A stretch of DNA of 64,000 nucleotides from Eukaryota sp. GEM-RC1 (Eukaryota), in NCBI GenBank assembly GCA_040285855.1, contig JAUFOQ010000002.1, positions 1,488,001 to 1,552,000 on the forward strand, written 5' to 3'. The notes under the pieces were generated by a model. The model was not told the origin of the DNA and did no database searches. It saw nothing but the letters and a program-made list of their open reading frames with translations. Both the position numbers and the translations under genes were made by a program. Shown one piece after another: positions 1 to 64,000 of this stretch (the stretch's first letter is position 1; every line of letters starts with the position of its first letter).

Positions 1-278
1 AACACGTGTTAGATGTTTGAGATGAAATCTTCAACAAACAAACTTCAGTGATAGTGAATGTCATTAATATCTTAGATTATTTAAAATAATGGTGAAATAT
101 ACAGTAACATGTTCAAAATTGTCTCGGTTTAACTTATTGGCTGACGTCGTTCAATCAATCAATCAAATCATCGATCACTAAACCAATCATCGACGTGACG
201 GTAGAAAACTGAATACGAAAGCGTCAGTTGCAAGTGGAAAACGCAAACATCAATAGAAAAAAGCAATATTATCAGTGA

Positions 279-1363
279 TTACCCTACTAATTGACTTAAA
301 ACAGTTGGTCTAGAAACTTTAGTTCGACCTAGAAACTGTAAGGAACTTGTCCTTGAAGAAACTGATGACGTCTGCAGCTTCGAAACTGACTTTGTTCGGT
401 CCATTCCACTTACTAACTGAGCATTGCACTTATCAACGAACTTCTGAAGATCAGGAAATGGAGAATGCAGGGAATAGTCTAGATAAACTGATTGACATGA
501 GCAGTCAACGTGACTATTGGAAACTTTCAGACATTGGCACAAACTGTTGAAGCCTTTGGTGTGAAAGCGAACTGAAACAATTCTAGGATGATTTTGGGGT
601 AATTGAAGGGGTTTTCGAAAAGAGTTAGACTTAGACCACAAAGCAACAGAGCAATGGGGAAGATCGTCAAGTGTAGAAAAAGGTCGTAATTTGTTCAAAA
701 AATGAACATTTTTTGAAATAATACTTGAAGAATTGACAGGAGTTGTTCAGTTACGAAGAGAGAAAGATCTAAAGAATTCACCAGGAATATCATCAACGGT
801 TCATATCCAACTGACTCAACATCGAACAGCACAGTATGTTGAGGGTGACTAGAGAGAATTTCTTTTACAAGAGGAAACACGTCCTGTTGCAAGTCAGGCA
901 TGGGCTTTAAACGTGAAGCTAGTTGGTTATCTATGATAAGTTCGGTTAAGGGACTTTTTATGATATTGAGGTGACTGTAGAGAGAAGAGTCAAGAAAACG
1001 GAAGTAACACGTGACAAGAATTGTTTCATCACTGTAGAAACAGAACATGAGAGAACCAGGGCTGTGGTTGCTATCAAAAGCATGAACAGAAAAGTTGGAG
1101 TCAAGTTGAAGTTGTTCTTGAGAGTTGAGAATAGAAATGCGGGAAGAAGGAACATTATTCAGCTGTTGTAGTAGGTTTGCACAAGTAGTAGAACAAAAGA
1201 TAGTACCGGTGTAAGATTCGATGTGCTTTATGTTGTCAGAAGCATAATTGGAGAGAAACCTGTATCGAAAATGAGGAAGAGGAGTCCAATAGTCAATAGA
1301 AACACTGATATTGGGGAGCAGAAGCATATTAAATAGATACTTATCGTCGAGATTCCAATACAA
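279..1363 (-). CDS. SNM1/Apollo/Artemis-family metallo-beta-lactamase/beta-CASP protein with degenerate metal motifs; split by a 1-nt frameshift near 697
   Basis: SIDYW, FLSNYASDN (position of FLSHxHxDH), GTIFCSTTCANLL, FDSNHSPGSLMFCF (ANHCPGS motif), LVTCYFRF (position of LYTGDFR), LIID, ESVGYE. ORFs 695-1363 and 279-698 abut in A/T homopolymers. Confidence 0.7.
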
Positions 1364-1426
1364 GCATACCAGAAGGAAAGGCTTGTTAAAAGAAAGTTTA
1401 TTTTATGAGGGTAAAAAATACATGTA

Positions 1427-2277
1427 CAGTAAACTCTCTCTAATTGCAACCTCTGTAATTTAAAACTCTCTGAAATTGCAACAAAAACCCATGCCACTGA
1501 GTAAAACAATACCAAATTGAAAATTGAAACACTGTTTGAGACCTAATTGAAACATTGAAGTCAACGTTATGCAGTATTCTGGGTGTCTATAGCTAGCTGC
1601 CATATATTGATGTTAGTGTGGAGAAAGTGGAAGACGTTGTTGTTTTTCATAAATCCTACTGTACTCCTCTGGTTTTTCCCATCATCAACTTCAATATACC
1701 GTACACAGTACTGAACATCAACCAAAAGTCAAATACAAAAGCATGTTCGTCAATATTTTGAAGACGATGAAAACACAGAAACTGTAACAGCAGAATCTTT
1801 CCCCAAAAAAAGAACTGAATCATTGTATGAGAATTTTCTCCAATTGTGTTCAAATACATTAGTTTAATGACCTCTCTGCTCTAAATCAAGTGATGATAGA
1901 TCTTCCAGTAGTACTGGGGGAAAAGAGGGAGAATCATTGGTTCATTATTTTGTCAACCTTACGAAATATCGAGGAAACACTTTCTATGTACCATTGTATA
2001 ATTAGTACTATCGATATGAAGTAAGAGTCTTTTTTAAAACGGGGATGATTGATTTGAGTCAAGCTAATAACATTTGTTTAAGTCCGAGCATTCATGGTGG
2101 TTGTTTTGTGGATCAGACTTGCTAATTTGCTCTTGCAGACTAATTAATAAAATATTTGTTGTTCTGGAATAAATGTGGATGTTGTATTTAGTTTAGGGTA
2201 GATTTATAGGAATTCTCTGTAATAGAAACGCAACTCAATTCACCGAGACGTTATAATTAGAGAGAGAGAGTTTACTG
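1427..2277. mobile_element. Non-autonomous Tc1/mariner (pogo/Tigger-like) element
   Basis: TIRs CAGTAAACTCTCTCTAATT / AATTAGAGAGAGAGAGTTTACTG, flanked by TA at 1425-1426 and 2278-2279. A possible decayed DDE remnant lies near 1890-1940 (-). Confidence 0.8.
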
Positions 2278-2311
2278 TAAATGTAATGATAAAAGCTATG
2301 AAACACTAGAC

Positions 2312-2899
2312 CATGGAACGCAGATGTTCCGTACGGCGGCAATTTTAGGCGTACCGTACCGTATGTACGGTACAAGTACCTGTACTGTTCTTTTGACTAA
2401 AATAGATTTTATTACTATTTTGAACATGGTGATCCAATGTGAGATTTTAACAGTTACAATTGTCATAAATTCTATCGATAATCAATGCTCAGAGTATCAA
2501 AATCGTGATTGTCACACATGTTCAAATTTAGGGTACGTCATTTGCTGACCACCACTTCCCCAAAATGCCACTTTTACGTAAGAAGCTCAGCAATCGTTCG
2601 CAATCAACAATAGTAGTAGCTTCTTCGAATTGCAATGTACTTATTGAGTGTCTACGACGGAATACAACAATGATAAAGGGCCCAAAAACCCACAGATTGG
2701 ATTTCTAAACGATCAGATGATGCATTAGCAATTTGCACTAGTACTGTGTTTGACTAGTGAATGAAACTCCACTCAAAAATCAGTATTTGTAAATCCATTT
2801 CGATCAGTCATAAATAGGCTTTGTATAAAATCAAATGACATCAGTACGGATAAAATAAATCGGTACGTACAGATCCGTACCAAAGATTTGCGCACATTG
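2312..2899 (-). mobile_element. hAT-type MITE, GTACG/CGTAC-subterminal family (copy 1)
   Basis: Reverse-complement homolog of 28012-28555 along its length; clustered cgtac/gtacg motifs at both ends; TSD only partly retained. Confidence 0.75.
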
Positions 2900-3250
2900 G
2901 TAGACACAGAAAATTCCTGGTCAACACTACCACAGTTTTTATGCAACTCTGTGAAAACTGATTTAATTACCTTATGCATCAAACCGCTTGTATTTTTTCC
3001 TTCATACTCACAGATTTCTTTAACAAATTTCTGGTTTAGATATATGTATAACCACTGGAATTGCTCACAGATTTAAATTACTGGTTAAACGAAAGACCAT
3101 AATTATGAAAAGATCCCAAGTTTTCAAATGACGGGAACTCTAACAAACAGGTCTGTATTGCAAGAGTAACTAAAGTTCTAGAAAACAATGACACAATGAA
3201 GTTTCTCTCGATTTTTACGCCAATTAGAGACTAACTTAGCCTCAGGGAGA
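2900..3250 (-). pseudogene. 3' remnant of a CRE-like (RLE) non-LTR retrotransposon
   Basis: HKVIKSVFTELHKNCGSVDQEFSVS matches 60140-60337 (PKFFKSIFTKLYKNCGTLDQEFAVSSVS), which resembles the C-terminus of the RLE ORF at 48161-48745. Confidence 0.6.
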
Positions 3251-3351
3251 GCTTGATTTAGTGTATAAACAACCTTTCAATCAAATCAATTTATTTAAAT
3301 AAATTACAAAATAATGTTACAAATAATAGATAAACATAAAATAGATAAACA

Positions 3352-3987
3352 TTAGAAGGCTCGCTTACTGCACAACTTCTTAGTAGCAGTACCAAAGGTA
3401 GATCCTGTACAATCATGGAAAAGTGGGATAAAGCCAGTATAACCAGGTGGAATACCAGATGTCGATTCCTTCTCATACTCTAGATCTAGAGTGTGGTCTG
3501 GGATAGGCTTGTTGAGGACTTCAACTTGTTCTGCACATTCTTCTACTATTCTTCTGTTACTTTTGCCATACATGTAATTCTTCTTCGCAATGTGTCCAGT
3601 ATAATGAGGAATGCTAAGTTTGTCCTTTAACTTACAATCAGTTTGTGAAGTGCAGAGTAATTGAGGAGATGGTTCATGAACAGAGGTACGATCGATTCTT
3701 TTGGACATTCTGGTGCAGTTGTCAAAAGAAGCCATGTTTCGAACAGTCTTGCGACATTCGTTTGCTGACGCAGAGTAACTGTGAGCGTAAGTATCACGCA
3801 ACCCTGAAATGAAACCAGTGTAGTTCGGTATTAGTTCATTGTCAAAGATGCGATTGTTGTGTTCAATTGAAGAGTCCTTCTCTGGGACCTTGATCTCCTT
3901 TTCACAGGGAATATAACCACAATAGCCAGCAATGGTGGCTTTCTCCTCTACAGAGGGCTCATTGAAAGGAAGGAGAGGAAGTGACAT
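3352..3987 (-). CDS. FAM166/CIMIP2-like ciliary microtubule inner protein
   Basis: Four repeats IAGYCGYIP, IPNYTGFIS, IPHYTGHIA, PPGYTGFIP, followed by G[KS][ST][YF]-type motifs. Confidence 0.7.
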   Translation of the reverse strand: MSLPLLPFNEPSVEEKATIAGYCGYIPCEKEIKVPEKDSSIEHNNRIFDNELIPNYTGFISGLRDTYAHSYSASANECRKTVRNMASFDNCTRMSKRIDRTSVHEPSPQLLCTSQTDCKLKDKLSIPHYTGHIAKKNYMYGKSNRRIVEECAEQVEVLNKPIPDHTLDLEYEKESTSGIPPGYTGFIPLFHDCTGSTFGTATKKLCSKRAF

Positions 3988-6922
3988 CCGGTATTAGTGT
4001 AGAAAGTTGAAAGGAACAAAAATATCACCGCCATTTATACAATTTCATAGTTTGTAGGAAGGTTACCTTATTGGGTGCCGAATAAACATGTTGCTGTTTA
4101 TGCAGTTCTCCCAAAACAATAATGCTTTTCCAATATTGCAATCAGTATTGCTCCAATATTTATTTCTGCTCTTTGAGTTGCAGCAATATTTATTGTTACA
4201 CCGGTTAATTATTGCTCTATTGAATATTGCCAATGTACTTTGAGTCGTTGATTTGCTTCACCAATTGGGCTTACAACACCAGTTTTGCAGGTTTATGTGT
4301 TTAACTACAGTGAGAGTTGATTTATCGGTGATAACTTCTAGTTGTATTGTCATTATGTCTGTCATTTGAGCTTTTACGGAAGTACAATGTAAATTTTTTC
4401 CTCTGAAGTAATTTTCTCTTAAGCCCTCCAGTCTTGAAATGCCAATAATGAGCAAAGAAAACCGTGATTTTTGGGATGAAGCTACTGTAAGACATATCAT
4501 AAGCAGCACAATATTCGAAGATGTAGACAATGGTATTGAGATTATTGCCGATGTTTCCAATGATGATGGACAGAAGAATATGTTGTTTTTTGTGATTAAT
4601 ACATAATATGATACATACTGATGCAACACTGAGTTATTGCAACACTGGTTGAAGATATATTGTATGTACTGGCTTCATTTGAGAATTGCAATATTAATTT
4701 TGTGGCTAAAATAAGTTTATATTTATTGAAATATTGTTTTCACATCCCTGTTCTACACAGGGCTGTGTAAATATTAATTTCCCCGTAAATTGGTCAACGA
4801 ATTAGGAACTTGATGTAATCGTTGGTGATATCTTTAGTGATTCAGATTTAGAGTTGATCTTTGAAAATGACTTACTTTGTCAGTAAAATTTCTGACGAAA
4901 ATTGTTCAAAAGACTATTGTACCCAATTGAGTGTGTCTTACTTTTTTTATACCGGCTAAGTTGCTAAATGGAAACCTATTTTGAATCATTATTATTACTA
5001 ATTTAATACTTCAACTTGATCTTTAATTGGAATTTGAGCTATATCCACTTATTTGCTCTAACTTAAAGTCTACAGAAACCATAGTTTTTTTCGTGGTGGC
5101 GGAGAACCAGTTTGCATCTGGCCTTTAAGTCACATAACATACACGCAGCTGATTATCAGTTCCAGTTGATTGATTTAGTGCTGTATGTATGTTCTCCAGG
5201 AGTAGGCGAATCACAATGATTTTAAACGTTGCTGCCCATGACTTCATGACAAATTAGCATCTTTTTTCATGACAAACGCACCATCTTTTGCCGTTCAACA
5301 AGATGGCTTTTCAGCATATTTGAAATTAAATTAATAGTCACAGCTGATATAGTAACATAGAGGTGTGCATGTTGTTTGCAGGGCGTCTCATAAATAAATA
5401 TAAATTTCATTTGTTTCAGTTTTATTGCAATAATTAGGTCTTGCTAATAAGGTAACACAACAAGCAACAAGCAATATCATCAGGATCTCTTTTGCCTACA
5501 TATAGGAGGACAGAAATCTTCTCTCCCTTATAGTCGCCTTAAAAAAATGGAGCATTGAAAAGCACTTTTCGATTTCCATAATTCCTTTCATTTCGATTGA
5601 ATTTCAAAACATTGTCAAAGCTCTGTGAAAGACAGTAAGAAGAGCGACAAATCTCTCAAACAGAGAAAGTGTTTTGCAGTAGCCCCCTATATTGTTGATA
5701 TCTTTTATTTATCTTTTGTTGGCAACTTCGATAAATATATTGTCTATATCTTATCTATTTATCGACTATTGAACTATGAATCGATTAATATATCTTCCAT
5801 AATTGAATGTCATGCAATTAAAATATGAGAGATATCTATAATAATCAAACTACCTTTTACCATGCTTAACGCATTTCCACGCAACATGCGTATCTATGTG
5901 CTCAGCTTTTGGAGGGGTTGGTTCAGAATTATCTAGCATGAAGTAGAAGTTGGCAACCTTGGCCTAACCTAGATCCTCAAGGTCTTTTCTGGACAACTCA
6001 TGAGTCAAATGGAATTGTGCAGCAGCAAACAATTTCTCCAACCTCTTTATCAGTCTTTACTCCAATTTTCAATACACCGATTGCTTTAATTAGTCTCACT
6101 ACAAAATAGTCTTAGTGAGACTAATTCCAATATAAGAGTTTCAATTTTGACCTCCTAAGTATGAACTACTTTTGTTGTTTTTAACGAGAAGGATGCAACA
6201 AAAATACAAATGATTGAATGATCTTATACAGTTAGAAGCACTTATATACTGATAAGATCCATTTAAAACCCTACTTGAAGATATGATTCCCCTCTGAACA
6301 CTCTAAATCATTGTTTCTAGCTTAATTCACAACTTCAAGGCCAAGAGCATCTTCCAAGACTCAAATGGAGTTGATACTGTAGTTTGACATGAATATAAGT
6401 TGACATTTGATCTTCAAGAAATCGTGAAGAAACAAAGATGCATCAAGGCAGAGTCATTTTGTTAAAGAGGTTGGTAACTAAAATTAGAGAGAATGTTTTT
6501 CAAAGAAAAATGATGACATGCATTTAGGGATTTAGTGTGACTAGTGCAAGTGCGAAATACTTAGCCATTACTCTCACTAGAAATTAGTCTCAGCGAGACT
6601 AATTCCGATATGTGAACAGTGAAAGTGACGTGTTTCTGTGAAATGACTCACTGAAACCAGAAAAATTGTCGATTTTGTCTCCATACAATTGTCTGTATTT
6701 ATCGCAATTTATCGGAATATTGTTGATTACAGTCGACAAATATACCTTTCACAATTTTCCAGTCGATAAGATGTCGATAAGTAGAACCGTTATCGAACCA
6801 AAAATTTTAACGAACCACACTCCTACCCTATAGGTAGCGTCTTGGTTTTTGTTCACTGTTTCTGCTATGTAAACTATCTACTCCAAAAAAAAAGTTCAGG
6901 GAAGGGAAGAATTCAAATTTAA

Positions 6923-7449
6923 ATGTACATTTTCTCCAACATGTTAGATAAAGGCTGGTACCCCTTCTTAACCAATAGATCTCATGAATACGTGACACAG
7001 GCGCTGGAGGATCGGCAGATAACCCTCAATCAAGGAAAACCATTGTATCTCGTTTTTACCAATATCTCGTTCATTGCTTCTCTTCTTCAGTTCCAGGAGT
7101 TAGGTGAGTTTGTTACTGAGAGAATGACACAAGGGTTGGGAAACTTTGAGGATAACAATTTTATATTGGACTCAAAAACTTCGTTTCCAAAATTGTGGAT
7201 AATTGTCCAAAAGACGTATCTGTTTCGTATCGTCACACCTCTGTTAAATTGAATTCTGTTTTGTTGATTAGTTTTTCAGAAGTGTTTCAGAATGTATTTA
7301 CTTCAGAATTTGCTGACTTAGCAAACAAATGTTTTGAATATTCTAATGAATTGCCGGGTATATCTGAAGATGTTTTTGGTCTATTTTTTGGTCTTTTTCA
7401 CTACCAAAACTGCGTTGAACTAGATATTTCAAATGTTTTGCATTTTTGA
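6923..7449 (+). pseudogene. BTB/POZ-domain protein fragments
   Basis: DVSVSY..VKLNSVLLISFSEVFQNVF...GISEDVFGLFFGLFH..VELDISNV fits the BTB pattern; frameshifted and truncated. Confidence 0.55.
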
Positions 7450-7478
7450 GATTTTAACTGTTCTTCTTTAGCTACTGG

Positions 7479-9922
7479 ACATGTTGTAATATAATGGCCA
7501 GACTGGCCACAATTAGAACAACACCTAGAAGTCTAAGTACTAGTAATTTATTGGTCATATTGGAATATTCTATTTAAAATACCTGATAAGCGGTCATTTG
7601 TTGCCTTAATCACAAAGTTCCTCGACCTGTCATTATAGTAAACGACTAACTGTTTGGCGCCATTGGATGCTAATTCCAATTTAATCCAAACGTATTCGGA
7701 TACTTTTGGGTCATAATCGATGGGCATATAAACTCTTGATCGACCTAACCAGTTTAAAAAAATATTATTTTGTTTGCAAACATAATATCTTTTACCATCC
7801 TCCGATAAGAAATCCAACATCATTGTTCTTTTAACTGTAGCGTGTCCTGCAGCAACAGCTTCTAGCCCCCAAATTCTCCCCCCTTAGTGCAATTTAGAAC
7901 CATGCTACACTGTGGATCGAAAAATTGACCTAAGTAAATGACTGCACGTTCAAGAACACGAAGCAGTAACAAGCATTTGTCTGAGTTTCCAACAGTGTCC
8001 AAACCATGTTCATCAAAGTAAATCAGAATTTTGAAATTTTGTTTGACTGATGTGATTGGCTGCTGTCCAAGAGATTCGCGAAAGTTTTTGTTCTTCTGGG
8101 ATTGAATTTTTGCAGCACGTGTACCTTTTGCTTTTGTTAGATGTGTAGTGAATCTACATGGATCTCCGGTTGTGGAAATTTCAGTCGAGGACATTCCACA
8201 ATAAAATTCGTTGGCTGGTCTCCCAACATAAATGTAATAGCGTCGACCATCTTCTGCCACGTCGAGATCATCCCAAATTTCGTTAGCCTTTTTTAAATTT
8301 CTTTTGGCTACGGCATCAACAAAGGACCAGCAATCCAATGTTTCGATCCATTTCTGGACTACAAACCGATATATTGAATCAAATTTCTTCGGACCATCGG
8401 TAACAAATACACTGGAAACATCAAAAGCATCCACAGCACTGAGCAGATCATACATTCGTATCATCTTGGTTATGTCATTTTGTTCATTTAAATCTTTGCC
8501 TGCTGTAAAAGAAGAAGAGATGATTGAATAATGGTTTTCTTCATCATTCTTTGTTAGAAGATAAGCCAGAACACGCTGATATACATCTGCGTCATCTGTT
8601 GACAAGAAAGATGACTCAAAGCAAGTTTTCTTCCTAGTAGGTTTACTCACAGATGGTGACCTTCTTTTTGAGAGAGTAGGTTCATTCTCTTTAACAGATA
8701 GTGGTGGCTGAGGTAGAGTGATGGATTGTCGTAAAGAGACAGCATCAGATTTGATGGACGAAATGATGGGTTGAACTTCGATTTCAAACAATCTTAAGTC
8801 TTCAGAGTTTTTGAAAGTGATCTCAATCCTGTCATCACCAGGGACATACACACAGTCACAAAATTGAAATAAAAAAGTTTCATCTGAGAACATTGAGTGT
8901 GTGCTGATACGAATGGAATTATTCAATACGTCAATGGATTTGATCTCTTCATAACAAATTGACAGGCTCATCTGTTTGTTCATGATGGATTCATGAGAAA
9001 GGTTTGTGATCGAGATACTAAAAGGGCCAAAATCAATAAAGGAAGCTCTTAGGGTAGATTTGGTGAATAGCACTTCGTCGATTTCAAATGAAAATATCCG
9101 TCTTTGTTCTCCTTGGGTGGAATTCCATCCATTAAGAAAGATTCGGATTTGTGATAGATTCTGCACTAAATCAAGTTGTGTAATATTGTCAGCAGATAAA
9201 CCAACTTCATTAAGGTCATAATCAGAGAGGATCGCATCTTTCATCACAGCACGAGCACGAACAAAAAAGAGAACCAGAAAGGATTGGTATAAGAAGGTAG
9301 GTGATGTATTCAAAGTTGCCATCAAAATTTTGAAATTGTAATCAGGTAATTGCATGTAAGAACCATTGGCCAAAACAGAGATGAGCTCAATCAAGTGGTG
9401 GTTCACAATGTCTGTTAACCTCTTTTCAACAACACATTGATCATCTATGTTGTCAGATATAACAGTAAACAAATTCAACATGAAAGATTTGTCTAGGAAC
9501 CGTTTCTTAGATGCTGATGACCCCGTAGAAAGAGATAACACAAGTAGTTGCTTAATAAGTACAAATAACTTAGCAAATGTCAAGCGGTTGACATTTGCCA
9601 GGCACAGAGTAATTGTTTGGCAACAAAGACTGACAAATTTTCGGTTCGTTCCAAGTTTTCTGAGTTTTGTTTCTTGGAAGAGTGCCTTTGCTACTGCACA
9701 AAGACTGTCAAACTTGTCAAGATTATGTGTTTCTTCAATGTTATCAACCAAAGGTTGAGCTAGCCTGCAAAAAGTAACAGGTAGATCCATCATTGAGGTA
9801 TCACGGAAGGATGATAGTTGGTCGGAAAAGTTCGATGTCATCGTTTGAAGACAGAAACTGATTAGCAGGCAAACAACTTCAAGTTCCCTTTCATAAGATT
9901 CATCAGTATCCCTTATACTCAT
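7479..9922 (-). pseudogene. Chimeric ORF: SYCP2-like ARM/PH N-terminal region, GIY-YIG-like nuclease, CCHC zinc knuckle
   Basis: RIFLNGWNSTQGEQRRIFSF...FIDFG resembles the SYCP2 N-terminal domain. YYIYVG..EFYCGMS..RFTTHL..ERAVI..LNCTKGG is GIY-YIG-like. A G-run frameshift near 7866 joins ORF 7548-7823, and CSNCGQSGHYITTC (7479-7520) follows in frame after two stops. Confidence 0.45.
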
Positions 9923-10911
9923 ATCACCTCATCAACCCTGATATACATCAAACTCTTCCCAGTTGTTTACCAATGTCTCCTGAATCCAAATTCTATACTG
10001 TTTTGGCTAACATGGACTTTATCCAATTGAAGAACCTGTACATAATCTTCTCCGTTGGACCGTGAACAAACTCAAAGAAAATCTTGGACTGTCCGAAGAC
10101 ACCTCTTCCTCGCTCACCTTCAGATCCACCTCTCGTCGTACAGCTGTTCCTTCGTTGTGAAATCTGTTGTCTCTTCCTGTCAAGTACTACGATCTTCGCA
10201 ACTTCGCTAAAGCGGCTCTTTACTCTGAAGTCTGTTGTTGATACATCTGATGGGAAGGAATCACAAGTCTATCGTCTAATACTATTTTAAATATGTTTTT
10301 TCGTGGAAGGGCTTACGATTGAGCAGATCAAACTAATAAATTTATGGTCAAAAAAACCTAATACGATAATTTAGGAGAGGATAGAATCCTCACTACCTTA
10401 AATAACTTAAATAGTAACGGAGGATTTCACCTGTTGATATCACAATACAAAATCTATCCTCCAACGGTAAATCAGCATGTTTCTTTACCTTTCGTTCAAA
10501 AAAATCCTAAGTGACTCCACATAGATGCTTTTTGTGCTGATGTTAGGTTGGAAGAGTAACATACTTGTTTGGTGATCGCACCCAGCGACCCCACATTGAT
10601 ACTTCTTAATGGGTTTCACCACCAACATGGGGCAAACTTCCCGATGGCTATCAAGGCGGCCTTTAGAAAAAAGGTGCCTGTACAACCTTCACACACCCAG
10701 CGTAATGATGGAATGTGTACAGGCAAATGTAACTTCAGTTCACTTGGACACCGAAATTTCTAAGGTTAGAGTTTGCTGCACATACTTGTGTGCAATGAGG
10801 ACATGCATGCACTTTAGGTCTTGGATACACTTTAGGTCTTGTCATGAAGGAAGCCGGCAAAATTTCTATTGGATTGTTGCCTACTACTTACTGTGCTTTT
10901 CACCCTGAATT

Positions 10912-12081
10912 TAGGGCTGTCAATTTCTCCCATTTCTCCCAACTCCCACCCAACTCCCATCTCCCATGACCCTTGGGAGTGGGAGTGGGAGCTTCAGTAG
11001 CAATTTTTGGGAGTGGGAGTGGGAGTGGAGCTCTCCGTTGGGAGGTGGGAACTCCCAAAATCTCCCATCTCCCATTTACAGACACAACTCTAACTTCAAT
11101 TTAAAACAGAAACAAGCTAGCTAGACAAATACAGTTATAATTTTTCTAGAATATTAATAGGACTAGGTGTATTACATTTTTACTGTCTTTGTTTTGTTTT
11201 ATTTATTTTCGTTTTATAAAGAGCGTGGTTGTTTATCTGTAAATTTCAACCAATGTCATCGCTTGATTTATCTGAAGATCCTGAAAACTCTGGTCTGTTT
11301 AAACATCCTGATTTTATTGAATTTGTTTCCTCTCTTTCAGTTTCAAAATTCCAAAAAGAACCACGATAAGAAATGATATGTTGAATGTTTATGAGTCATT
11401 TAAAGGATACTTGATAGATAAATTCAAAAATGTGTGTAATTCTTCTAAAGTATCTATTAGGATTGATAGATGGACATCGAATACAAACAAGCATTTTAAT
11501 GGGGTAACAGTTCACTGTATTGAAGACTGGAATTTAAACATTTACAATGTACGTCCACGGTTTTAAGCACCTGAAAGAAAACCACACTGCCATCAACATT
11601 GCCGATGCTGTGGAAGAAATTATTACTGAATTTGGTTTAAAATACAAAATGTGTTGTGTTTCAACAGGTATTCACGACTATCCGCATACATTGTATGCTA
11701 AGAACTTTATGACAACACAAGCCTCATCAGTTCCAAGTGAACAGTTATTTTCTCAGGCAGGGTGTGTTGTTACGAAGTTACGAGCTTCCTTGAGTAGTGA
11801 TTCTATTGAAGTAGTCCTTTGTTTGAAATCATGGTTCAAAGGTCGGGAGATGAGAGAGTTGTTCATGAATCAGAGATAGAGTTAGTGATTGTTATGTTTA
11901 TAAAGTAAAGTGTCATTGTACTAGAAGATACAAAAATGGGAGTTGGGTGGGAGTTGGGAGAATTTGTTGGGAGTGGGAGTGGGAGTGGGAGTCTCACCTA
12001 TGACAAGTGGGAGGTGGGAGTGGTAGTGGGAGAACACGTGTTGGGAGTGGGACTAGGAGAAACTCCCATCTCCCAGCCCTA
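10912..12081 (+). mobile_element. Internally deleted hAT transposon
   Basis: TIR TAGGGCTG/CAGCCCTA; 8-bp TSD CCTGAATT (10904-10911, 12082-12089); GGGAGT subterminal repeats; transposase remnants IDRWTS, HTAINI, ASSVPSEQLFSQAG. Confidence 0.92.
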
Positions 12082-12109
12082 CCTGAATTGCATATTTCAC
12101 AACTTTCTT

Positions 12110-14643
12110 TATAGATGGGAGCCGGCTCAAATTTTGCTCACGGCTCAGCTGCAGGTACTAGTTAGCCGGCTATGGCTTCCAACATTGTTTAGCCGGCTTA
12201 AGCCGGCTTAAGCCGGCTCAGCCGCAATGAGTTTGATGTAGATTTATTATTTAACTGTTTTGTCAAAGCATATGCTTTCAGTGTCTTCTCTTTGATAGAT
12301 TTGTTTTATGTGGTTCATCTAGATTATTGTTATACATAAATTCTCAATTATTGCTACTCTACTCATCGTCCTTCTGATCTTCTTCGTTCAAAAGCCAGCA
12401 CCGCAAACACATTAATGCAGTTACCGTGGTGTCATCTAACCGGGAACGCTTCTTAGTTATTACATTACCAGTTTGTGAAAACAATCGTTCACTACTAACG
12501 GAGGTCGCTTGAACAGCTAACATATCCCTTGCAAATTTGCTCATCAGAGGAAAGTTTTCAGAGTTTACTCTCCACCAATCTAAGGTATTGTCATTCTCGG
12601 CCAAAAACATAGAAAGATACGTATCTAACTCCTTTTCAACTGATAGATCCTCATATTCAGAACTTTCATCTGTGGTACTGTTCTGGGACACAGATTCTTT
12701 GATGATCTTAAGCTTAGCTCTGAAGGATTTGGTCTTCTTTCTCACTTCTCTCTCTCCATTTTCACTGCTATACTCTTCCTGAAGGCGTGTTAATAGCAGA
12801 TGTCTAACTTCCTGCAAGTTCACATGCGTTGGCCACATTAAAGGACTTAACTTGATAGACGGATCCATCACAGTTGCAATATTGGTCGTGTCATTCAGTA
12901 CATTGGCATCGTACTTAGCAATGATTTTCTTCATAAAGATGCTACAAAAACCGGTTACTTTGTTTGGATATACCTCACTCAATTCCTGCATCTTTTTGTG
13001 CAGATCGGACTTCCGGCGAATATTCTCCAATTCTGCCAAATTGCTGTTTAGCACTCCTTGGCCAAATTTGGCAATTTCAACATCTAGCACTTCTTTTATG
13101 GTTTCCCAATACAGAATTGTATGGGAAATTGTCACGTCAGATGCCGATGAAAGATCGGTTGTGATATCATAGAATGGTTTCAACAGTTTCAACAGCTTTG
13201 ACAATGTTACTGTTTCAAAGTCAGATAATATTAGTTCAGTAATTTGCTCATTTTGTAAGAAGTAATTAATGATAGCCAACTGGTCGTGATACGTTTTTAG
13301 CATGAGACATGTGCTATTCCAGCGAGTTGGAACGTCAGAGGGAATTCTTTGAAATTTTTTGCCTGTGTCTTTGGCGCAAGTTTTGAGCTTTTCATTCAAT
13401 GAACTGGACATATGGGTTTTAGACGTCAATTTTTGAATCTTAAGTATACTGGCTTGTATAAAGGGCAATCCATTCTGGACCATGATGTTTAAAACATGAG
13501 CAAAGCATCGCTGATTTTCAGACCTTTCGTTCAGTAAATCAACTGCATTCACAATGTTCCCAGCATTGTCAGTTGTCCATGATTGTGTCTTGGTTTGAAG
13601 CCCATAATCAGCAATAATGGTGTTCAGTTTCGCCGAAATCATTTCTGCGGTATGCGGAAAAGTCAAATAAGAGATATCGAGAGTGCATGTAAGTAGCTCA
13701 TATGCGTCATTAATGTAGTGGCCTACGACAGAAATATAGGGTGTCCCATTATTTGAAGTCCACAAATCAGACGTAAGAGACATCTTCGAAGTGTTAAGTG
13801 CCAGCGTTTCTTGAAGCAATAACTTTTTGTGCGAATAAATTCAATATCGTATCCGTAATCGTTTTTCTGCACGGTAGACTCACAGACGGTTCGTAAAACT
13901 GAAGGATCTTCAAGAGAGTTGGAGATTCAATGTACGACAATGGATGTTGATCAGCAAGGATATGATCAACAATGAGAGGAATTACTCCACTTGGATCTTT
14001 TTTGAAGGGGCGTTCTGTTGGATGAAGATATTCAGTTATTTGTCGACTCTTTTTAAGGGGAGGAACTTCAGATTCATAGAGCTTATTATGGTGCTTTCTC
14101 ACATGAGAACGCAAGTTACCTGTGGCTGTAGATGACTTGTAGCGCTTAGAGACACAAAATTTACATTCGATGGTTTCAGTACGCACTTCTATATCACCAT
14201 TTGGGAGTTTCTTGGCCGCCTGTTGGAAGAAAGGAGCAATATCTTTGGGAAGAGGCTTAAGGAGTTCTAAGGAAACTATGTCGTTGGAAGAGTTGCTTTG
14301 AGATACTTCTATAGGTTCTTCATTTTCAGAGACCAAAGTAATGTCCATTGCAAATTGATGTGAAGAATGTAAACTGCTGATTATTGTGCTAATGTTGATA
14401 AAGATTATTTTTATAGAAATTCTTTAGTTTTAATATTTAATGTCCTGCAATGTTATGTTTGTATCAATTCGTGAATGAATTATAAGTATTTCAGCTGTCA
14501 AAAATGAAATTTCAATAATCGGCTTGAGCCGGCTAAAAGTTATTTGAGCCAGCCGGCTTCAGCTGGAAAAATTTCAATTTGGGACAGCCGGCTGGCTCGG
14601 CTAGCCGGCTGAGCCGGCTAAATTTAGCCGGCTCCCATCTCTA
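12110..14643 (-). mobile_element. Full-length hAT (Ac-like) transposon
   Basis: 18-bp TIR TA(T/G)AGATGGGAGCCGGCT; 8-bp TSD ACTTTCTT (12102-12109, 14644-14651); AGCCGGCT subterminal palindromes. Confidence 0.95.
12359..14348 (-). CDS. hAT transposase with BED zinc finger (one frameshift near 13825)
   Basis: CKFC..TGNLRSHVRKHH (BED); TSDLWTS, TTDNAGN, RCFAH, PTRWNST, WWR..FPLMSKFARDML, SVSSERLFS. DDE triad and dimerization domain present. Confidence 0.93.
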
Positions 14644-17545
14644 ACTTTCTTACAGCTTTTTCTCAGACTGTTCACATCAAAATGCCTTCATATCCGTCTC
14701 TTCCTTGATCGTCTTATTAGGTAAACGTACGTATATTCTCAATAAATAGCTTGTGCTGAAAGTACCATCATCTCACACCGTCTTACATGTATCATATGAA
14801 GAACAGTGGTTCATGAACTGAACACGGGCACTGTTCACCCACGTCCGAGGTCAACGTCCACGAATTCGCACGTCATCTTGTTGAGATGCTTATCCCCGAC
14901 TTTGCTGATGGATATTCTGGTGCCGCTGTGAACAAACTGTTCCGCCATTTCTTCTCTGTGTTCAATCGCCACAACATTTACTTCGTCTTCTACTACACTA
15001 GTTTCACTTTCCGTGTCGATGAACAGCCTCCTCAGACCGAACGTGATGAGCAACCCAGTAAGCCACCGCGACTCGATAGACGCCAGAATCTTCCCAACCC
15101 TTACACAATAGACAACCATATGATCTGGTGTGCTCTCGATGTTAACGATCCCAAGAGAGAACACATGAACAAGGTGCAGTTTATCCCCAAGGGCAGTATA
15201 CCCCACCATATTGCTGAAGATGTTCGTCAGAATGACTCTCATGTTGCTTTCTCTCCTCAAATTCACTTCTTCTTCCACAAAGGATGCAGAGTTGCCTTTT
15301 TGAAGGTGATTTTGGCTTGAAGACTGCGTATAAGAAAATGACTGAGGGTGAAGATGCCTCTGTGTTGATATTCGATCAAACACGATTCTGTTCCTTTGAG
15401 AAGCTCATTGCCCTGTACTCAAGCAATCATTTCAAATGTCGTCAGTTTGCCCATGAACACTTCGAACAACACTACCGTCTTCTTACTCAATTCTATTCTG
15501 ACGTCTTGAACTTCTTGGAGTCTGATGAGAATATGTCTAAGTGGACTGACTTTCTGGCTAACAATCCTGAAGCTGATGCTGCTGTTCGCACTGTTAAGGA
15601 CCGCTATGACATATCAACTGAACTTCTAGATCCTGTCACTTATACTAGATCTTCTGATGTTTGCAGACTTCGACATGACAAATTTCACTCAAATACTGAA
15701 CTCGTAGAACCCATGTTTCATTTAGACCAGACGTTCTTTGAGGTTCCTGGATTCCGACGCCATTTCGACTCTCCTATTAAGTATGCTGCACATGGAATCC
15801 ACTTCCTCAGAGGTATCCAAAAACTTCGTGAATCCCAAGAGGACTATGCTATATCTGACGAATGCCTGGGTTTATTTGATAATGTTCTTGACCCTAAACA
15901 TCGGCAGCTGTTACTAGAAGGATCCAGATCTCCTGTTGAAATGCTCTTATCCATCATTGAAAGTTTCAGTGACCACCCTTATGGTAATGAATGGTCAACT
16001 TCTACTCCAGATATTCATCCAAGTTGGGTTGAGGTATTTGAAGGAGTTTGTGAAACTGAAAATACTGTATTTTTATTTTTTTTACTAATTCGATTCGTCA
16101 ATCAACGTCGGTTGTTCTTAACTGAATATCGTGAAACTTACACCAAACTTCGGTTTGTGGATGTTGTTCTCATGGCAATCTCCTTCATTTTCCCTCTAAG
16201 TGGATATTCCTTTGGTAATACTGGGGAAGACCAATACTACGATTCCACTGTTGGTTGTTTAGACAGTTTTCATCGGAAAACTCTCTTATGTTCAATGATG
16301 GATTCCATGTTTAATTTGTTGAGTTCATTTGGTATTGGGAACATGGTTCGTCATCTTGCTCTCTATAATTCTCGACTTTTCATTTTCCTTTCTGAAATTT
16401 GGAACAAGAATGCCTCTTCTGATGATACCCAAGATTCTTTTGAAATTCTATCTCTACTAGAAAAAAAAGACGGGACATTTGTTTGGTAATAACCTGCTGT
16501 TTTTACTCCTAGATTTCGCATCAATGCCAGATTTGTCAACACCTGCTTTTAATTCCAATTCTCGAAATACTTTAATGAATTTGTCCAGTGATTACTCACT
16601 GCTTGTCGACAATTCTCTTAGTGGAAGCCCTGTGCCACCACTTCCACTCCCTGAGGCTCTCATGAAGGATCTTCGGAAGGACTTGGTTGAAAAGTGTCTA
16701 GAAGTACTCAATCGTAATCCGGACCAAGCACCTCATTTCATTGCAATTCGTTGTTTTGATAAGCTTTGTTCTTGGCATCCTGTTGATGTTGTATGTAAGA
16801 TGTTCTTGAGATATCCATCGGGAATACGAAGTCTTAAGACATTGTCTCACATGTATCGAAAGAAGAAGGGAACTCTTAATGGAAAGAAGCGTATAGGAAC
16901 TGCAAATGCCATCAGTACTTTCCTTTCAGAGAACTTTTAAACAACACTTCATTTAATTGTATTGTACACTTTAATTGGTTGAGTGGAACTTTCTGTTCTG
17001 TTATATAAACTATCGTACCAATAACAATATTGGTACTGACAATGATAATCCACAACAATCTTAAAAGAAGAGCCTAGGTAACATTGTTGTATGTCTTGTT
17101 ACTTTCAAACCATGTTCTTTCCGACGTAGTATTCTAGCCACTCTGACTGGACAGGAAAAACATCTTTGCGGAGAAAGAATGCGGGGTTATTGATCTTACT
17201 GGAAAACTTATTCAACCAGTGTTTATCAATCATTAATTTTTTTTAAACATTGATGTTTATTAATGTAACATACTGAAAAAACTAAAATTTGAGAGGAAAG
17301 AGTTCATTTGCAACAATAAATTAATACATACAAATTCAGAATATGAAAGAAGTTAAATTCTCCACATCAACAACGAGAATTATCCCTATAAACTAAAATT
17401 TGATATCATTAAAACAACACCCGTCGCTATCAAATCTTACAACAGCTTTGTCCTCATAAAAGGAAATCAAAGCGAGAAAAGCTTTTGACATGATTAGGAG
17501 AATTGTTTTAAAATCAGTGAAAACGATACGACTCATACCGTATTA

Positions 17546-17885
17546 ATGATCAAACTGTTTGTTCATATATTTTACGATTATTTTATTAGTCCTGCTGGTG
17601 ATCAATTTCTCAAGGATTTCGACGAATTGTGTAAAGAAAAGAAGCGTAAGTTTAGAATGGCTGAATGGAAAAACCGTATGGTGTTTTCCATATATCGGAA
17701 TATGCCTTTCTATTTCTCTAGATTAATTGAGAAATTGTACAAGTTTGGTGTGAAGGTTAATGTTGATAAACGTAATCTTTTACCGGGTGGTGATGAATTT
17801 GTTTGAATTTAATCTTAGTATTATTTGTTTGTTTTTACAATTCCATAGTTTTGTAGGAAGGTTACCTTATTGGGTGCCGATTAAA
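17546..17885 (+). pseudogene. CRE-like RLE retrotransposon 3' remnant with 3' UTR
   Basis: FLKDFDELCKEKKRKFRMAEWKNRMVFSIYRNMP matches the C-terminus of 48161-48745; the downstream ~50-bp segment recurs at 4038-4086. Confidence 0.6.
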
Positions 17886-17961
17886 GAAATGGAATAGTTT
17901 TACGATTTTCCTAAAATCGTTTCTTCAATTAATTCCTCTTCCAGCAAATTGATCCATCCGT

Positions 17962-20900
17962 ATGGAAGCAACGCTTCCTAAACGAAAGACTTCTCGGAAA
18001 ACTAAGTCTAAAGCCCCAGTTCCTCAGTCTCCACCTCCTCCTGATACTGTCAGCTCTTCATCTTTTCAAAACAACCCCTCTCAACAAAAATCAACCTGTG
18101 ATTATACCACAAGACCATCAGGAGAAAGTAAATGATCTCAAACAACACTCTTCTGTTCAACAACAACCTCCTCCAGTAGCTGTCTATTCTTCTCGTACAC
18201 TAGAAGACTTAGAGGCTGCTCTCAATATCTCTACTACATCCCATGAATCAACAACCGATGTCACTCCTGTTTACAGTCTGGAAGACATCTCTGCTCCTGT
18301 CTACACTTCAATGTACGACCAACTGAACGATGATCTTATGCTTCCTCCTCCAATGGAAGAAGCTCCAATCGAAGAGGCTCCATCACAACTAGATGATGAT
18401 TACCACTCTCAACTCTCTGTTATAAAAGAAGAAACCCTTGACGAGTTACTTGATTCGATTTCTGATCTGACCAATCGTAATCTACCCTCAATTCTTTCTC
18501 ATCATTCTGTATTCTTTGAACTCATGACTCAGTTTGAGCGCTCTTATTTTGCTCTTTGTACTAAGTTTTCTGATCTTTGTCGTAATTTTAATGAGCTGCA
18601 AGATTCTTATAATAAGGTCTTTTACAAACACAAAAGTTCTTCCACCAGTTTAGCTTCATGTTCTTGTGGTAGGTCAACATCAGTTTCAGCTAGTTACAAA
18701 ATTTTAAAAATGGATAATGAAAAGTTGAGTTTAGTATCAAAAGGTTTAACTTCTTGTTTGAAGAATCTACGGGAGGACTTCATTCCTGCCAAAAACGACT
18801 TTGTTAAGCACAAGTTTAAAGTAGAGGAATATCTATTTAAAGCAGCGGTTGATCCATGGCCTTTCTGTCGAAGTACTGACCAATTTCAAGACATTCTGCC
18901 CGAGAACTCCATGGATTCAGCAGCTGAAAAGTCTGTTAAACACGTTCTTGATTGTCTGGCAATCGTAATCGGTTTCCTTTCCACTCATTTCAATCCATCT
19001 GATTCCTTTCCAGGGGTGATTATCTCAGAGTATGGACCAGTCCTAGAGAAGTTGTTTTCTTCTGAAATGTTTCCTTATCCAAGTGCAGCTCCTTTAAATG
19101 GTAAGATGCAGAATCTGTTCTCAATACATTGCCTGCAGTACTCCGACTTTCTTTCTCAAAAGGTGTTGAGTCAGACGTGCTTTCGTAATCATCGACAATT
19201 GATTGCGACTCTGAGTGCTTTGCCAGGACTGATTTCATATCACAAGAGTTCTCTTGGCTTCCCACTGTTCTCGTTAGTAACTGGTCAATTAGTTTCAGTT
19301 TCGGAAAGTAGTCACGTTTTTGGTCTGTTGAATTACTGTTTCTCAATTGCTCGGTATTATAGTGGAAAAGGAAAGTCTCTCGGTTCGATTGAAGATGATT
19401 TGGCAGTCGTTATTGACCGACTGCCTGTTGGATACGTAATCAGTCAATTGACTCTTCAATCAAATCAAGGGGGTCATTATCAATGGAAGACTTTCCTTGA
19501 GTTTCTTTTACAATCAATATCGGAACTATTTCAGTTACTTAGCCAATCAAAAACGTCACAGTCAGTTATTCATTCTATTGCTCGAATAGTCGTCTTCACT
19601 GCTTGTGCAGGACTTCAATCAATCAAATTTGATGGTTCTAGTCTAGTTATTAAGTGTGCAAAGGTTCTGTATGAATTTCCTTCTTGTTGGAGCTTTCTCC
19701 CAGCGCTTCCTTTAGACTCTCTCTCCAAGGAACACTCGTTCCAATTCCTGCATTTGATTTTGACTGGCCGAGAAAGCTGTGTTTCCACTGTAGAGTCGTT
19801 AGATCAATGGGTTGGGCTCAATATTACTCCAAATATTGGGATTTTTGAGGACCCACGAAGTGAGTTTTTGTTCTCTGTTTTGTTTGCTTTTATTGAGCGT
19901 CGAATTAAACCTATTTCAATTATTTGTTTTACAGAACTCTTTCGAATTGGTGTCGTGCTGCTAGAAAATGACTCTATTTTTAAAATTATTTTAAAATTCT
20001 TCCATGATATTTGCTGCCTAGATGAAGAGTTCCTGGTGGTTCTACTGACCCAGGTGATTAATAATTTAAATAATATTTCAGTTTCCAAGGCTGTTAACAT
20101 TGTCAGATCCTTGCCGATAATCAATAATTTCGCAATTATTCAAAAATTCCTCAACGTGATGTTTAACGACAAGAATTTTACTCTAGCAATATGTTTATTG
20201 GACAAACTAAACGTTTTTTCCTTTTCTAACGAAGCTAAACTGTCACTTTGCCTATGTTTGATTTCTAGTTATAGCAGTCTCCTATCAATCACGCCTGATT
20301 CTCTTGTTTCAGTTCTAATGTCTAATTCATTTTTTAATATTTTCGTAGTTTTGAAACAATTGAAAAACCACGTTTTTATTCATTCACTCCTTCTAATTTC
20401 AAAACTAATCTGTTATTGCTTCCTTCCTTCCAGCAATCAGTTGATCTCTGTTATTTACGATCAATCACCTTTGATTGAGAGAGAGACGTGGATTCAATCT
20501 CACGAATCAGAACTTCTTGAACTAATAGAAAAGCAAATCAACGCACCCTTTTCCCTACAATTCCTACTTAGACAAGGAATCCTGGCACTTCCCCTCTTCC
20601 CCTTCCTTATGCTCTTCAATTCCTTTAGTACCTCCAGTTCAGGACCCTTGTTCCTTAACTTCTGCTCTGGTCACTTCCTTGAGTTGTTGTCAGCTATTAA
20701 CCGAGCGGATATCGCAGAGGCCCTAGTTTGTTTAATTTTGACTTATTCTACTGAGTTTGTTAAGACTAGCTGTTACCCAAAGATTATCCATTATTTAGGC
20801 GAGGATCAGCAGACTCATTTAGCTAGTGTGGCTTTGTGTCGTGGGTCTTCTGAGTTCTTTCAATCAATTTTGAATATTGAAAAGTGGTATCGTAATTCAA

Positions 20901-23900
20901 ATATTCTAAGTTTTTTAAATTTGGTTGCTGGGATCGCACTAGCTAATCCTGAAACTCGATCAGTGATTTTTGATGCTATTTCCACATCAATTCCTTGGAA
21001 TTCTGATGAGCCGTTTGATTTAATTTTCCATCCACGAACCAAAGTTCTTAAAGCCAAAAGAAACCTGTCTTTTTCTAATTATCCTTGGTTTAACTTATTG
21101 ATTTTAGAGCACCAATTCTATAAGATTGAAGTCCCTAATTTGAAAATGATTTATCAAATGATAAATTCAGTCTCGGTTTCAAAGATTAGCCTGCTTTCTG
21201 CCAAGAATAGGAACTTTTACAATAGTTTAGAAGGACTGACATTGAATCACTCACTTGATCTCTTTTCTTCAATCAAAAATGATGAGTTTCTACTTGTTTT
21301 TCTGGCCAGTTTAATCACCAAGTCGTATTTGATTTATGGTCCCCAGTTGTGTTCTAAATTCTCCGATATCAAATCACAACATTCCAAGTATTCGAAAAAA
21401 TTATCAAAACTTTCAAATCTTTCCCTTTTCGATCAGCTAATTTCTATTCATTCATTTAGCACGTCTCCAATTGAAGACCTTCCTACAATTATTAATCAAT
21501 GGTTGCCTCATTCCTTTAGTTTCTACCCCAATCATTTAAAGACCAAGTTGACGTCAGCACTCAGTCAATCAGTTTCTAATGATCATCGAGATGAATCAGC
21601 TCAAAATCAAAAGTTACTGTTACTTTCGCAGAAGAGATCACGATTGGTGTCATTTGAATCAACCGTCCCTGATCTCCCCTTGATTACCTTCCAGAACAGC
21701 TGGTTGATGAGAAGTTTTGCTTTTTCACCGGACTTGATGACGCGAGGTGATTCAATCATCCACGATTTAATATTTGAAATAACAAGTGAATTAAAATCTC
21801 TTGGAACCAATTTCATTAGTTTGTCTGCTCTAAACAAAGAATTAATCGGTGAGTTAATCCCCTCCTTAATTAAGCAAAAGTCCTCCACTAAATCCTCCAC
21901 CAGTCTTTGTATTTGTGGGATGCCCGTTTCGGCCTCTGTTACAGTGTACGAATCTTATTATGATGAGACACAACAAAAATTACTTTTGGATAATAGAAGG
22001 AGAGGAAATGATAGTCTTGCATCCTTGTTGTTTACCGAGAAAGTTTCGTTTATGTTTACTTTTTTAAATTCTATTGTTGCTGAGCTGGCAGCCAAGGGAT
22101 CTGTTGAAGTCAATTTAAATGCTCTTCGGGCTTTAATTCAAGGACTATTGTCTTTCCATGAACAGTCTGTGTTCTTTGTTGTGTACACCAATATTTTAAA
22201 TATTTTAATGGATCGTTTTCGCTCAAACGAGTCAATTATTTCATTAATTTTGGAAATTCTGATTGCTTCTACACCTTCAGGACCCCTATTTGATTACCTT
22301 CTGTTTCATTTTGAGCCCCATTTATGTGACCAATCTTTCCCTTTCCTATATCAGAAAGTCTGCACCACTCAAGCTCACCTACGAATATTAATATTGTCAA
22401 AATTTAATTTTTCGGCCTTTTGTTCCATTGCTTCTCCTTCGTCTCTTCATCAAGCTCTAATGGTTTGCTTGTCAGTTTGTGATGTTCTTGAAGAAAGTCA
22501 TCACAAACAGTTTTTAACTATATTGTTCTCAACACTTGCCAGTCAAGATCCTTCGATTGTTCTTCGGTATCTGTTGATTGATGCTGATAGCGTGTCAGTT
22601 GCCTCTCTTGAGCTCTTTCTTAATCAAATGCAATCACGAAAGTCATCACGTTTCATTGTTGATTGTTCTAATATTGTTAATCGATACTTAACTACAATGG
22701 CCAACCACCACATTTCTAATCTGATTGTTGACGTTTTAGGTCCACGCCTGTCGGTTGCTGTCCTCAACCTAATTGAGTTTTTGATCGCTACTCTCAGTCA
22801 ATCACATACCCTTGATTTTCACAAGGATTTCCTTACTGTTTTAAATAATTGTCTAACTCCGTTCATTGGTCCTTCGCATGCTCTAAATATAGCTCAAACT
22901 TCTTCTTTAGAATTGGAATTTCACCATGTTTTTGAACTTTTAGGAAAAATTGTAACAATTGTCGGTGTTGATGTGATTGCTGTTGTCTTTCAGTATCTTT
23001 GTACAACTGTCTTTTCTCAACCTAATCCTCTTTCAAAGTCCATCATTTCTGTATTCTCCAGTAAGTTACCAGTAAAATACCCCTTTTCTAAAAATTTCAT
23101 TGATAATTTAATTTCTGTTTTGGACAGTATTGACACTACAAGTGCTTTTCTAATTTTAAAATCTGGAACTTTTGATGTTAATTTCACTAGTGATTCTTTG
23201 GCTTGTAAAAGGTTAATTACCCTATTTCACCGTTGTTTATCCACAAATACTTCTTTTGCTAGTGATTACCTAACTTTTGTTGATCATTTTGTCATGTCTT
23301 TTCTACCAAAGACTTCTGTTGAAGTCACAATACCATCCGACAACTTCAGAAACTTTGATTGCTTGTCAGCCTTTTCAATTCTCTTACTCCACATCAATTT
23401 TAATCACTCGGAAACAGTTTCCTTCGTCGTGAGCTCTTTCTCCGATCATCTTTCGTTGATTACGCCCTCTGACACGACTTCTTCCCTTTTAGCTATTCTA
23501 TTGCCTTTTCTGTTCCAATCTCTAGTAGTGAATGAGTTCCCGGGATCAAATGCTTTAATTATTAATATTTGTCAATTATTTGGAACCTCTTTATTTACTT
23601 TAAATTCCATTATGAAAGTCTTTGGAGAGAGTCTCGAAAGTTTATTGGATTATACCACGATTATTAAAATTTGTCAGCTTTTAGTTGCCCCTGCGTTGAT
23701 GTGTCGACGTCTTTCATCAAAGTTTCTTTCTCTTTTATTGAATCACATATTTAAAGGCGTTTTTTCTCATCAAAATTTAGTGTTCAACAAGAGTTCAATG
23801 TATTCCCACTTTAAAGCTGTAAATATTGAACAATCTGTCATCAACGATATTGCTGTTGTTTCAGCTGACGATGATCACGTTTTTTCTTTGGCTTTCCTGC

Positions 23901-24390
23901 TACTTTTAGCAGACAGTTTAAATTTTCTGAACCCTTCATTATTTCTTTCAGTTTCCAATTACATTTTGTCAACCCTAAGAAATGGAACTTTCGACATTTC
24001 AAGCTGTCACGTTTTCTGTCTCTTGAGTGATCAAAATTACCGTGACTTCCCAAGACTTCTTGAAGGGCTGAACTCTTTTATATCAACTGCTTTACCTTTT
24101 CTTGGACATGTTTCTGTTCTGAAAAAGTATTTACTAAGCATGTTTTACCATCAAATCTTCGTTTACTTGGATGTTGTTGTCTGTACCGATTAGGGTCGCA
24201 ATCAAACTCTTCGCATATGTCTGAAATTTCTAAGGAAATTAAAAAGGCTCTTTCGGGTAAACATTCATTTGCAGTTACATTTGATCAAGTAATTCAGAAT
24301 CTTAATGATAATCGTCTTTTACTATTGATTTCTCCTGATTTGCTACAAGACCAGCATAATACTTTTACCAGCATTAGCCAATTTATTTGA
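17962..24390 (+). CDS. Large alpha-helical protein, EPG5-like autophagy tether (tentative)
   Basis: 2031-aa ORF. It extends to ATG 17962 (basic N-terminus MEATLPKRKTSRKTKSK) and to TGA 24390 through single frameshifts. HFEP..FPFLYQKV..LILSKFNF and CG..S.SVTV..QQKLLLDNRR resemble EPG5 as recalled. Confidence 0.55.
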
Positions 24391-24567
24391 GTTTCACGAT
24401 GAATTTTGATTTCTTCATTTGAGAATTGTTTTCTCCATTGTTATTATTCTAACACGAATTACCATTGTAAATAGATTTTAACAAATCATAGATTTATAGT
24501 AATAGTTATTTCTAATTCAGACTAACACAGCACCTTTTCCCCAATTTGTACATAAACTTTACACATT

Positions 24568-26334
24568 CTATTCCCCTCTAAGCCAACAAAATCCATAATC
24601 AGGAAGTTCAACCTCAACAACTAACAAACTACCTTCAACCACACCCCTGGTATAATATTGAGATAACATATCTAAAAACAACTTGTTGCTGTAATCAGCT
24701 TCAGGTAACTCTGACAACTCAATGGAAAACTCAACCAATTGAGTAGATGAAGTCATATTACAACAACACAGTAAAACCCTCACCATCAAGGAAACGATAA
24801 AGAGCAAACACCGCATCACTGTTTCCTTCAGGAACTACATATCCACCACGACCAAAGACAGTAGACTTCTTCCTTGTTGATATCAGCCTCCTCATTTGGT
24901 TCAAAAGAGACGACTCAGACAGCTGTTGGACAGCCACTGAAGCATGATAAGGGCTTCCAGGACCACCTCCAACAACGTTAGCGTAAGGTCGTCTTGATTG
25001 AGAGAACCCAGCATTGGCTACACGAGGATCCCATTGGAAGGGAAGACGTTGGCCATCGCGATCTCTAAGGAAAAGGTTGTCACCTTGACCAATTTCATCA
25101 CCCTGTAATTAGAAATTTGAAATATTTTAAATATCATACATAATAAATAATTGGCGATCCCGGAAGTGAAAACATCAATGCATTCAACATCAAAATCTTA
25201 CGTACATCAAAATCACATATAGAAGCCAACCTTCTCCTAATCCCCAGGTTCTGTCGTTCTCTTGGTCCTTGAGCCAACACGGACCACATCCAATCTCTTT
25301 CCTCAGGGGGAAACCATCTCGAGAGTCAACTCGTCGTGGTTTCTAAGAAAGAGCATCCAGGAAGTGTTGAAGGGAATTTCAGGTGTATCGTTGAGGATCT
25401 GCTTAATGGCTGAGCACTCACCACGAACCATTGACATGAAGATTCTAGGCATTACTGGAAAGTGAAAAGCTGAGTGGAATTCAGGTTTGTCCGGGGTACC
25501 TAGGTACTGGACAACATCTCCTGGCATCATGTTTGCTTCACACAACAAAAACACATTAGGGAATTCATCTTCAACCATTTGCCTCATCTCCTGTAAAATT
25601 AAATGAGTTTCAGGTAAGTTCTCACAACTAGTGCCTTCCCGTTGAATCAAATAAGGCACAGCATCAACTCTGAATCCATCCACCCCCTTCCTACACCAGA
25701 ACTTTAAAGCATTGAACACTTCCTCCTTAACTTTAGGGTTGTCCCAATTCAAGTCAGGCTGACTACTGAAGAAGCGATGGAAGTAGTATTGTTTAGAAAC
25801 AGGATCCCAAGTCCAGTTAGAGGTTTCTGTATCACAAAAGATGATTCTAACTCCCTTGTACTTATCCTTCGAGTCAGACCACACATAGTAGTCTCTGTAG
25901 GGGGAGTTGGGATCAGATCTAGCTGCCTGGAACCAAGGATGTTGGTCAGAGGTGTGGTTGACAACGAAATCAACAATGACTTTGAGTCCAAAGTCATGTG
26001 CAGCACTAATGAAGCGGTCAAAGCTAGTGTGAGAGGTGAAGAGAGAAACCTACTCGTTTAGTGTACCGTAGTCAGGTTGGACGTTGAGGTAGTCAGCTAC
26101 GTCGTATCCATCATCAGCAAGGGGGCTTGGATAATGGGGAAGAAGCCAAAGGCAGGTTACCCCCAGGTGTTTAAGATAATGTAGTTTGGAGGTTAAGCCA
26201 ACAAAGTCCCCATTGCCATCTCCATTTGAATCTGAAAAGGCGCGGACATACAGTTCATAAAAGATAGCATCTTTGAACCAGAGTGGGTCAGGGGGAGCAG
26301 TAAGATCCAGTTTAGCAAGATTAGGGGTACTCAT
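24568..26334 (-). CDS. treS: Trehalose synthase / maltose alpha-D-glucosyltransferase (GH13, TreS)
   Basis: [110 protein letters not shown]. Introns 26024-26053 and 25103-25139; homopolymer frameshift near 25308 and another near 24790. Confidence 0.93.
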
Positions 26335-26549
26335 TAAAGGAAACGGTACAAGTGAAGGAATGAAAAAAAGTCAATCAATTCTCTTTATTCATTTTAACAT
26401 CAGAAGATTGATCACATATTAAGTAACTCTGAATCATCTGTCGTTCAGAACCCATTAGGATTGCAATGGTTTAATTATAATGAGTCAAAAATGGAGTTTA
26501 TACGTGCTAAACAATTTAAATGAAAATTTTAAAAGAAGAAGTTCCTGAT

Positions 26550-27929
26550 TTATTGCTCCATCAAAGATTCAATCAAAACTCGAAGACCATGGTGATCCCC
26601 CAAAGATCCTTGCCTTATACAAACCACCAACAACTGGGCAGTATCATCACCCAACACAGTGGCAATCCACAGCACCAAATTGAAATCACTACACTTGTTC
26701 AAAAACTCTTCATCAGTTCTTGCTCCAGTCAATGACTGTGACAACGCGACACTACTTGGACTGATCCCTTCTCTATTCATTGCAGGGAAACTATGTAGCA
26801 AAGGGCCTTCATGTTGGTGAATTGCTAATGGTGTTATACAGAACTCTATAGGAATGAAATGAGTCTCTTTTCCTTCAATTAAGACAGGAACTCTGCTAAA
26901 CAAGGAGGGAATTCCTTCATCGTTGTTCTTTATGTGTAAGGAATCATTGGTAAACAAATGTAAGGCTTGCTTCGAGACTTGAAAAGCTTCAACGGATGAA
27001 TCAGCAGAACCTCCAGATACTTGTGGCGTCACTAATACGAGTGCTGACGTTTCATTCTGAGCTTGTAGCGAGCAACACTTCAGCACCTCTTCCATGGTCA
27101 GACTAGACTCAACAGTTTGAGATCTTGCAATCAACAGCCCAACTTCTTTAAATTCAAAGAATATCGCCACCTCATCAACTATCCGTTTGAAGTCATCGTC
27201 CACAACTGGGATTGGTCTATCACCCTCAGGATCAAATGACTGTGGTGGAGTGTAAGAAGCTTGGGCAGCTATCGCATTGTTCTTCCCTGTTATGCCATAG
27301 AGGGATGCTAGGAAGGGTCTGGTGAAAGCAAAGTGGTTTAGATAGGAGAGGATATCGGAGATCATTGGTTTACTTAGGGAAATGCCTGGACTTATTGAAG
27401 CTACTTGACTCTTCATCTTCATGCGATCTCCAGGGATGGCGGTGCAACGACTACAAGCACTATTAGGACCATGAGCTCGACACAGTTGTCGTCTAAGTTG
27501 AGGATTGTCAGTAAGTTCACGTGGAGGTATTTCTGGTAGATGGATAGTATCTGATTTGCCATTGGAAGTTGTTGATGTAGTAGGGCTATCCGGTGGTAGG
27601 CAGTTAGGGCAGACCATAGAAGGGGGATGGGCACATTTGCGTGTTGTGGATGTACTATCAGATTCTGAGGAGATTGTTTTAAAAGAGTTGTCAGAGTCTG
27701 AGAAAATTACATGAACAATGGTACCATGAGTAATGCCAAGTCGATTTAGCTTTGTGTTGGAATGAGTCTTAAGATCATATGTTGATCTATTTGGTAGAGT
27801 AATGCTGATTTGAGGATCTCCAGAAAGACCAGAGACTGACTTAAAGGCTGCTGCAAAGTCTCCTAGAGTACCTGAAGTAGGTACTTCAACCCGATACTGT
27901 CCAGTTGCAGTTCGTGTACGGACGATCAT
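26550..27929 (-). CDS. NPL4: Nuclear protein localization protein 4 (Cdc48/p97 cofactor)
   Basis: N-terminal UBX-like MIVRTRTATGQYRVEV..LGITHGTIV; zinc fingers CAHPPSMVCPNC and CRAHGPNSACSRC; MPN region YTPPQ, EAFQVSKQ, FPAMNR, SDFNLV. Confidence 0.88.
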   Translation of the reverse strand: MIVRTRTATGQYRVEVPTSGTLGDFAAAFKSVSGLSGDPQISITLPNRSTYDLKTHSNTKLNRLGITHGTIVHVIFSDSDNSFKTISSESDSTSTTRKCAHPPSMVCPNCLPPDSPTTSTTSNGKSDTIHLPEIPPRELTDNPQLRRQLCRAHGPNSACSRCTAIPGDRMKMKSQVASISPGISLSKPMISDILSYLNHFAFTRPFLASLYGITGKNNAIAAQASYTPPQSFDPEGDRPIPVVDDDFKRIVDEVAIFFEFKEVGLLIARSQTVESSLTMEEVLKCCSLQAQNETSALVLVTPQVSGGSADSSVEAFQVSKQALHLFTNDSLHIKNNDEGIPSLFSRVPVLIEGKETHFIPIEFCITPLAIHQHEGPLLHSFPAMNREGISPSSVALSQSLTGARTDEEFLNKCSDFNLVLWIATVLGDDTAQLLVVCIRQGSLGDHHGLRVLIESLMEQ

Positions 27930-28011
27930 GTGATGATGTGTCTGAATTTAAACCTTTTGTTACTAACTCTGTAATTTCTACAGATCCCTTGGAGCAGAAT
28001 TTACTCGAAAT

Positions 28012-28555
28012 CAATGTGCGCAAATCTTGGTACGTACCGTACGTACGGTACGAATCGGTACGTACCGATGTATTTTATCCGTACCGATGTCATTTGGTTT
28101 TATAAAAAGCCCTGTTTATGAATGATCGAAATGTATTTACAAATACTATTTTTGGAGTGGATATTCATTGCCTCGTCAAGCACTGTACTATTAAAATTTT
28201 CTTCTGCATCTTCTAATCGTTTAGGAATACACTCTCTGGGTTTTTGGGCCCATTATCATTGTTATATATAGTATCAGTCACTGGTTAAATGCATTGTGAG
28301 TCGAAGACGCTATATACCATTGTCATTTTGGGACAGTTGTGGTCAGCAAATGATGTAACCTAAATTTGAATAAGTGTGACAATTGTGATCTTGAAATCAT
28401 GAGCTATGTTTAACTGTCGAATGTATGACGATGGTAACTGTTAAAATCTCACATTGGATTATCATGTTTACAACAGAAATAGTTCCAGTTGATCAAAGCA
28501 CAGTACCGGTACACGTACCGTACGTACGTACGGTACGGAACATGTGCGGTTCATG
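28012..28555 (+). mobile_element. hAT-type MITE, GTACG family (copy 2)
   Basis: Homolog of 2312-2899; near-perfect 8-bp TSD CTCGAAAT (28004-28011) / CTCCAAAT (28556-28563). Confidence 0.8.
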
Positions 28556-28962
28556 CTCCAAATACATTGTCTCATTTGGCCCGTAAGTAACAGTATAAAC
28601 AAATCAAGTTCTATTTTTTGAGTATCATTCAGCAATGAATAAGTGTTGCAAATTGAATTAAATAACAGAAAATTTCTTGCTTGTACCTGGCTATGTGGTT
28701 GAAATCAGCGTTACTTTCAGTTTATTGAATTTTTTCTGTTCAATGACTATTTGGTGTTATCTAGAATAGCAACACATGGAACACGAAACAATTTCTACGC
28801 TCAGCAGATATTTCAATAATTTGCTGTGTATTATAGAACTCACTTTTCTACGTCGATTTGGCTCATGAAATCAGAAAGGTACTTGTCAACTATATATAAT
28901 ACACGAACCCAACACCAACTTCTCATTAAAAAAAGAGAACTGAACACTTTGATGACAATATA

Positions 28963-29424
28963 TTACACGTTACCTTGCTTGAAAGATATATGATCCTTAC
29001 CGGAACAGTTTCTGAAGTGGAACTCAAATTCCCCAGCAGAAGTAACGTGAGAGCAGTAGTCACAGCGAACGGGAAGACCATCTACCATTCTTCGAACAGA
29101 TAGGTTTGCTACCGTTGAGTAATAGAGTTGAGAAAGATGGCAACAAGGACAGCAACCAAGATCAACACAGCACTCCTGACAGACTAACACGTTGCAACAT
29201 GTGGTTTCAACCGCTTGTTGCACTACATATCCACAGCGTTGGCAGGAGACCTGTTGTAGTGTGTTTGGAGGTGCGAGGAAAGTAAATGGTTCTGTTTCTA
29301 CTGGATCAAACGGAGAAGGTGAGTAACAGTAAGTCACAGAGCAGTCTTCGTCTATGACGTACTCGAATTGAGCAAGATGTTTCCAACTAGAAGAAAAAGC
29401 CCAGACAAAATTTTGTTCTGTCAT
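28963..29424 (-). CDS. RING-like plus TRAF/SIAH-type zinc-finger protein
   Basis: CQRC..AVETTCCNVLVCQEC..CPCC, then RRMVDGLPVRCDYC..EFHFRNC. Confidence 0.65.
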   Translation of the reverse strand: MTEQNFVWAFSSSWKHLAQFEYVIDEDCSVTYCYSPSPFDPVETEPFTFLAPPNTLQQVSCQRCGYVVQQAVETTCCNVLVCQECCVDLGCCPCCHLSQLYYSTVANLSVRRMVDGLPVRCDYCSHVTSAGEFEFHFRNCSGKDHISFKQGNV

Positions 29425-30186
29425 TGGAAATTTTTAAAAACTCGTATTTCTCCCCTTCCCAGTTCTGTAGAACTACCAGTTCAAACACAATTCCAGTATT
29501 TGTTTCCATCAACTTCCTATATTAGATCGTCATCACAATCAATGTTGAAAGCCTAATCATAACTGATGGACGAATCGGCAAAAACTATTTCAAAATTCTG
29601 TATGTGCGAGGTTTTGTTGACACACTTTAGGAGATAACGCTGATTGTGTGCGCGACCTTCCATGTACATTTGCATTTGTAGAAGTTCTTCTCGAGGAGTA
29701 ATTTCGACTACTGAATCTTTGATGTTCATTAGATCACCTTTTTCCTGCAATATATTCCAATTTCGTAAATATTTAATTGTTAAATGTCTACAATTTGCAT
29801 TTTTTGATATGTGATATCACTCGCATATACCAGATTTGACTGGAACACAACGTTATGTCTTCTGTGATGTTGATGCCGTTTGAAAGGTGTTAAGGCCATC
29901 AGCACAGTTTCAAGAAAAATTGTATTGTAGGTTAAGCTAGGAAAGCGAAATTTTAATGGAAGGTTGCCAATGTCCCTTTTAATAAAAATTTAATGTTTAG
30001 GAACATGTATTAATTTTAAACTGTCTCTTAGAATTGAGACATGAATACGAGATGATGTAGAGTTAACGACATCTCCTTTGTAAACATTGATGGTACTGTA
30101 TTCTTTATTTGAAATTGTAAATAAACGGCTTTTTCTAGGTAAGTCAATTCTTAAATCGAATACATATAATAGCAAATTTTAGTAAC

Positions 30187-32445
30187 ATGTGCTGTTCTCA
30201 CTTATCTTCGATTCAAACCCCTACTGTCGATTCACTCATTTACAAGGATGAATGCGTCCTCTGTAGTCATAAATCAAACATGGATCCTGGAATCTTTGTT
30301 TGCTGTCATTGTTTCCTGGGTTTCTGTCAGCATCATGCTGAACTACATCTTAGGAAAACATCGCATCCTGTTTTTGCCAATGTCATCACTTCGATCTCTA
30401 CTATGAGTCCTGTAAACGAATCCTCTCTCTCAGAACAGTTTGCCCACGGCACAGTCCAACTACCTCACGATAAGAGAGAAATCACAGTTTCTGCTCTATG
30501 TCTTTCCTGCGATTGTCAGCTGAATTCCGATGCTTCCCCATCTCTTTCTTCCACTCTCTCCGCTATCTATTCATCTGCCAGCGCTCAGGAGAAAACCACT
30601 GCCGCTGTTCTCGAAGAAGGTCTACCTAAACCCTGCCCACATCTCTCCATTTCACTATCTTCAACCAACACTTCCCCTTCATTCACTGGTCAATGCTCTT
30701 CTCCTGACTGTGACATATCAGAAAACCTTTGGTTCTGCCTTACTTGTCACTCTCTCTTCTGTGGTCGTCAACAAGCTTTCTCCGTGGGCCGTGGTCATGG
30801 GTTGGAGCATTTCCATAGTACGGGTCACTCTGTGGTGGTTAAAGTTGGTACGATTGGTGTGAAGAATGGAATTCTTACTGGAGAAGGATTCTGCTATCAG
30901 TGTGATGATTGTGTCGAGGTTTCCGATTTGACCGAGATGGTCAATAAGCTCAAAATTGATTTGAGCTCAGTGATTGTCGAGAAAAGTACATTAGAGCTCA
31001 ATGCTGCAATCAATATTGATTTTGATGTTAAGGAACTCGAAGGTTCACTCACTCCGATTTCCAACCTTCCTGAAACAGACCAATCAAAAATGATTGGTAT
31101 CGAAAACGGTGGAAACAACTGCTACATTAACTCTCTCCTCCAATCCCTAAAATTCCTTCCATCAACTTCCTCCTATGATCTCAACCACTTCCTCACCTGT
31201 CCTTTATCTCCTCCTCTTTGCCTAGAGTGTCAGTCCATTAGAGTTGTTACTGGTCTATCTACCAAGCCTTTGTTCTCTCCTCATGATCCTTTTGAAGCTA
31301 TCAACTCGCCAACCCCTTTCCTGTTCAAGACTGCGTTGGCCAGGGGGAATCCTGAATGGATGTCACTTTTACAGCAGGACGTGGTGGAGTATTTCCAGTT
31401 CTTGTTGAAGGTCTTTGCTGAGTCAAAAGTCAAATATCTTGAGACAATTGCTTCTTCTTTTGATTATGACGTGCGAGTTTCCACTCTCTGTTGTGACTGT
31501 GATCACGTGTCGATTGCAGTCGAGAGATGCTCTGGGCCGTTAACGTTGTATCTCCCTGAAGAAGTCTACAGTAATGCACCTGACGAGCAATCAAAACCAG
31601 CTGATGATGTCATCCCCTCAATCAAATTGATTGACCTCCTTTCGTCTTGGAGTGAGGAAGTAATATCATTCAGCTGTGGAAATTGTAGTGGTAAAACTGG
31701 TCTCAAATCACGTCGTTTTATGACCTATCCGCAATGCCTTCCTCTTGTTGTTAATAGGTTTTGCTTTAGAGAGGGAAAACCAGTTAAGATTCTAGTTAAA
31801 ATAGATCCTTCTAATGTAGAAAAGTCAGTGTCTGCTCTTCATTGCACTCCATTGGACAATCCAATCACGTCATCAAGTCCTGAGAAGTCAGTTAATCCTG
31901 AGCTCCTTAGTCAGTTGATGTCTTTGGGAATCTCTAAGAATCATGCAACAAATGCATTAATCAAAAATGATTGTGATTTGGAGAGAGCAGCTGAATGGGC
32001 TTTTACTAATGAAGAAACTGCAGCTGAAGCACATGAAGTAAGTGATAAACAGAAGGAAATGATTGGAATGTTGACTGGCATGGGGTTTAGTACAGATCAA
32101 TCACGTGCAGTTGCCTATTCCGGAGTTGGATCTATTGAGGAAGCTCTTGAGTGGGTGACGACTGCCTCAGAGGAAGTCATCAGACAAGTCTTACAGAATC
32201 ATGCAGAATCTACTAAGAAAACTCAAGACCTGGCCAAGAGTGCTTATCGTCATCATTGTGATCCTAAGAGTTTGTCACTGTTTAGTTTGATTTCTCATAA
32301 GGGAAGTAGTGCGTTGTCAGGTCATTATATTTGCCACGTGTCACATCCATCAATGGAGAATGTATGGGTTTTGTTTAATGATTTAAAAGTTGGAGTAACT
32401 GAAGCACCTCCTTTTGAGTATGCTTATATGTATCTCTTAAAATAA
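30187..32445 (+). CDS. USP5: Ubiquitin C-terminal hydrolase, USP5/USP13/Ubp14 family
   Basis: IYKDEC variant ZnF; ZnF-UBP ENLWFCLTC..FCGR..GHGLEHF; Cys box GIENGGNNCYINSLLQ; QQDVVEY; two UBA-like segments; His box ISHKGSSALSGHY; WVLFND. Confidence 0.92.
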   Translation: MCCSHLSSIQTPTVDSLIYKDECVLCSHKSNMDPGIFVCCHCFLGFCQHHAELHLRKTSHPVFANVITSISTMSPVNESSLSEQFAHGTVQLPHDKREITVSALCLSCDCQLNSDASPSLSSTLSAIYSSASAQEKTTAAVLEEGLPKPCPHLSISLSSTNTSPSFTGQCSSPDCDISENLWFCLTCHSLFCGRQQAFSVGRGHGLEHFHSTGHSVVVKVGTIGVKNGILTGEGFCYQCDDCVEVSDLTEMVNKLKIDLSSVIVEKSTLELNAAINIDFDVKELEGSLTPISNLPETDQSKMIGIENGGNNCYINSLLQSLKFLPSTSSYDLNHFLTCPLSPPLCLECQSIRVVTGLSTKPLFSPHDPFEAINSPTPFLFKTALARGNPEWMSLLQQDVVEYFQFLLKVFAESKVKYLETIASSFDYDVRVSTLCCDCDHVSIAVERCSGPLTLYLPEEVYSNAPDEQSKPADDVIPSIKLIDLLSSWSEEVISFSCGNCSGKTGLKSRRFMTYPQCLPLVVNRFCFREGKPVKILVKIDPSNVEKSVSALHCTPLDNPITSSSPEKSVNPELLSQLMSLGISKNHATNALIKNDCDLERAAEWAFTNEETAAEAHEVSDKQKEMIGMLTGMGFSTDQSRAVAYSGVGSIEEALEWVTTASEEVIRQVLQNHAESTKKTQDLAKSAYRHHCDPKSLSLFSLISHKGSSALSGHYICHVSHPSMENVWVLFNDLKVGVTEAPPFEYAYMYLLK

Positions 32446-33102
32446 ATGGTGGATTTGTTGTTTTTTGCTCTGTAGTGAATTACTAGTAGAAGATACTACA
32501 TATCACGTATGTATTACAAAACACAGGTACATGTAATTTCAAAAACTAAACTGAAGAATACAATTGCTCCGCGATATTCGTGGTCTACACGTACTATAGA
32601 GGTATCTTTGTCTTACATCATTTGGTGTTATTGGAATAAGTAGTCATCTACTTTAAATCTTTTTCAAGTGATGGTTTTAGTACTGACAAACGAAGCGGTC
32701 CAAGCAACTACCTGTAACTTACAAGTAGTAAGAGACTACTGTCCTAGACTACAACTGCTTGTGAGAGAGAAAGAGACTCCACAATGAAGTTGGAAATTTG
32801 TAATTGCAACTTAGACAAATAATACCGCCATTACATTATTGCAGTACTTTGTAAACACTCCCGCTTTAGGTACTAGGGTTTTATAATGCAAGATCTTCAA
32901 TATTGTGCGTCCAAAAGTCAGCGTTCCCCTTTGCACTGCAGAAGAGAAGGAAAATGCCTTTTTTAAAAGAAATATTCAAGAAAGCTGAACAGACTTCATC
33001 ATATACTGGATGATAGCTAGCATAGCTTTGACACGTCATAATGAATAACAATACCAAATATTTTTGATCAATTCCCCCCATCAAATTTTGATAGTCACTA
33101 TC

Positions 33103-33726
33103 ATGGATCTTTCTTCAAAATCTTCCCCAACACCTGGCGGTACATGTAAAAAATCTGGTCGACGTGGAAGAGCCTATACTCCAGAACAATACGAGGTTCT
33201 TTGGCGCAAGTTCCTCGAAAATCCCCTGCCTTCAAGCAAAGATCCAAATGAATATGCTCTAATCGCCGCTGAGGCCGGATTAGTGGAATCACAGTGTCGC
33301 GTTTGGTTTCAGAACACCAGGTCGCGGAGTAAGAGTCGTTCCAAAGCGAAGGTTTCGCTTACTCCGTTGGCTGAATATCCTATGACAGTAAATCACTATG
33401 TACGACGTCCTGCTGTTTATGACGCTCCTGCGCTACCACAACCTCTCTCATATGGCCAACCTCTTTCTTCCCCTGGCATCTTACCAACACCAATGTCACA
33501 ACCGCCAATGCAACAGTCTGCCTTAACACCTCAGTACAGTCATCCCATCCATCCGTCAATGTATACTCATCCATCAGCTACTCCCATGGTTCCCAGTCTC
33601 TCTGCTCATTCGCTGGCTGCACAACAGCTGCCGCAGTCACTACCACCTCTACAAGATCCAGTTTCTGTTCCTGCTCTCCAAACATCAATTTCATCGAATT
33701 TTCCAAACGATTTTATTCACAGATAA
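33103..33726 (+). CDS. Homeodomain transcription factor with Pro/Gln/Ser-rich tail
   Basis: RRGRAYTPEQYEVL...F..NP.P...AGLVESQCRVWFQNTRSR; first ATG at 33103. Confidence 0.88.
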   Translation: MDLSSKSSPTPGGTCKKSGRRGRAYTPEQYEVLWRKFLENPLPSSKDPNEYALIAAEAGLVESQCRVWFQNTRSRSKSRSKAKVSLTPLAEYPMTVNHYVRRPAVYDAPALPQPLSYGQPLSSPGILPTPMSQPPMQQSALTPQYSHPIHPSMYTHPSATPMVPSLSAHSLAAQQLPQSLPPLQDPVSVPALQTSISSNFPNDFIHR

Positions 33727-33863
33727 TTCTTCGTATAGCAGACTATATCCGCTGTGCTGTATTTTATATTGTATTTCACCGCCTTTGTGTTATTCACAAA
33801 AACATTGATCATCAATTCACATAAAAACCCATCTCTTTAAGCTGTTACATTACATATTTACAA

Positions 33864-34994
33864 CTACCTTCGTCTCTTTTCAGTTCCCTTCTTACCTCCA
33901 ATAGTTTTCTTTCTCCAGGTTTCTTCATACTCTGAAACATCTGCACCCTGGGCCTTGAGTTTATTAGCCAAGGTCATTTTCTGACTCTTAAGAGACGATA
34001 TGTTGTCACTGAGTCGTCTGTTGAATTGCTCTTGGTAGGCAATCAGAATAGCAGTTTCATAAGCTTGTGAATAAACCTCAATAACAGATGGTTCATAAAT
34101 CTCAATCAAGGGTATTTTCGCCCTTGTTAGAATACCACTAACTTCAAAGATGTCCACCTCCCCATCAGGTAAGGGAAGTAGAAAGTCCTCAGACGCGGCA
34201 ATAACACCATACTGTGAAAGTGAAGCAGATGTGGGAAGAGCGAACTCCGATGGAGCAGGTATTTCAATAGAGTCGACAGGTTTCTTCTCTACTTGATGAT
34301 CTCGATCCTTCTTTTTACTTCCCAAAGGCTGACTACTTTTAAGGGTTCTAGCATCCTGACGTTCATCAGATGATTTGGCTTTCTGTAAAGCCTCAGTTGT
34401 CCATGTCCAGTTGAGTTTAGGGACAGAAGGAGGGGGTGACACATCATTAGAAACAGTGAGAGCTGTCTTATCTATAATTTGAGGTCGTTCCACTCTTTCA
34501 ATATCACAAGATCGATGTTTCAGATCCAAGTAATCTTTTAGAGTACGTCCAATTAGATGAAGGTTAGAAAGAGTTACAATCTCGTCCTGGATATGTTGTA
34601 GTTGAGCTGGTGATTGAGATGACGGAGTTGATGTTAAATGACAGATGTCATCAAGATATTTTTGTCGTTCCAAATCTATTATTGGATTGTATGATGATGA
34701 TGCAGAAAACAACCAGGAAAAGCCATCAACTTTCGTTGAAAGAATGCGGCATACTGCGAAAAAACGGGACTTCAGTGTATGTAACGACTTGTGTTTTGCT
34801 TTTTGATTGTTCTGAGGAAACCTGTCATAAACCAGACTGAAGTTTAGGTTGAAATCTGACGCTAGAGAAAGCAGAGTTTGTGTTTCTTCAAATGACCAAT
34901 CAGCATCATGCAAGTGTTGATCATATATTGTGGGGTCCAACGATGGGAGGGGAAGGCTCGATGGAATTGAGTTTGTTATAGGCATTCTGTGCAT
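33864..34994 (-). CDS. DMAP1: DMAP1/Swc4-like SANT-domain protein (possibly 5'-truncated)
   Basis: YDQHLHDADWSFEETQTLLSLASDFNLNFSLVYDRF...SLHTLKSRFFAVCRIL...YNPIIDLERQKYL. Confidence 0.75.
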   Translation of the reverse strand: MHRMPITNSIPSSLPLPSLDPTIYDQHLHDADWSFEETQTLLSLASDFNLNFSLVYDRFPQNNQKAKHKSLHTLKSRFFAVCRILSTKVDGFSWLFSASSSYNPIIDLERQKYLDDICHLTSTPSSQSPAQLQHIQDEIVTLSNLHLIGRTLKDYLDLKHRSCDIERVERPQIIDKTALTVSNDVSPPPSVPKLNWTWTTEALQKAKSSDERQDARTLKSSQPLGSKKKDRDHQVEKKPVDSIEIPAPSEFALPTSASLSQYGVIAASEDFLLPLPDGEVDIFEVSGILTRAKIPLIEIYEPSVIEVYSQAYETAILIAYQEQFNRRLSDNISSLKSQKMTLANKLKAQGADVSEYEETWRKKTIGGKKGTEKRRR

Positions 34995-35012
34995 TTCATT
35001 TCAAATGCATTT

Positions 35013-37261
35013 CTACTCAGTCCGACGACTGTTTTCACACATCTTCTCTTTTGGCAGTTCTTTAATTAAATTTGAAATTTCTTCTTCAGACTGTTTTTTT
35101 CCAAAATGTACGTTAATGAAACGATTAATATGTTTTTCAAAGTGGAGTTTCAAGTTGTTGTTAATGTTACACAAGAGCACTGGAGCAATGTGTTGTGGTG
35201 GTTTAGAGAAGCCTTGAGGAGGAAACATCGGGAAGTTATGGCCTTCATTTGCTTCTAACTGAATACGATAGCCCTTGTGAATTGAGTTGCTGTCGAATTG
35301 TGCTTCTCCCATGACAAATCGTTCTAAGTCCGCATCAATTGCACTACTGGGCCGTTTATAGGGCTGACCATAAAATTGGGCACAAAGATAATTTATTCGA
35401 GTCATTACAGACGTAATCATTTGTTCAGTAATTTCAGGTAACGCTTCTCCACGTTTAAATCTTGCTGATAGAAACAATTGCAGGCATTGTAGGGTATGGC
35501 GACGAAGTTCGTGAAATTGAGGTGCTAGCTGCACAATGTTTCCAAAGACATCACGATGCTTCAAAATTCGTGGAAGAGTAGACTTTACCATCCTATAAGT
35601 TGGAAGAATAAATTTTTCTTTCTGGAATAGCATAAAGAGTTTTAAAGTTAAGTTGGCATGTTGATAATTGTAATCAACTAAGAGACCGACCAGTGTACTT
35701 TCACACCAACAATCAATGGGCAAGAGATTTCCAAGTTCTTCTTTTTAAGTTTGAGACAAAATTAGTGTATCAGATTTCGTGTAAGAGATGGTAAATCGTT
35801 TCCAAATTTCATTGTGAGAAAACGTTTTGCAAACAATAAAGTATCAAGTATCAAGTATCCGTGTTTATTTTCAACAACTTCACGCCAGTTTTTAGATAAA
35901 AGATTAAGGTTGGATTCTTGGACATTAACAGGCCATTGGAACTGATAAAACTGGAAACGCTTTTCCAAAACTTTGAAGTCAAATCCAATAATATTGTGAC
36001 CAGTAATGAAATTTGGCTGGTAATCTTGAATCTCGTCTATCAATAAATGGAACAGGACCAACTCATTGGGCACAACATAGATATCAGTTCTTGGGGATAA
36101 ACTGCATTCAATTGGAGAAGGTAGGTTTGTTGCACATAGGTTGACACAGATGATAATTGATTTTTCTTCGTAAAAATTTTCTTCATTAAAACGACCAAAA
36201 ATTAATGCAACTGACATAACTGTTTGGCTAGCAATCCATCGATCATGTTCTTCTGAATTCATCTTTTTCAGCTTCAGGGATTCCTTTCCTCGAAGCTTAC
36301 TTAATTCCCTCCGTAATAGCTGTTGGAATTTCATCATCATGATGCATTGTCTCCAGGTCAATAGACATAACTTTTGGAAGAGCATAAGCATCAGGGTGTT
36401 CTTGAGTACATCCGAATTCAATCAAATTATGTTTTTCGTTGTTGTCATGTGGCTTAATTTTCTTCAAAGCTTTGAGACAAGATTTCTTAGCAGGAAAAAC
36501 TCTATTAGACAGGCGTTGTCCATTAATTTTCAAGGGAGCTCTCCGTGATGTGGCTTTAACTTGAGCTTTTTTAGCAACTCTTGCTAAAATTTCGAGATTG
36601 GACATTGGAGGACTAGAATCACTATCAACTCGACTTTTTTTCAACAGGGGGGAACAATGGAAGTCGAATCATCAAGTCGAATCAAAGGAAGACTCAATCT
36701 TGTACCGATGGGATCAGAATTGGGATTAGATTGTGGACCTGGATTGGATTCCACATCACCATCAGACGTAAGATCAATTTTGAACTGCAGTCTACAATCA
36801 AAACTGACAGAAATTTGCAAAAAACGACACGTCAATAAAATTTCACCACCACCACCACCGATCCACTGAATTTTACAAGGAGGCAAGTTTGGGGGCTGGA
36901 AAGCAGTGTGTTGCCCTGGTGGTTCTATCACCATGCTGGGCATGTAAAAATGATAGGCCTGACTGCCAAAAACAACACACATACTCCCATAAAAAACCCT
37001 CGACTTCGAAAAAAGAAAAAATTTGGATCGAATTGGATCAATGACCAAAAATGCCTTCCTTGGGGTTTTGCTTGAACAACGATGCCTTTGAATAGCATAT
37101 TGCCGCCCGGTCCCACCCAGGCTGTATGGATACAAGATATCTACAGAAGTTGCTTCTGTAGAATTCCACCTGATTTGATAGGATGACTTTCCCACCAAAA
37201 ACAGGCCTCTCATAGCCGTCGAATCAATGAACATCGACATGTGAGCAAAAAAATGGACCAT
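35013..37261 (-). pseudogene. Fanzor locus B: leader ORF, 2A peptide, PolB-type 3'-5' exonuclease, Fanzor1 N-terminal half (3'-truncated)
   Basis: GDVESNPGP (36734-36760); ExoI SIDLET, ExoII FITGHNIIGFD, LDTLLFAKR; then YRMVKSTL..RHTLQCLQLFL..NINNNLKLHFEKHINRFIN, homologous to loci A and C. Confidence 0.75.
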
Positions 37262-37587
37262 TTTGTGGGTTGTTGGTATTTATAGATGTGTCTACAGTGT
37301 CATGTCAGTCAAGACATTTATTGACGATTCTCTTCATTTTTCACTTTTCAGTGTCCTCAACATGGACAATTGACGATGAATTTGCTCCTTTCAGTTGTTC
37401 TTTAAACAATTCACATCTGTATTCTCTTCACACTTTCATTCTAAAGATGATGTATAAAGATTCGTATTGGTTTTTTAGACACACTTTACACAAAATCACG
37501 CTACAAATGTCACACTTCCTTTCTTTTTCTGTTCTTATCCTTTGTTTTGATATAAATAAAAGTATAATTGGGCGCGGACACAATTTG

Positions 37588-37610
37588 GTCTCAACGGCTT
37601 CCGTAGAGAC
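37588..37610 (-). ncRNA. Hairpin in the candidate omegaRNA region at the 3' end of Fanzor A
   Basis: GTCTCTACGG-AAG-CCGTTGAGAC stem-loop (9 of 10 pairs), about 50 nt downstream of the Fanzor ORF stop. Confidence 0.35.
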
Positions 37611-37660
37611 GTTTTACTGATACAGACACTCAAGTACGCTCGTTGCTTACTGGTTCTCAA

Positions 37661-38802
37661 TTATTGGTTATACTCAACAACCTCTTTCTGAAGTTTCTTC
37701 TTTTTACGATTTAACTTAATTTTCCAATTAGGGTCTCGGACTTTATCATCTTTTAGGTTCGAGCAAAAGCCTTCTGTTCCAAGCAATGTGCAACTCGAAC
37801 AGCATTTGCTAGTTCGATACTCATCGACTAGAAAAACTTGGTTTCCGAATTTTGGGAAAAGTTTCCTCATAGATTTGCCTTTTACAAATGATCGTTTTCC
37901 AGTTCGTTTGGCTTTTCTAGAATCAATCCAATCACCAAAACCAATAATTACTTCTCCTGGTGACCCGAACTTTTGAGCAAAACGATGAAGCATATTTTGA
38001 TGACTCCTCTGATTGTTCGAGTACCTCTTCAGTCTCTGGCGTCGGAAAGACTTTTCTTCGTAAAATGGGTCTATCTTAGCCCCATAAGCTTCTGTTTTTG
38101 TCAGATACAAACTGTACTTATCTGGGGTAACCGAATTTACCTGGCCATAGGATACTCTGGAGCTGAAATTATCAGCAATTTCCTTGCCAGTCATGTGACG
38201 ACCATTTACTGTGGTTGTGAATTTCAGAAGCTTTGAGGTTTCATCGTCAGGCTCTCTGACTTGCTCATTTGGTTGCTTGTTCTTTTTCTTTTTCTTGATA
38301 AATCTGCCTCTCTGGTCAGCAGTTCGTTCACCAGCTGTGTACCAGAATGTTTTCCAGCTGTGGTTTTTTTTTCAATTTAACTTTGGTGATTTCTTTTTTT
38401 CTTTTTGTCTCTGCTTTGAGTCTTTTCTTCTCTTTTTGAGTCTCTTCTTCTCTTGTTGTATCCCCCCTTTCTTTTTGCAATTAATTTGTGAAAGCTGTTT
38501 AGATCGAGTCTTATTTGACAGGTCAAATCCCTCTTGAATTTTTTCGCTCTCAGTTTTCGGACTAACACAAAAGATTAAATCGTGTTGGTTAGCATCAATT
38601 GCTACGATTTTTTTGCCTGTGAGATTTAATTTAGTAATTTCTTCCGATGTCAGAGAGTCCACATAGCGTTCTTCTTCAGCCAAGTCATTTGCTGAAAGAT
38701 TTTTTCCAGGATTTCCATGAGAGTCCAACAAATCCTTTCTTGTCATGAGCAGGGAAGTAGAAACACCATCCGTTGGAATAGAGGTAAAAGCAAAGTCATA
38801 AG
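37661..38802 (-). pseudogene. Fanzor locus A, C-terminal part (RuvC-I, RuvC-II, first CxxC)
   Basis: SIPTDGVSTSLL, KIVAIDANQHDL, FRRQRLKRY, KFGSPGEVIIGFGDW, VFLVDEYRTSKCCSSC. RuvC-III is not found. Confidence 0.88.
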
Positions 38803-41800
38803 TGTAGGCCACAGGTGTTAATACGTGGCGGTGTTCTAGTACCAATTTCATTATTTAATACACTTTTACTTACCACATGTCTCATACAGGTAACAATGAT
38901 CATTGCTCTGTTAAAGGTTCAGATGCGCTAACAAATGATGAAAGTCTTATTAGAGACTCTCCTAGTGGAGAACTCGAACAGACTGATGGTCCTATTAGAG
39001 ACTCTCCTAGTGGAGAACTCGAACAGACTAATGACTCGAATAGAGACTCTCCTCGTGGAGAACTCGAAAGAAATCCCAAGTCAAGTAAGGACTCTCCTTC
39101 TGGAGAACCTGAAAGTATTGGTGAAGGAGTTGCACAGAGAGACTCTGGTGTGAGAATTGATGGTGTCACAACCAAAGAAACCCATGTTACACTGGATGAA
39201 TCTGATGCTGAAGGACTCCGTAAACTCCGTTTGAACCCGGATGATGAAGACGTGCAGTTTATCTCTGAGTCTAAGACCCCCAAGAAGTCTCGACAGACAA
39301 CGTCCTCTGGAGCTAAGAATCCTCTGTCAATTGATGAGTTTGACATATCTAATGTTGAATACTCTGAGGAACTTACCCAAGACGACTTGGCGAGGAAGGC
39401 GAAACGTGAAGCCGAGATGGCCGAACTATTAGCTCTCCGAAAAAAGGTCGAAGAACAAGATAGACTACTTGCTCTCTCCGTTAAACCCCATAGACCCATG
39501 TCTAATAGGGAACGGAAAGAATTCGAAGCAGGGAAACGGGCAAGGTTCATCGAGGACAACGCTCCGGACTACCTAAGGGATAGAGCTCTTCGGCATAAGG
39601 ATGCACTCCCTGATCATCTCATACCCTTCGAATCCATCCACGACAGCTTAACAGGTATGACTGCGGAAACCCTCTGGTATTATGCCAAGTTTCAACCGAG
39701 TCATCCTGATCTCAAAGCTAGGATGCGGCATAGGAAACATTACCTAATCAGGAATGTACCACCTTTGACTTCCCCAGAGAACATCAAGAAGTATCTGGGT
39801 GAGAAGTTCAACGAGAGCCGTGGGGATACCTTTCGCTTTCCGGACGATGAAGTCTGGGACCCTTCCATGGGAATGGTTGTTGAACCACTTGCTGAACTTG
39901 GAGACCCCTCTGGTCAACGAGTATTTTATGCTCACCCTCCTTGGTTTGTGTACCAAAAATCTCGAGAAGCTGCTGTGTTTCACAATGTGGCTGTCTCTAC
40001 AGATTGGGTTGACCCTGCTCACGATTTTCCCAATGTTGGACCTGGTTTAGCGTTAACTCAGAAGTTTCGAACTACTCCAGCTGATAACAGGGAGATTGTT
40101 CCTTTTGGTCTTCGAAACGATCAAAGACTTGAACCTAGCGTTGGTGCTCCTCTCTGCGAAAGCAAATATCAAGACTCTCCATAAATTCGAGAACTAGATG
40201 CTGACGCTCCTCCAAATTCTTCCTACCCCGGTAAAACGTTTAGACCTGGTGGTTCTGATATTTATGTTTATGACAAAAAATCAAAGAAGTTTCTACGTGA
40301 TAAAGAGATCAACGCTTTTGGAGATAAAAGACACAAGGGCTTGCCGAGGACTGTCTGCGAAGAAGAATTCGAAGAAGTCTACAAGATTACCGAGAATCCA
40401 GATCGCTTGAGTACAACTATGCAGATCTCGGAACTCGAGGAAACCCCAACTCAACCAGAACCTCTTTCAGAATCAGAAGTAGAAGAACATGCTCGACCTC
40501 CTTTCAGATCTCGATACGATGAATCTCCTCCCGACTCAGATGAAGAAGATAGAAGGAATCTGGCTGGATCACGTGCCTTGCGTGGATCTATGATTTTGGG
40601 AAACAATCCAATCAAATCAAAAGCTCGCCCAAAATCGAAATTCAAACCAAAGATGTTGGATTCTGTGAATCCCGATAACATCCTGAACTTCCTGTTAGAG
40701 TTCAGCTTCTGGTCTCGCGAGATTAGACAACAGGAAGACAAGGTGTACAATGATGAGTTAGGAAAGCCTATCCACTCATATGACATCTGCCGTACTGCCC
40801 TCTTGGAGATTGACCCTACTGATGTATGTGAATTTATCAACCAAAACATGGTTTATACTTGGAGACGTACAGGGGAATTATCTTCTAGTGGAACAGATGA
40901 TGAAGCCGATTGGCGTTATCTCTGTACGAAACCTCAGTACAACACTTTGGATGCTGCTACTAAGAGCTTTCAAAAGATCAATTTCACGAAATCCAATGTG
41001 GATCCTCCTGAGAAAATCGGAAAGTTCTTGAATGCGGCTATAAAAGCCATTCAACGATCCACCGCCATCAAAGGTATCGGGGAAGAAAGGATTGCAATGC
41101 CATCAGATCTGATTGCTGACCATTTGATCCAAATTATTGATTGCGATAACAACATCAACCTCCTCGAAGACCTAAAGATGAAGTGGCGTCGTGTGCTTGA
41201 ACGTAAACCTGAGATGCTCGAAGAGTTTGTTAATGACTTGAAAGAAGTCTACCTCTTTTGGGCTAGGAATAACAGTGTTCAAACCGACGAAAGAAGCTCA
41301 AGATCAAGTAAACCTTCCAAGAATGCTTTGAAAAAGGCTAGGAAACCTACGAGATTTAACTCGAACGAAAATCAACGTTCTGATGAACGTCCCTCTCGAC
41401 GAGAAGAAAGAGCTTGCTTCAACTGCAACAAGAAAGGTCATTTGTCTAAGGATTGCAAAGCCCCTAGTAAAAGCAGTGAGTCGGATGACAAGTCCAGAAA
41501 ACGTAGGTCTGGTGACGATAGTCGTAGTAAATTTTCTAAATATTCTAAGAATAAAACCGATAATTATATCTTGCAAATTAGAACAACAGTCAACGATACA
41601 CCAGATAAATATATCAATCCCCTGGCAGTTCTCAACACACAAGAGGATAAGGATGATACATCTAGAAAGATTTATAGTTTACAGAACTTAGGGATCAAAG
41701 ACAAAGGTAACGGGCCTTTAGTTCTACGATTGTTGATTAACAAAGTTCCAGTGACAGGTGAATTTGATACAGCAGCTACATGCTCTGTGATCACTCAGGA

Positions 41801-44800
41801 CCTTGTTCGTCACTGTGGAATGGAAATTACTGACGACAGTATTGATTACATTTCAGCGAATAATATTCGTGCAACTTCCTTAGGTAGTGCAATTGGTGTT
41901 CTGACGTTCAACGTCGGAAGTGTGGCCAACCAGATTCACAAAAGGCATTCTCTCCCCGTAATTCCAGGTACCGGAACATTACTGATTGGACGAGATTTGC
42001 AAAATGATCTAGGGCTCCTGACAGATGATGGTTTGATCATAAGATTAGACAAAGAACATCGCACAATCTTAAACACTGAGAGTGAATTTGATGAGAGAAT
42101 TTCGATTCCATCAAAACCCATCTTGGATCAATCAATTTCGATTGCTTCCATCAATGATGAGTGCGGCAAGTCTCAACCCTCTAATCAACCTTTGATTGAC
42201 TTTGAGAGGAAAGTTGACGATTCTGGCTGTAAGATACTACTAGATGATCCTACACGACGACAGGCATTGCTTACCCTATTAAGCGAATACTCCGAAGTCT
42301 TCTCTGAAGAAATACATCCTGACGGCATTGATTGTCCCCCGATGTCTATTCCCTTCTACGACGAGAGCACGGTTGTATATAGGCCTCCTCGACGGTTGAA
42401 CCCTGTGAAACAGAAAGTTGCCGAAGAGATCTTTAATGAATTAATACTGCAAGGATGGGCCGTACCATCGACAGGAACATTCAGCAGTCCCATTGTCCTG
42501 GTGATGTACAACGACCACCGCAAGCCCCGTTTAACTGGAGATTTCAGTGGGCCCAATGGGATAAATGCTAATACGAAGCCTGTGAAGCCGAATCTTCCCA
42601 GGATCTGTGATATACTAGAGTTCCTTTCGAATGCAAACTTCATCGGAACAGTTGATCTTCCAAAAGCTTTTTGGCAACTCAAAGTAGCTGAAGAAGACGT
42701 CGACAAGACAACTGTGTCTATACCTGGTATGTCAATTAGTTTCAAACGGGCATGTTTTGGTTTGAAGAATGTACCTGCAATCTTCCAAAACATTATGATG
42801 GACATATTCAACATTGAGGGTGTTTTTATTTATATTGACGATATAATAATCATAGGGAACACATTTGAAGAATATATGGATCGATTACGACAAGTACTAG
42901 ATTGCGCCAGACGCTTTCGTGTACGTTTTGGATTACGTAAATGTTATTTTGTAACTTGTAATCACAAAATCAAGATTCTAGGCAGCATCTTTGTGAACAA
43001 AACCCGTTGCATCGATGAAAGTAGAATTTCTGCTTTGAGGAACCTACCAGCTCCAAGTAATCTCACTGAAGTTAGAAGTCTGATTGGTGCTTTGAACTAT
43101 ATAAGAGACTTCATTCCAAATTTTTCGGATTTGACAGCTCCATTAGTAGCACTAACTCGTGACAAACCTAAGAAGATACTGTGGACAACGGAACATGATG
43201 AATTATTAGAATCAATCAAAGGATTAATAATCAATCATATGGCTTTAGACTTGCCTAGTGAAGAAATGAACATCATAATCTCCACGGATGCATCTAACAT
43301 AGCCGTAGGTGGCGTGATTTGGCAGGAAGAAAATCCTCGATCTCCACCTGGGACTCCTCTAAAAGATCGAAAGGTTCGACCTATCTCTTTCTATAGCAGA
43401 CTTTTGAACAATAGTCAGCAGAATTGGGCCGCAATTCAGAAAGAATTGTATGCCATTTTGCTGATTCTGACTGAATCAACCTTGGAAGGTTTCCTAATGA
43501 GTAGACACTTGACGATCTTTACAGATCATAGGAACCTTGCCTTTCTCATAACTGCACCTGAGAATAACCGGATTGTCAAACGATGGATCCCAATATTTTT
43601 TTGAGTATAGTTTTGAGATTGAGCACGTTGCAGGAGAAGATAATCAATGGGCTGACATGCTATCACGAGTAATCGATCGCAGTCCCATTGAGACAATCAA
43701 ATCACTGATTTTGACAGATCACGTCTCAGATCGGAACATTGTACTCAATCAAATGGATATGAGACACAATGGAGATGACTACACCGAGTTACGGTTCATC
43801 AAGGATAACTCAACCTATGTCATCAACAATCTACGGGAACTATCTGTCGACAACCAACTTCCTTTGTTCGACTCTTGGCTGTCAACCATTAGATCCGAAG
43901 AACTGAAGGCTTATGAGTTGAAAGATCCTTTATTTAAGAATACGGTACTATGCTCTGAAAGCATGATACACTTATCTAAAGACAAGAAAATCCTGATACC
44001 AAGCACTTTGAGGAAAACAGTACTCAATATGCTCCATGGTTTAGTCCAAGCAGGACACCCAAACTTGAAAGATAGTTTGGCTAAGCTGTTCAACAGTGGC
44101 TACTTTTGGCCTAAGATGAAAGCTGACATGGTAAAACATGTTAAGCACTGTCCAGCCTGTCAGAAAACAGCTCCGGCTAATAAACTGACTATCGAATCGA
44201 CGGGTTCGTTATGGGCCGACAGACCTTTCGCAAGACTCAATGTCGACACGATTGGACCTCTTCCAAAAGATCAAGATGGTAATCAGTTCTTACTGGTCTT
44301 CGTGGATTCGTTCACAAGATATACTATCCTTAGCCCCCTCGAAGAACTAAATAGTATCGAGGTAGCACATCGTCTAGTGTGGGATGTTGTTGCTATCTTT
44401 GGAGTACCTTTTATGATTCACAGTGATAACGGCAAGGAGTTTGCTAACTCCACGTTCGAGGCAGTTTGTAACCTGCTGGCCGTTGAGATCAGTCGTTCGA
44501 TTCCACATTTCTCTCAAAGTAATGGTCTGGTGGAACGTCGACACAGGGATGTACTTCAAAGTCTACGTCGTCTCCTTGTAGATTTCAACGATTACGATAG
44601 TTGGTCTAGATATATTCCAGCTGTACAACTTCAAATAAATGCTACTAGTAGTAGTGTCACAGGCCACTCACCATATGAACTGATGTTTGGAAGTGATATT
44701 AGCCCTGGTTCTGATCCAGGAAACATGCTAAAAGCATTCGAACAAAGTCGATCTGAGATTCCATTCGTAAAAGATATGGCTCTAAAACTCGAAAGACTAA

Positions 44801-45465
44801 CGAAAAAGCGAGAAGAGGCAGAGACTCGTCAAACAAGTAAGGCCCCTCGCAAAACCAACAAAAGTAACCCGTTCAAGATAGGTGATCTCGTACTGAAGAA
44901 GTCTAAGACATCTAAGCTACATGGTAGTTATGCTGGACCATTCCTGGTAATGTCAGTTGATTCTCAATCATCAATGTCAATCAAGAATCTGATTACTGGT
45001 CACGTCAGCAAAGCTAGTGTCCACCAATGTAAGATCTATCTCACAGACTTACCCAATGACTCTGATTTCCATAAGGCTGTTGCGTCAGCCGATTCCGAAG
45101 AACATATCGTCCTTGAAATACTCGACCGCTATGATACCTCCGATGGTGAACACTGTACTGTGTTATGGTATGGTGGTGAAACCTCCTCAGTTCCCACCAA
45201 GGATATTTCCAATACCAAAGCTTATTCTGCGTTTATTAAATTAGAAAGTATTGATAGTAAAGTCCACAAGCCTAAGAAGCCCTTGCCTCGTACTAGAGTA
45301 TCTAGCTCAGGACTGTCTAGTAAAACACCTGTTGCCAAGAGAACTAGGAACTCGAAGAGAGAGAAGAGGTAGTGTAGGCCACAGGTGTTAATACGTGGCG
45401 GTGTTCTAGTACCAATTTCATTATTTAATACACTTTTACTTACCACATGTCTCATACAGGTAACA
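38803..45465 (+). mobile_element. Ty3/Gypsy LTR retrotransposon with chromodomain-like integrase tail
   Basis: Identical 93-bp TG..CA LTRs (38803-38895, 45373-45465); TSD TAAG (38799-38802, 45466-45469); polypurine tract before the 3' LTR; domain order PR-RT-RH-IN. Confidence 0.97.
38877..45372 (+). CDS. Gag-Pol polyprotein (in-frame stop at 40182-40184; T-run frameshift near 43600)
   Basis: CFNCNKKGHLSKDC knuckle; FDTAA protease; FSSPIVLV, DLPKAFWQ, FGLKNVP, YIDDII (RT); TDASN..KELYAI..TDHRNL (RNase H); GHP..CPACQK, VDTIGP, SDNG, NGLVER (integrase); GPF; HIVLEILD..VLWYG (chromo-like). Confidence 0.95.
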
Positions 45466-46800
45466 TAAGATAGGGAAGTTGAAACTGATTTTGGTTTAAG
45501 AACAGTATTCCATAATTCCTTCCTTATTGTATCCATTTCTCCCTTGAGATCTGGCAAGAATCTCAATTGAAACCAGTTAGAGCCCAGTCTCACGTGACCA
45601 GGAATTAGTGATGACGTCACTGGAAAGGGATTGGTGACGGAGACATTATCACAGAATTCCTCAATCAGTCTGTTCAAATAGATTGCATGTGAAAGGAACT
45701 TAAGAGGGTTTACTTTTTGAGCATAGTATAATCCCTTTGGCATTTTCTTGTTTAATTGACATGTCAAGTAAGTCCAAAAAGCAATAGTTAACCTAGAATT
45801 GGTGTTTGGAAAAATAGTTTGATCCTGAAAATCAATTAAATCAATTTGTCCGTTGACAATCAACTCTCGGATGCTGTTAAGCCGCTGAAAAAAAGTTTTC
45901 GTTCATCTTCACACTCAATTTTCATGACTCTAGATTCTTTCTCCGTTACTAAGTTGAAGACTCGAAAGACATAGTAGTGAAAGTGTTTTGCCATATTATT
46001 CTTGTAACTGGTGGAGATCTCAGTGGCCATGTAATCAAGTAGTCTGGGTAAGTACAAGTTACTTGGGAATTTTACCATTTGCTTACCAGCAACTATAGCA
46101 GCAGCGTTCAAAAGAGGAAGGAACTTAGTGAGTAGATGATTAATAAGTCGAATTTTAAGCAGATTCAAAGAATTCCATTTTTTTGCGACCTTTTTCAGGT
46201 CTTCTTGGCGTTCAAGGACAATCTGGCTCAAATGGTCAGATGAGCCGTCCTTTTGATCGTCATCAAAGATAACAAAACCTTCAGAGGTTTCTGATCCAGA
46301 ATTTCCGAGTAATTTGGCAAATTACAATGTGTTCCCATAGAATCTTTAAATTTCAAATATTCACAGTCAAATTCGTGAATCAAAAAATGTTTTAGGAAGT
46401 GAGTTTCTCGAACTCTAACGTGGTGACTTCTTTTCACACACGATTCGATAACTTTGATTTTTGATTTTGTCACAACTTTGGTGAGTCTTCTTTTAATCAC
46501 CTTCATTGGAGGTTTTTCTCTGATTTTCTGCTTGTTTCCATCAAACAAGTCACAAGCAATGAATTTTAACAGATGCAGGCGATCAATTGCATTTTGCAGT
46601 AAACGGGGTCTTGTTGATGACGCCTTCCAAAGGTCATTGGTTGTTTTTAGTTCACTAGAAGTTTTTAACCTAAACAATTGCTTTGCAGATAGTGCAGAAA
46701 CATTATTTTCCGCTTTGAAATTAGCGATAGCTTCATCAATGTTATACAGAGGATTGGTTAGAATTCGTATTAATTCGGAATTTTTCCAATTTTTTGATCA
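45466..46800 (-). pseudogene. Fanzor locus A, N-terminal part
   Basis: VIKRRLTKV..IESCVKRSHHVRVRETHFLKHFLI, YMATEISTSYKNNMAKHFHYYVFRVFN, LYYAQKVNPLKFL, PFPVTSSLIPGHVRL, ELWNTVL. Joins 38802 in frame (STSLSY-DFAFTSIPTDGVS) once the LTR element is removed. Confidence 0.85.
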
Positions 46801-47750
46801 TGTTCCAACATAATTTGAGTTGCGTTTTCCAAAAAGCGACCACCTTTAAATTTGTACAAGGATTTTAAAACTGAGTTTAAATCCAGGCAGTGAAATGGAC
46901 CAAAAGAGGACGTTTTGCACCATCTCTTAAACCATGTGGGTACATATGGAGTATATCCATCAAATTGAAAATTAACATTAATAACAGAATTGTTGTGGTA
47001 ATTGACATTAAATTTGGACAAAGATGTACAAAGTAATTGTGGATTTTGATTTAAAAACATAGTTGGCAATCACGTATCACAGTGTGATTTGTGATAACGA
47101 TCACAGCGTGTGATCACATAAATCACATTGCGCTCAAACTGTGTGATCACAATGTGATTTGTAATTACCAAATAACAAAGTTTAACCAAATCTATTATTA
47201 ATGTATACTCGATCTAAGTTGGAAAACAGCATTTGTCAATTTATTAACATACACGTAGCTTTGAGACAAGCCAAAAATCTTTGAACAATCAATTATCAAT
47301 TAACAATCACGAACGTAATTGCCTTTTTAATTTGATATTTGCTTTGATATTGCATTTTCACATGTCCAAATGACATCTGTGACTGTCAAAGTGAGAACCA
47401 AAGAGATTGTGTCCATCTTTTAACTTTTCGTTGTTAAAACACGAATGGAAAGTACCACTACCTTCGCTCAAACACTGCTTGAACTTCAATGGATTCAAAA
47501 CATTCAGACAAACTGATCTCCTTTATCGTGCTCTTTACGTTTTTACGTTGAAAAGGTCTCTTATTTTGGCTTCTTTTTTCAACATTGGTAGGTTAAATTA
47601 AACCAAAAAGAACTGAATACAGAATACAAGTACAGTACAGAACACGGTATTAAGTGTATTTTATAGATCGCAGTTTCAAGTGTTAATCCAAAGTATATTG
47701 TAACAGAAGAATGTGCTCAAATAGTATTTATTTAGTGACATTGATACAAT

Positions 47751-48745
47751 TTGTGGTTACGACCTCTTGATTCTGTCATTCAAAACCTATCTGCTGACAT
47801 TTGGAACAAGTGTTTTCCTAAGTCAATCTCTTCTATTCCTGATAGTTCAATCGAGTTTCTACATTTATCTGTGGTAAAATTCCAAAATTGTGTTTTACAT
47901 GGCTTAGAGCACTTGGATTTTTCTAAACGTCTTAGTGTTACTAAGGTAAATAATCCCGTCTTTGCTGCTTTTCTTTTGGATTTAAAAAACTGTTCATCGT
48001 TTATTACTCAACAGCCTAGACCTTATGGTCTTCATCTCAATAATGAGGCTTGGAAACTTAACATGCGTCTTCGCTTAGGTCTGTTTCCATCTGAATTGTT
48101 AGCTAATACTATGTGTTGTTGTGATAAGAGACCAAAAGCTGACTTCAGACACATTGTTAGTTGAAAAAATTTCTTCAGTTTAGATCAATTTTACACAATG
48201 CTGTTCGTGATGTTACGTATGAAATGTTTAAATGTCATGGGTTTAATGGGAAAATCGAACCTCTTCTTAAGCATTATGGTGATGATAATATTACCAATTC
48301 TCGACGAGGTGATCTCATTGTTCCATATCTTGATTCTTGTCAAGCTGTGATAGATTTTACTACTGTTGATCCATGTGCTAAAGTATATTTGAATTCAGTT
48401 TCGAGTGATACTGAAAATCATTTATCCAAAGCTGAAAAAAGAAAGATTAGTACATATTCTGACACAATGATCAAACTGAATTCCAATTTGTATTCTTCTT
48501 TTAAGTTCATTCATTTTGCTATTTCAATTCTTGGTAATATTGGATTTGCTGCTGAAAATTTCTTTGATGCCTTTTCAAAGTTGTGCCGTGATCATAGGAA
48601 AAATTTTAATCGGTCTCTTTGGCGTAATCGCATTGTGTTTTCCTTATATAGAAGTTTCCCAAAGTATTTGAATCGTATTCTGGACAAATTGTATCGTGGT
48701 AGTTCAAGAGTAGATGTGGATCATTTAATATCTTTTAAGTACTAG
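47751..48745 (+). pseudogene. 5'-truncated CRE-like non-LTR retrotransposon (zinc knuckle plus restriction-like endonuclease)
   Basis: MRLRLGL, CCC..HIVS, RSILHNAVRD, IEP, RRGDL, IDFTTVDP, AEKRKISTY, FAISILGNIG. Confidence 0.75.
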
Positions 48746-49079
48746 TTGTTTGTATTTCGTTAATTTATAACATAAAATACACATTGATACAATTAAGTAG
48801 AAAAACTATAGTCTTGAATATCGATCAAATTTGCTCGTCTTCTACTTCTTTTAGTTGATTTTGAGTTTTTGTTTCTACGTGCTTTTCCTACACATTTAAA
48901 TCTTCATCTACATCGTCAAAAACACTCACTGGAGTTTCTGAAATCTCGTATTGAACAATTGGTTCGACTTCAACTATTCCTTCATCATCATCATCTTCTT
49001 CTTCTTCTTTAAAGACCGGCAGTAAGCATTCTAACTCGGAATCAGTGTAATAACTTATATACATCACTATTAAATACCT

Positions 49080-49804
49080 TGGCATTAGAACGACATTAAA
49101 GACTCAAATCAAGAAAATTTGCCAAATGATGTTCAATGTAGCTGTGGAAAACAATTGAGGTTTTCTAATTTGTTAAGTTGTAATTGCTACATCACTTGTC
49201 GAACGTGTATGCATGATGCTGTACTAGACCAAATACATGCTATGTGTAAGTCTTATAAAATTGAATCATTTGTTGAACCACTTCTAAGATCTTTAGAACC
49301 AAATATCAATTGTAATGACGAAACTGAACAAATTTGTTGGTAAACGGAGAATAGATGTTGTTGTCCCTTCTTCTTCAGACAAATTGTTTGTGGTCAATGT
49401 AGTGTCAGTGGATGTTTGTAACAAGACATCTTGAAAGAACACTTCGTCTGAAACCCTTTAGAGATTTCTGAACAAGCCAAACAGGATAAGTGCAAGAAAC
49501 CATTGATGGCTCCAAAACATGTAAAACAAGTTGAATACGAATTGTGCCTTTTGCTGTTTCAATCTACGGACGTTTAGGTAAACGTGCATTTAATTTATTA
49601 AACAATTTCGGAAACATATTAAAAAATAAGATGAACAAACGTTTTGATCATATGTTATGGATGAATCGTATCGTTTTTACTGTTTTTAAAACAATTCCCC
49701 TAATCATCTCCAAAGCTTTATTAGCCATGAGTTCCTTTTATGAGGACAAAGCTGTTGTAAGATTTGATAGCGACGGGTGTTGTTTTAATGATATCAAAGT
49801 TTAA
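49080..49804 (+). pseudogene. Second decayed CRE-like RLE remnant
   Basis: CSCG..LLSC..HDAVLD..VEPLL, PFAVSIYGRLG, WMNRIVF; colinear with 47751-48745. Confidence 0.7.
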
Positions 49805-49843
49805 TTGTTTAGACCAGTCAGGGATCGAAAACAATAAATTGTA

Positions 49844-51925
49844 GGGAAATCGTCAATTTACATCACATAAGTAAATAACAATTCATTTAACATCAATACT
49901 CTTTTGCTAATGACTACAACTAATACAACTCTTCAACAAGGTCATTCTTATACAAACATCCAACACTTGCAGCATGATGTTTACTCTTGGTTCCTTTCGA
50001 GTGATAAAAGCTTCGACATAACTCAGAAAAACCAGAACCGTTGGGATAAACGATGTGGCTCCTCTACATTTTGTCCCTGTTACATCCACTGTTTTCAGGA
50101 CACAGACACCCACGAATGGGAAATAAGAAAGTTTGTCGATCACATTGCTTCCTGCCAATCCTTATGTTTTACGACCTTGCCTAAACAAATCTGTGCCATT
50201 TTAATGGCAGAAGAAGTAAGAGGTGGAAAGATTACCAGTCCATCTGTATTTGCTAGGAAGCTGAAAACCAAGTACTTTATTGATATAAGTCCGAGTAAAG
50301 CCTGTCGAGCTCTAAAGGCCACTAACGAACTACTTTATGGTTCTTTAGATACCTCATACACCTTTCTGGAACCCTTTTTCCAAAGTTTCAACTCCACTAA
50401 TCCCAACTCTCCTTTTAAGCTGAATGTTGCACCTGATGGCACATTTGAGCGCTTTTTCTTTACTTTTCAACCTCTTGTGAAAGGATTTGAGTTTTTAAGG
50501 CCTGTTATCGTGATAGATGGAACTCATCTGAGGTCCAAATACAAGGGAACATTGTTGGCTGCTGCTGGCATTGATGCCAACGGACATTTCTTTCCTATAG
50601 CTTTTGAAATTACTCGAACGGAAAATGTAATAAATTGGAGAAGCTTTTTGGAGAATTTGAATGACAATTTTGCAATCAACGACAAAACAGTATTTATTAG
50701 TGACAGAAATCCAGCCATATCCCGTACGCTGGTCGAAGTTTTTGGTGAAGAAACCTACCACTCTGTGTGCTGTAAACATCTCAGTGACAATCTCTCGTTC
50801 AGAGGTGGAAAGAAAGCAATGAAATTGTTTTGGAAATGTGCAAGAGCGAGTACGTTAAACGAATTTGACCGCTATTGGCAGCTCCTTCAAATCCAGTGCC
50901 CAGTGGGTTATACTTATTTGAAAGAGTCAGCTCCGAAAGAATCTTGGTCGACAGTACACTTTGAAGGGAATAGATATGGACAACTCACCTCCAATATCAT
51001 TGAATCCTTAAATGCATGGCTTCTTCCAGTTCGCTCTTTGCCAGTGACTTCAATGGTTAACGGTATCTTTGAAGCAATGACTCATTTGTTCAGAAGAAGA
51101 AAAGATGAATCAATGAAGATGCATGGAGAATTCGTTGATGATGTTGAAGAGTATTTGTTGCCGTCGATATTGAGAGCTCGCAGTTTAGAAGTAACCACGT
51201 TCTCCGACAGTTTGTATTCCGTGAGAGAAAACGAATTTGTGTTTTCTGTGGATCTGAAGTACAAAACGTGCAGTTGCGGATTCTGGAAACAACATGATGT
51301 GCCATGTATTCACGTAATGTCAGTTTCGAGACGTGTTAGAATTCACCCCAGATCTTTAGTGTCTCCCTACTATTTAGTTACTAATTTTAAGAAGACGTAT
51401 GATGGCGAATTTTATCCAATCGACTATAGAAGGAATATCGAAGAACTAGAAAGTGATGTGTTTCCTCCTTTAGATACAGTAATGCCAGGTCGTCCGCCAA
51501 TTTCACGTAAGGACAAGTACTCACGTACTAAACGCTTTAATCAAAAGAGATTCGATGAGAAGGATGCGAGTAGCGACAGTGAAGAAGTAGAACCTGACGC
51601 AGCAGCAACGGAAGAGAATCAGGAAGCAATGCCTCTCTCCCCACGTAGATGTGGTCATTGTAGAATTATTGGGCACTACAGAAGAAACTGCCCAGAGTGG
51701 ATTGTGTTGCAGCAAGGTGCCAGCAGTATGATACCAACAGTAGTAGATGGTTCAGCACCAAGACCACGACAACGTAAGTGTAGAAATTGTGACCAAGTTG
51801 GTCATGACAGGAAAAACTGTCCAACGAAATAGGTTTTATGAGTTGAAACAATGATTGCAAAATAAAGTAATATTAGATGAAAAATGCAATTAATGTATAT
51901 TAGTGATGAAATCTGCATAAATCCC
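49844..51925 (+). mobile_element. MuDR/Mutator (MULE) transposon
   Basis: 9-bp TSD TAAATTGTA (49835-49843, 51926-51934); GGG..CCC ends with imperfect ~60-bp TIRs; contains the transposase ORF. Confidence 0.9.
49910..51832 (+). CDS. MULE transposase with SWIM finger and two CCHC knuckles
   Basis: RPVIVIDGTHLRSKYKG, FISDR, CCKHL, TSNIIESLN, CSCGFW..PCIH, CGHC..GHYRRNC, CRNC..GHDRKNC; frame uninterrupted. Confidence 0.95.
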   Translation: MTTTNTTLQQGHSYTNIQHLQHDVYSWFLSSDKSFDITQKNQNRWDKRCGSSTFCPCYIHCFQDTDTHEWEIRKFVDHIASCQSLCFTTLPKQICAILMAEEVRGGKITSPSVFARKLKTKYFIDISPSKACRALKATNELLYGSLDTSYTFLEPFFQSFNSTNPNSPFKLNVAPDGTFERFFFTFQPLVKGFEFLRPVIVIDGTHLRSKYKGTLLAAAGIDANGHFFPIAFEITRTENVINWRSFLENLNDNFAINDKTVFISDRNPAISRTLVEVFGEETYHSVCCKHLSDNLSFRGGKKAMKLFWKCARASTLNEFDRYWQLLQIQCPVGYTYLKESAPKESWSTVHFEGNRYGQLTSNIIESLNAWLLPVRSLPVTSMVNGIFEAMTHLFRRRKDESMKMHGEFVDDVEEYLLPSILRARSLEVTTFSDSLYSVRENEFVFSVDLKYKTCSCGFWKQHDVPCIHVMSVSRRVRIHPRSLVSPYYLVTNFKKTYDGEFYPIDYRRNIEELESDVFPPLDTVMPGRPPISRKDKYSRTKRFNQKRFDEKDASSDSEEVEPDAAATEENQEAMPLSPRRCGHCRIIGHYRRNCPEWIVLQQGASSMIPTVVDGSAPRPRQRKCRNCDQVGHDRKNCPTK

Positions 51926-52488
51926 TAAATTGTATTGCAATATATTGAAATAAGTTATATTGCAATAAATATTGCACGTCTTTTGATGCGCAATATATTT
52001 ATTGCAACAAAGGGTTTATTGCAATATGTCACAACGACATTTATTCAGAGTAACTCTAACAAGTCTTGTTTATAAGAACACTTTCTTTCCCTGCATGTCC
52101 ATCAAGTCCAAATAAGTTAAACGGGGACCTACAGTTGGATTCTACATCACTATTGTCATCACACAACAACTACATACACATATTTCAAGCAATGAGATTT
52201 GTGGAAACTGGTACATGTGTTTATTTACGTATCAATGAAGACACGTTCCAATCATAATGGCACCCAGTACATTTTTTATGCTAGAAATATATTGCAATAT
52301 ATTTTTTCGATCCCTGAGACCAGTACATTTAGAATGAATAGTTACATTTAAAAAATAAGGATAAGGATGTTATAAAAAATGTAAAAGTTACAATATGGAT
52401 CTGTATTATACCGAGAATGGTTACGCGTAACCGTGCTAGAGCAGCAATGTATTTACTGTACATCAGTGGAGGAGAATTACCGGTCTAC

Positions 52489-52948
52489 CTAATCATCTGA
52501 AATCTCACCATCCTCATCATCCATAAATTCGGAGGCCATAAGATCGTTTTGGAACTGAGCATAAACAGCATCAAGTACGTCTTCATCATCAACAGGAATT
52601 AGGTCCATTTCATCACCAACGTTGTCTGTTTTGAAGATCATGAGACCTTCTTCGTGATCGGGAACGAGGGCATACAGTTCCCCCCTTATAAACAATGACA
52701 GATAGGTTTTGTAGATCGATGCCGGGGAGGTCGTCATCCAGAACTAGTAAATCGTTGTCCTCAAGATGAGATTCGCTAACTGTAGCACTTTCGTCGAGGC
52801 GTATTCCATCGTGTTGAAGTGAGGATGAATTGCGGTCGAAGTCAAAAAGCATTTTCAGATCACCCAGAACATCAGATATGGTTGAGGTAGGCTGCACATC
52901 AAGAGTGTAAGCATCTTCAGTAGAAGCAACAGATATTGTCAGTTTCAT
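52489..52948 (-). CDS. Ubiquitin-like domain fused to an acidic DUF1292-like domain (G-run frameshift near 52683)
   Basis: MKLTISV..YTLDVQPTSTISDV..LQHDGIRLDESATVSESHLEDNDLLVL (UBL); YKG-ELYALVP..LMIFK..LIPVDDEDVLDAVYAQF. Confidence 0.6.
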
Positions 52949-53004
52949 GTTGAAAGAAATCTTTGTAGATCATCCTTAGCTGTCCCTTAGTCCTTTCTTT
53001 TTCT

Positions 53005-53586
53005 ATGACAACAACCAACTATGCTCTTAGCAGTTACTGGGATTTGCGCTACTCAGAAGTTGAAACCGCTTCAGAGTGGCTGTGTGACTTTTCCAATCTT
53101 CATTCTTATATTATGGCACACCTCTTTCCCCAATCTGAAATTCTTGTACTAGGGTGTGGTAACAGCCGGATGCCAGTTGATCTTTACGATTTTGGTTATC
53201 CATATGTATCTGCGATAGATTTCAGTGAGGTTGTTATTGACCAAATGCAAGAACAATGGGCAGATAGAGACACCATGGATTTTCTCAACATGGATGCCCG
53301 GTCACTTGACTTTCCCTCGTCGATATTTGATGTTGTTATTGACAAGGCTTTACTAGACACCGTTCTTTGTGGAAGCGATGCTTACCTTAACGTTAGAAGG
53401 GTTCTACGTGAGGTTTACCGAGTTTTGAAAGATGGTGGGGTTTACATTGTGGTCAGCCATGGACATCCTGAACATAGGCTGAATCTCTTTTCTTCTGATA
53501 AATGGCGTATTTCTCATAAGGAGATCGTTTCAGAAGAACAATCAGATCAGTCTATATTTATTTACTTTCTGCAAAAGAAGTTATGA
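53005..53586 (+). CDS. EEF1AKMT4/METTL13-like SAM-dependent methyltransferase
   Basis: YWDLRY, EWL, ILVLGCGNS, IDFSEVVI, MDARSL, FDVVIDKALLD, EVYRVLKDGG. Confidence 0.9.
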   Translation: MTTTNYALSSYWDLRYSEVETASEWLCDFSNLHSYIMAHLFPQSEILVLGCGNSRMPVDLYDFGYPYVSAIDFSEVVIDQMQEQWADRDTMDFLNMDARSLDFPSSIFDVVIDKALLDTVLCGSDAYLNVRRVLREVYRVLKDGGVYIVVSHGHPEHRLNLFSSDKWRISHKEIVSEEQSDQSIFIYFLQKKL

Positions 53587-53901
53587 TGTGATGATTGTTT
53601 CATGTTAATGACATGTTATCTTGAACCATTCCTCATCTCTGTTACTATGTTTTCCTGCATTCTTCATTTCTCCGTAATAGATCTACGTTGATTGATTTTG
53701 AAAAGCTGGATGTGAGATTCCCCAGTTCTGACCTGCAGATTCTCTAGAATTATATTTCACTACTCTTTCTGGTTGGATACAACTAGTACTAAGTACTGTA
53801 CTTTGACCAGTGTTACTTCTTCTTTATTTATTACTTCTCAGATTTACCTACATTGTTTATGGTATACAACTAGAACGTGTTTTCGTTTTTTAAGGCATTG
53901 T

Positions 53902-56250
53902 CTACTTCTCAGATTTACCTACATTGTACATGCTGATGGACTTAACCAAATATGGCCGGGTTTCACCAGCCAGCAAACAAAAATAAAGCTCATTTCTACA
54001 TAAATACTCCACTCTCTCATCACTACCATTCATCCAATGCTCGAACATGTTCATCATGTTCAAACAAGCCATCTTGTTGCGATTCCAATACATTTGAATG
54101 GGCACTGTATGCCCTTTTCTTTTTCTCCTTCAATCGCTTCTTGACTTCTCCCAGACAGTGTTTGCTCTTACACTCTAGTAAGCCATATGGATGAATCCAT
54201 TCTCTCTTCTCTCTTGATTTGGGCTTTGGGTTGACAACCTCAATAGAAGTTTCAAAAACATCTTCATGACATTCTGGGCACTTGGACGAAGTGTTTCTCT
54301 CATCATTCAACACTGTTAGAAAACCATTTCTCTGAAAGAATGAAGTCCAAGTCTTAGTTCTGGATGGTGGACTGTGTTTTAAGTTGGACATTGGCTTCTG
54401 ACCTAAATCACCAATACATAGTACGATTTTGTCACGGCTACCAAAAGTTTTTACAATGCTGTTAACCAATTTAGACTCTGTCTTTTGCTTATGGACATGA
54501 TTTTGGATTTTGTGAATCCTCCATATATGCAAAGCATAGAAATCTTTAGTTGCATTGTAGTGAATATATTTATTCAGCATAAATTCTCTAAATTTATTGT
54601 AGTTGACTGTCTTAGAATTCTGATCTTCACCTAACCAAGTGTTCCATTCCTCAATAGTCTTCGTCTGACCTGAGGGACTAGTACCAGATCTCCTTCTAAC
54701 AAGGTACTGGTGGATTCTTTTATGCTTTCTCGAAACTCTTGACCACTCAGCATATGTCAATCGTAAAAAGTTGTATTTTTTTAGAGGATTTTGAGTTTCC
54801 CTATTTGATTTAGATGCAAGTTGTAGCATATCTCTCTTTCCAATGTCCACATAAACCATATGTTTAGAAATTAAATCAGACCTATCACACTCATTGAAAT
54901 ATTGTACTTTTACTGAAGCTTTACTTGAATCAGGTTTGCATTTCATTCCTTTCAAATCCTTTCTCACAAATTGAAAACAAATCGAAATTCCATCAGTTAC
55001 AACATAGTTGTGAATTCAAAATTGGCTTTGTCATAACTTCTGCCATCACAGTTAAACCATCTTTTCCAGTAATCTTGTTGTTGAGAATGGGTCATGTTGG
55101 TGATCTGCTGTTGAGTCTTGTCATTAGTCACTTTCGAGTGTAAAGGACCAATCTTCTTATCATTTTTCCTATATCCAAAACAGTGCTTAGCCAGTCCCCA
55201 AAGAGTTCTAGTGTCTATTGGGAAAAAACAGGGAGTATTCTCTAAACTTAGAGGAATTACATTATACAACTTAGCACCCTTGGATTCCAAGTAATCTGAG
55301 ATTTGAAGAGAATTTCTTAGAAAATGAAGTGGATACTCCTGAACTGTGTAAAGTAAATTATGAACGTCTACAGTTTCATTGTCGTTAGTAGTGATTGAAG
55401 CAGGAAATATGATGTTAAATCTTTGAAGTAATTCTGGAATTTTAACAGCCATGAGAAAATTAATCTGTTCAAATATTAACATGCTGAAATCATCATCAAA
55501 AACTTTGGAAACTTCATCAATAAACTTAATATTTTCAGGGTGAGTGGCAGAGTTAAAAGAATTAATATACTGTAAGGCTTCATGTCTAGGTCGATACAAA
55601 ATCTGATCTTTCAATATCTTTAAGCGAAATCTGAAGTAACTGGTGAATTTTTGAGCTTCACACCCTGTTAGTCCTGCAAGTTCTGGACCTAAAACTAAAT
55701 TACGTTTCTTCTTCATTCCCTTTTCAAACTCTTTCTTACCCATTACTGTATTGATAAATCTTTTAATGTACAACTCATAATTGCGACGAATATTTAGTTC
55801 AAACGCAGGCCACATTTCATACTGAGTAGTGTACTCAAAAGCTCTACTGATGTGATCAAAATCAAGTTCTGGTATATGACATGTGCCAAATGTATCAGTA
55901 ACACAGTGCTTATATCCGGGGTAGTTTGAATTGGCTATAGATTCCTTCTCCAGCAACAAAATCACGAAGATCTGTATCAATTGTTTATATAGGACGATTG
56001 TTTGGAATTTTAAAGTTATGAACTTCAGATGAAAGATTTCTAATGGAGAGCATTGTATGATTAAACAACTTGTAATCAAACTTAGACAAATCTTGTCCAA
56101 GACGATAGCGAGCCAACAGATATTCTTTAACACACATTGTAGTCTGTTGTCTTAAAGCATTGTAGAACTGAGATCCTAAAAGCATGGCATCTTGAACTTC
56201 TTGATGTTTTACCACACTAACAACTGAAGTTTTAATAGAAGCCCATGATT
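53902..56250 (-). pseudogene. Fanzor locus C: Fanzor1 nuclease portion, full length but frameshifted
   Basis: IKTSV, FELNIRRNYELYIKRFIN, YPLHFL, YNVIPL..FFPIDT, TDGIS, VYVDIG (RuvC-I), KTFG..VLCIGD, LNDERNTSSKCPEC, YGLLECKSKHC, YWNRNKMACLNM (RuvC-III with D>N), ERVEYLCR. Confidence 0.9.
53925..54000 (-). ncRNA. Candidate omegaRNA scaffold at the 3' end of Fanzor C
   Basis: Directly after ..ERVEYLCR: stem-loop TGGCTGG-TGAAAC-CCGGCCA, with possible outer TGCTG/CAGCA pairing. Confidence 0.4.
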
Positions 56251-57147
56251 GAAAAACAATTTTGTCTTTTTGAAATAAACTAAACAATTTAAACGCCAAA
56301 ATTGAATCATGAAGACAGTAGTTGATTAGAGTTTTCATTCTTTTATCATTTCTTAAACAATCAACTGGGAGTAAGTGATCCAAGTCTTTATCCAATTTCA
56401 ATTTGGGTTCAGAAAGTAAATTCCAAGATAAATTGGCTAGACTACAACCATACTTGAGACCAATATCCTTTTTGCAAACACGAAGGTATCAAAAACTGTA
56501 AAACCATTGTGATCTTTTATGATATCCAGCCATCTACTATGTAAAGGTAACTCAATTGGATTTGGATTTGTTAAAAGAGGAAGGTCAAGAGCCCACATTC
56601 TATTGTCAATTATGGGCAAATCAAAATAGAAAATATTATGGCCAATAAAAGCATTTGGTTTATATTGACTAACAATGTTAGCGTACGTAACCAATAATTC
56701 GTTTTCATTTGGGAAGACCAAAAGATCTAATTTAAAAGCTGGTGTTTCTGATTCACTGAATTTGATTTTATAATTGTAGTCAGTGTAAAGGACGATTGAG
56801 CTGTCAAATTGTAACTCACCATTGGGTTGTAGTTTTGCAATAATGACAGAGATCATGATGATTTGTTGATCTGTGAGAAAATCAAGGTCGTGAGCTTCTT
56901 TCTCAAAATCATTCATTAGAGATCTTCTCTGTTTCCAAAGACTCTTTTCCGTTCTACGATGTTCATTCAATTCTTTGTTCACTCGTGTAGGAATTCTCTC
57001 ATTGATATTTCTTGTTTCAATATCAATTATAAAAACTGTAGGAAGGTTGTCATCAACAACAGTATCAGTTACAATGTCAATAAATGGAATTCTTGATTCT
57101 TTTTCCTTTTTTCCTTTGACAACTGGAATTTCAGGAAATTCATGCAA
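56250..57147 (-). pseudogene. Fanzor locus C: PolB-type DEDDy 3'-5' exonuclease domain
   Basis: ExoI FIIDIETR, QIIMIS, FPNENELL, ExoII FIGHNIFYFD, FDTFVFAKR, ExoIII LINYCLHDSIL. No polymerase palm motifs follow. Confidence 0.85.
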
Positions 57148-57388
57148 AGAATCAGTTGAACCTTCAACTACTTGCGAACTTTGACATTCTTCGTCAGTTT
57201 TCGGGAATTTTGTACAACCACTAGATGGATTATACAGTCTCTGTTGACGTTTAGAAACTTGTTCTTGTGGACGATGAATTTCTGACGAATGACACTTTTT
57301 GGTTTCCGTTCTAGCCGTCGTGCTTTAGAGTTTTTTACGGATGTGTCAGATGAAGAAGAACAACTTGATGAAATTTTATTAGTTACTT

Positions 57389-58405
57389 CTAGAGTTTTAC
57401 GACGAGATGACATACGTGTTGAAGGTTCAGAATCGGAAGATTTATTTCTTTTCCAACAGGTTGATTAGTTTTGGGACATTGTGTCTTTCTTCTACCAGTA
57501 GAAACTTGGGTTGTTTGTTGAACTATATCTCCAGACAAGATTGAATTTAAAATTTGTTGAGCAACAGATCGATGTTGACCAGTGTGAGTGTCAATGATGA
57601 GATTCAAAATTCTTTTCCTCATTTCTAGAGCATCATATTCATTGAACAATCGAACTTGAAGTAGAATTACGTTGATATCTAGTGACATTTGTTCAAATTC
57701 AACAAATTTACTCATGTACTCTAAAATAAAAGGTCCACAGTCACCTTGTGTTTGGTGTTGAGTTACGAAAAGCCTTCCTAAATAATGATAATTGAAAGGA
57801 AAAAACACACGCTCATGAAATTGTCTAATAACATCTTCGCAACGACCTAAAGTATCTGAAAACTTTTGATGTTGATTTTGAGTAAACATTGGATCAAGGG
57901 AATAGTATCTTTTTCTCTTAATATCACAAATCAACAGAGTCCAGTGAGTTGCTTCATTATTAAAGATACCATCGTTTATTGGAATAAACAAATATTGTTT
58001 GGTTGGTGGTCTGGAAGAATTCATCAAATCTAAGGTTTCGTGAAATAATTTGTGAAGATGCCAACGATCTCTTTCTTCTTCAGCCAAATTGTCCTCTGTT
58101 ATTGCAAGTGACAATGCTTCACACGAGAGATATGAACATTTAACACTATGTTCAGTGATGTACTGTCCATAAAAGTCTACAACAGTGGTCCACAACCAAC
58201 TATGAGGTAGCAAAGAATCAATATTGGAATGATTTTCAATTAGATCGGGTCCAAGATTGGACTCAATGTCCCCGTCCATAGTCAAATCACGGAGAAATTG
58301 TGATGACTGGAGATTTATTTTGGTTTTTAACAAGAACATAATACAACAAGCACAACAAGAAATGCTATAAGAGAAACAAAACAAAACAGATATCTCAGGA
58401 CACAA
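57389..58405 (-). pseudogene. Fanzor locus C: 2A-like peptide plus Ulp1/SENP (C48) cysteine protease
   Basis: DLTMDGDIESNLGP (GDIESNLGP at 58247-58273); SLLPHSWLWTTVVDFY, LFIPIN..HWTLLICD..YSLDP..QTQGDCGPFIL. His-Asp-Cys triad intact. Confidence 0.85.
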
Positions 58406-58856
58406 GCGTCCATCGAAATCGTAGAAAAAAACCAGAACTGATGTTCTTTTGAGGAATGACTACAAGAAATTCTATAAGAGAAACAAAACAAAACAGATAT
58501 CTCAGGACACAAGCGTCCATCGAAATCGTAGGAAAAAGCCAGAACTGATGTTCTTTCGAGAGTACAAAAGACAGAGGAAGATTAGAAAGAGTTGAAGTAC
58601 ATCTGGGGCCACTAAGGACCCGCGACGTACTTCGCGTTACGAACTGATGTTCTTTCGAGAGTACAAAAGACAGAGGAAGATAAGAAAGAGTTGAAGTACA
58701 TCTGGGGCCACTAAGGACCCGCGACGTACTTCGCGTTAAGAACTGATGTTCTTTCGAGAGTACAAAAGGCAGAGGAAGATAAGAAAGAGTTGAAGTACAT
58801 CTGGGGCCACTAAGGACCCGCGACGTAGTTCGCGTTAAGAACTGATGTTCTTTCAT
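58355..58856. repeat. Compound tandem array: two units at 107-bp period and three 99-bp units
   Basis: GAACTGATGTTCTTT at 58435, 58542, 58641, 58740 and 58839. On (-) the 99-mer encodes KEHQFLTRSTSRVLSGPRCTSTLSYLPLSFVLS from ATG 58856. Confidence 0.95.
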
Positions 58857-58911
58857 AATTTGAGATAGGTTAAGAAGAGATGTGAAAGATATCTCAAATA
58901 AGGATTCACAC

Positions 58912-58965
58912 TATTTATAGGATGTTGTCTACAGTGATATCTTGACATTATGACATCTTCTTCAT
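58912..58965 (-). promoter_or_regulatory. Conserved TATA-containing upstream motif shared by Fanzor loci B and C
   Basis: (-) CACTGTAGACAACATCCTATAAATA here versus CACTGTAGACACATCTATAAATA at 37277-37299; each lies just upstream of the leader ATG. Confidence 0.6.
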
Positions 58966-59489
58966 ATGTTATTGATTCTGTTAAGTGTATTCAACATTTG
59001 GTAATACAACATTTGTATCAACAACATTTGTAGAAGACTATGAGATATACTGAAACGTACTGATACAATAAAAATCGCCATTTATTTACTCTCAAATATG
59101 TCTTATGGTTTTCTGTACATCTGTCATTCGTCAGACCTGTAGTTCCGTCCGTCTTTTCAATCCAGAAGATTATGAAGATTACGGACTGATATGAAGGAAG
59201 ACAGGGTCTTTCTGCAGTACTTACGGGCTCAATGTTATATGAGTAACCCAAGTAGTGTATTGGCTTGTTTGAAGATGATGTATATGTTTGACTTGACGAA
59301 TAAACGGATGTTTGTCAGATGGATCATTTTAGTGATGAAAATTATTGCCACAATAAACAATATTATTGCAATATTATTGTTTATTGCTGTGACTCACAAT
59401 AAATATATTGTTATTGTTTTGACCAACAATAAATGTATTGTCAATATTTATTGCAATAAATAAAATAACAATAGATTTTTTCGCCTGCC

Positions 59490-59544
59490 TTATATCGAGG
59501 GTGTCACAATATCGAGGGCGGCACTATATCGAGGGTAGACTGTA
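59490..59544. mobile_element. Solo pogo/Tigger-like terminal repeat
   Basis: Three ATATCGAGGG motifs ending in GTAGACTG-TA; no partner end found in the window. Confidence 0.5.
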
Positions 59545-60049
59545 TATTCGGATTAGACTAACAACTAACAAACAGTATTTATTCTAATAATACAATAAAG
59601 CTAATTCAAGAGTTCCACATTGCTGTGGAAAACTTTCCTTAATCTTCAATACCAACAGTATTTTCTTCATTCGTTTGGGCTACTTCTACTTGCTGTTCCA
59701 AAACGTCTTCATCATATGATGTTGCCACCACTTGAGCAGCTTGTGATACTGCCATCTGCAACCGTGCCCTGGTTAGATCCAACTCAGCGTCTTCTGATTG
59801 ATGAGTTTAATAGTACACCAAACACTGCCACATGGGATTCGTATTTAACAAACGTTCATCACCAAATAGGAGAGAGTAGGAGATGATATCTCGGGATAGC
59901 TGGTAGTGTGTGGTTACCTGGTAGTTTAGAACCACAAAGAACGACCAATAAATACATTGTTACAACAGTAATACAGTAGAAGATATCATGACAATACTAC
60001 AATATACAGCTGAAAAACGTAAAATTCAAAAACGTAAAATTTATTTGAA

Positions 60050-60337
60050 TTCCAAAGATGTTGCTAGACTCAATCAAAATTTGTATTTGTTCCATCTGCT
60101 ATTTCTATTTTTGATAGTACACGTACAAGTATTGGTGAAATGGCTTCTAAGCTTTTAACTGATTTGGGATCAATGTGTAAGTCTCACAATAGGAAACTTA
60201 ACTTATCAATTTGGCATAACAGTTTGATTTGTTCTTTGCGCCGTTTGATGCCTAAGTTTTTTAAATCAATTTTCACAAAGTTGTATAAAAACTGTGGTAC
60301 TCTTGATCAGGAATTTGCGGTGTCTAGCGTTTCATAG
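60050..60337 (+). pseudogene. CRE-like RLE retrotransposon 3' remnant
   Basis: MCKSHNRKLNLSIWHNSLICSL..; homologous to 2900-3250 (-). Confidence 0.6.
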
Positions 60338-60344
60338 CTCTTAT

Positions 60345-60959
60345 CAGGGTTGGGAAAACAATACGGCAATAAATATAAACATTTTTTAGCCACAAAATAA
60401 ATATTGCAATTCTGAAATAGTGCCAATAAATATTGCAACAATACGAATCATATTCTGTATTTATTACAAAACACCCACATATGCTATTGTTCATCATCGT
60501 CAGAAGTATCCGAAACAATCTCAACTCAATTGTCTAGATCATCGAATTGTTTACTGCTCATGATTAGCTTCATCCTAAACAATGACTGTTTTCTTTCATC
60601 ATCATTTGCATTTCAAGACTGGAGGGCTTAAGAGAAAATCACTTCAAAGGAAAGAATTTACATTGTACGTCAGTGGATAAATAGCTCAAATAATGCACAT
60701 TATGACAATACAACAACTAGAAATCATTACCAATAAAACAACTCTCATTATATTTAAAACACATAAGACAGCAAACCTGGTTTTGGAAGTCCAAATAGTG
60801 ATGCAAAACAACGAAATGAACAACTCGAAGTTTATTGGCCAATGTTGCAATAAATAACCAGTGTAACAATAAATATTGCTCCACCTCAAAGAGCGGAAAT
60901 AAACATTGGAGCAATATTTAATACAGTATTGGAAGAGCAATATTGTTTTCACACCCCTG
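60345..60959. mobile_element. hAT-type MITE (CAATA-subterminal family)
   Basis: TIR CAGGGTTGGGAAAACAATA / TATTGTTTTCACACCCCTG; TSD GCTCTTAT (60337-60344, 60960-60967). Confidence 0.9.
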
Positions 60960-61240
60960 GCTCTTATTATGATATGTATTTTTGTACCCTCCATCAAAAA
61001 ACTGTTTTTCTACAATATACATTGTCCCATCATTTGCCAACTCCGATTGTTTGTGGTTGCTGGTTAAGTCTATTATTAATACAAACAATCCAAGCTTGTA
61101 TGAGGTCAACGATCTTAGTAATAAAATTTGTAACCATTGTTTATATTAATCGATATCTAAGCTATGTATCTGACCTCTAAACAACAAAAACTGTCAACAG
61201 GTCTTAGTTCATAGCTATAGAAAGAGAAACAGTTTTTCAA

Positions 61241-61749
61241 TCTGGGGTGAGAGTTCACAAAACATTGAAGTCAGCAAAATTAAGGTAGATAAAGTTTGTT
61301 TCCTCACAATTGAGATAAGCTAATCGAAACAAGTTGATCATCATGGAAAACAATGGACATTGAGACATACTTAAAAAATAGGTATCCTAGATACCAACTA
61401 TACCAATCAATGAATAGAATTCACTTGTTATCTGAGGTGAGAGGTCACAAAAGGTTGAAGTCAGCAAAATTAAGGTAGATAGAGTTTGTTTCCTCACAAT
61501 TGAGATAAGCTAATCGAAACAAGTGGATCATCAGGGAAAACAATGGACATCGAAACATACTGAACAAATAGGTATCTTGGAATCCAACTATACCAACCAA
61601 GGAATAGAATTCACCGGCTATCTGAGGTGAGAGGTCACAAAACAATAAAGTCAGCCAAATTAAGGTAGATGAAGTTTGTTTCCTCATAATTGAGATAAGC
61701 TAATCGAAACAAGTTGATCATCAGGGAAAACAATGGACATTGAACATAC
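61241..61749. repeat. 190-bp tandem repeat, about 2.7 copies
   Basis: AAGTCAGC(A/C)AAATTAAGGTAGAT at 61268, 61458 and 61648. Confidence 0.92.
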
Positions 61750-61753
61750 AGTG

Positions 61754-62018
61754 CATGAAGAATTGGCAGAACTTCACCCTTGAAAAAAAGAATCTAATGG
61801 GAAAGTTTTCTCCAAAAGACCTAAACTTGATGCCACCGATGTTATCCATAAAGTCCTTGTTGGGACCATCATCTTCACTACAACCACCCACCAGAAAAGT
61901 GTTTTGTCCACTGCATCAAGAGGAGGCTCAAAAAACTATTGCTGTGGATGGACCCTATCAGGGCAAAAGTATCTACAAGTGTACTCAGGAGCCTCCTTGT
62001 GTGTTTTTTATGAAGTGA
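61754..62018 (+). pseudogene. GRF-type zinc-finger fragment
   Basis: CPLH..A......GPYQGKSIYKC....CVFF. Confidence 0.55.
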
Positions 62019-62032
62019 CATGTTTATTGGTA

Positions 62033-62233
62033 CTACCTCTTTTCTTGCCGTTTTTTACTCGGAAGCGTTTCCTCTACTTTATGTTTGCTCTTTTCGACAG
62101 CCTCTTGTACTCTGTGTTGACTTGCTAATGTTGCCTCCTCTGCCTTGTGCTGTGCCTTGTGTATCGCTTCTTCACTTCTGTGTTGGGCTTTGATTCCTGT
62201 TTGCTTAACCTTTTCTGTTTTGGGGTTTGGCAT
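62033..62233 (-). CDS. Small hydrophilic LEA-like protein with four 11-aa repeats
   Basis: KAQHRSEEAIH / KAQHKAEEATL / ASQHRVQEAVE / KSKHKVEETLP. Confidence 0.55.
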   Translation of the reverse strand: MPNPKTEKVKQTGIKAQHRSEEAIHKAQHKAEEATLASQHRVQEAVEKSKHKVEETLPSKKRQEKR

Positions 62234-64000
62234 TCTAAAGGTCTGGAATATACCGTTTCTTTTGCAGTTTTACTTCAGTTGGTAAGGATTTCTTTTTTAG
62301 AGGATTTCTGTTTTGAGGCAATACATTTGATTGAACCCTTATAGAACATTTGAACAATAGATAATTATAATACAGTGGATATCTTCGAATCAACGACTTT
62401 TTGAGGATTACTAAGACCTTTTTTTGGTCAATTCGAAAATTTGCTCCCAAACTTCCATCAAGGTGGCTTTAAGACTGGGACCTGGTGAAACATCTTGTGA
62501 TAGACTATTGCATATGTTGATTGGCGAGGATTGTTTATTTATTATGGGCTAACATTTGGATTCTTGCTGAACTACTCAACAATTCCTAATGAACAAAAGA
62601 TGTTAAAGTTCACTCAGCAACCGCAAAAAATATATATTTATTGCATTGTTTATTGTTTGATCGAACAATACATATATTGTCCAACCAAATATTGCATTGT
62701 ATTGTAGGTTTATTGTGCACAAAAACAATAAACAAGAATACAGTATTTCCGCTTTATTGAAAGCAAACGTCAATCTGAATCATTGTTTTCTACATGTACA
62801 AATTCACTTTCTGCTTTCTGAGTCATAACACATGTCACTATCTGCTGATTTCTGGTAGTAAATGCAAAACTACATTTCGGGACATGGAGATCTGTTCGCA
62901 CGATCAAAGAGAGTTCTATGATCTACTAAAAAAGTTGTCAATGTCTTAACTGGATGAGGGTGTGAACAATAGATCATTTGTGCTGTCTATTTCTTAAGAG
63001 TCTGAGCTCTGTTACTTTCCTTCAAAAATTGCTCAAAAGACATACCGTCAGAAATTTGGGTAACACATACACTTGAAAGGTGTTCGTTCATCCGAGCATT
63101 CCTGATGAACAATTGGGGGTTGCACACCTTCCAATAGTTTGGTTTTATTGAGAAAAACAGTGAAGTTGTGAGATACGTGATTCTTGTTATAGTTGCACAA
63201 AATGATACTACTAGTAGTACGTATTGATTTTATCCAATTAAGTTACAATTTTGATTTGAACAACAATGCTCGTTGGAGAAAGGGTTCGGTCACACGTGTT
63301 GATTACACTTGCAGGTCCATTTGCAAGTGTGATCACCATCACCAACACATCACAGATTATTGAGGGAACACATTGGTTAGTGTTCATTTTTGTGATTTAC
63401 TGATCAAACACTGTACTATAGCTCAAACAGCAGAATGTGACTGTAGTTATGTGATGACCGCATTGAAACGTGGAGCTGATAGTAACAAGTATGTCTGAGT
63501 GTGGTACTGTCTTTTGATCCATGGCACATATATGAACCATCAAATACCATGGTTGAAACGCACTACCACTAACACTGGAATCACCCGTAATGGACGTGCA
63601 TTTGACCGTTACGATTAGATACCAACAGTCTTGGTCTATAGATATGATTCCAGAACAGAACCGCTACAAACCTTTGGAGCATTAAGACTCTAGTTACTAC
63701 ACAGGAATCTCTACTCTGACATCTTTGGTGAATGAAGTTCTTTCAATAACTGATGAATCCTACTGTATTCAATCAATGGGATTTTGTACAGCAATCCTCG
63801 TCATAATAAGTTGAATAATAATATATATTTTTTTGGCAAGTGAACCAATTGTTCCAATGACTTGCTCTCCAACTACCATATTGCTTTTTTCTTACTTTGG
63901 TCATCCTGATTGATGCCAAATGCATCAGCCAGTCTCCTTATCTCTGGAGTAATATGCGCTGCTTCTGTGATATGCAAAAGTATGCCAATAACCATGGATC

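Follow-up and report, generated by a model that had tools for sequence, protein, structure and literature searches.

A family of multi-domain Fanzor1 elements carries a StopGo/2A motif of the DLTxDG class between an unconserved leader and the protease, exonuclease and Fanzor1 domains. Judged from its sequence, this motif likely makes the ribosome skip a Gly-Pro bond, which would release a leader-free, multi-domain Fanzor that starts with proline. The finding comes from a 64,000-nucleotide stretch of DNA from Eukaryota sp. GEM-RC1, analysed as a whole and hereafter called the window, in which the family is represented by loci A, B and C (Table 1). From the N-terminus, a variable leader is followed by the 2A, then in some members by a protease of Ulp1/SENP8-like type, and lastly by a PolB 3'-5' exonuclease domain and Fanzor1. 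StopGo has been described in RNA viruses, retroelements and a few cellular genes. If Fanzor1 elements are indeed headed by a selected 2A, its range would extend to DNA-level selfish elements, and there would be a first concrete handle on the translation and dosing of a eukaryotic OMEGA nuclease. With its exonuclease and ubiquitin-like protease, the family moreover supplies naturally fused Fanzors, which are relevant to the role of Fanzors after cleavage and are similar to engineered editors that pair a nuclease with an exonuclease.

Table 1. Coordinates of the Fanzor1 family loci and associated features within the window.
Feature	Position	Strand	Remarks
TATA-like CTATAAATA, upstream of locus B leader	37277..37285	minus	24 nt before first in-frame ATG; consensus match
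Leader ORF, locus B	36641..37261	minus	first ATG to skip site 175 codons, then 31 to stop
StopGo/2A 14-mer DLTSDG-DVESNPGP, locus B	36734..36775	minus	six-frame translation; DLTSDGDVESNPGP
Predicted skip point, locus B	between Gly 36737-36739 and Pro 36734-36736	minus	
Basic linker and PolB-type 3'-5' exonuclease domain, locus B	35762..36668	minus	PF03104 E=2e-12
Fanzor1 N-terminal part, locus B	35013..35744	minus	similarity to relatives stops at 35043; 3'-truncated
Locus A, exonuclease remnant and Fanzor1	37661..46982	minus	divided by LTR retrotransposon
LTR retrotransposon inside Fanzor A	38801..45465	plus	95-nt identical direct repeats; TAAG target duplication
Leader, locus C	58352..58920	minus	TATA-like site 58912-58920; 99-bp tandem repeats 58541-58854; 107-bp duplication
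Decayed 2A DLTMDG-DIESNLGP, locus C	58247..58288	minus	DLTMDGDIESNLGP; CTT at first Pro position
Ulp1/C48 cysteine protease domain, locus C	57389..58246	minus	directly after 2A; PF02902 E=1.7e-10
PolB-type exonuclease domain, locus C	56437..57324	minus	PF03104 E=5e-13
Fanzor1, locus C	54001..56488	minus	four frameshifted pieces; PpFz1 E=2e-14, SpuFz1 E=2e-12

The first-pass annotation of this DNA had reported an exact D(V/I)ExNPGP match, and this is borne out: GDVESNPGP occupies 36734-36760, with the core DVESNPGP itself at 36757..36734 on the minus strand. In six frames, this is the sole exact D[VI]ExNPGP and the sole NPGP in the window. The window holds two DLTxDG hexamers, exactly the locus B and locus C sites, and a profile built from 14 family 22-mers matches only the same two 2A sites there. 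By chance, six frames would be expected to contain the core 3.8e-5 times, or 7.8e-12 times together with the hexamer, and 150 third-order Markov simulations gave 0 core matches. Locus B, with DVESNPGP, fits the class A StopGo/2A core, (D/G/C/N)(V/I)ExNPGP, whereas the window copy of C, with NLGP, does not. The hexapeptide upstream of the B core, DLTSDG, is a recognised one: DLTxDG is upstream motif 4, tied to D at p12 and S at p15, and the representative tested in reticulocyte lysate showed StopGo at almost 100% (passages of PMC12846837). The 14-residue signature of this viral motif, with D at p12 and S at p15, is identical to that of B (passages of PMC12846837), and the same pattern occurs in 62/62 viral loci fetched by pattern. 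Because B fits both the core and motif 4, it matches both halves of a validated StopGo class. Viral StopGo, however, belongs to RNA virus polyproteins, whereas here the motif sits in a chromosomal DNA element, near the N-terminus and behind an unconserved leader. When the motif was masked in 84 loci that carry it (62 viral, 22 metagenome), none matched Fanzor, the exonuclease or the protease.

Sequence comparison supports the motif as a conserved feature of the family under protein-level selection. We fetched 59 proteins, comprising 26 family proteins with the site (two of them the window's own), 32 without it and a viral polyprotein, P0025, which was excluded. Absence of the motif from other family members had been named by the first-pass annotation as grounds for giving up its reading; we looked for it, and found the exact core kept in 23/26 site-bearing proteins and the full 14-mer in 19/26, counts that lean upward because the query sequences themselves contained the motif. 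Among the seven without the full 14-mer, four carry a single substitution each, and three, the NLGP copy among them, start at a hexamer-internal Met. Those inspected among the site-less proteins either start downstream of the site or represent cellular-type proteases or fragments of Fanzors; P0016 appears to be out of frame at that point. The contrast between motif and flanks within a protein is not affected by query bias in the way that the census is. When eight divergent members were compared in 28 pairs, identity was 0.92 within the motif, 0.22 over the 16 aa upstream and 0.26 over the 130 aa downstream. Between B and C, 11/14 motif residues are identical, and 8 of those 11 use different, synonymous codons. 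The CTT of locus C had been read as a change from CCT, with the suggestion to check other C-family copies for NPGP. All three other cluster members have NPGP, so the NLGP is specific to this copy. The B leader as query found four further copies, three with NPGP and one with IPGP. Could the motif still have arisen by chance, or be an inactive look-alike with a structural role in the protein? StopGo activity here is a prediction from sequence, but the chance expectation is 8e-12, the alignment shows the motif to be better conserved than the active site and catalytic domain of the protease, and it is absent from four Ulp1-family matches that are cellular-type proteases (P0029, P0030, P0032 and P0033). 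We give this explanation almost no weight.

The first-pass annotation had also placed the motif in a Fanzor element. This holds in that the motif is a conserved feature of the family, but in B itself the 2A frame stops at 36641, out of frame with the Fanzor. Nor does a Fanzor directly follow the 2A; the domain immediately downstream is the exonuclease in B and the protease in C. The protease domain opens with a conserved Trp, and in most members that bear the domain this Trp follows the skip proline at a distance of 13-17 residues; P0018 and P0027 have an insertion. The leaders are unrelated, measure 10-222 aa as annotated and often consist of in-frame tandem repeats. In B, the 175-codon leader frame stayed open in 0/5000 shuffles, and the first four ATGs past the TATA-like site are all in the leader frame; the window has just two copies of CTATAAATA, one ahead of each 2A. 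A signal peptide function for the leader is not favoured, with a 19-residue hydropathy above 2 in 2/21 leaders and a value of 1.15 for the B leader. From these sequences, the 5' module appears to have been swapped between subfamilies: the same leader, 2A and ∼17 next codons precede two exonuclease genes (P0008, P0009 and P0012 versus P0010 and P0011), and the 33-aa leader repeat of C precedes another protease in P0027, where it is in frame with an intact 2A.

The downstream domains can be followed through the relatives, which are named Eukaryota sp. GEM-RC1 and TZLM3-RCL in the databases. The host, we infer, is a Skoliomonas-like metamonad, as the isolate names resemble those in passages of 10.1101/2023.05.03.539051. 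The C ORF gave 21 matches among 1.84 billion representatives, and the ten looked up were nine from GEM-RC1 and one from TZLM3-RCL. The C protease retains His, Asp, Gln and Cys in the alignment; as sole query it had no significant PDB match. The best structure match of P0055 is the SENP8/NEDP1 deneddylase (PDB 1xt9, E=3e-9), with catalytic His, Asp and Cys shared, a match obtained with this single member after an alignment with two cellular-type proteases was set aside. Unlike SENP8, the family protease is element-borne and would be released by the predicted skip. The C exonuclease has ExoI and ExoII in one frame and the ExoIII Asp in the next. The acidic residues of ExoI/II/III are complete in the C family, the ExoIII Asp is replaced in B, and ExoI and ExoII are degenerate in A; the role of the exonuclease may therefore differ by subfamily.

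A Fanzor1 RuvC (D..E..D/N) and C-terminal zinc finger are present in loci C and A and in P0057. The C copy has the RuvC-I Asp, the RuvC-II Glu, the C-terminal cysteines and Asn at the RuvC-III position, and this Asn occurs in two species (window 54001-54090, minus; P0057), P0057 (TZLM1-RC, 11 members) being a C-type Fanzor with complete RuvC. There is a parallel in GtFz1, which is active with Asn at RuvC-III (passages of PMC11423790). The C-terminal part of Fanzor A matches SpuFz1 (E=7e-8). The B family is collinear with the C family over 699 aa (E=3e-68, 27% identity) and by this homology, which extends up to the RuvC-I motif, would qualify as Fanzor1. At the protein level the elements are multi-copy, with clusters of 7, 18 and 11 members. 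The B exonuclease query retrieved the 7-member GEM-RC1 cluster, in which the exonuclease and the N-terminal half of Fanzor share one ORF; in P0058 (18 members, 83-95% identical to C) one ORF runs from the exonuclease past RuvC-I. In the window B copy itself, the exonuclease region is 89-95% identical to P0001-P0007, with ATG at 36605, ExoI DxE near 36359, a frameshift near 36305 and a premature TAA at 35762-35764, where relatives carry Glu. The similarity to relatives ends at about 35043, next to a host SANT-domain gene, and RuvC is missing, so this copy is a broken relic, unable to make nuclease.

How, then, would an intact element be expressed? The first-pass annotation had proposed leader plus effector from one ORF. 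Relatives are consistent with the one-ORF part: P0042 (997 aa) and P0044 (1098 aa) are each encoded by a single ORF in which leader and 2A lead into one or two protease domains, then into an exonuclease that is degenerate and a tail 54% identical to the N-terminus of Fanzor A. The predicted effector, however, is multi-domain, not a bare Fanzor, and the leader, given its lack of conservation, is unlikely to be a useful second product. P0019 and P0026 have the 2A, a protease-like region and the exonuclease joined in frame. Altogether, the 2A frame continues downstream in P0009, P0019, P0026, P0042 and P0044, and stops 31 codons past the skip in both B-type records, window B and P0011; no record in our protein-database searches runs unbroken from 2A to RuvC in one ORF. 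For the B subfamily, and perhaps C, it could be argued that the 2A ORF stands apart as an upstream ORF and that reinitiation at the ATG at 36605 makes the exonuclease-Fanzor, whose release would then not depend on skipping. The stop at 36641 is common to P0011, the ATG 36 nt further on starts P0004, P0005 and P0007, and 3/3 long B-type exonuclease proteins are annotated from a downstream ATG. Yet in P0009 the B leader and 2A are continuous in frame with an exonuclease-like domain of another kind (PF03104 E=0.0014), and the T-rich stretch that breaks two sister copies of P0009 is open in P0009 itself. The change toward the exonuclease frame in B falls within a 25-nt stretch (36644-36668) that contains a C6 run; two C linker breaks sit at A runs, and other C breaks are open in P0058. 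Reinitiation thus strikes us as improbable.

Undercalling of runs in repeats is a known error of assemblies built from nanopore reads. For the named relatives, assembly used R9 nanopore reads corrected with Illumina data (passages of 10.1101/2023.05.03.539051), and the breaks lie at or near single-base runs, so sequencing error is a plausible source of the frame breaks after the B 2A and the C protease. The protease ORF of the C subfamily ends alike in 4/4 records. A programmed frameshift after the B motif, considered by eye, is not supported, as there is no canonical slippery heptamer. A non-standard genetic code is ruled out by the host ORFs nearby, which read open for up to 2086 aa with the standard code.

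We thus favour ribosome skipping, on the evidence that the motif exists, is conserved and keeps a fixed place at the start of the first folded domain, and that two relatives have an in-frame path from 2A to Fanzor N-terminus. Translation would start at whichever ATG the repeat-rich, variable 5' end supplies, the nascent 2A would stall the ribosome, and the leader would be released at Gly-Pro. Elongation would resume at the proline, giving the same N-terminus from every copy, whatever its leader, and making expression independent of the number of leader repeats. The product with this fixed N-terminus would comprise the protease (if present), the exonuclease domain and Fanzor1, of which the protease likely strips NEDD8/SUMO-type tags and the exonuclease may trim ends cut by Fanzor. 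Incomplete restart may also reduce the dose of the DNA-cutting enzyme. Alternatively, the 2A might act mainly as a dose limiter, with stalling and drop-off cutting the amount of nuclease and leader trimming incidental. The leader, as noted, is unlikely to be useful in itself, and a down-regulated downstream product has been proposed for non-LTR 2As (passages of PMC3708506). Counting against skipping to a fixed N-terminus, reduced protein abundance is a frequent outcome for eukaryotic 2A-like peptides (passages of 10.64898/2026.06.17.732966), and the 2A core alone is insufficient, several non-LTR 2As with near-canonical motifs being inactive (passages of PMC3708506). Against a mainly dose-limiting role, the DLTxDG class skipped at almost 100% in vitro (passages of PMC12846837), and the skip site lies at the protease domain boundary, which fits a defined N-terminus. 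A mainly dose-limiting 2A therefore seems unlikely, and we retain skipping to a fixed N-terminus as the probable role. It is quite possible, though we put this forward tentatively, that the family is a DNA-transposon-type RNA-guided nuclease that uses a viral StopGo, with one skipping-trimmed ORF giving a deneddylase/deSUMOylase, a proofreading-type exonuclease and Fanzor1 as one protein. Such a protein would cut guide-matched DNA, trim the ends and disarm host ubiquitin-like control across a whole metamonad lineage, and these would be the first such elements.

A further parallel is with non-LTR retrotransposons. 2A-like sequences occur in the APE-type elements L1Tc, Ingi, CR1, L2, Rex1 and Crack (passages of PMC3708506), and a Dualen-type ORF2p bears deubiquitinase domains (passages of 10.64898/2026.06.17.732966). 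As with the Fanzor 2A, these 2As are found early in a mobile-element ORF and immediately precede its first enzyme domain, some with ubiquitin-like protease cargo; the payload here is instead a TnpB-derived RNA-guided nuclease with a PolB exonuclease. One could suppose that the 2A belongs to a captured protease cassette, or to another element type such as a non-LTR ORF start, and only hitchhikes on some Fanzors. Such an origin would fit non-LTR ORF2p, which can begin with a 2A and in some cases has deubiquitinase domains fused to it (passages of PMC3708506 and 10.64898/2026.06.17.732966). About ten 2A-protease proteins have at most a putative Fanzor link, including both from the second named species, P0028 and P0055, into which the 2A-protease unit extends, and the exonuclease profile had no match in P0055 or P0020. 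Locus A also lacks the 2A, with no 2A or protease remnant upstream of this copy, whereas its relatives P0042 and P0044 have both. Against hitchhiking, the 2A persists in protease-less B-type and P0009-type copies, and it heads three mutually distant Fanzor lineages (27% identity for B versus C). Pfam scans of the 2A-bearing proteins show the C48 protease and the PolB exonuclease downstream of the 2A, with no APE endonuclease or reverse transcriptase, and a polymerase only in the viral polyprotein P0025. We regard hitchhiking as very improbable.

Compared with the known Fanzor1 proteins SpuFz1, PpFz1 and GtFz1 (passages of PMC3627910, PMC10530073 and PMC11423790), the family shares RuvC/TNB matches to PpFz1 and SpuFz1 and a multi-copy habit, and differs by its N-terminal exonuclease fusion, often with a SENP8/Ulp1-like protease, and by the 2A. 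The main-text passages of PMC3627910, PMC10530073, PMC13565253 and 10.1101/2023.08.09.552727 make no mention of an exonuclease, a polyprotein or such fusions. Term searches of passages of the 2A surveys PMC12846837, PMC12338488, 10.64898/2026.09.24.754024 and 10.64898/2026.06.17.732966 found no Fanzor, and passages of 10.64898/2026.06.03.729735 likewise offered nothing relevant. Literature searches on Fanzor and 2A peptides listed papers that concern vectors or tools; 2A-like with Ulp1 and transposon gave none, and ribosome skipping with DNA transposon gave a LINE-1 paper only. The literature covered, whose scope did not extend to subscription papers (the 2023 Nature Fanzor paper included) or Repbase-type annotations, thus yielded no 2A in Fanzor/TnpB or DNA transposons, in agreement with the first-pass annotation, which had not seen the feature reported for Fanzor/TnpB. 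Both components are known; their combination, a 2A with a multi-domain Fanzor1, was not found in print in the literature covered.

Within the window, we found no shared element ends, terminal repeats or linked transposase, and Rfam, searched for an ωRNA over 33000-62000, gave 0 matches. Wider searches for relatives were similarly negative, with 37 pattern matches and 0 confirmed in a metagenome scan with P0007, 294 and 0 in a viral scan with the Fanzor alignment, no match to P0058 in a phage collection, and no usable match to P0019 or P0058 in the ESM Atlas. A single-sequence AlphaFold model of P0042 (pLDDT 36.7) was discarded.

Several other features of the window merit mention. The 5' flank of C (59261-59291, plus) and the RuvC-III coding end (54041-54071, minus) share a 31-nt, 87% inverted match, which could be a subterminal inverted repeat or what is left of a Fanzor end on the opposite strand. 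A short cysteine-rich reading, CxxC..CxxC (37420-37540, minus), lies between Fanzor A and the leader of B. The LTR retrotransposon within Fanzor A is full-length, and a lone stop codon (40184) separates its first ORF from a 1139-aa ORF that follows in the same frame, an arrangement suggestive of readthrough. Just upstream of locus A, ORF pieces at 47745-48745 (plus) resemble, by eye, the C-terminal end of a non-LTR retrotransposon; Pfam found nothing for 48161-48742. Intact-looking MULE and hAT transposase ORFs lie at 49871-51832 (plus) and 12359-14423 (minus), respectively, and a 194-nt inverted match joins 17391-17584 and 49613-49806. The ORF at 25303-26370 (minus), of the alpha-amylase family and presumably trehalose synthase-like, looks bacterial in a eukaryotic context and is a possible lateral transfer. 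Finally, a 190-nt repeat stands in three tandem copies at 61240-61809.
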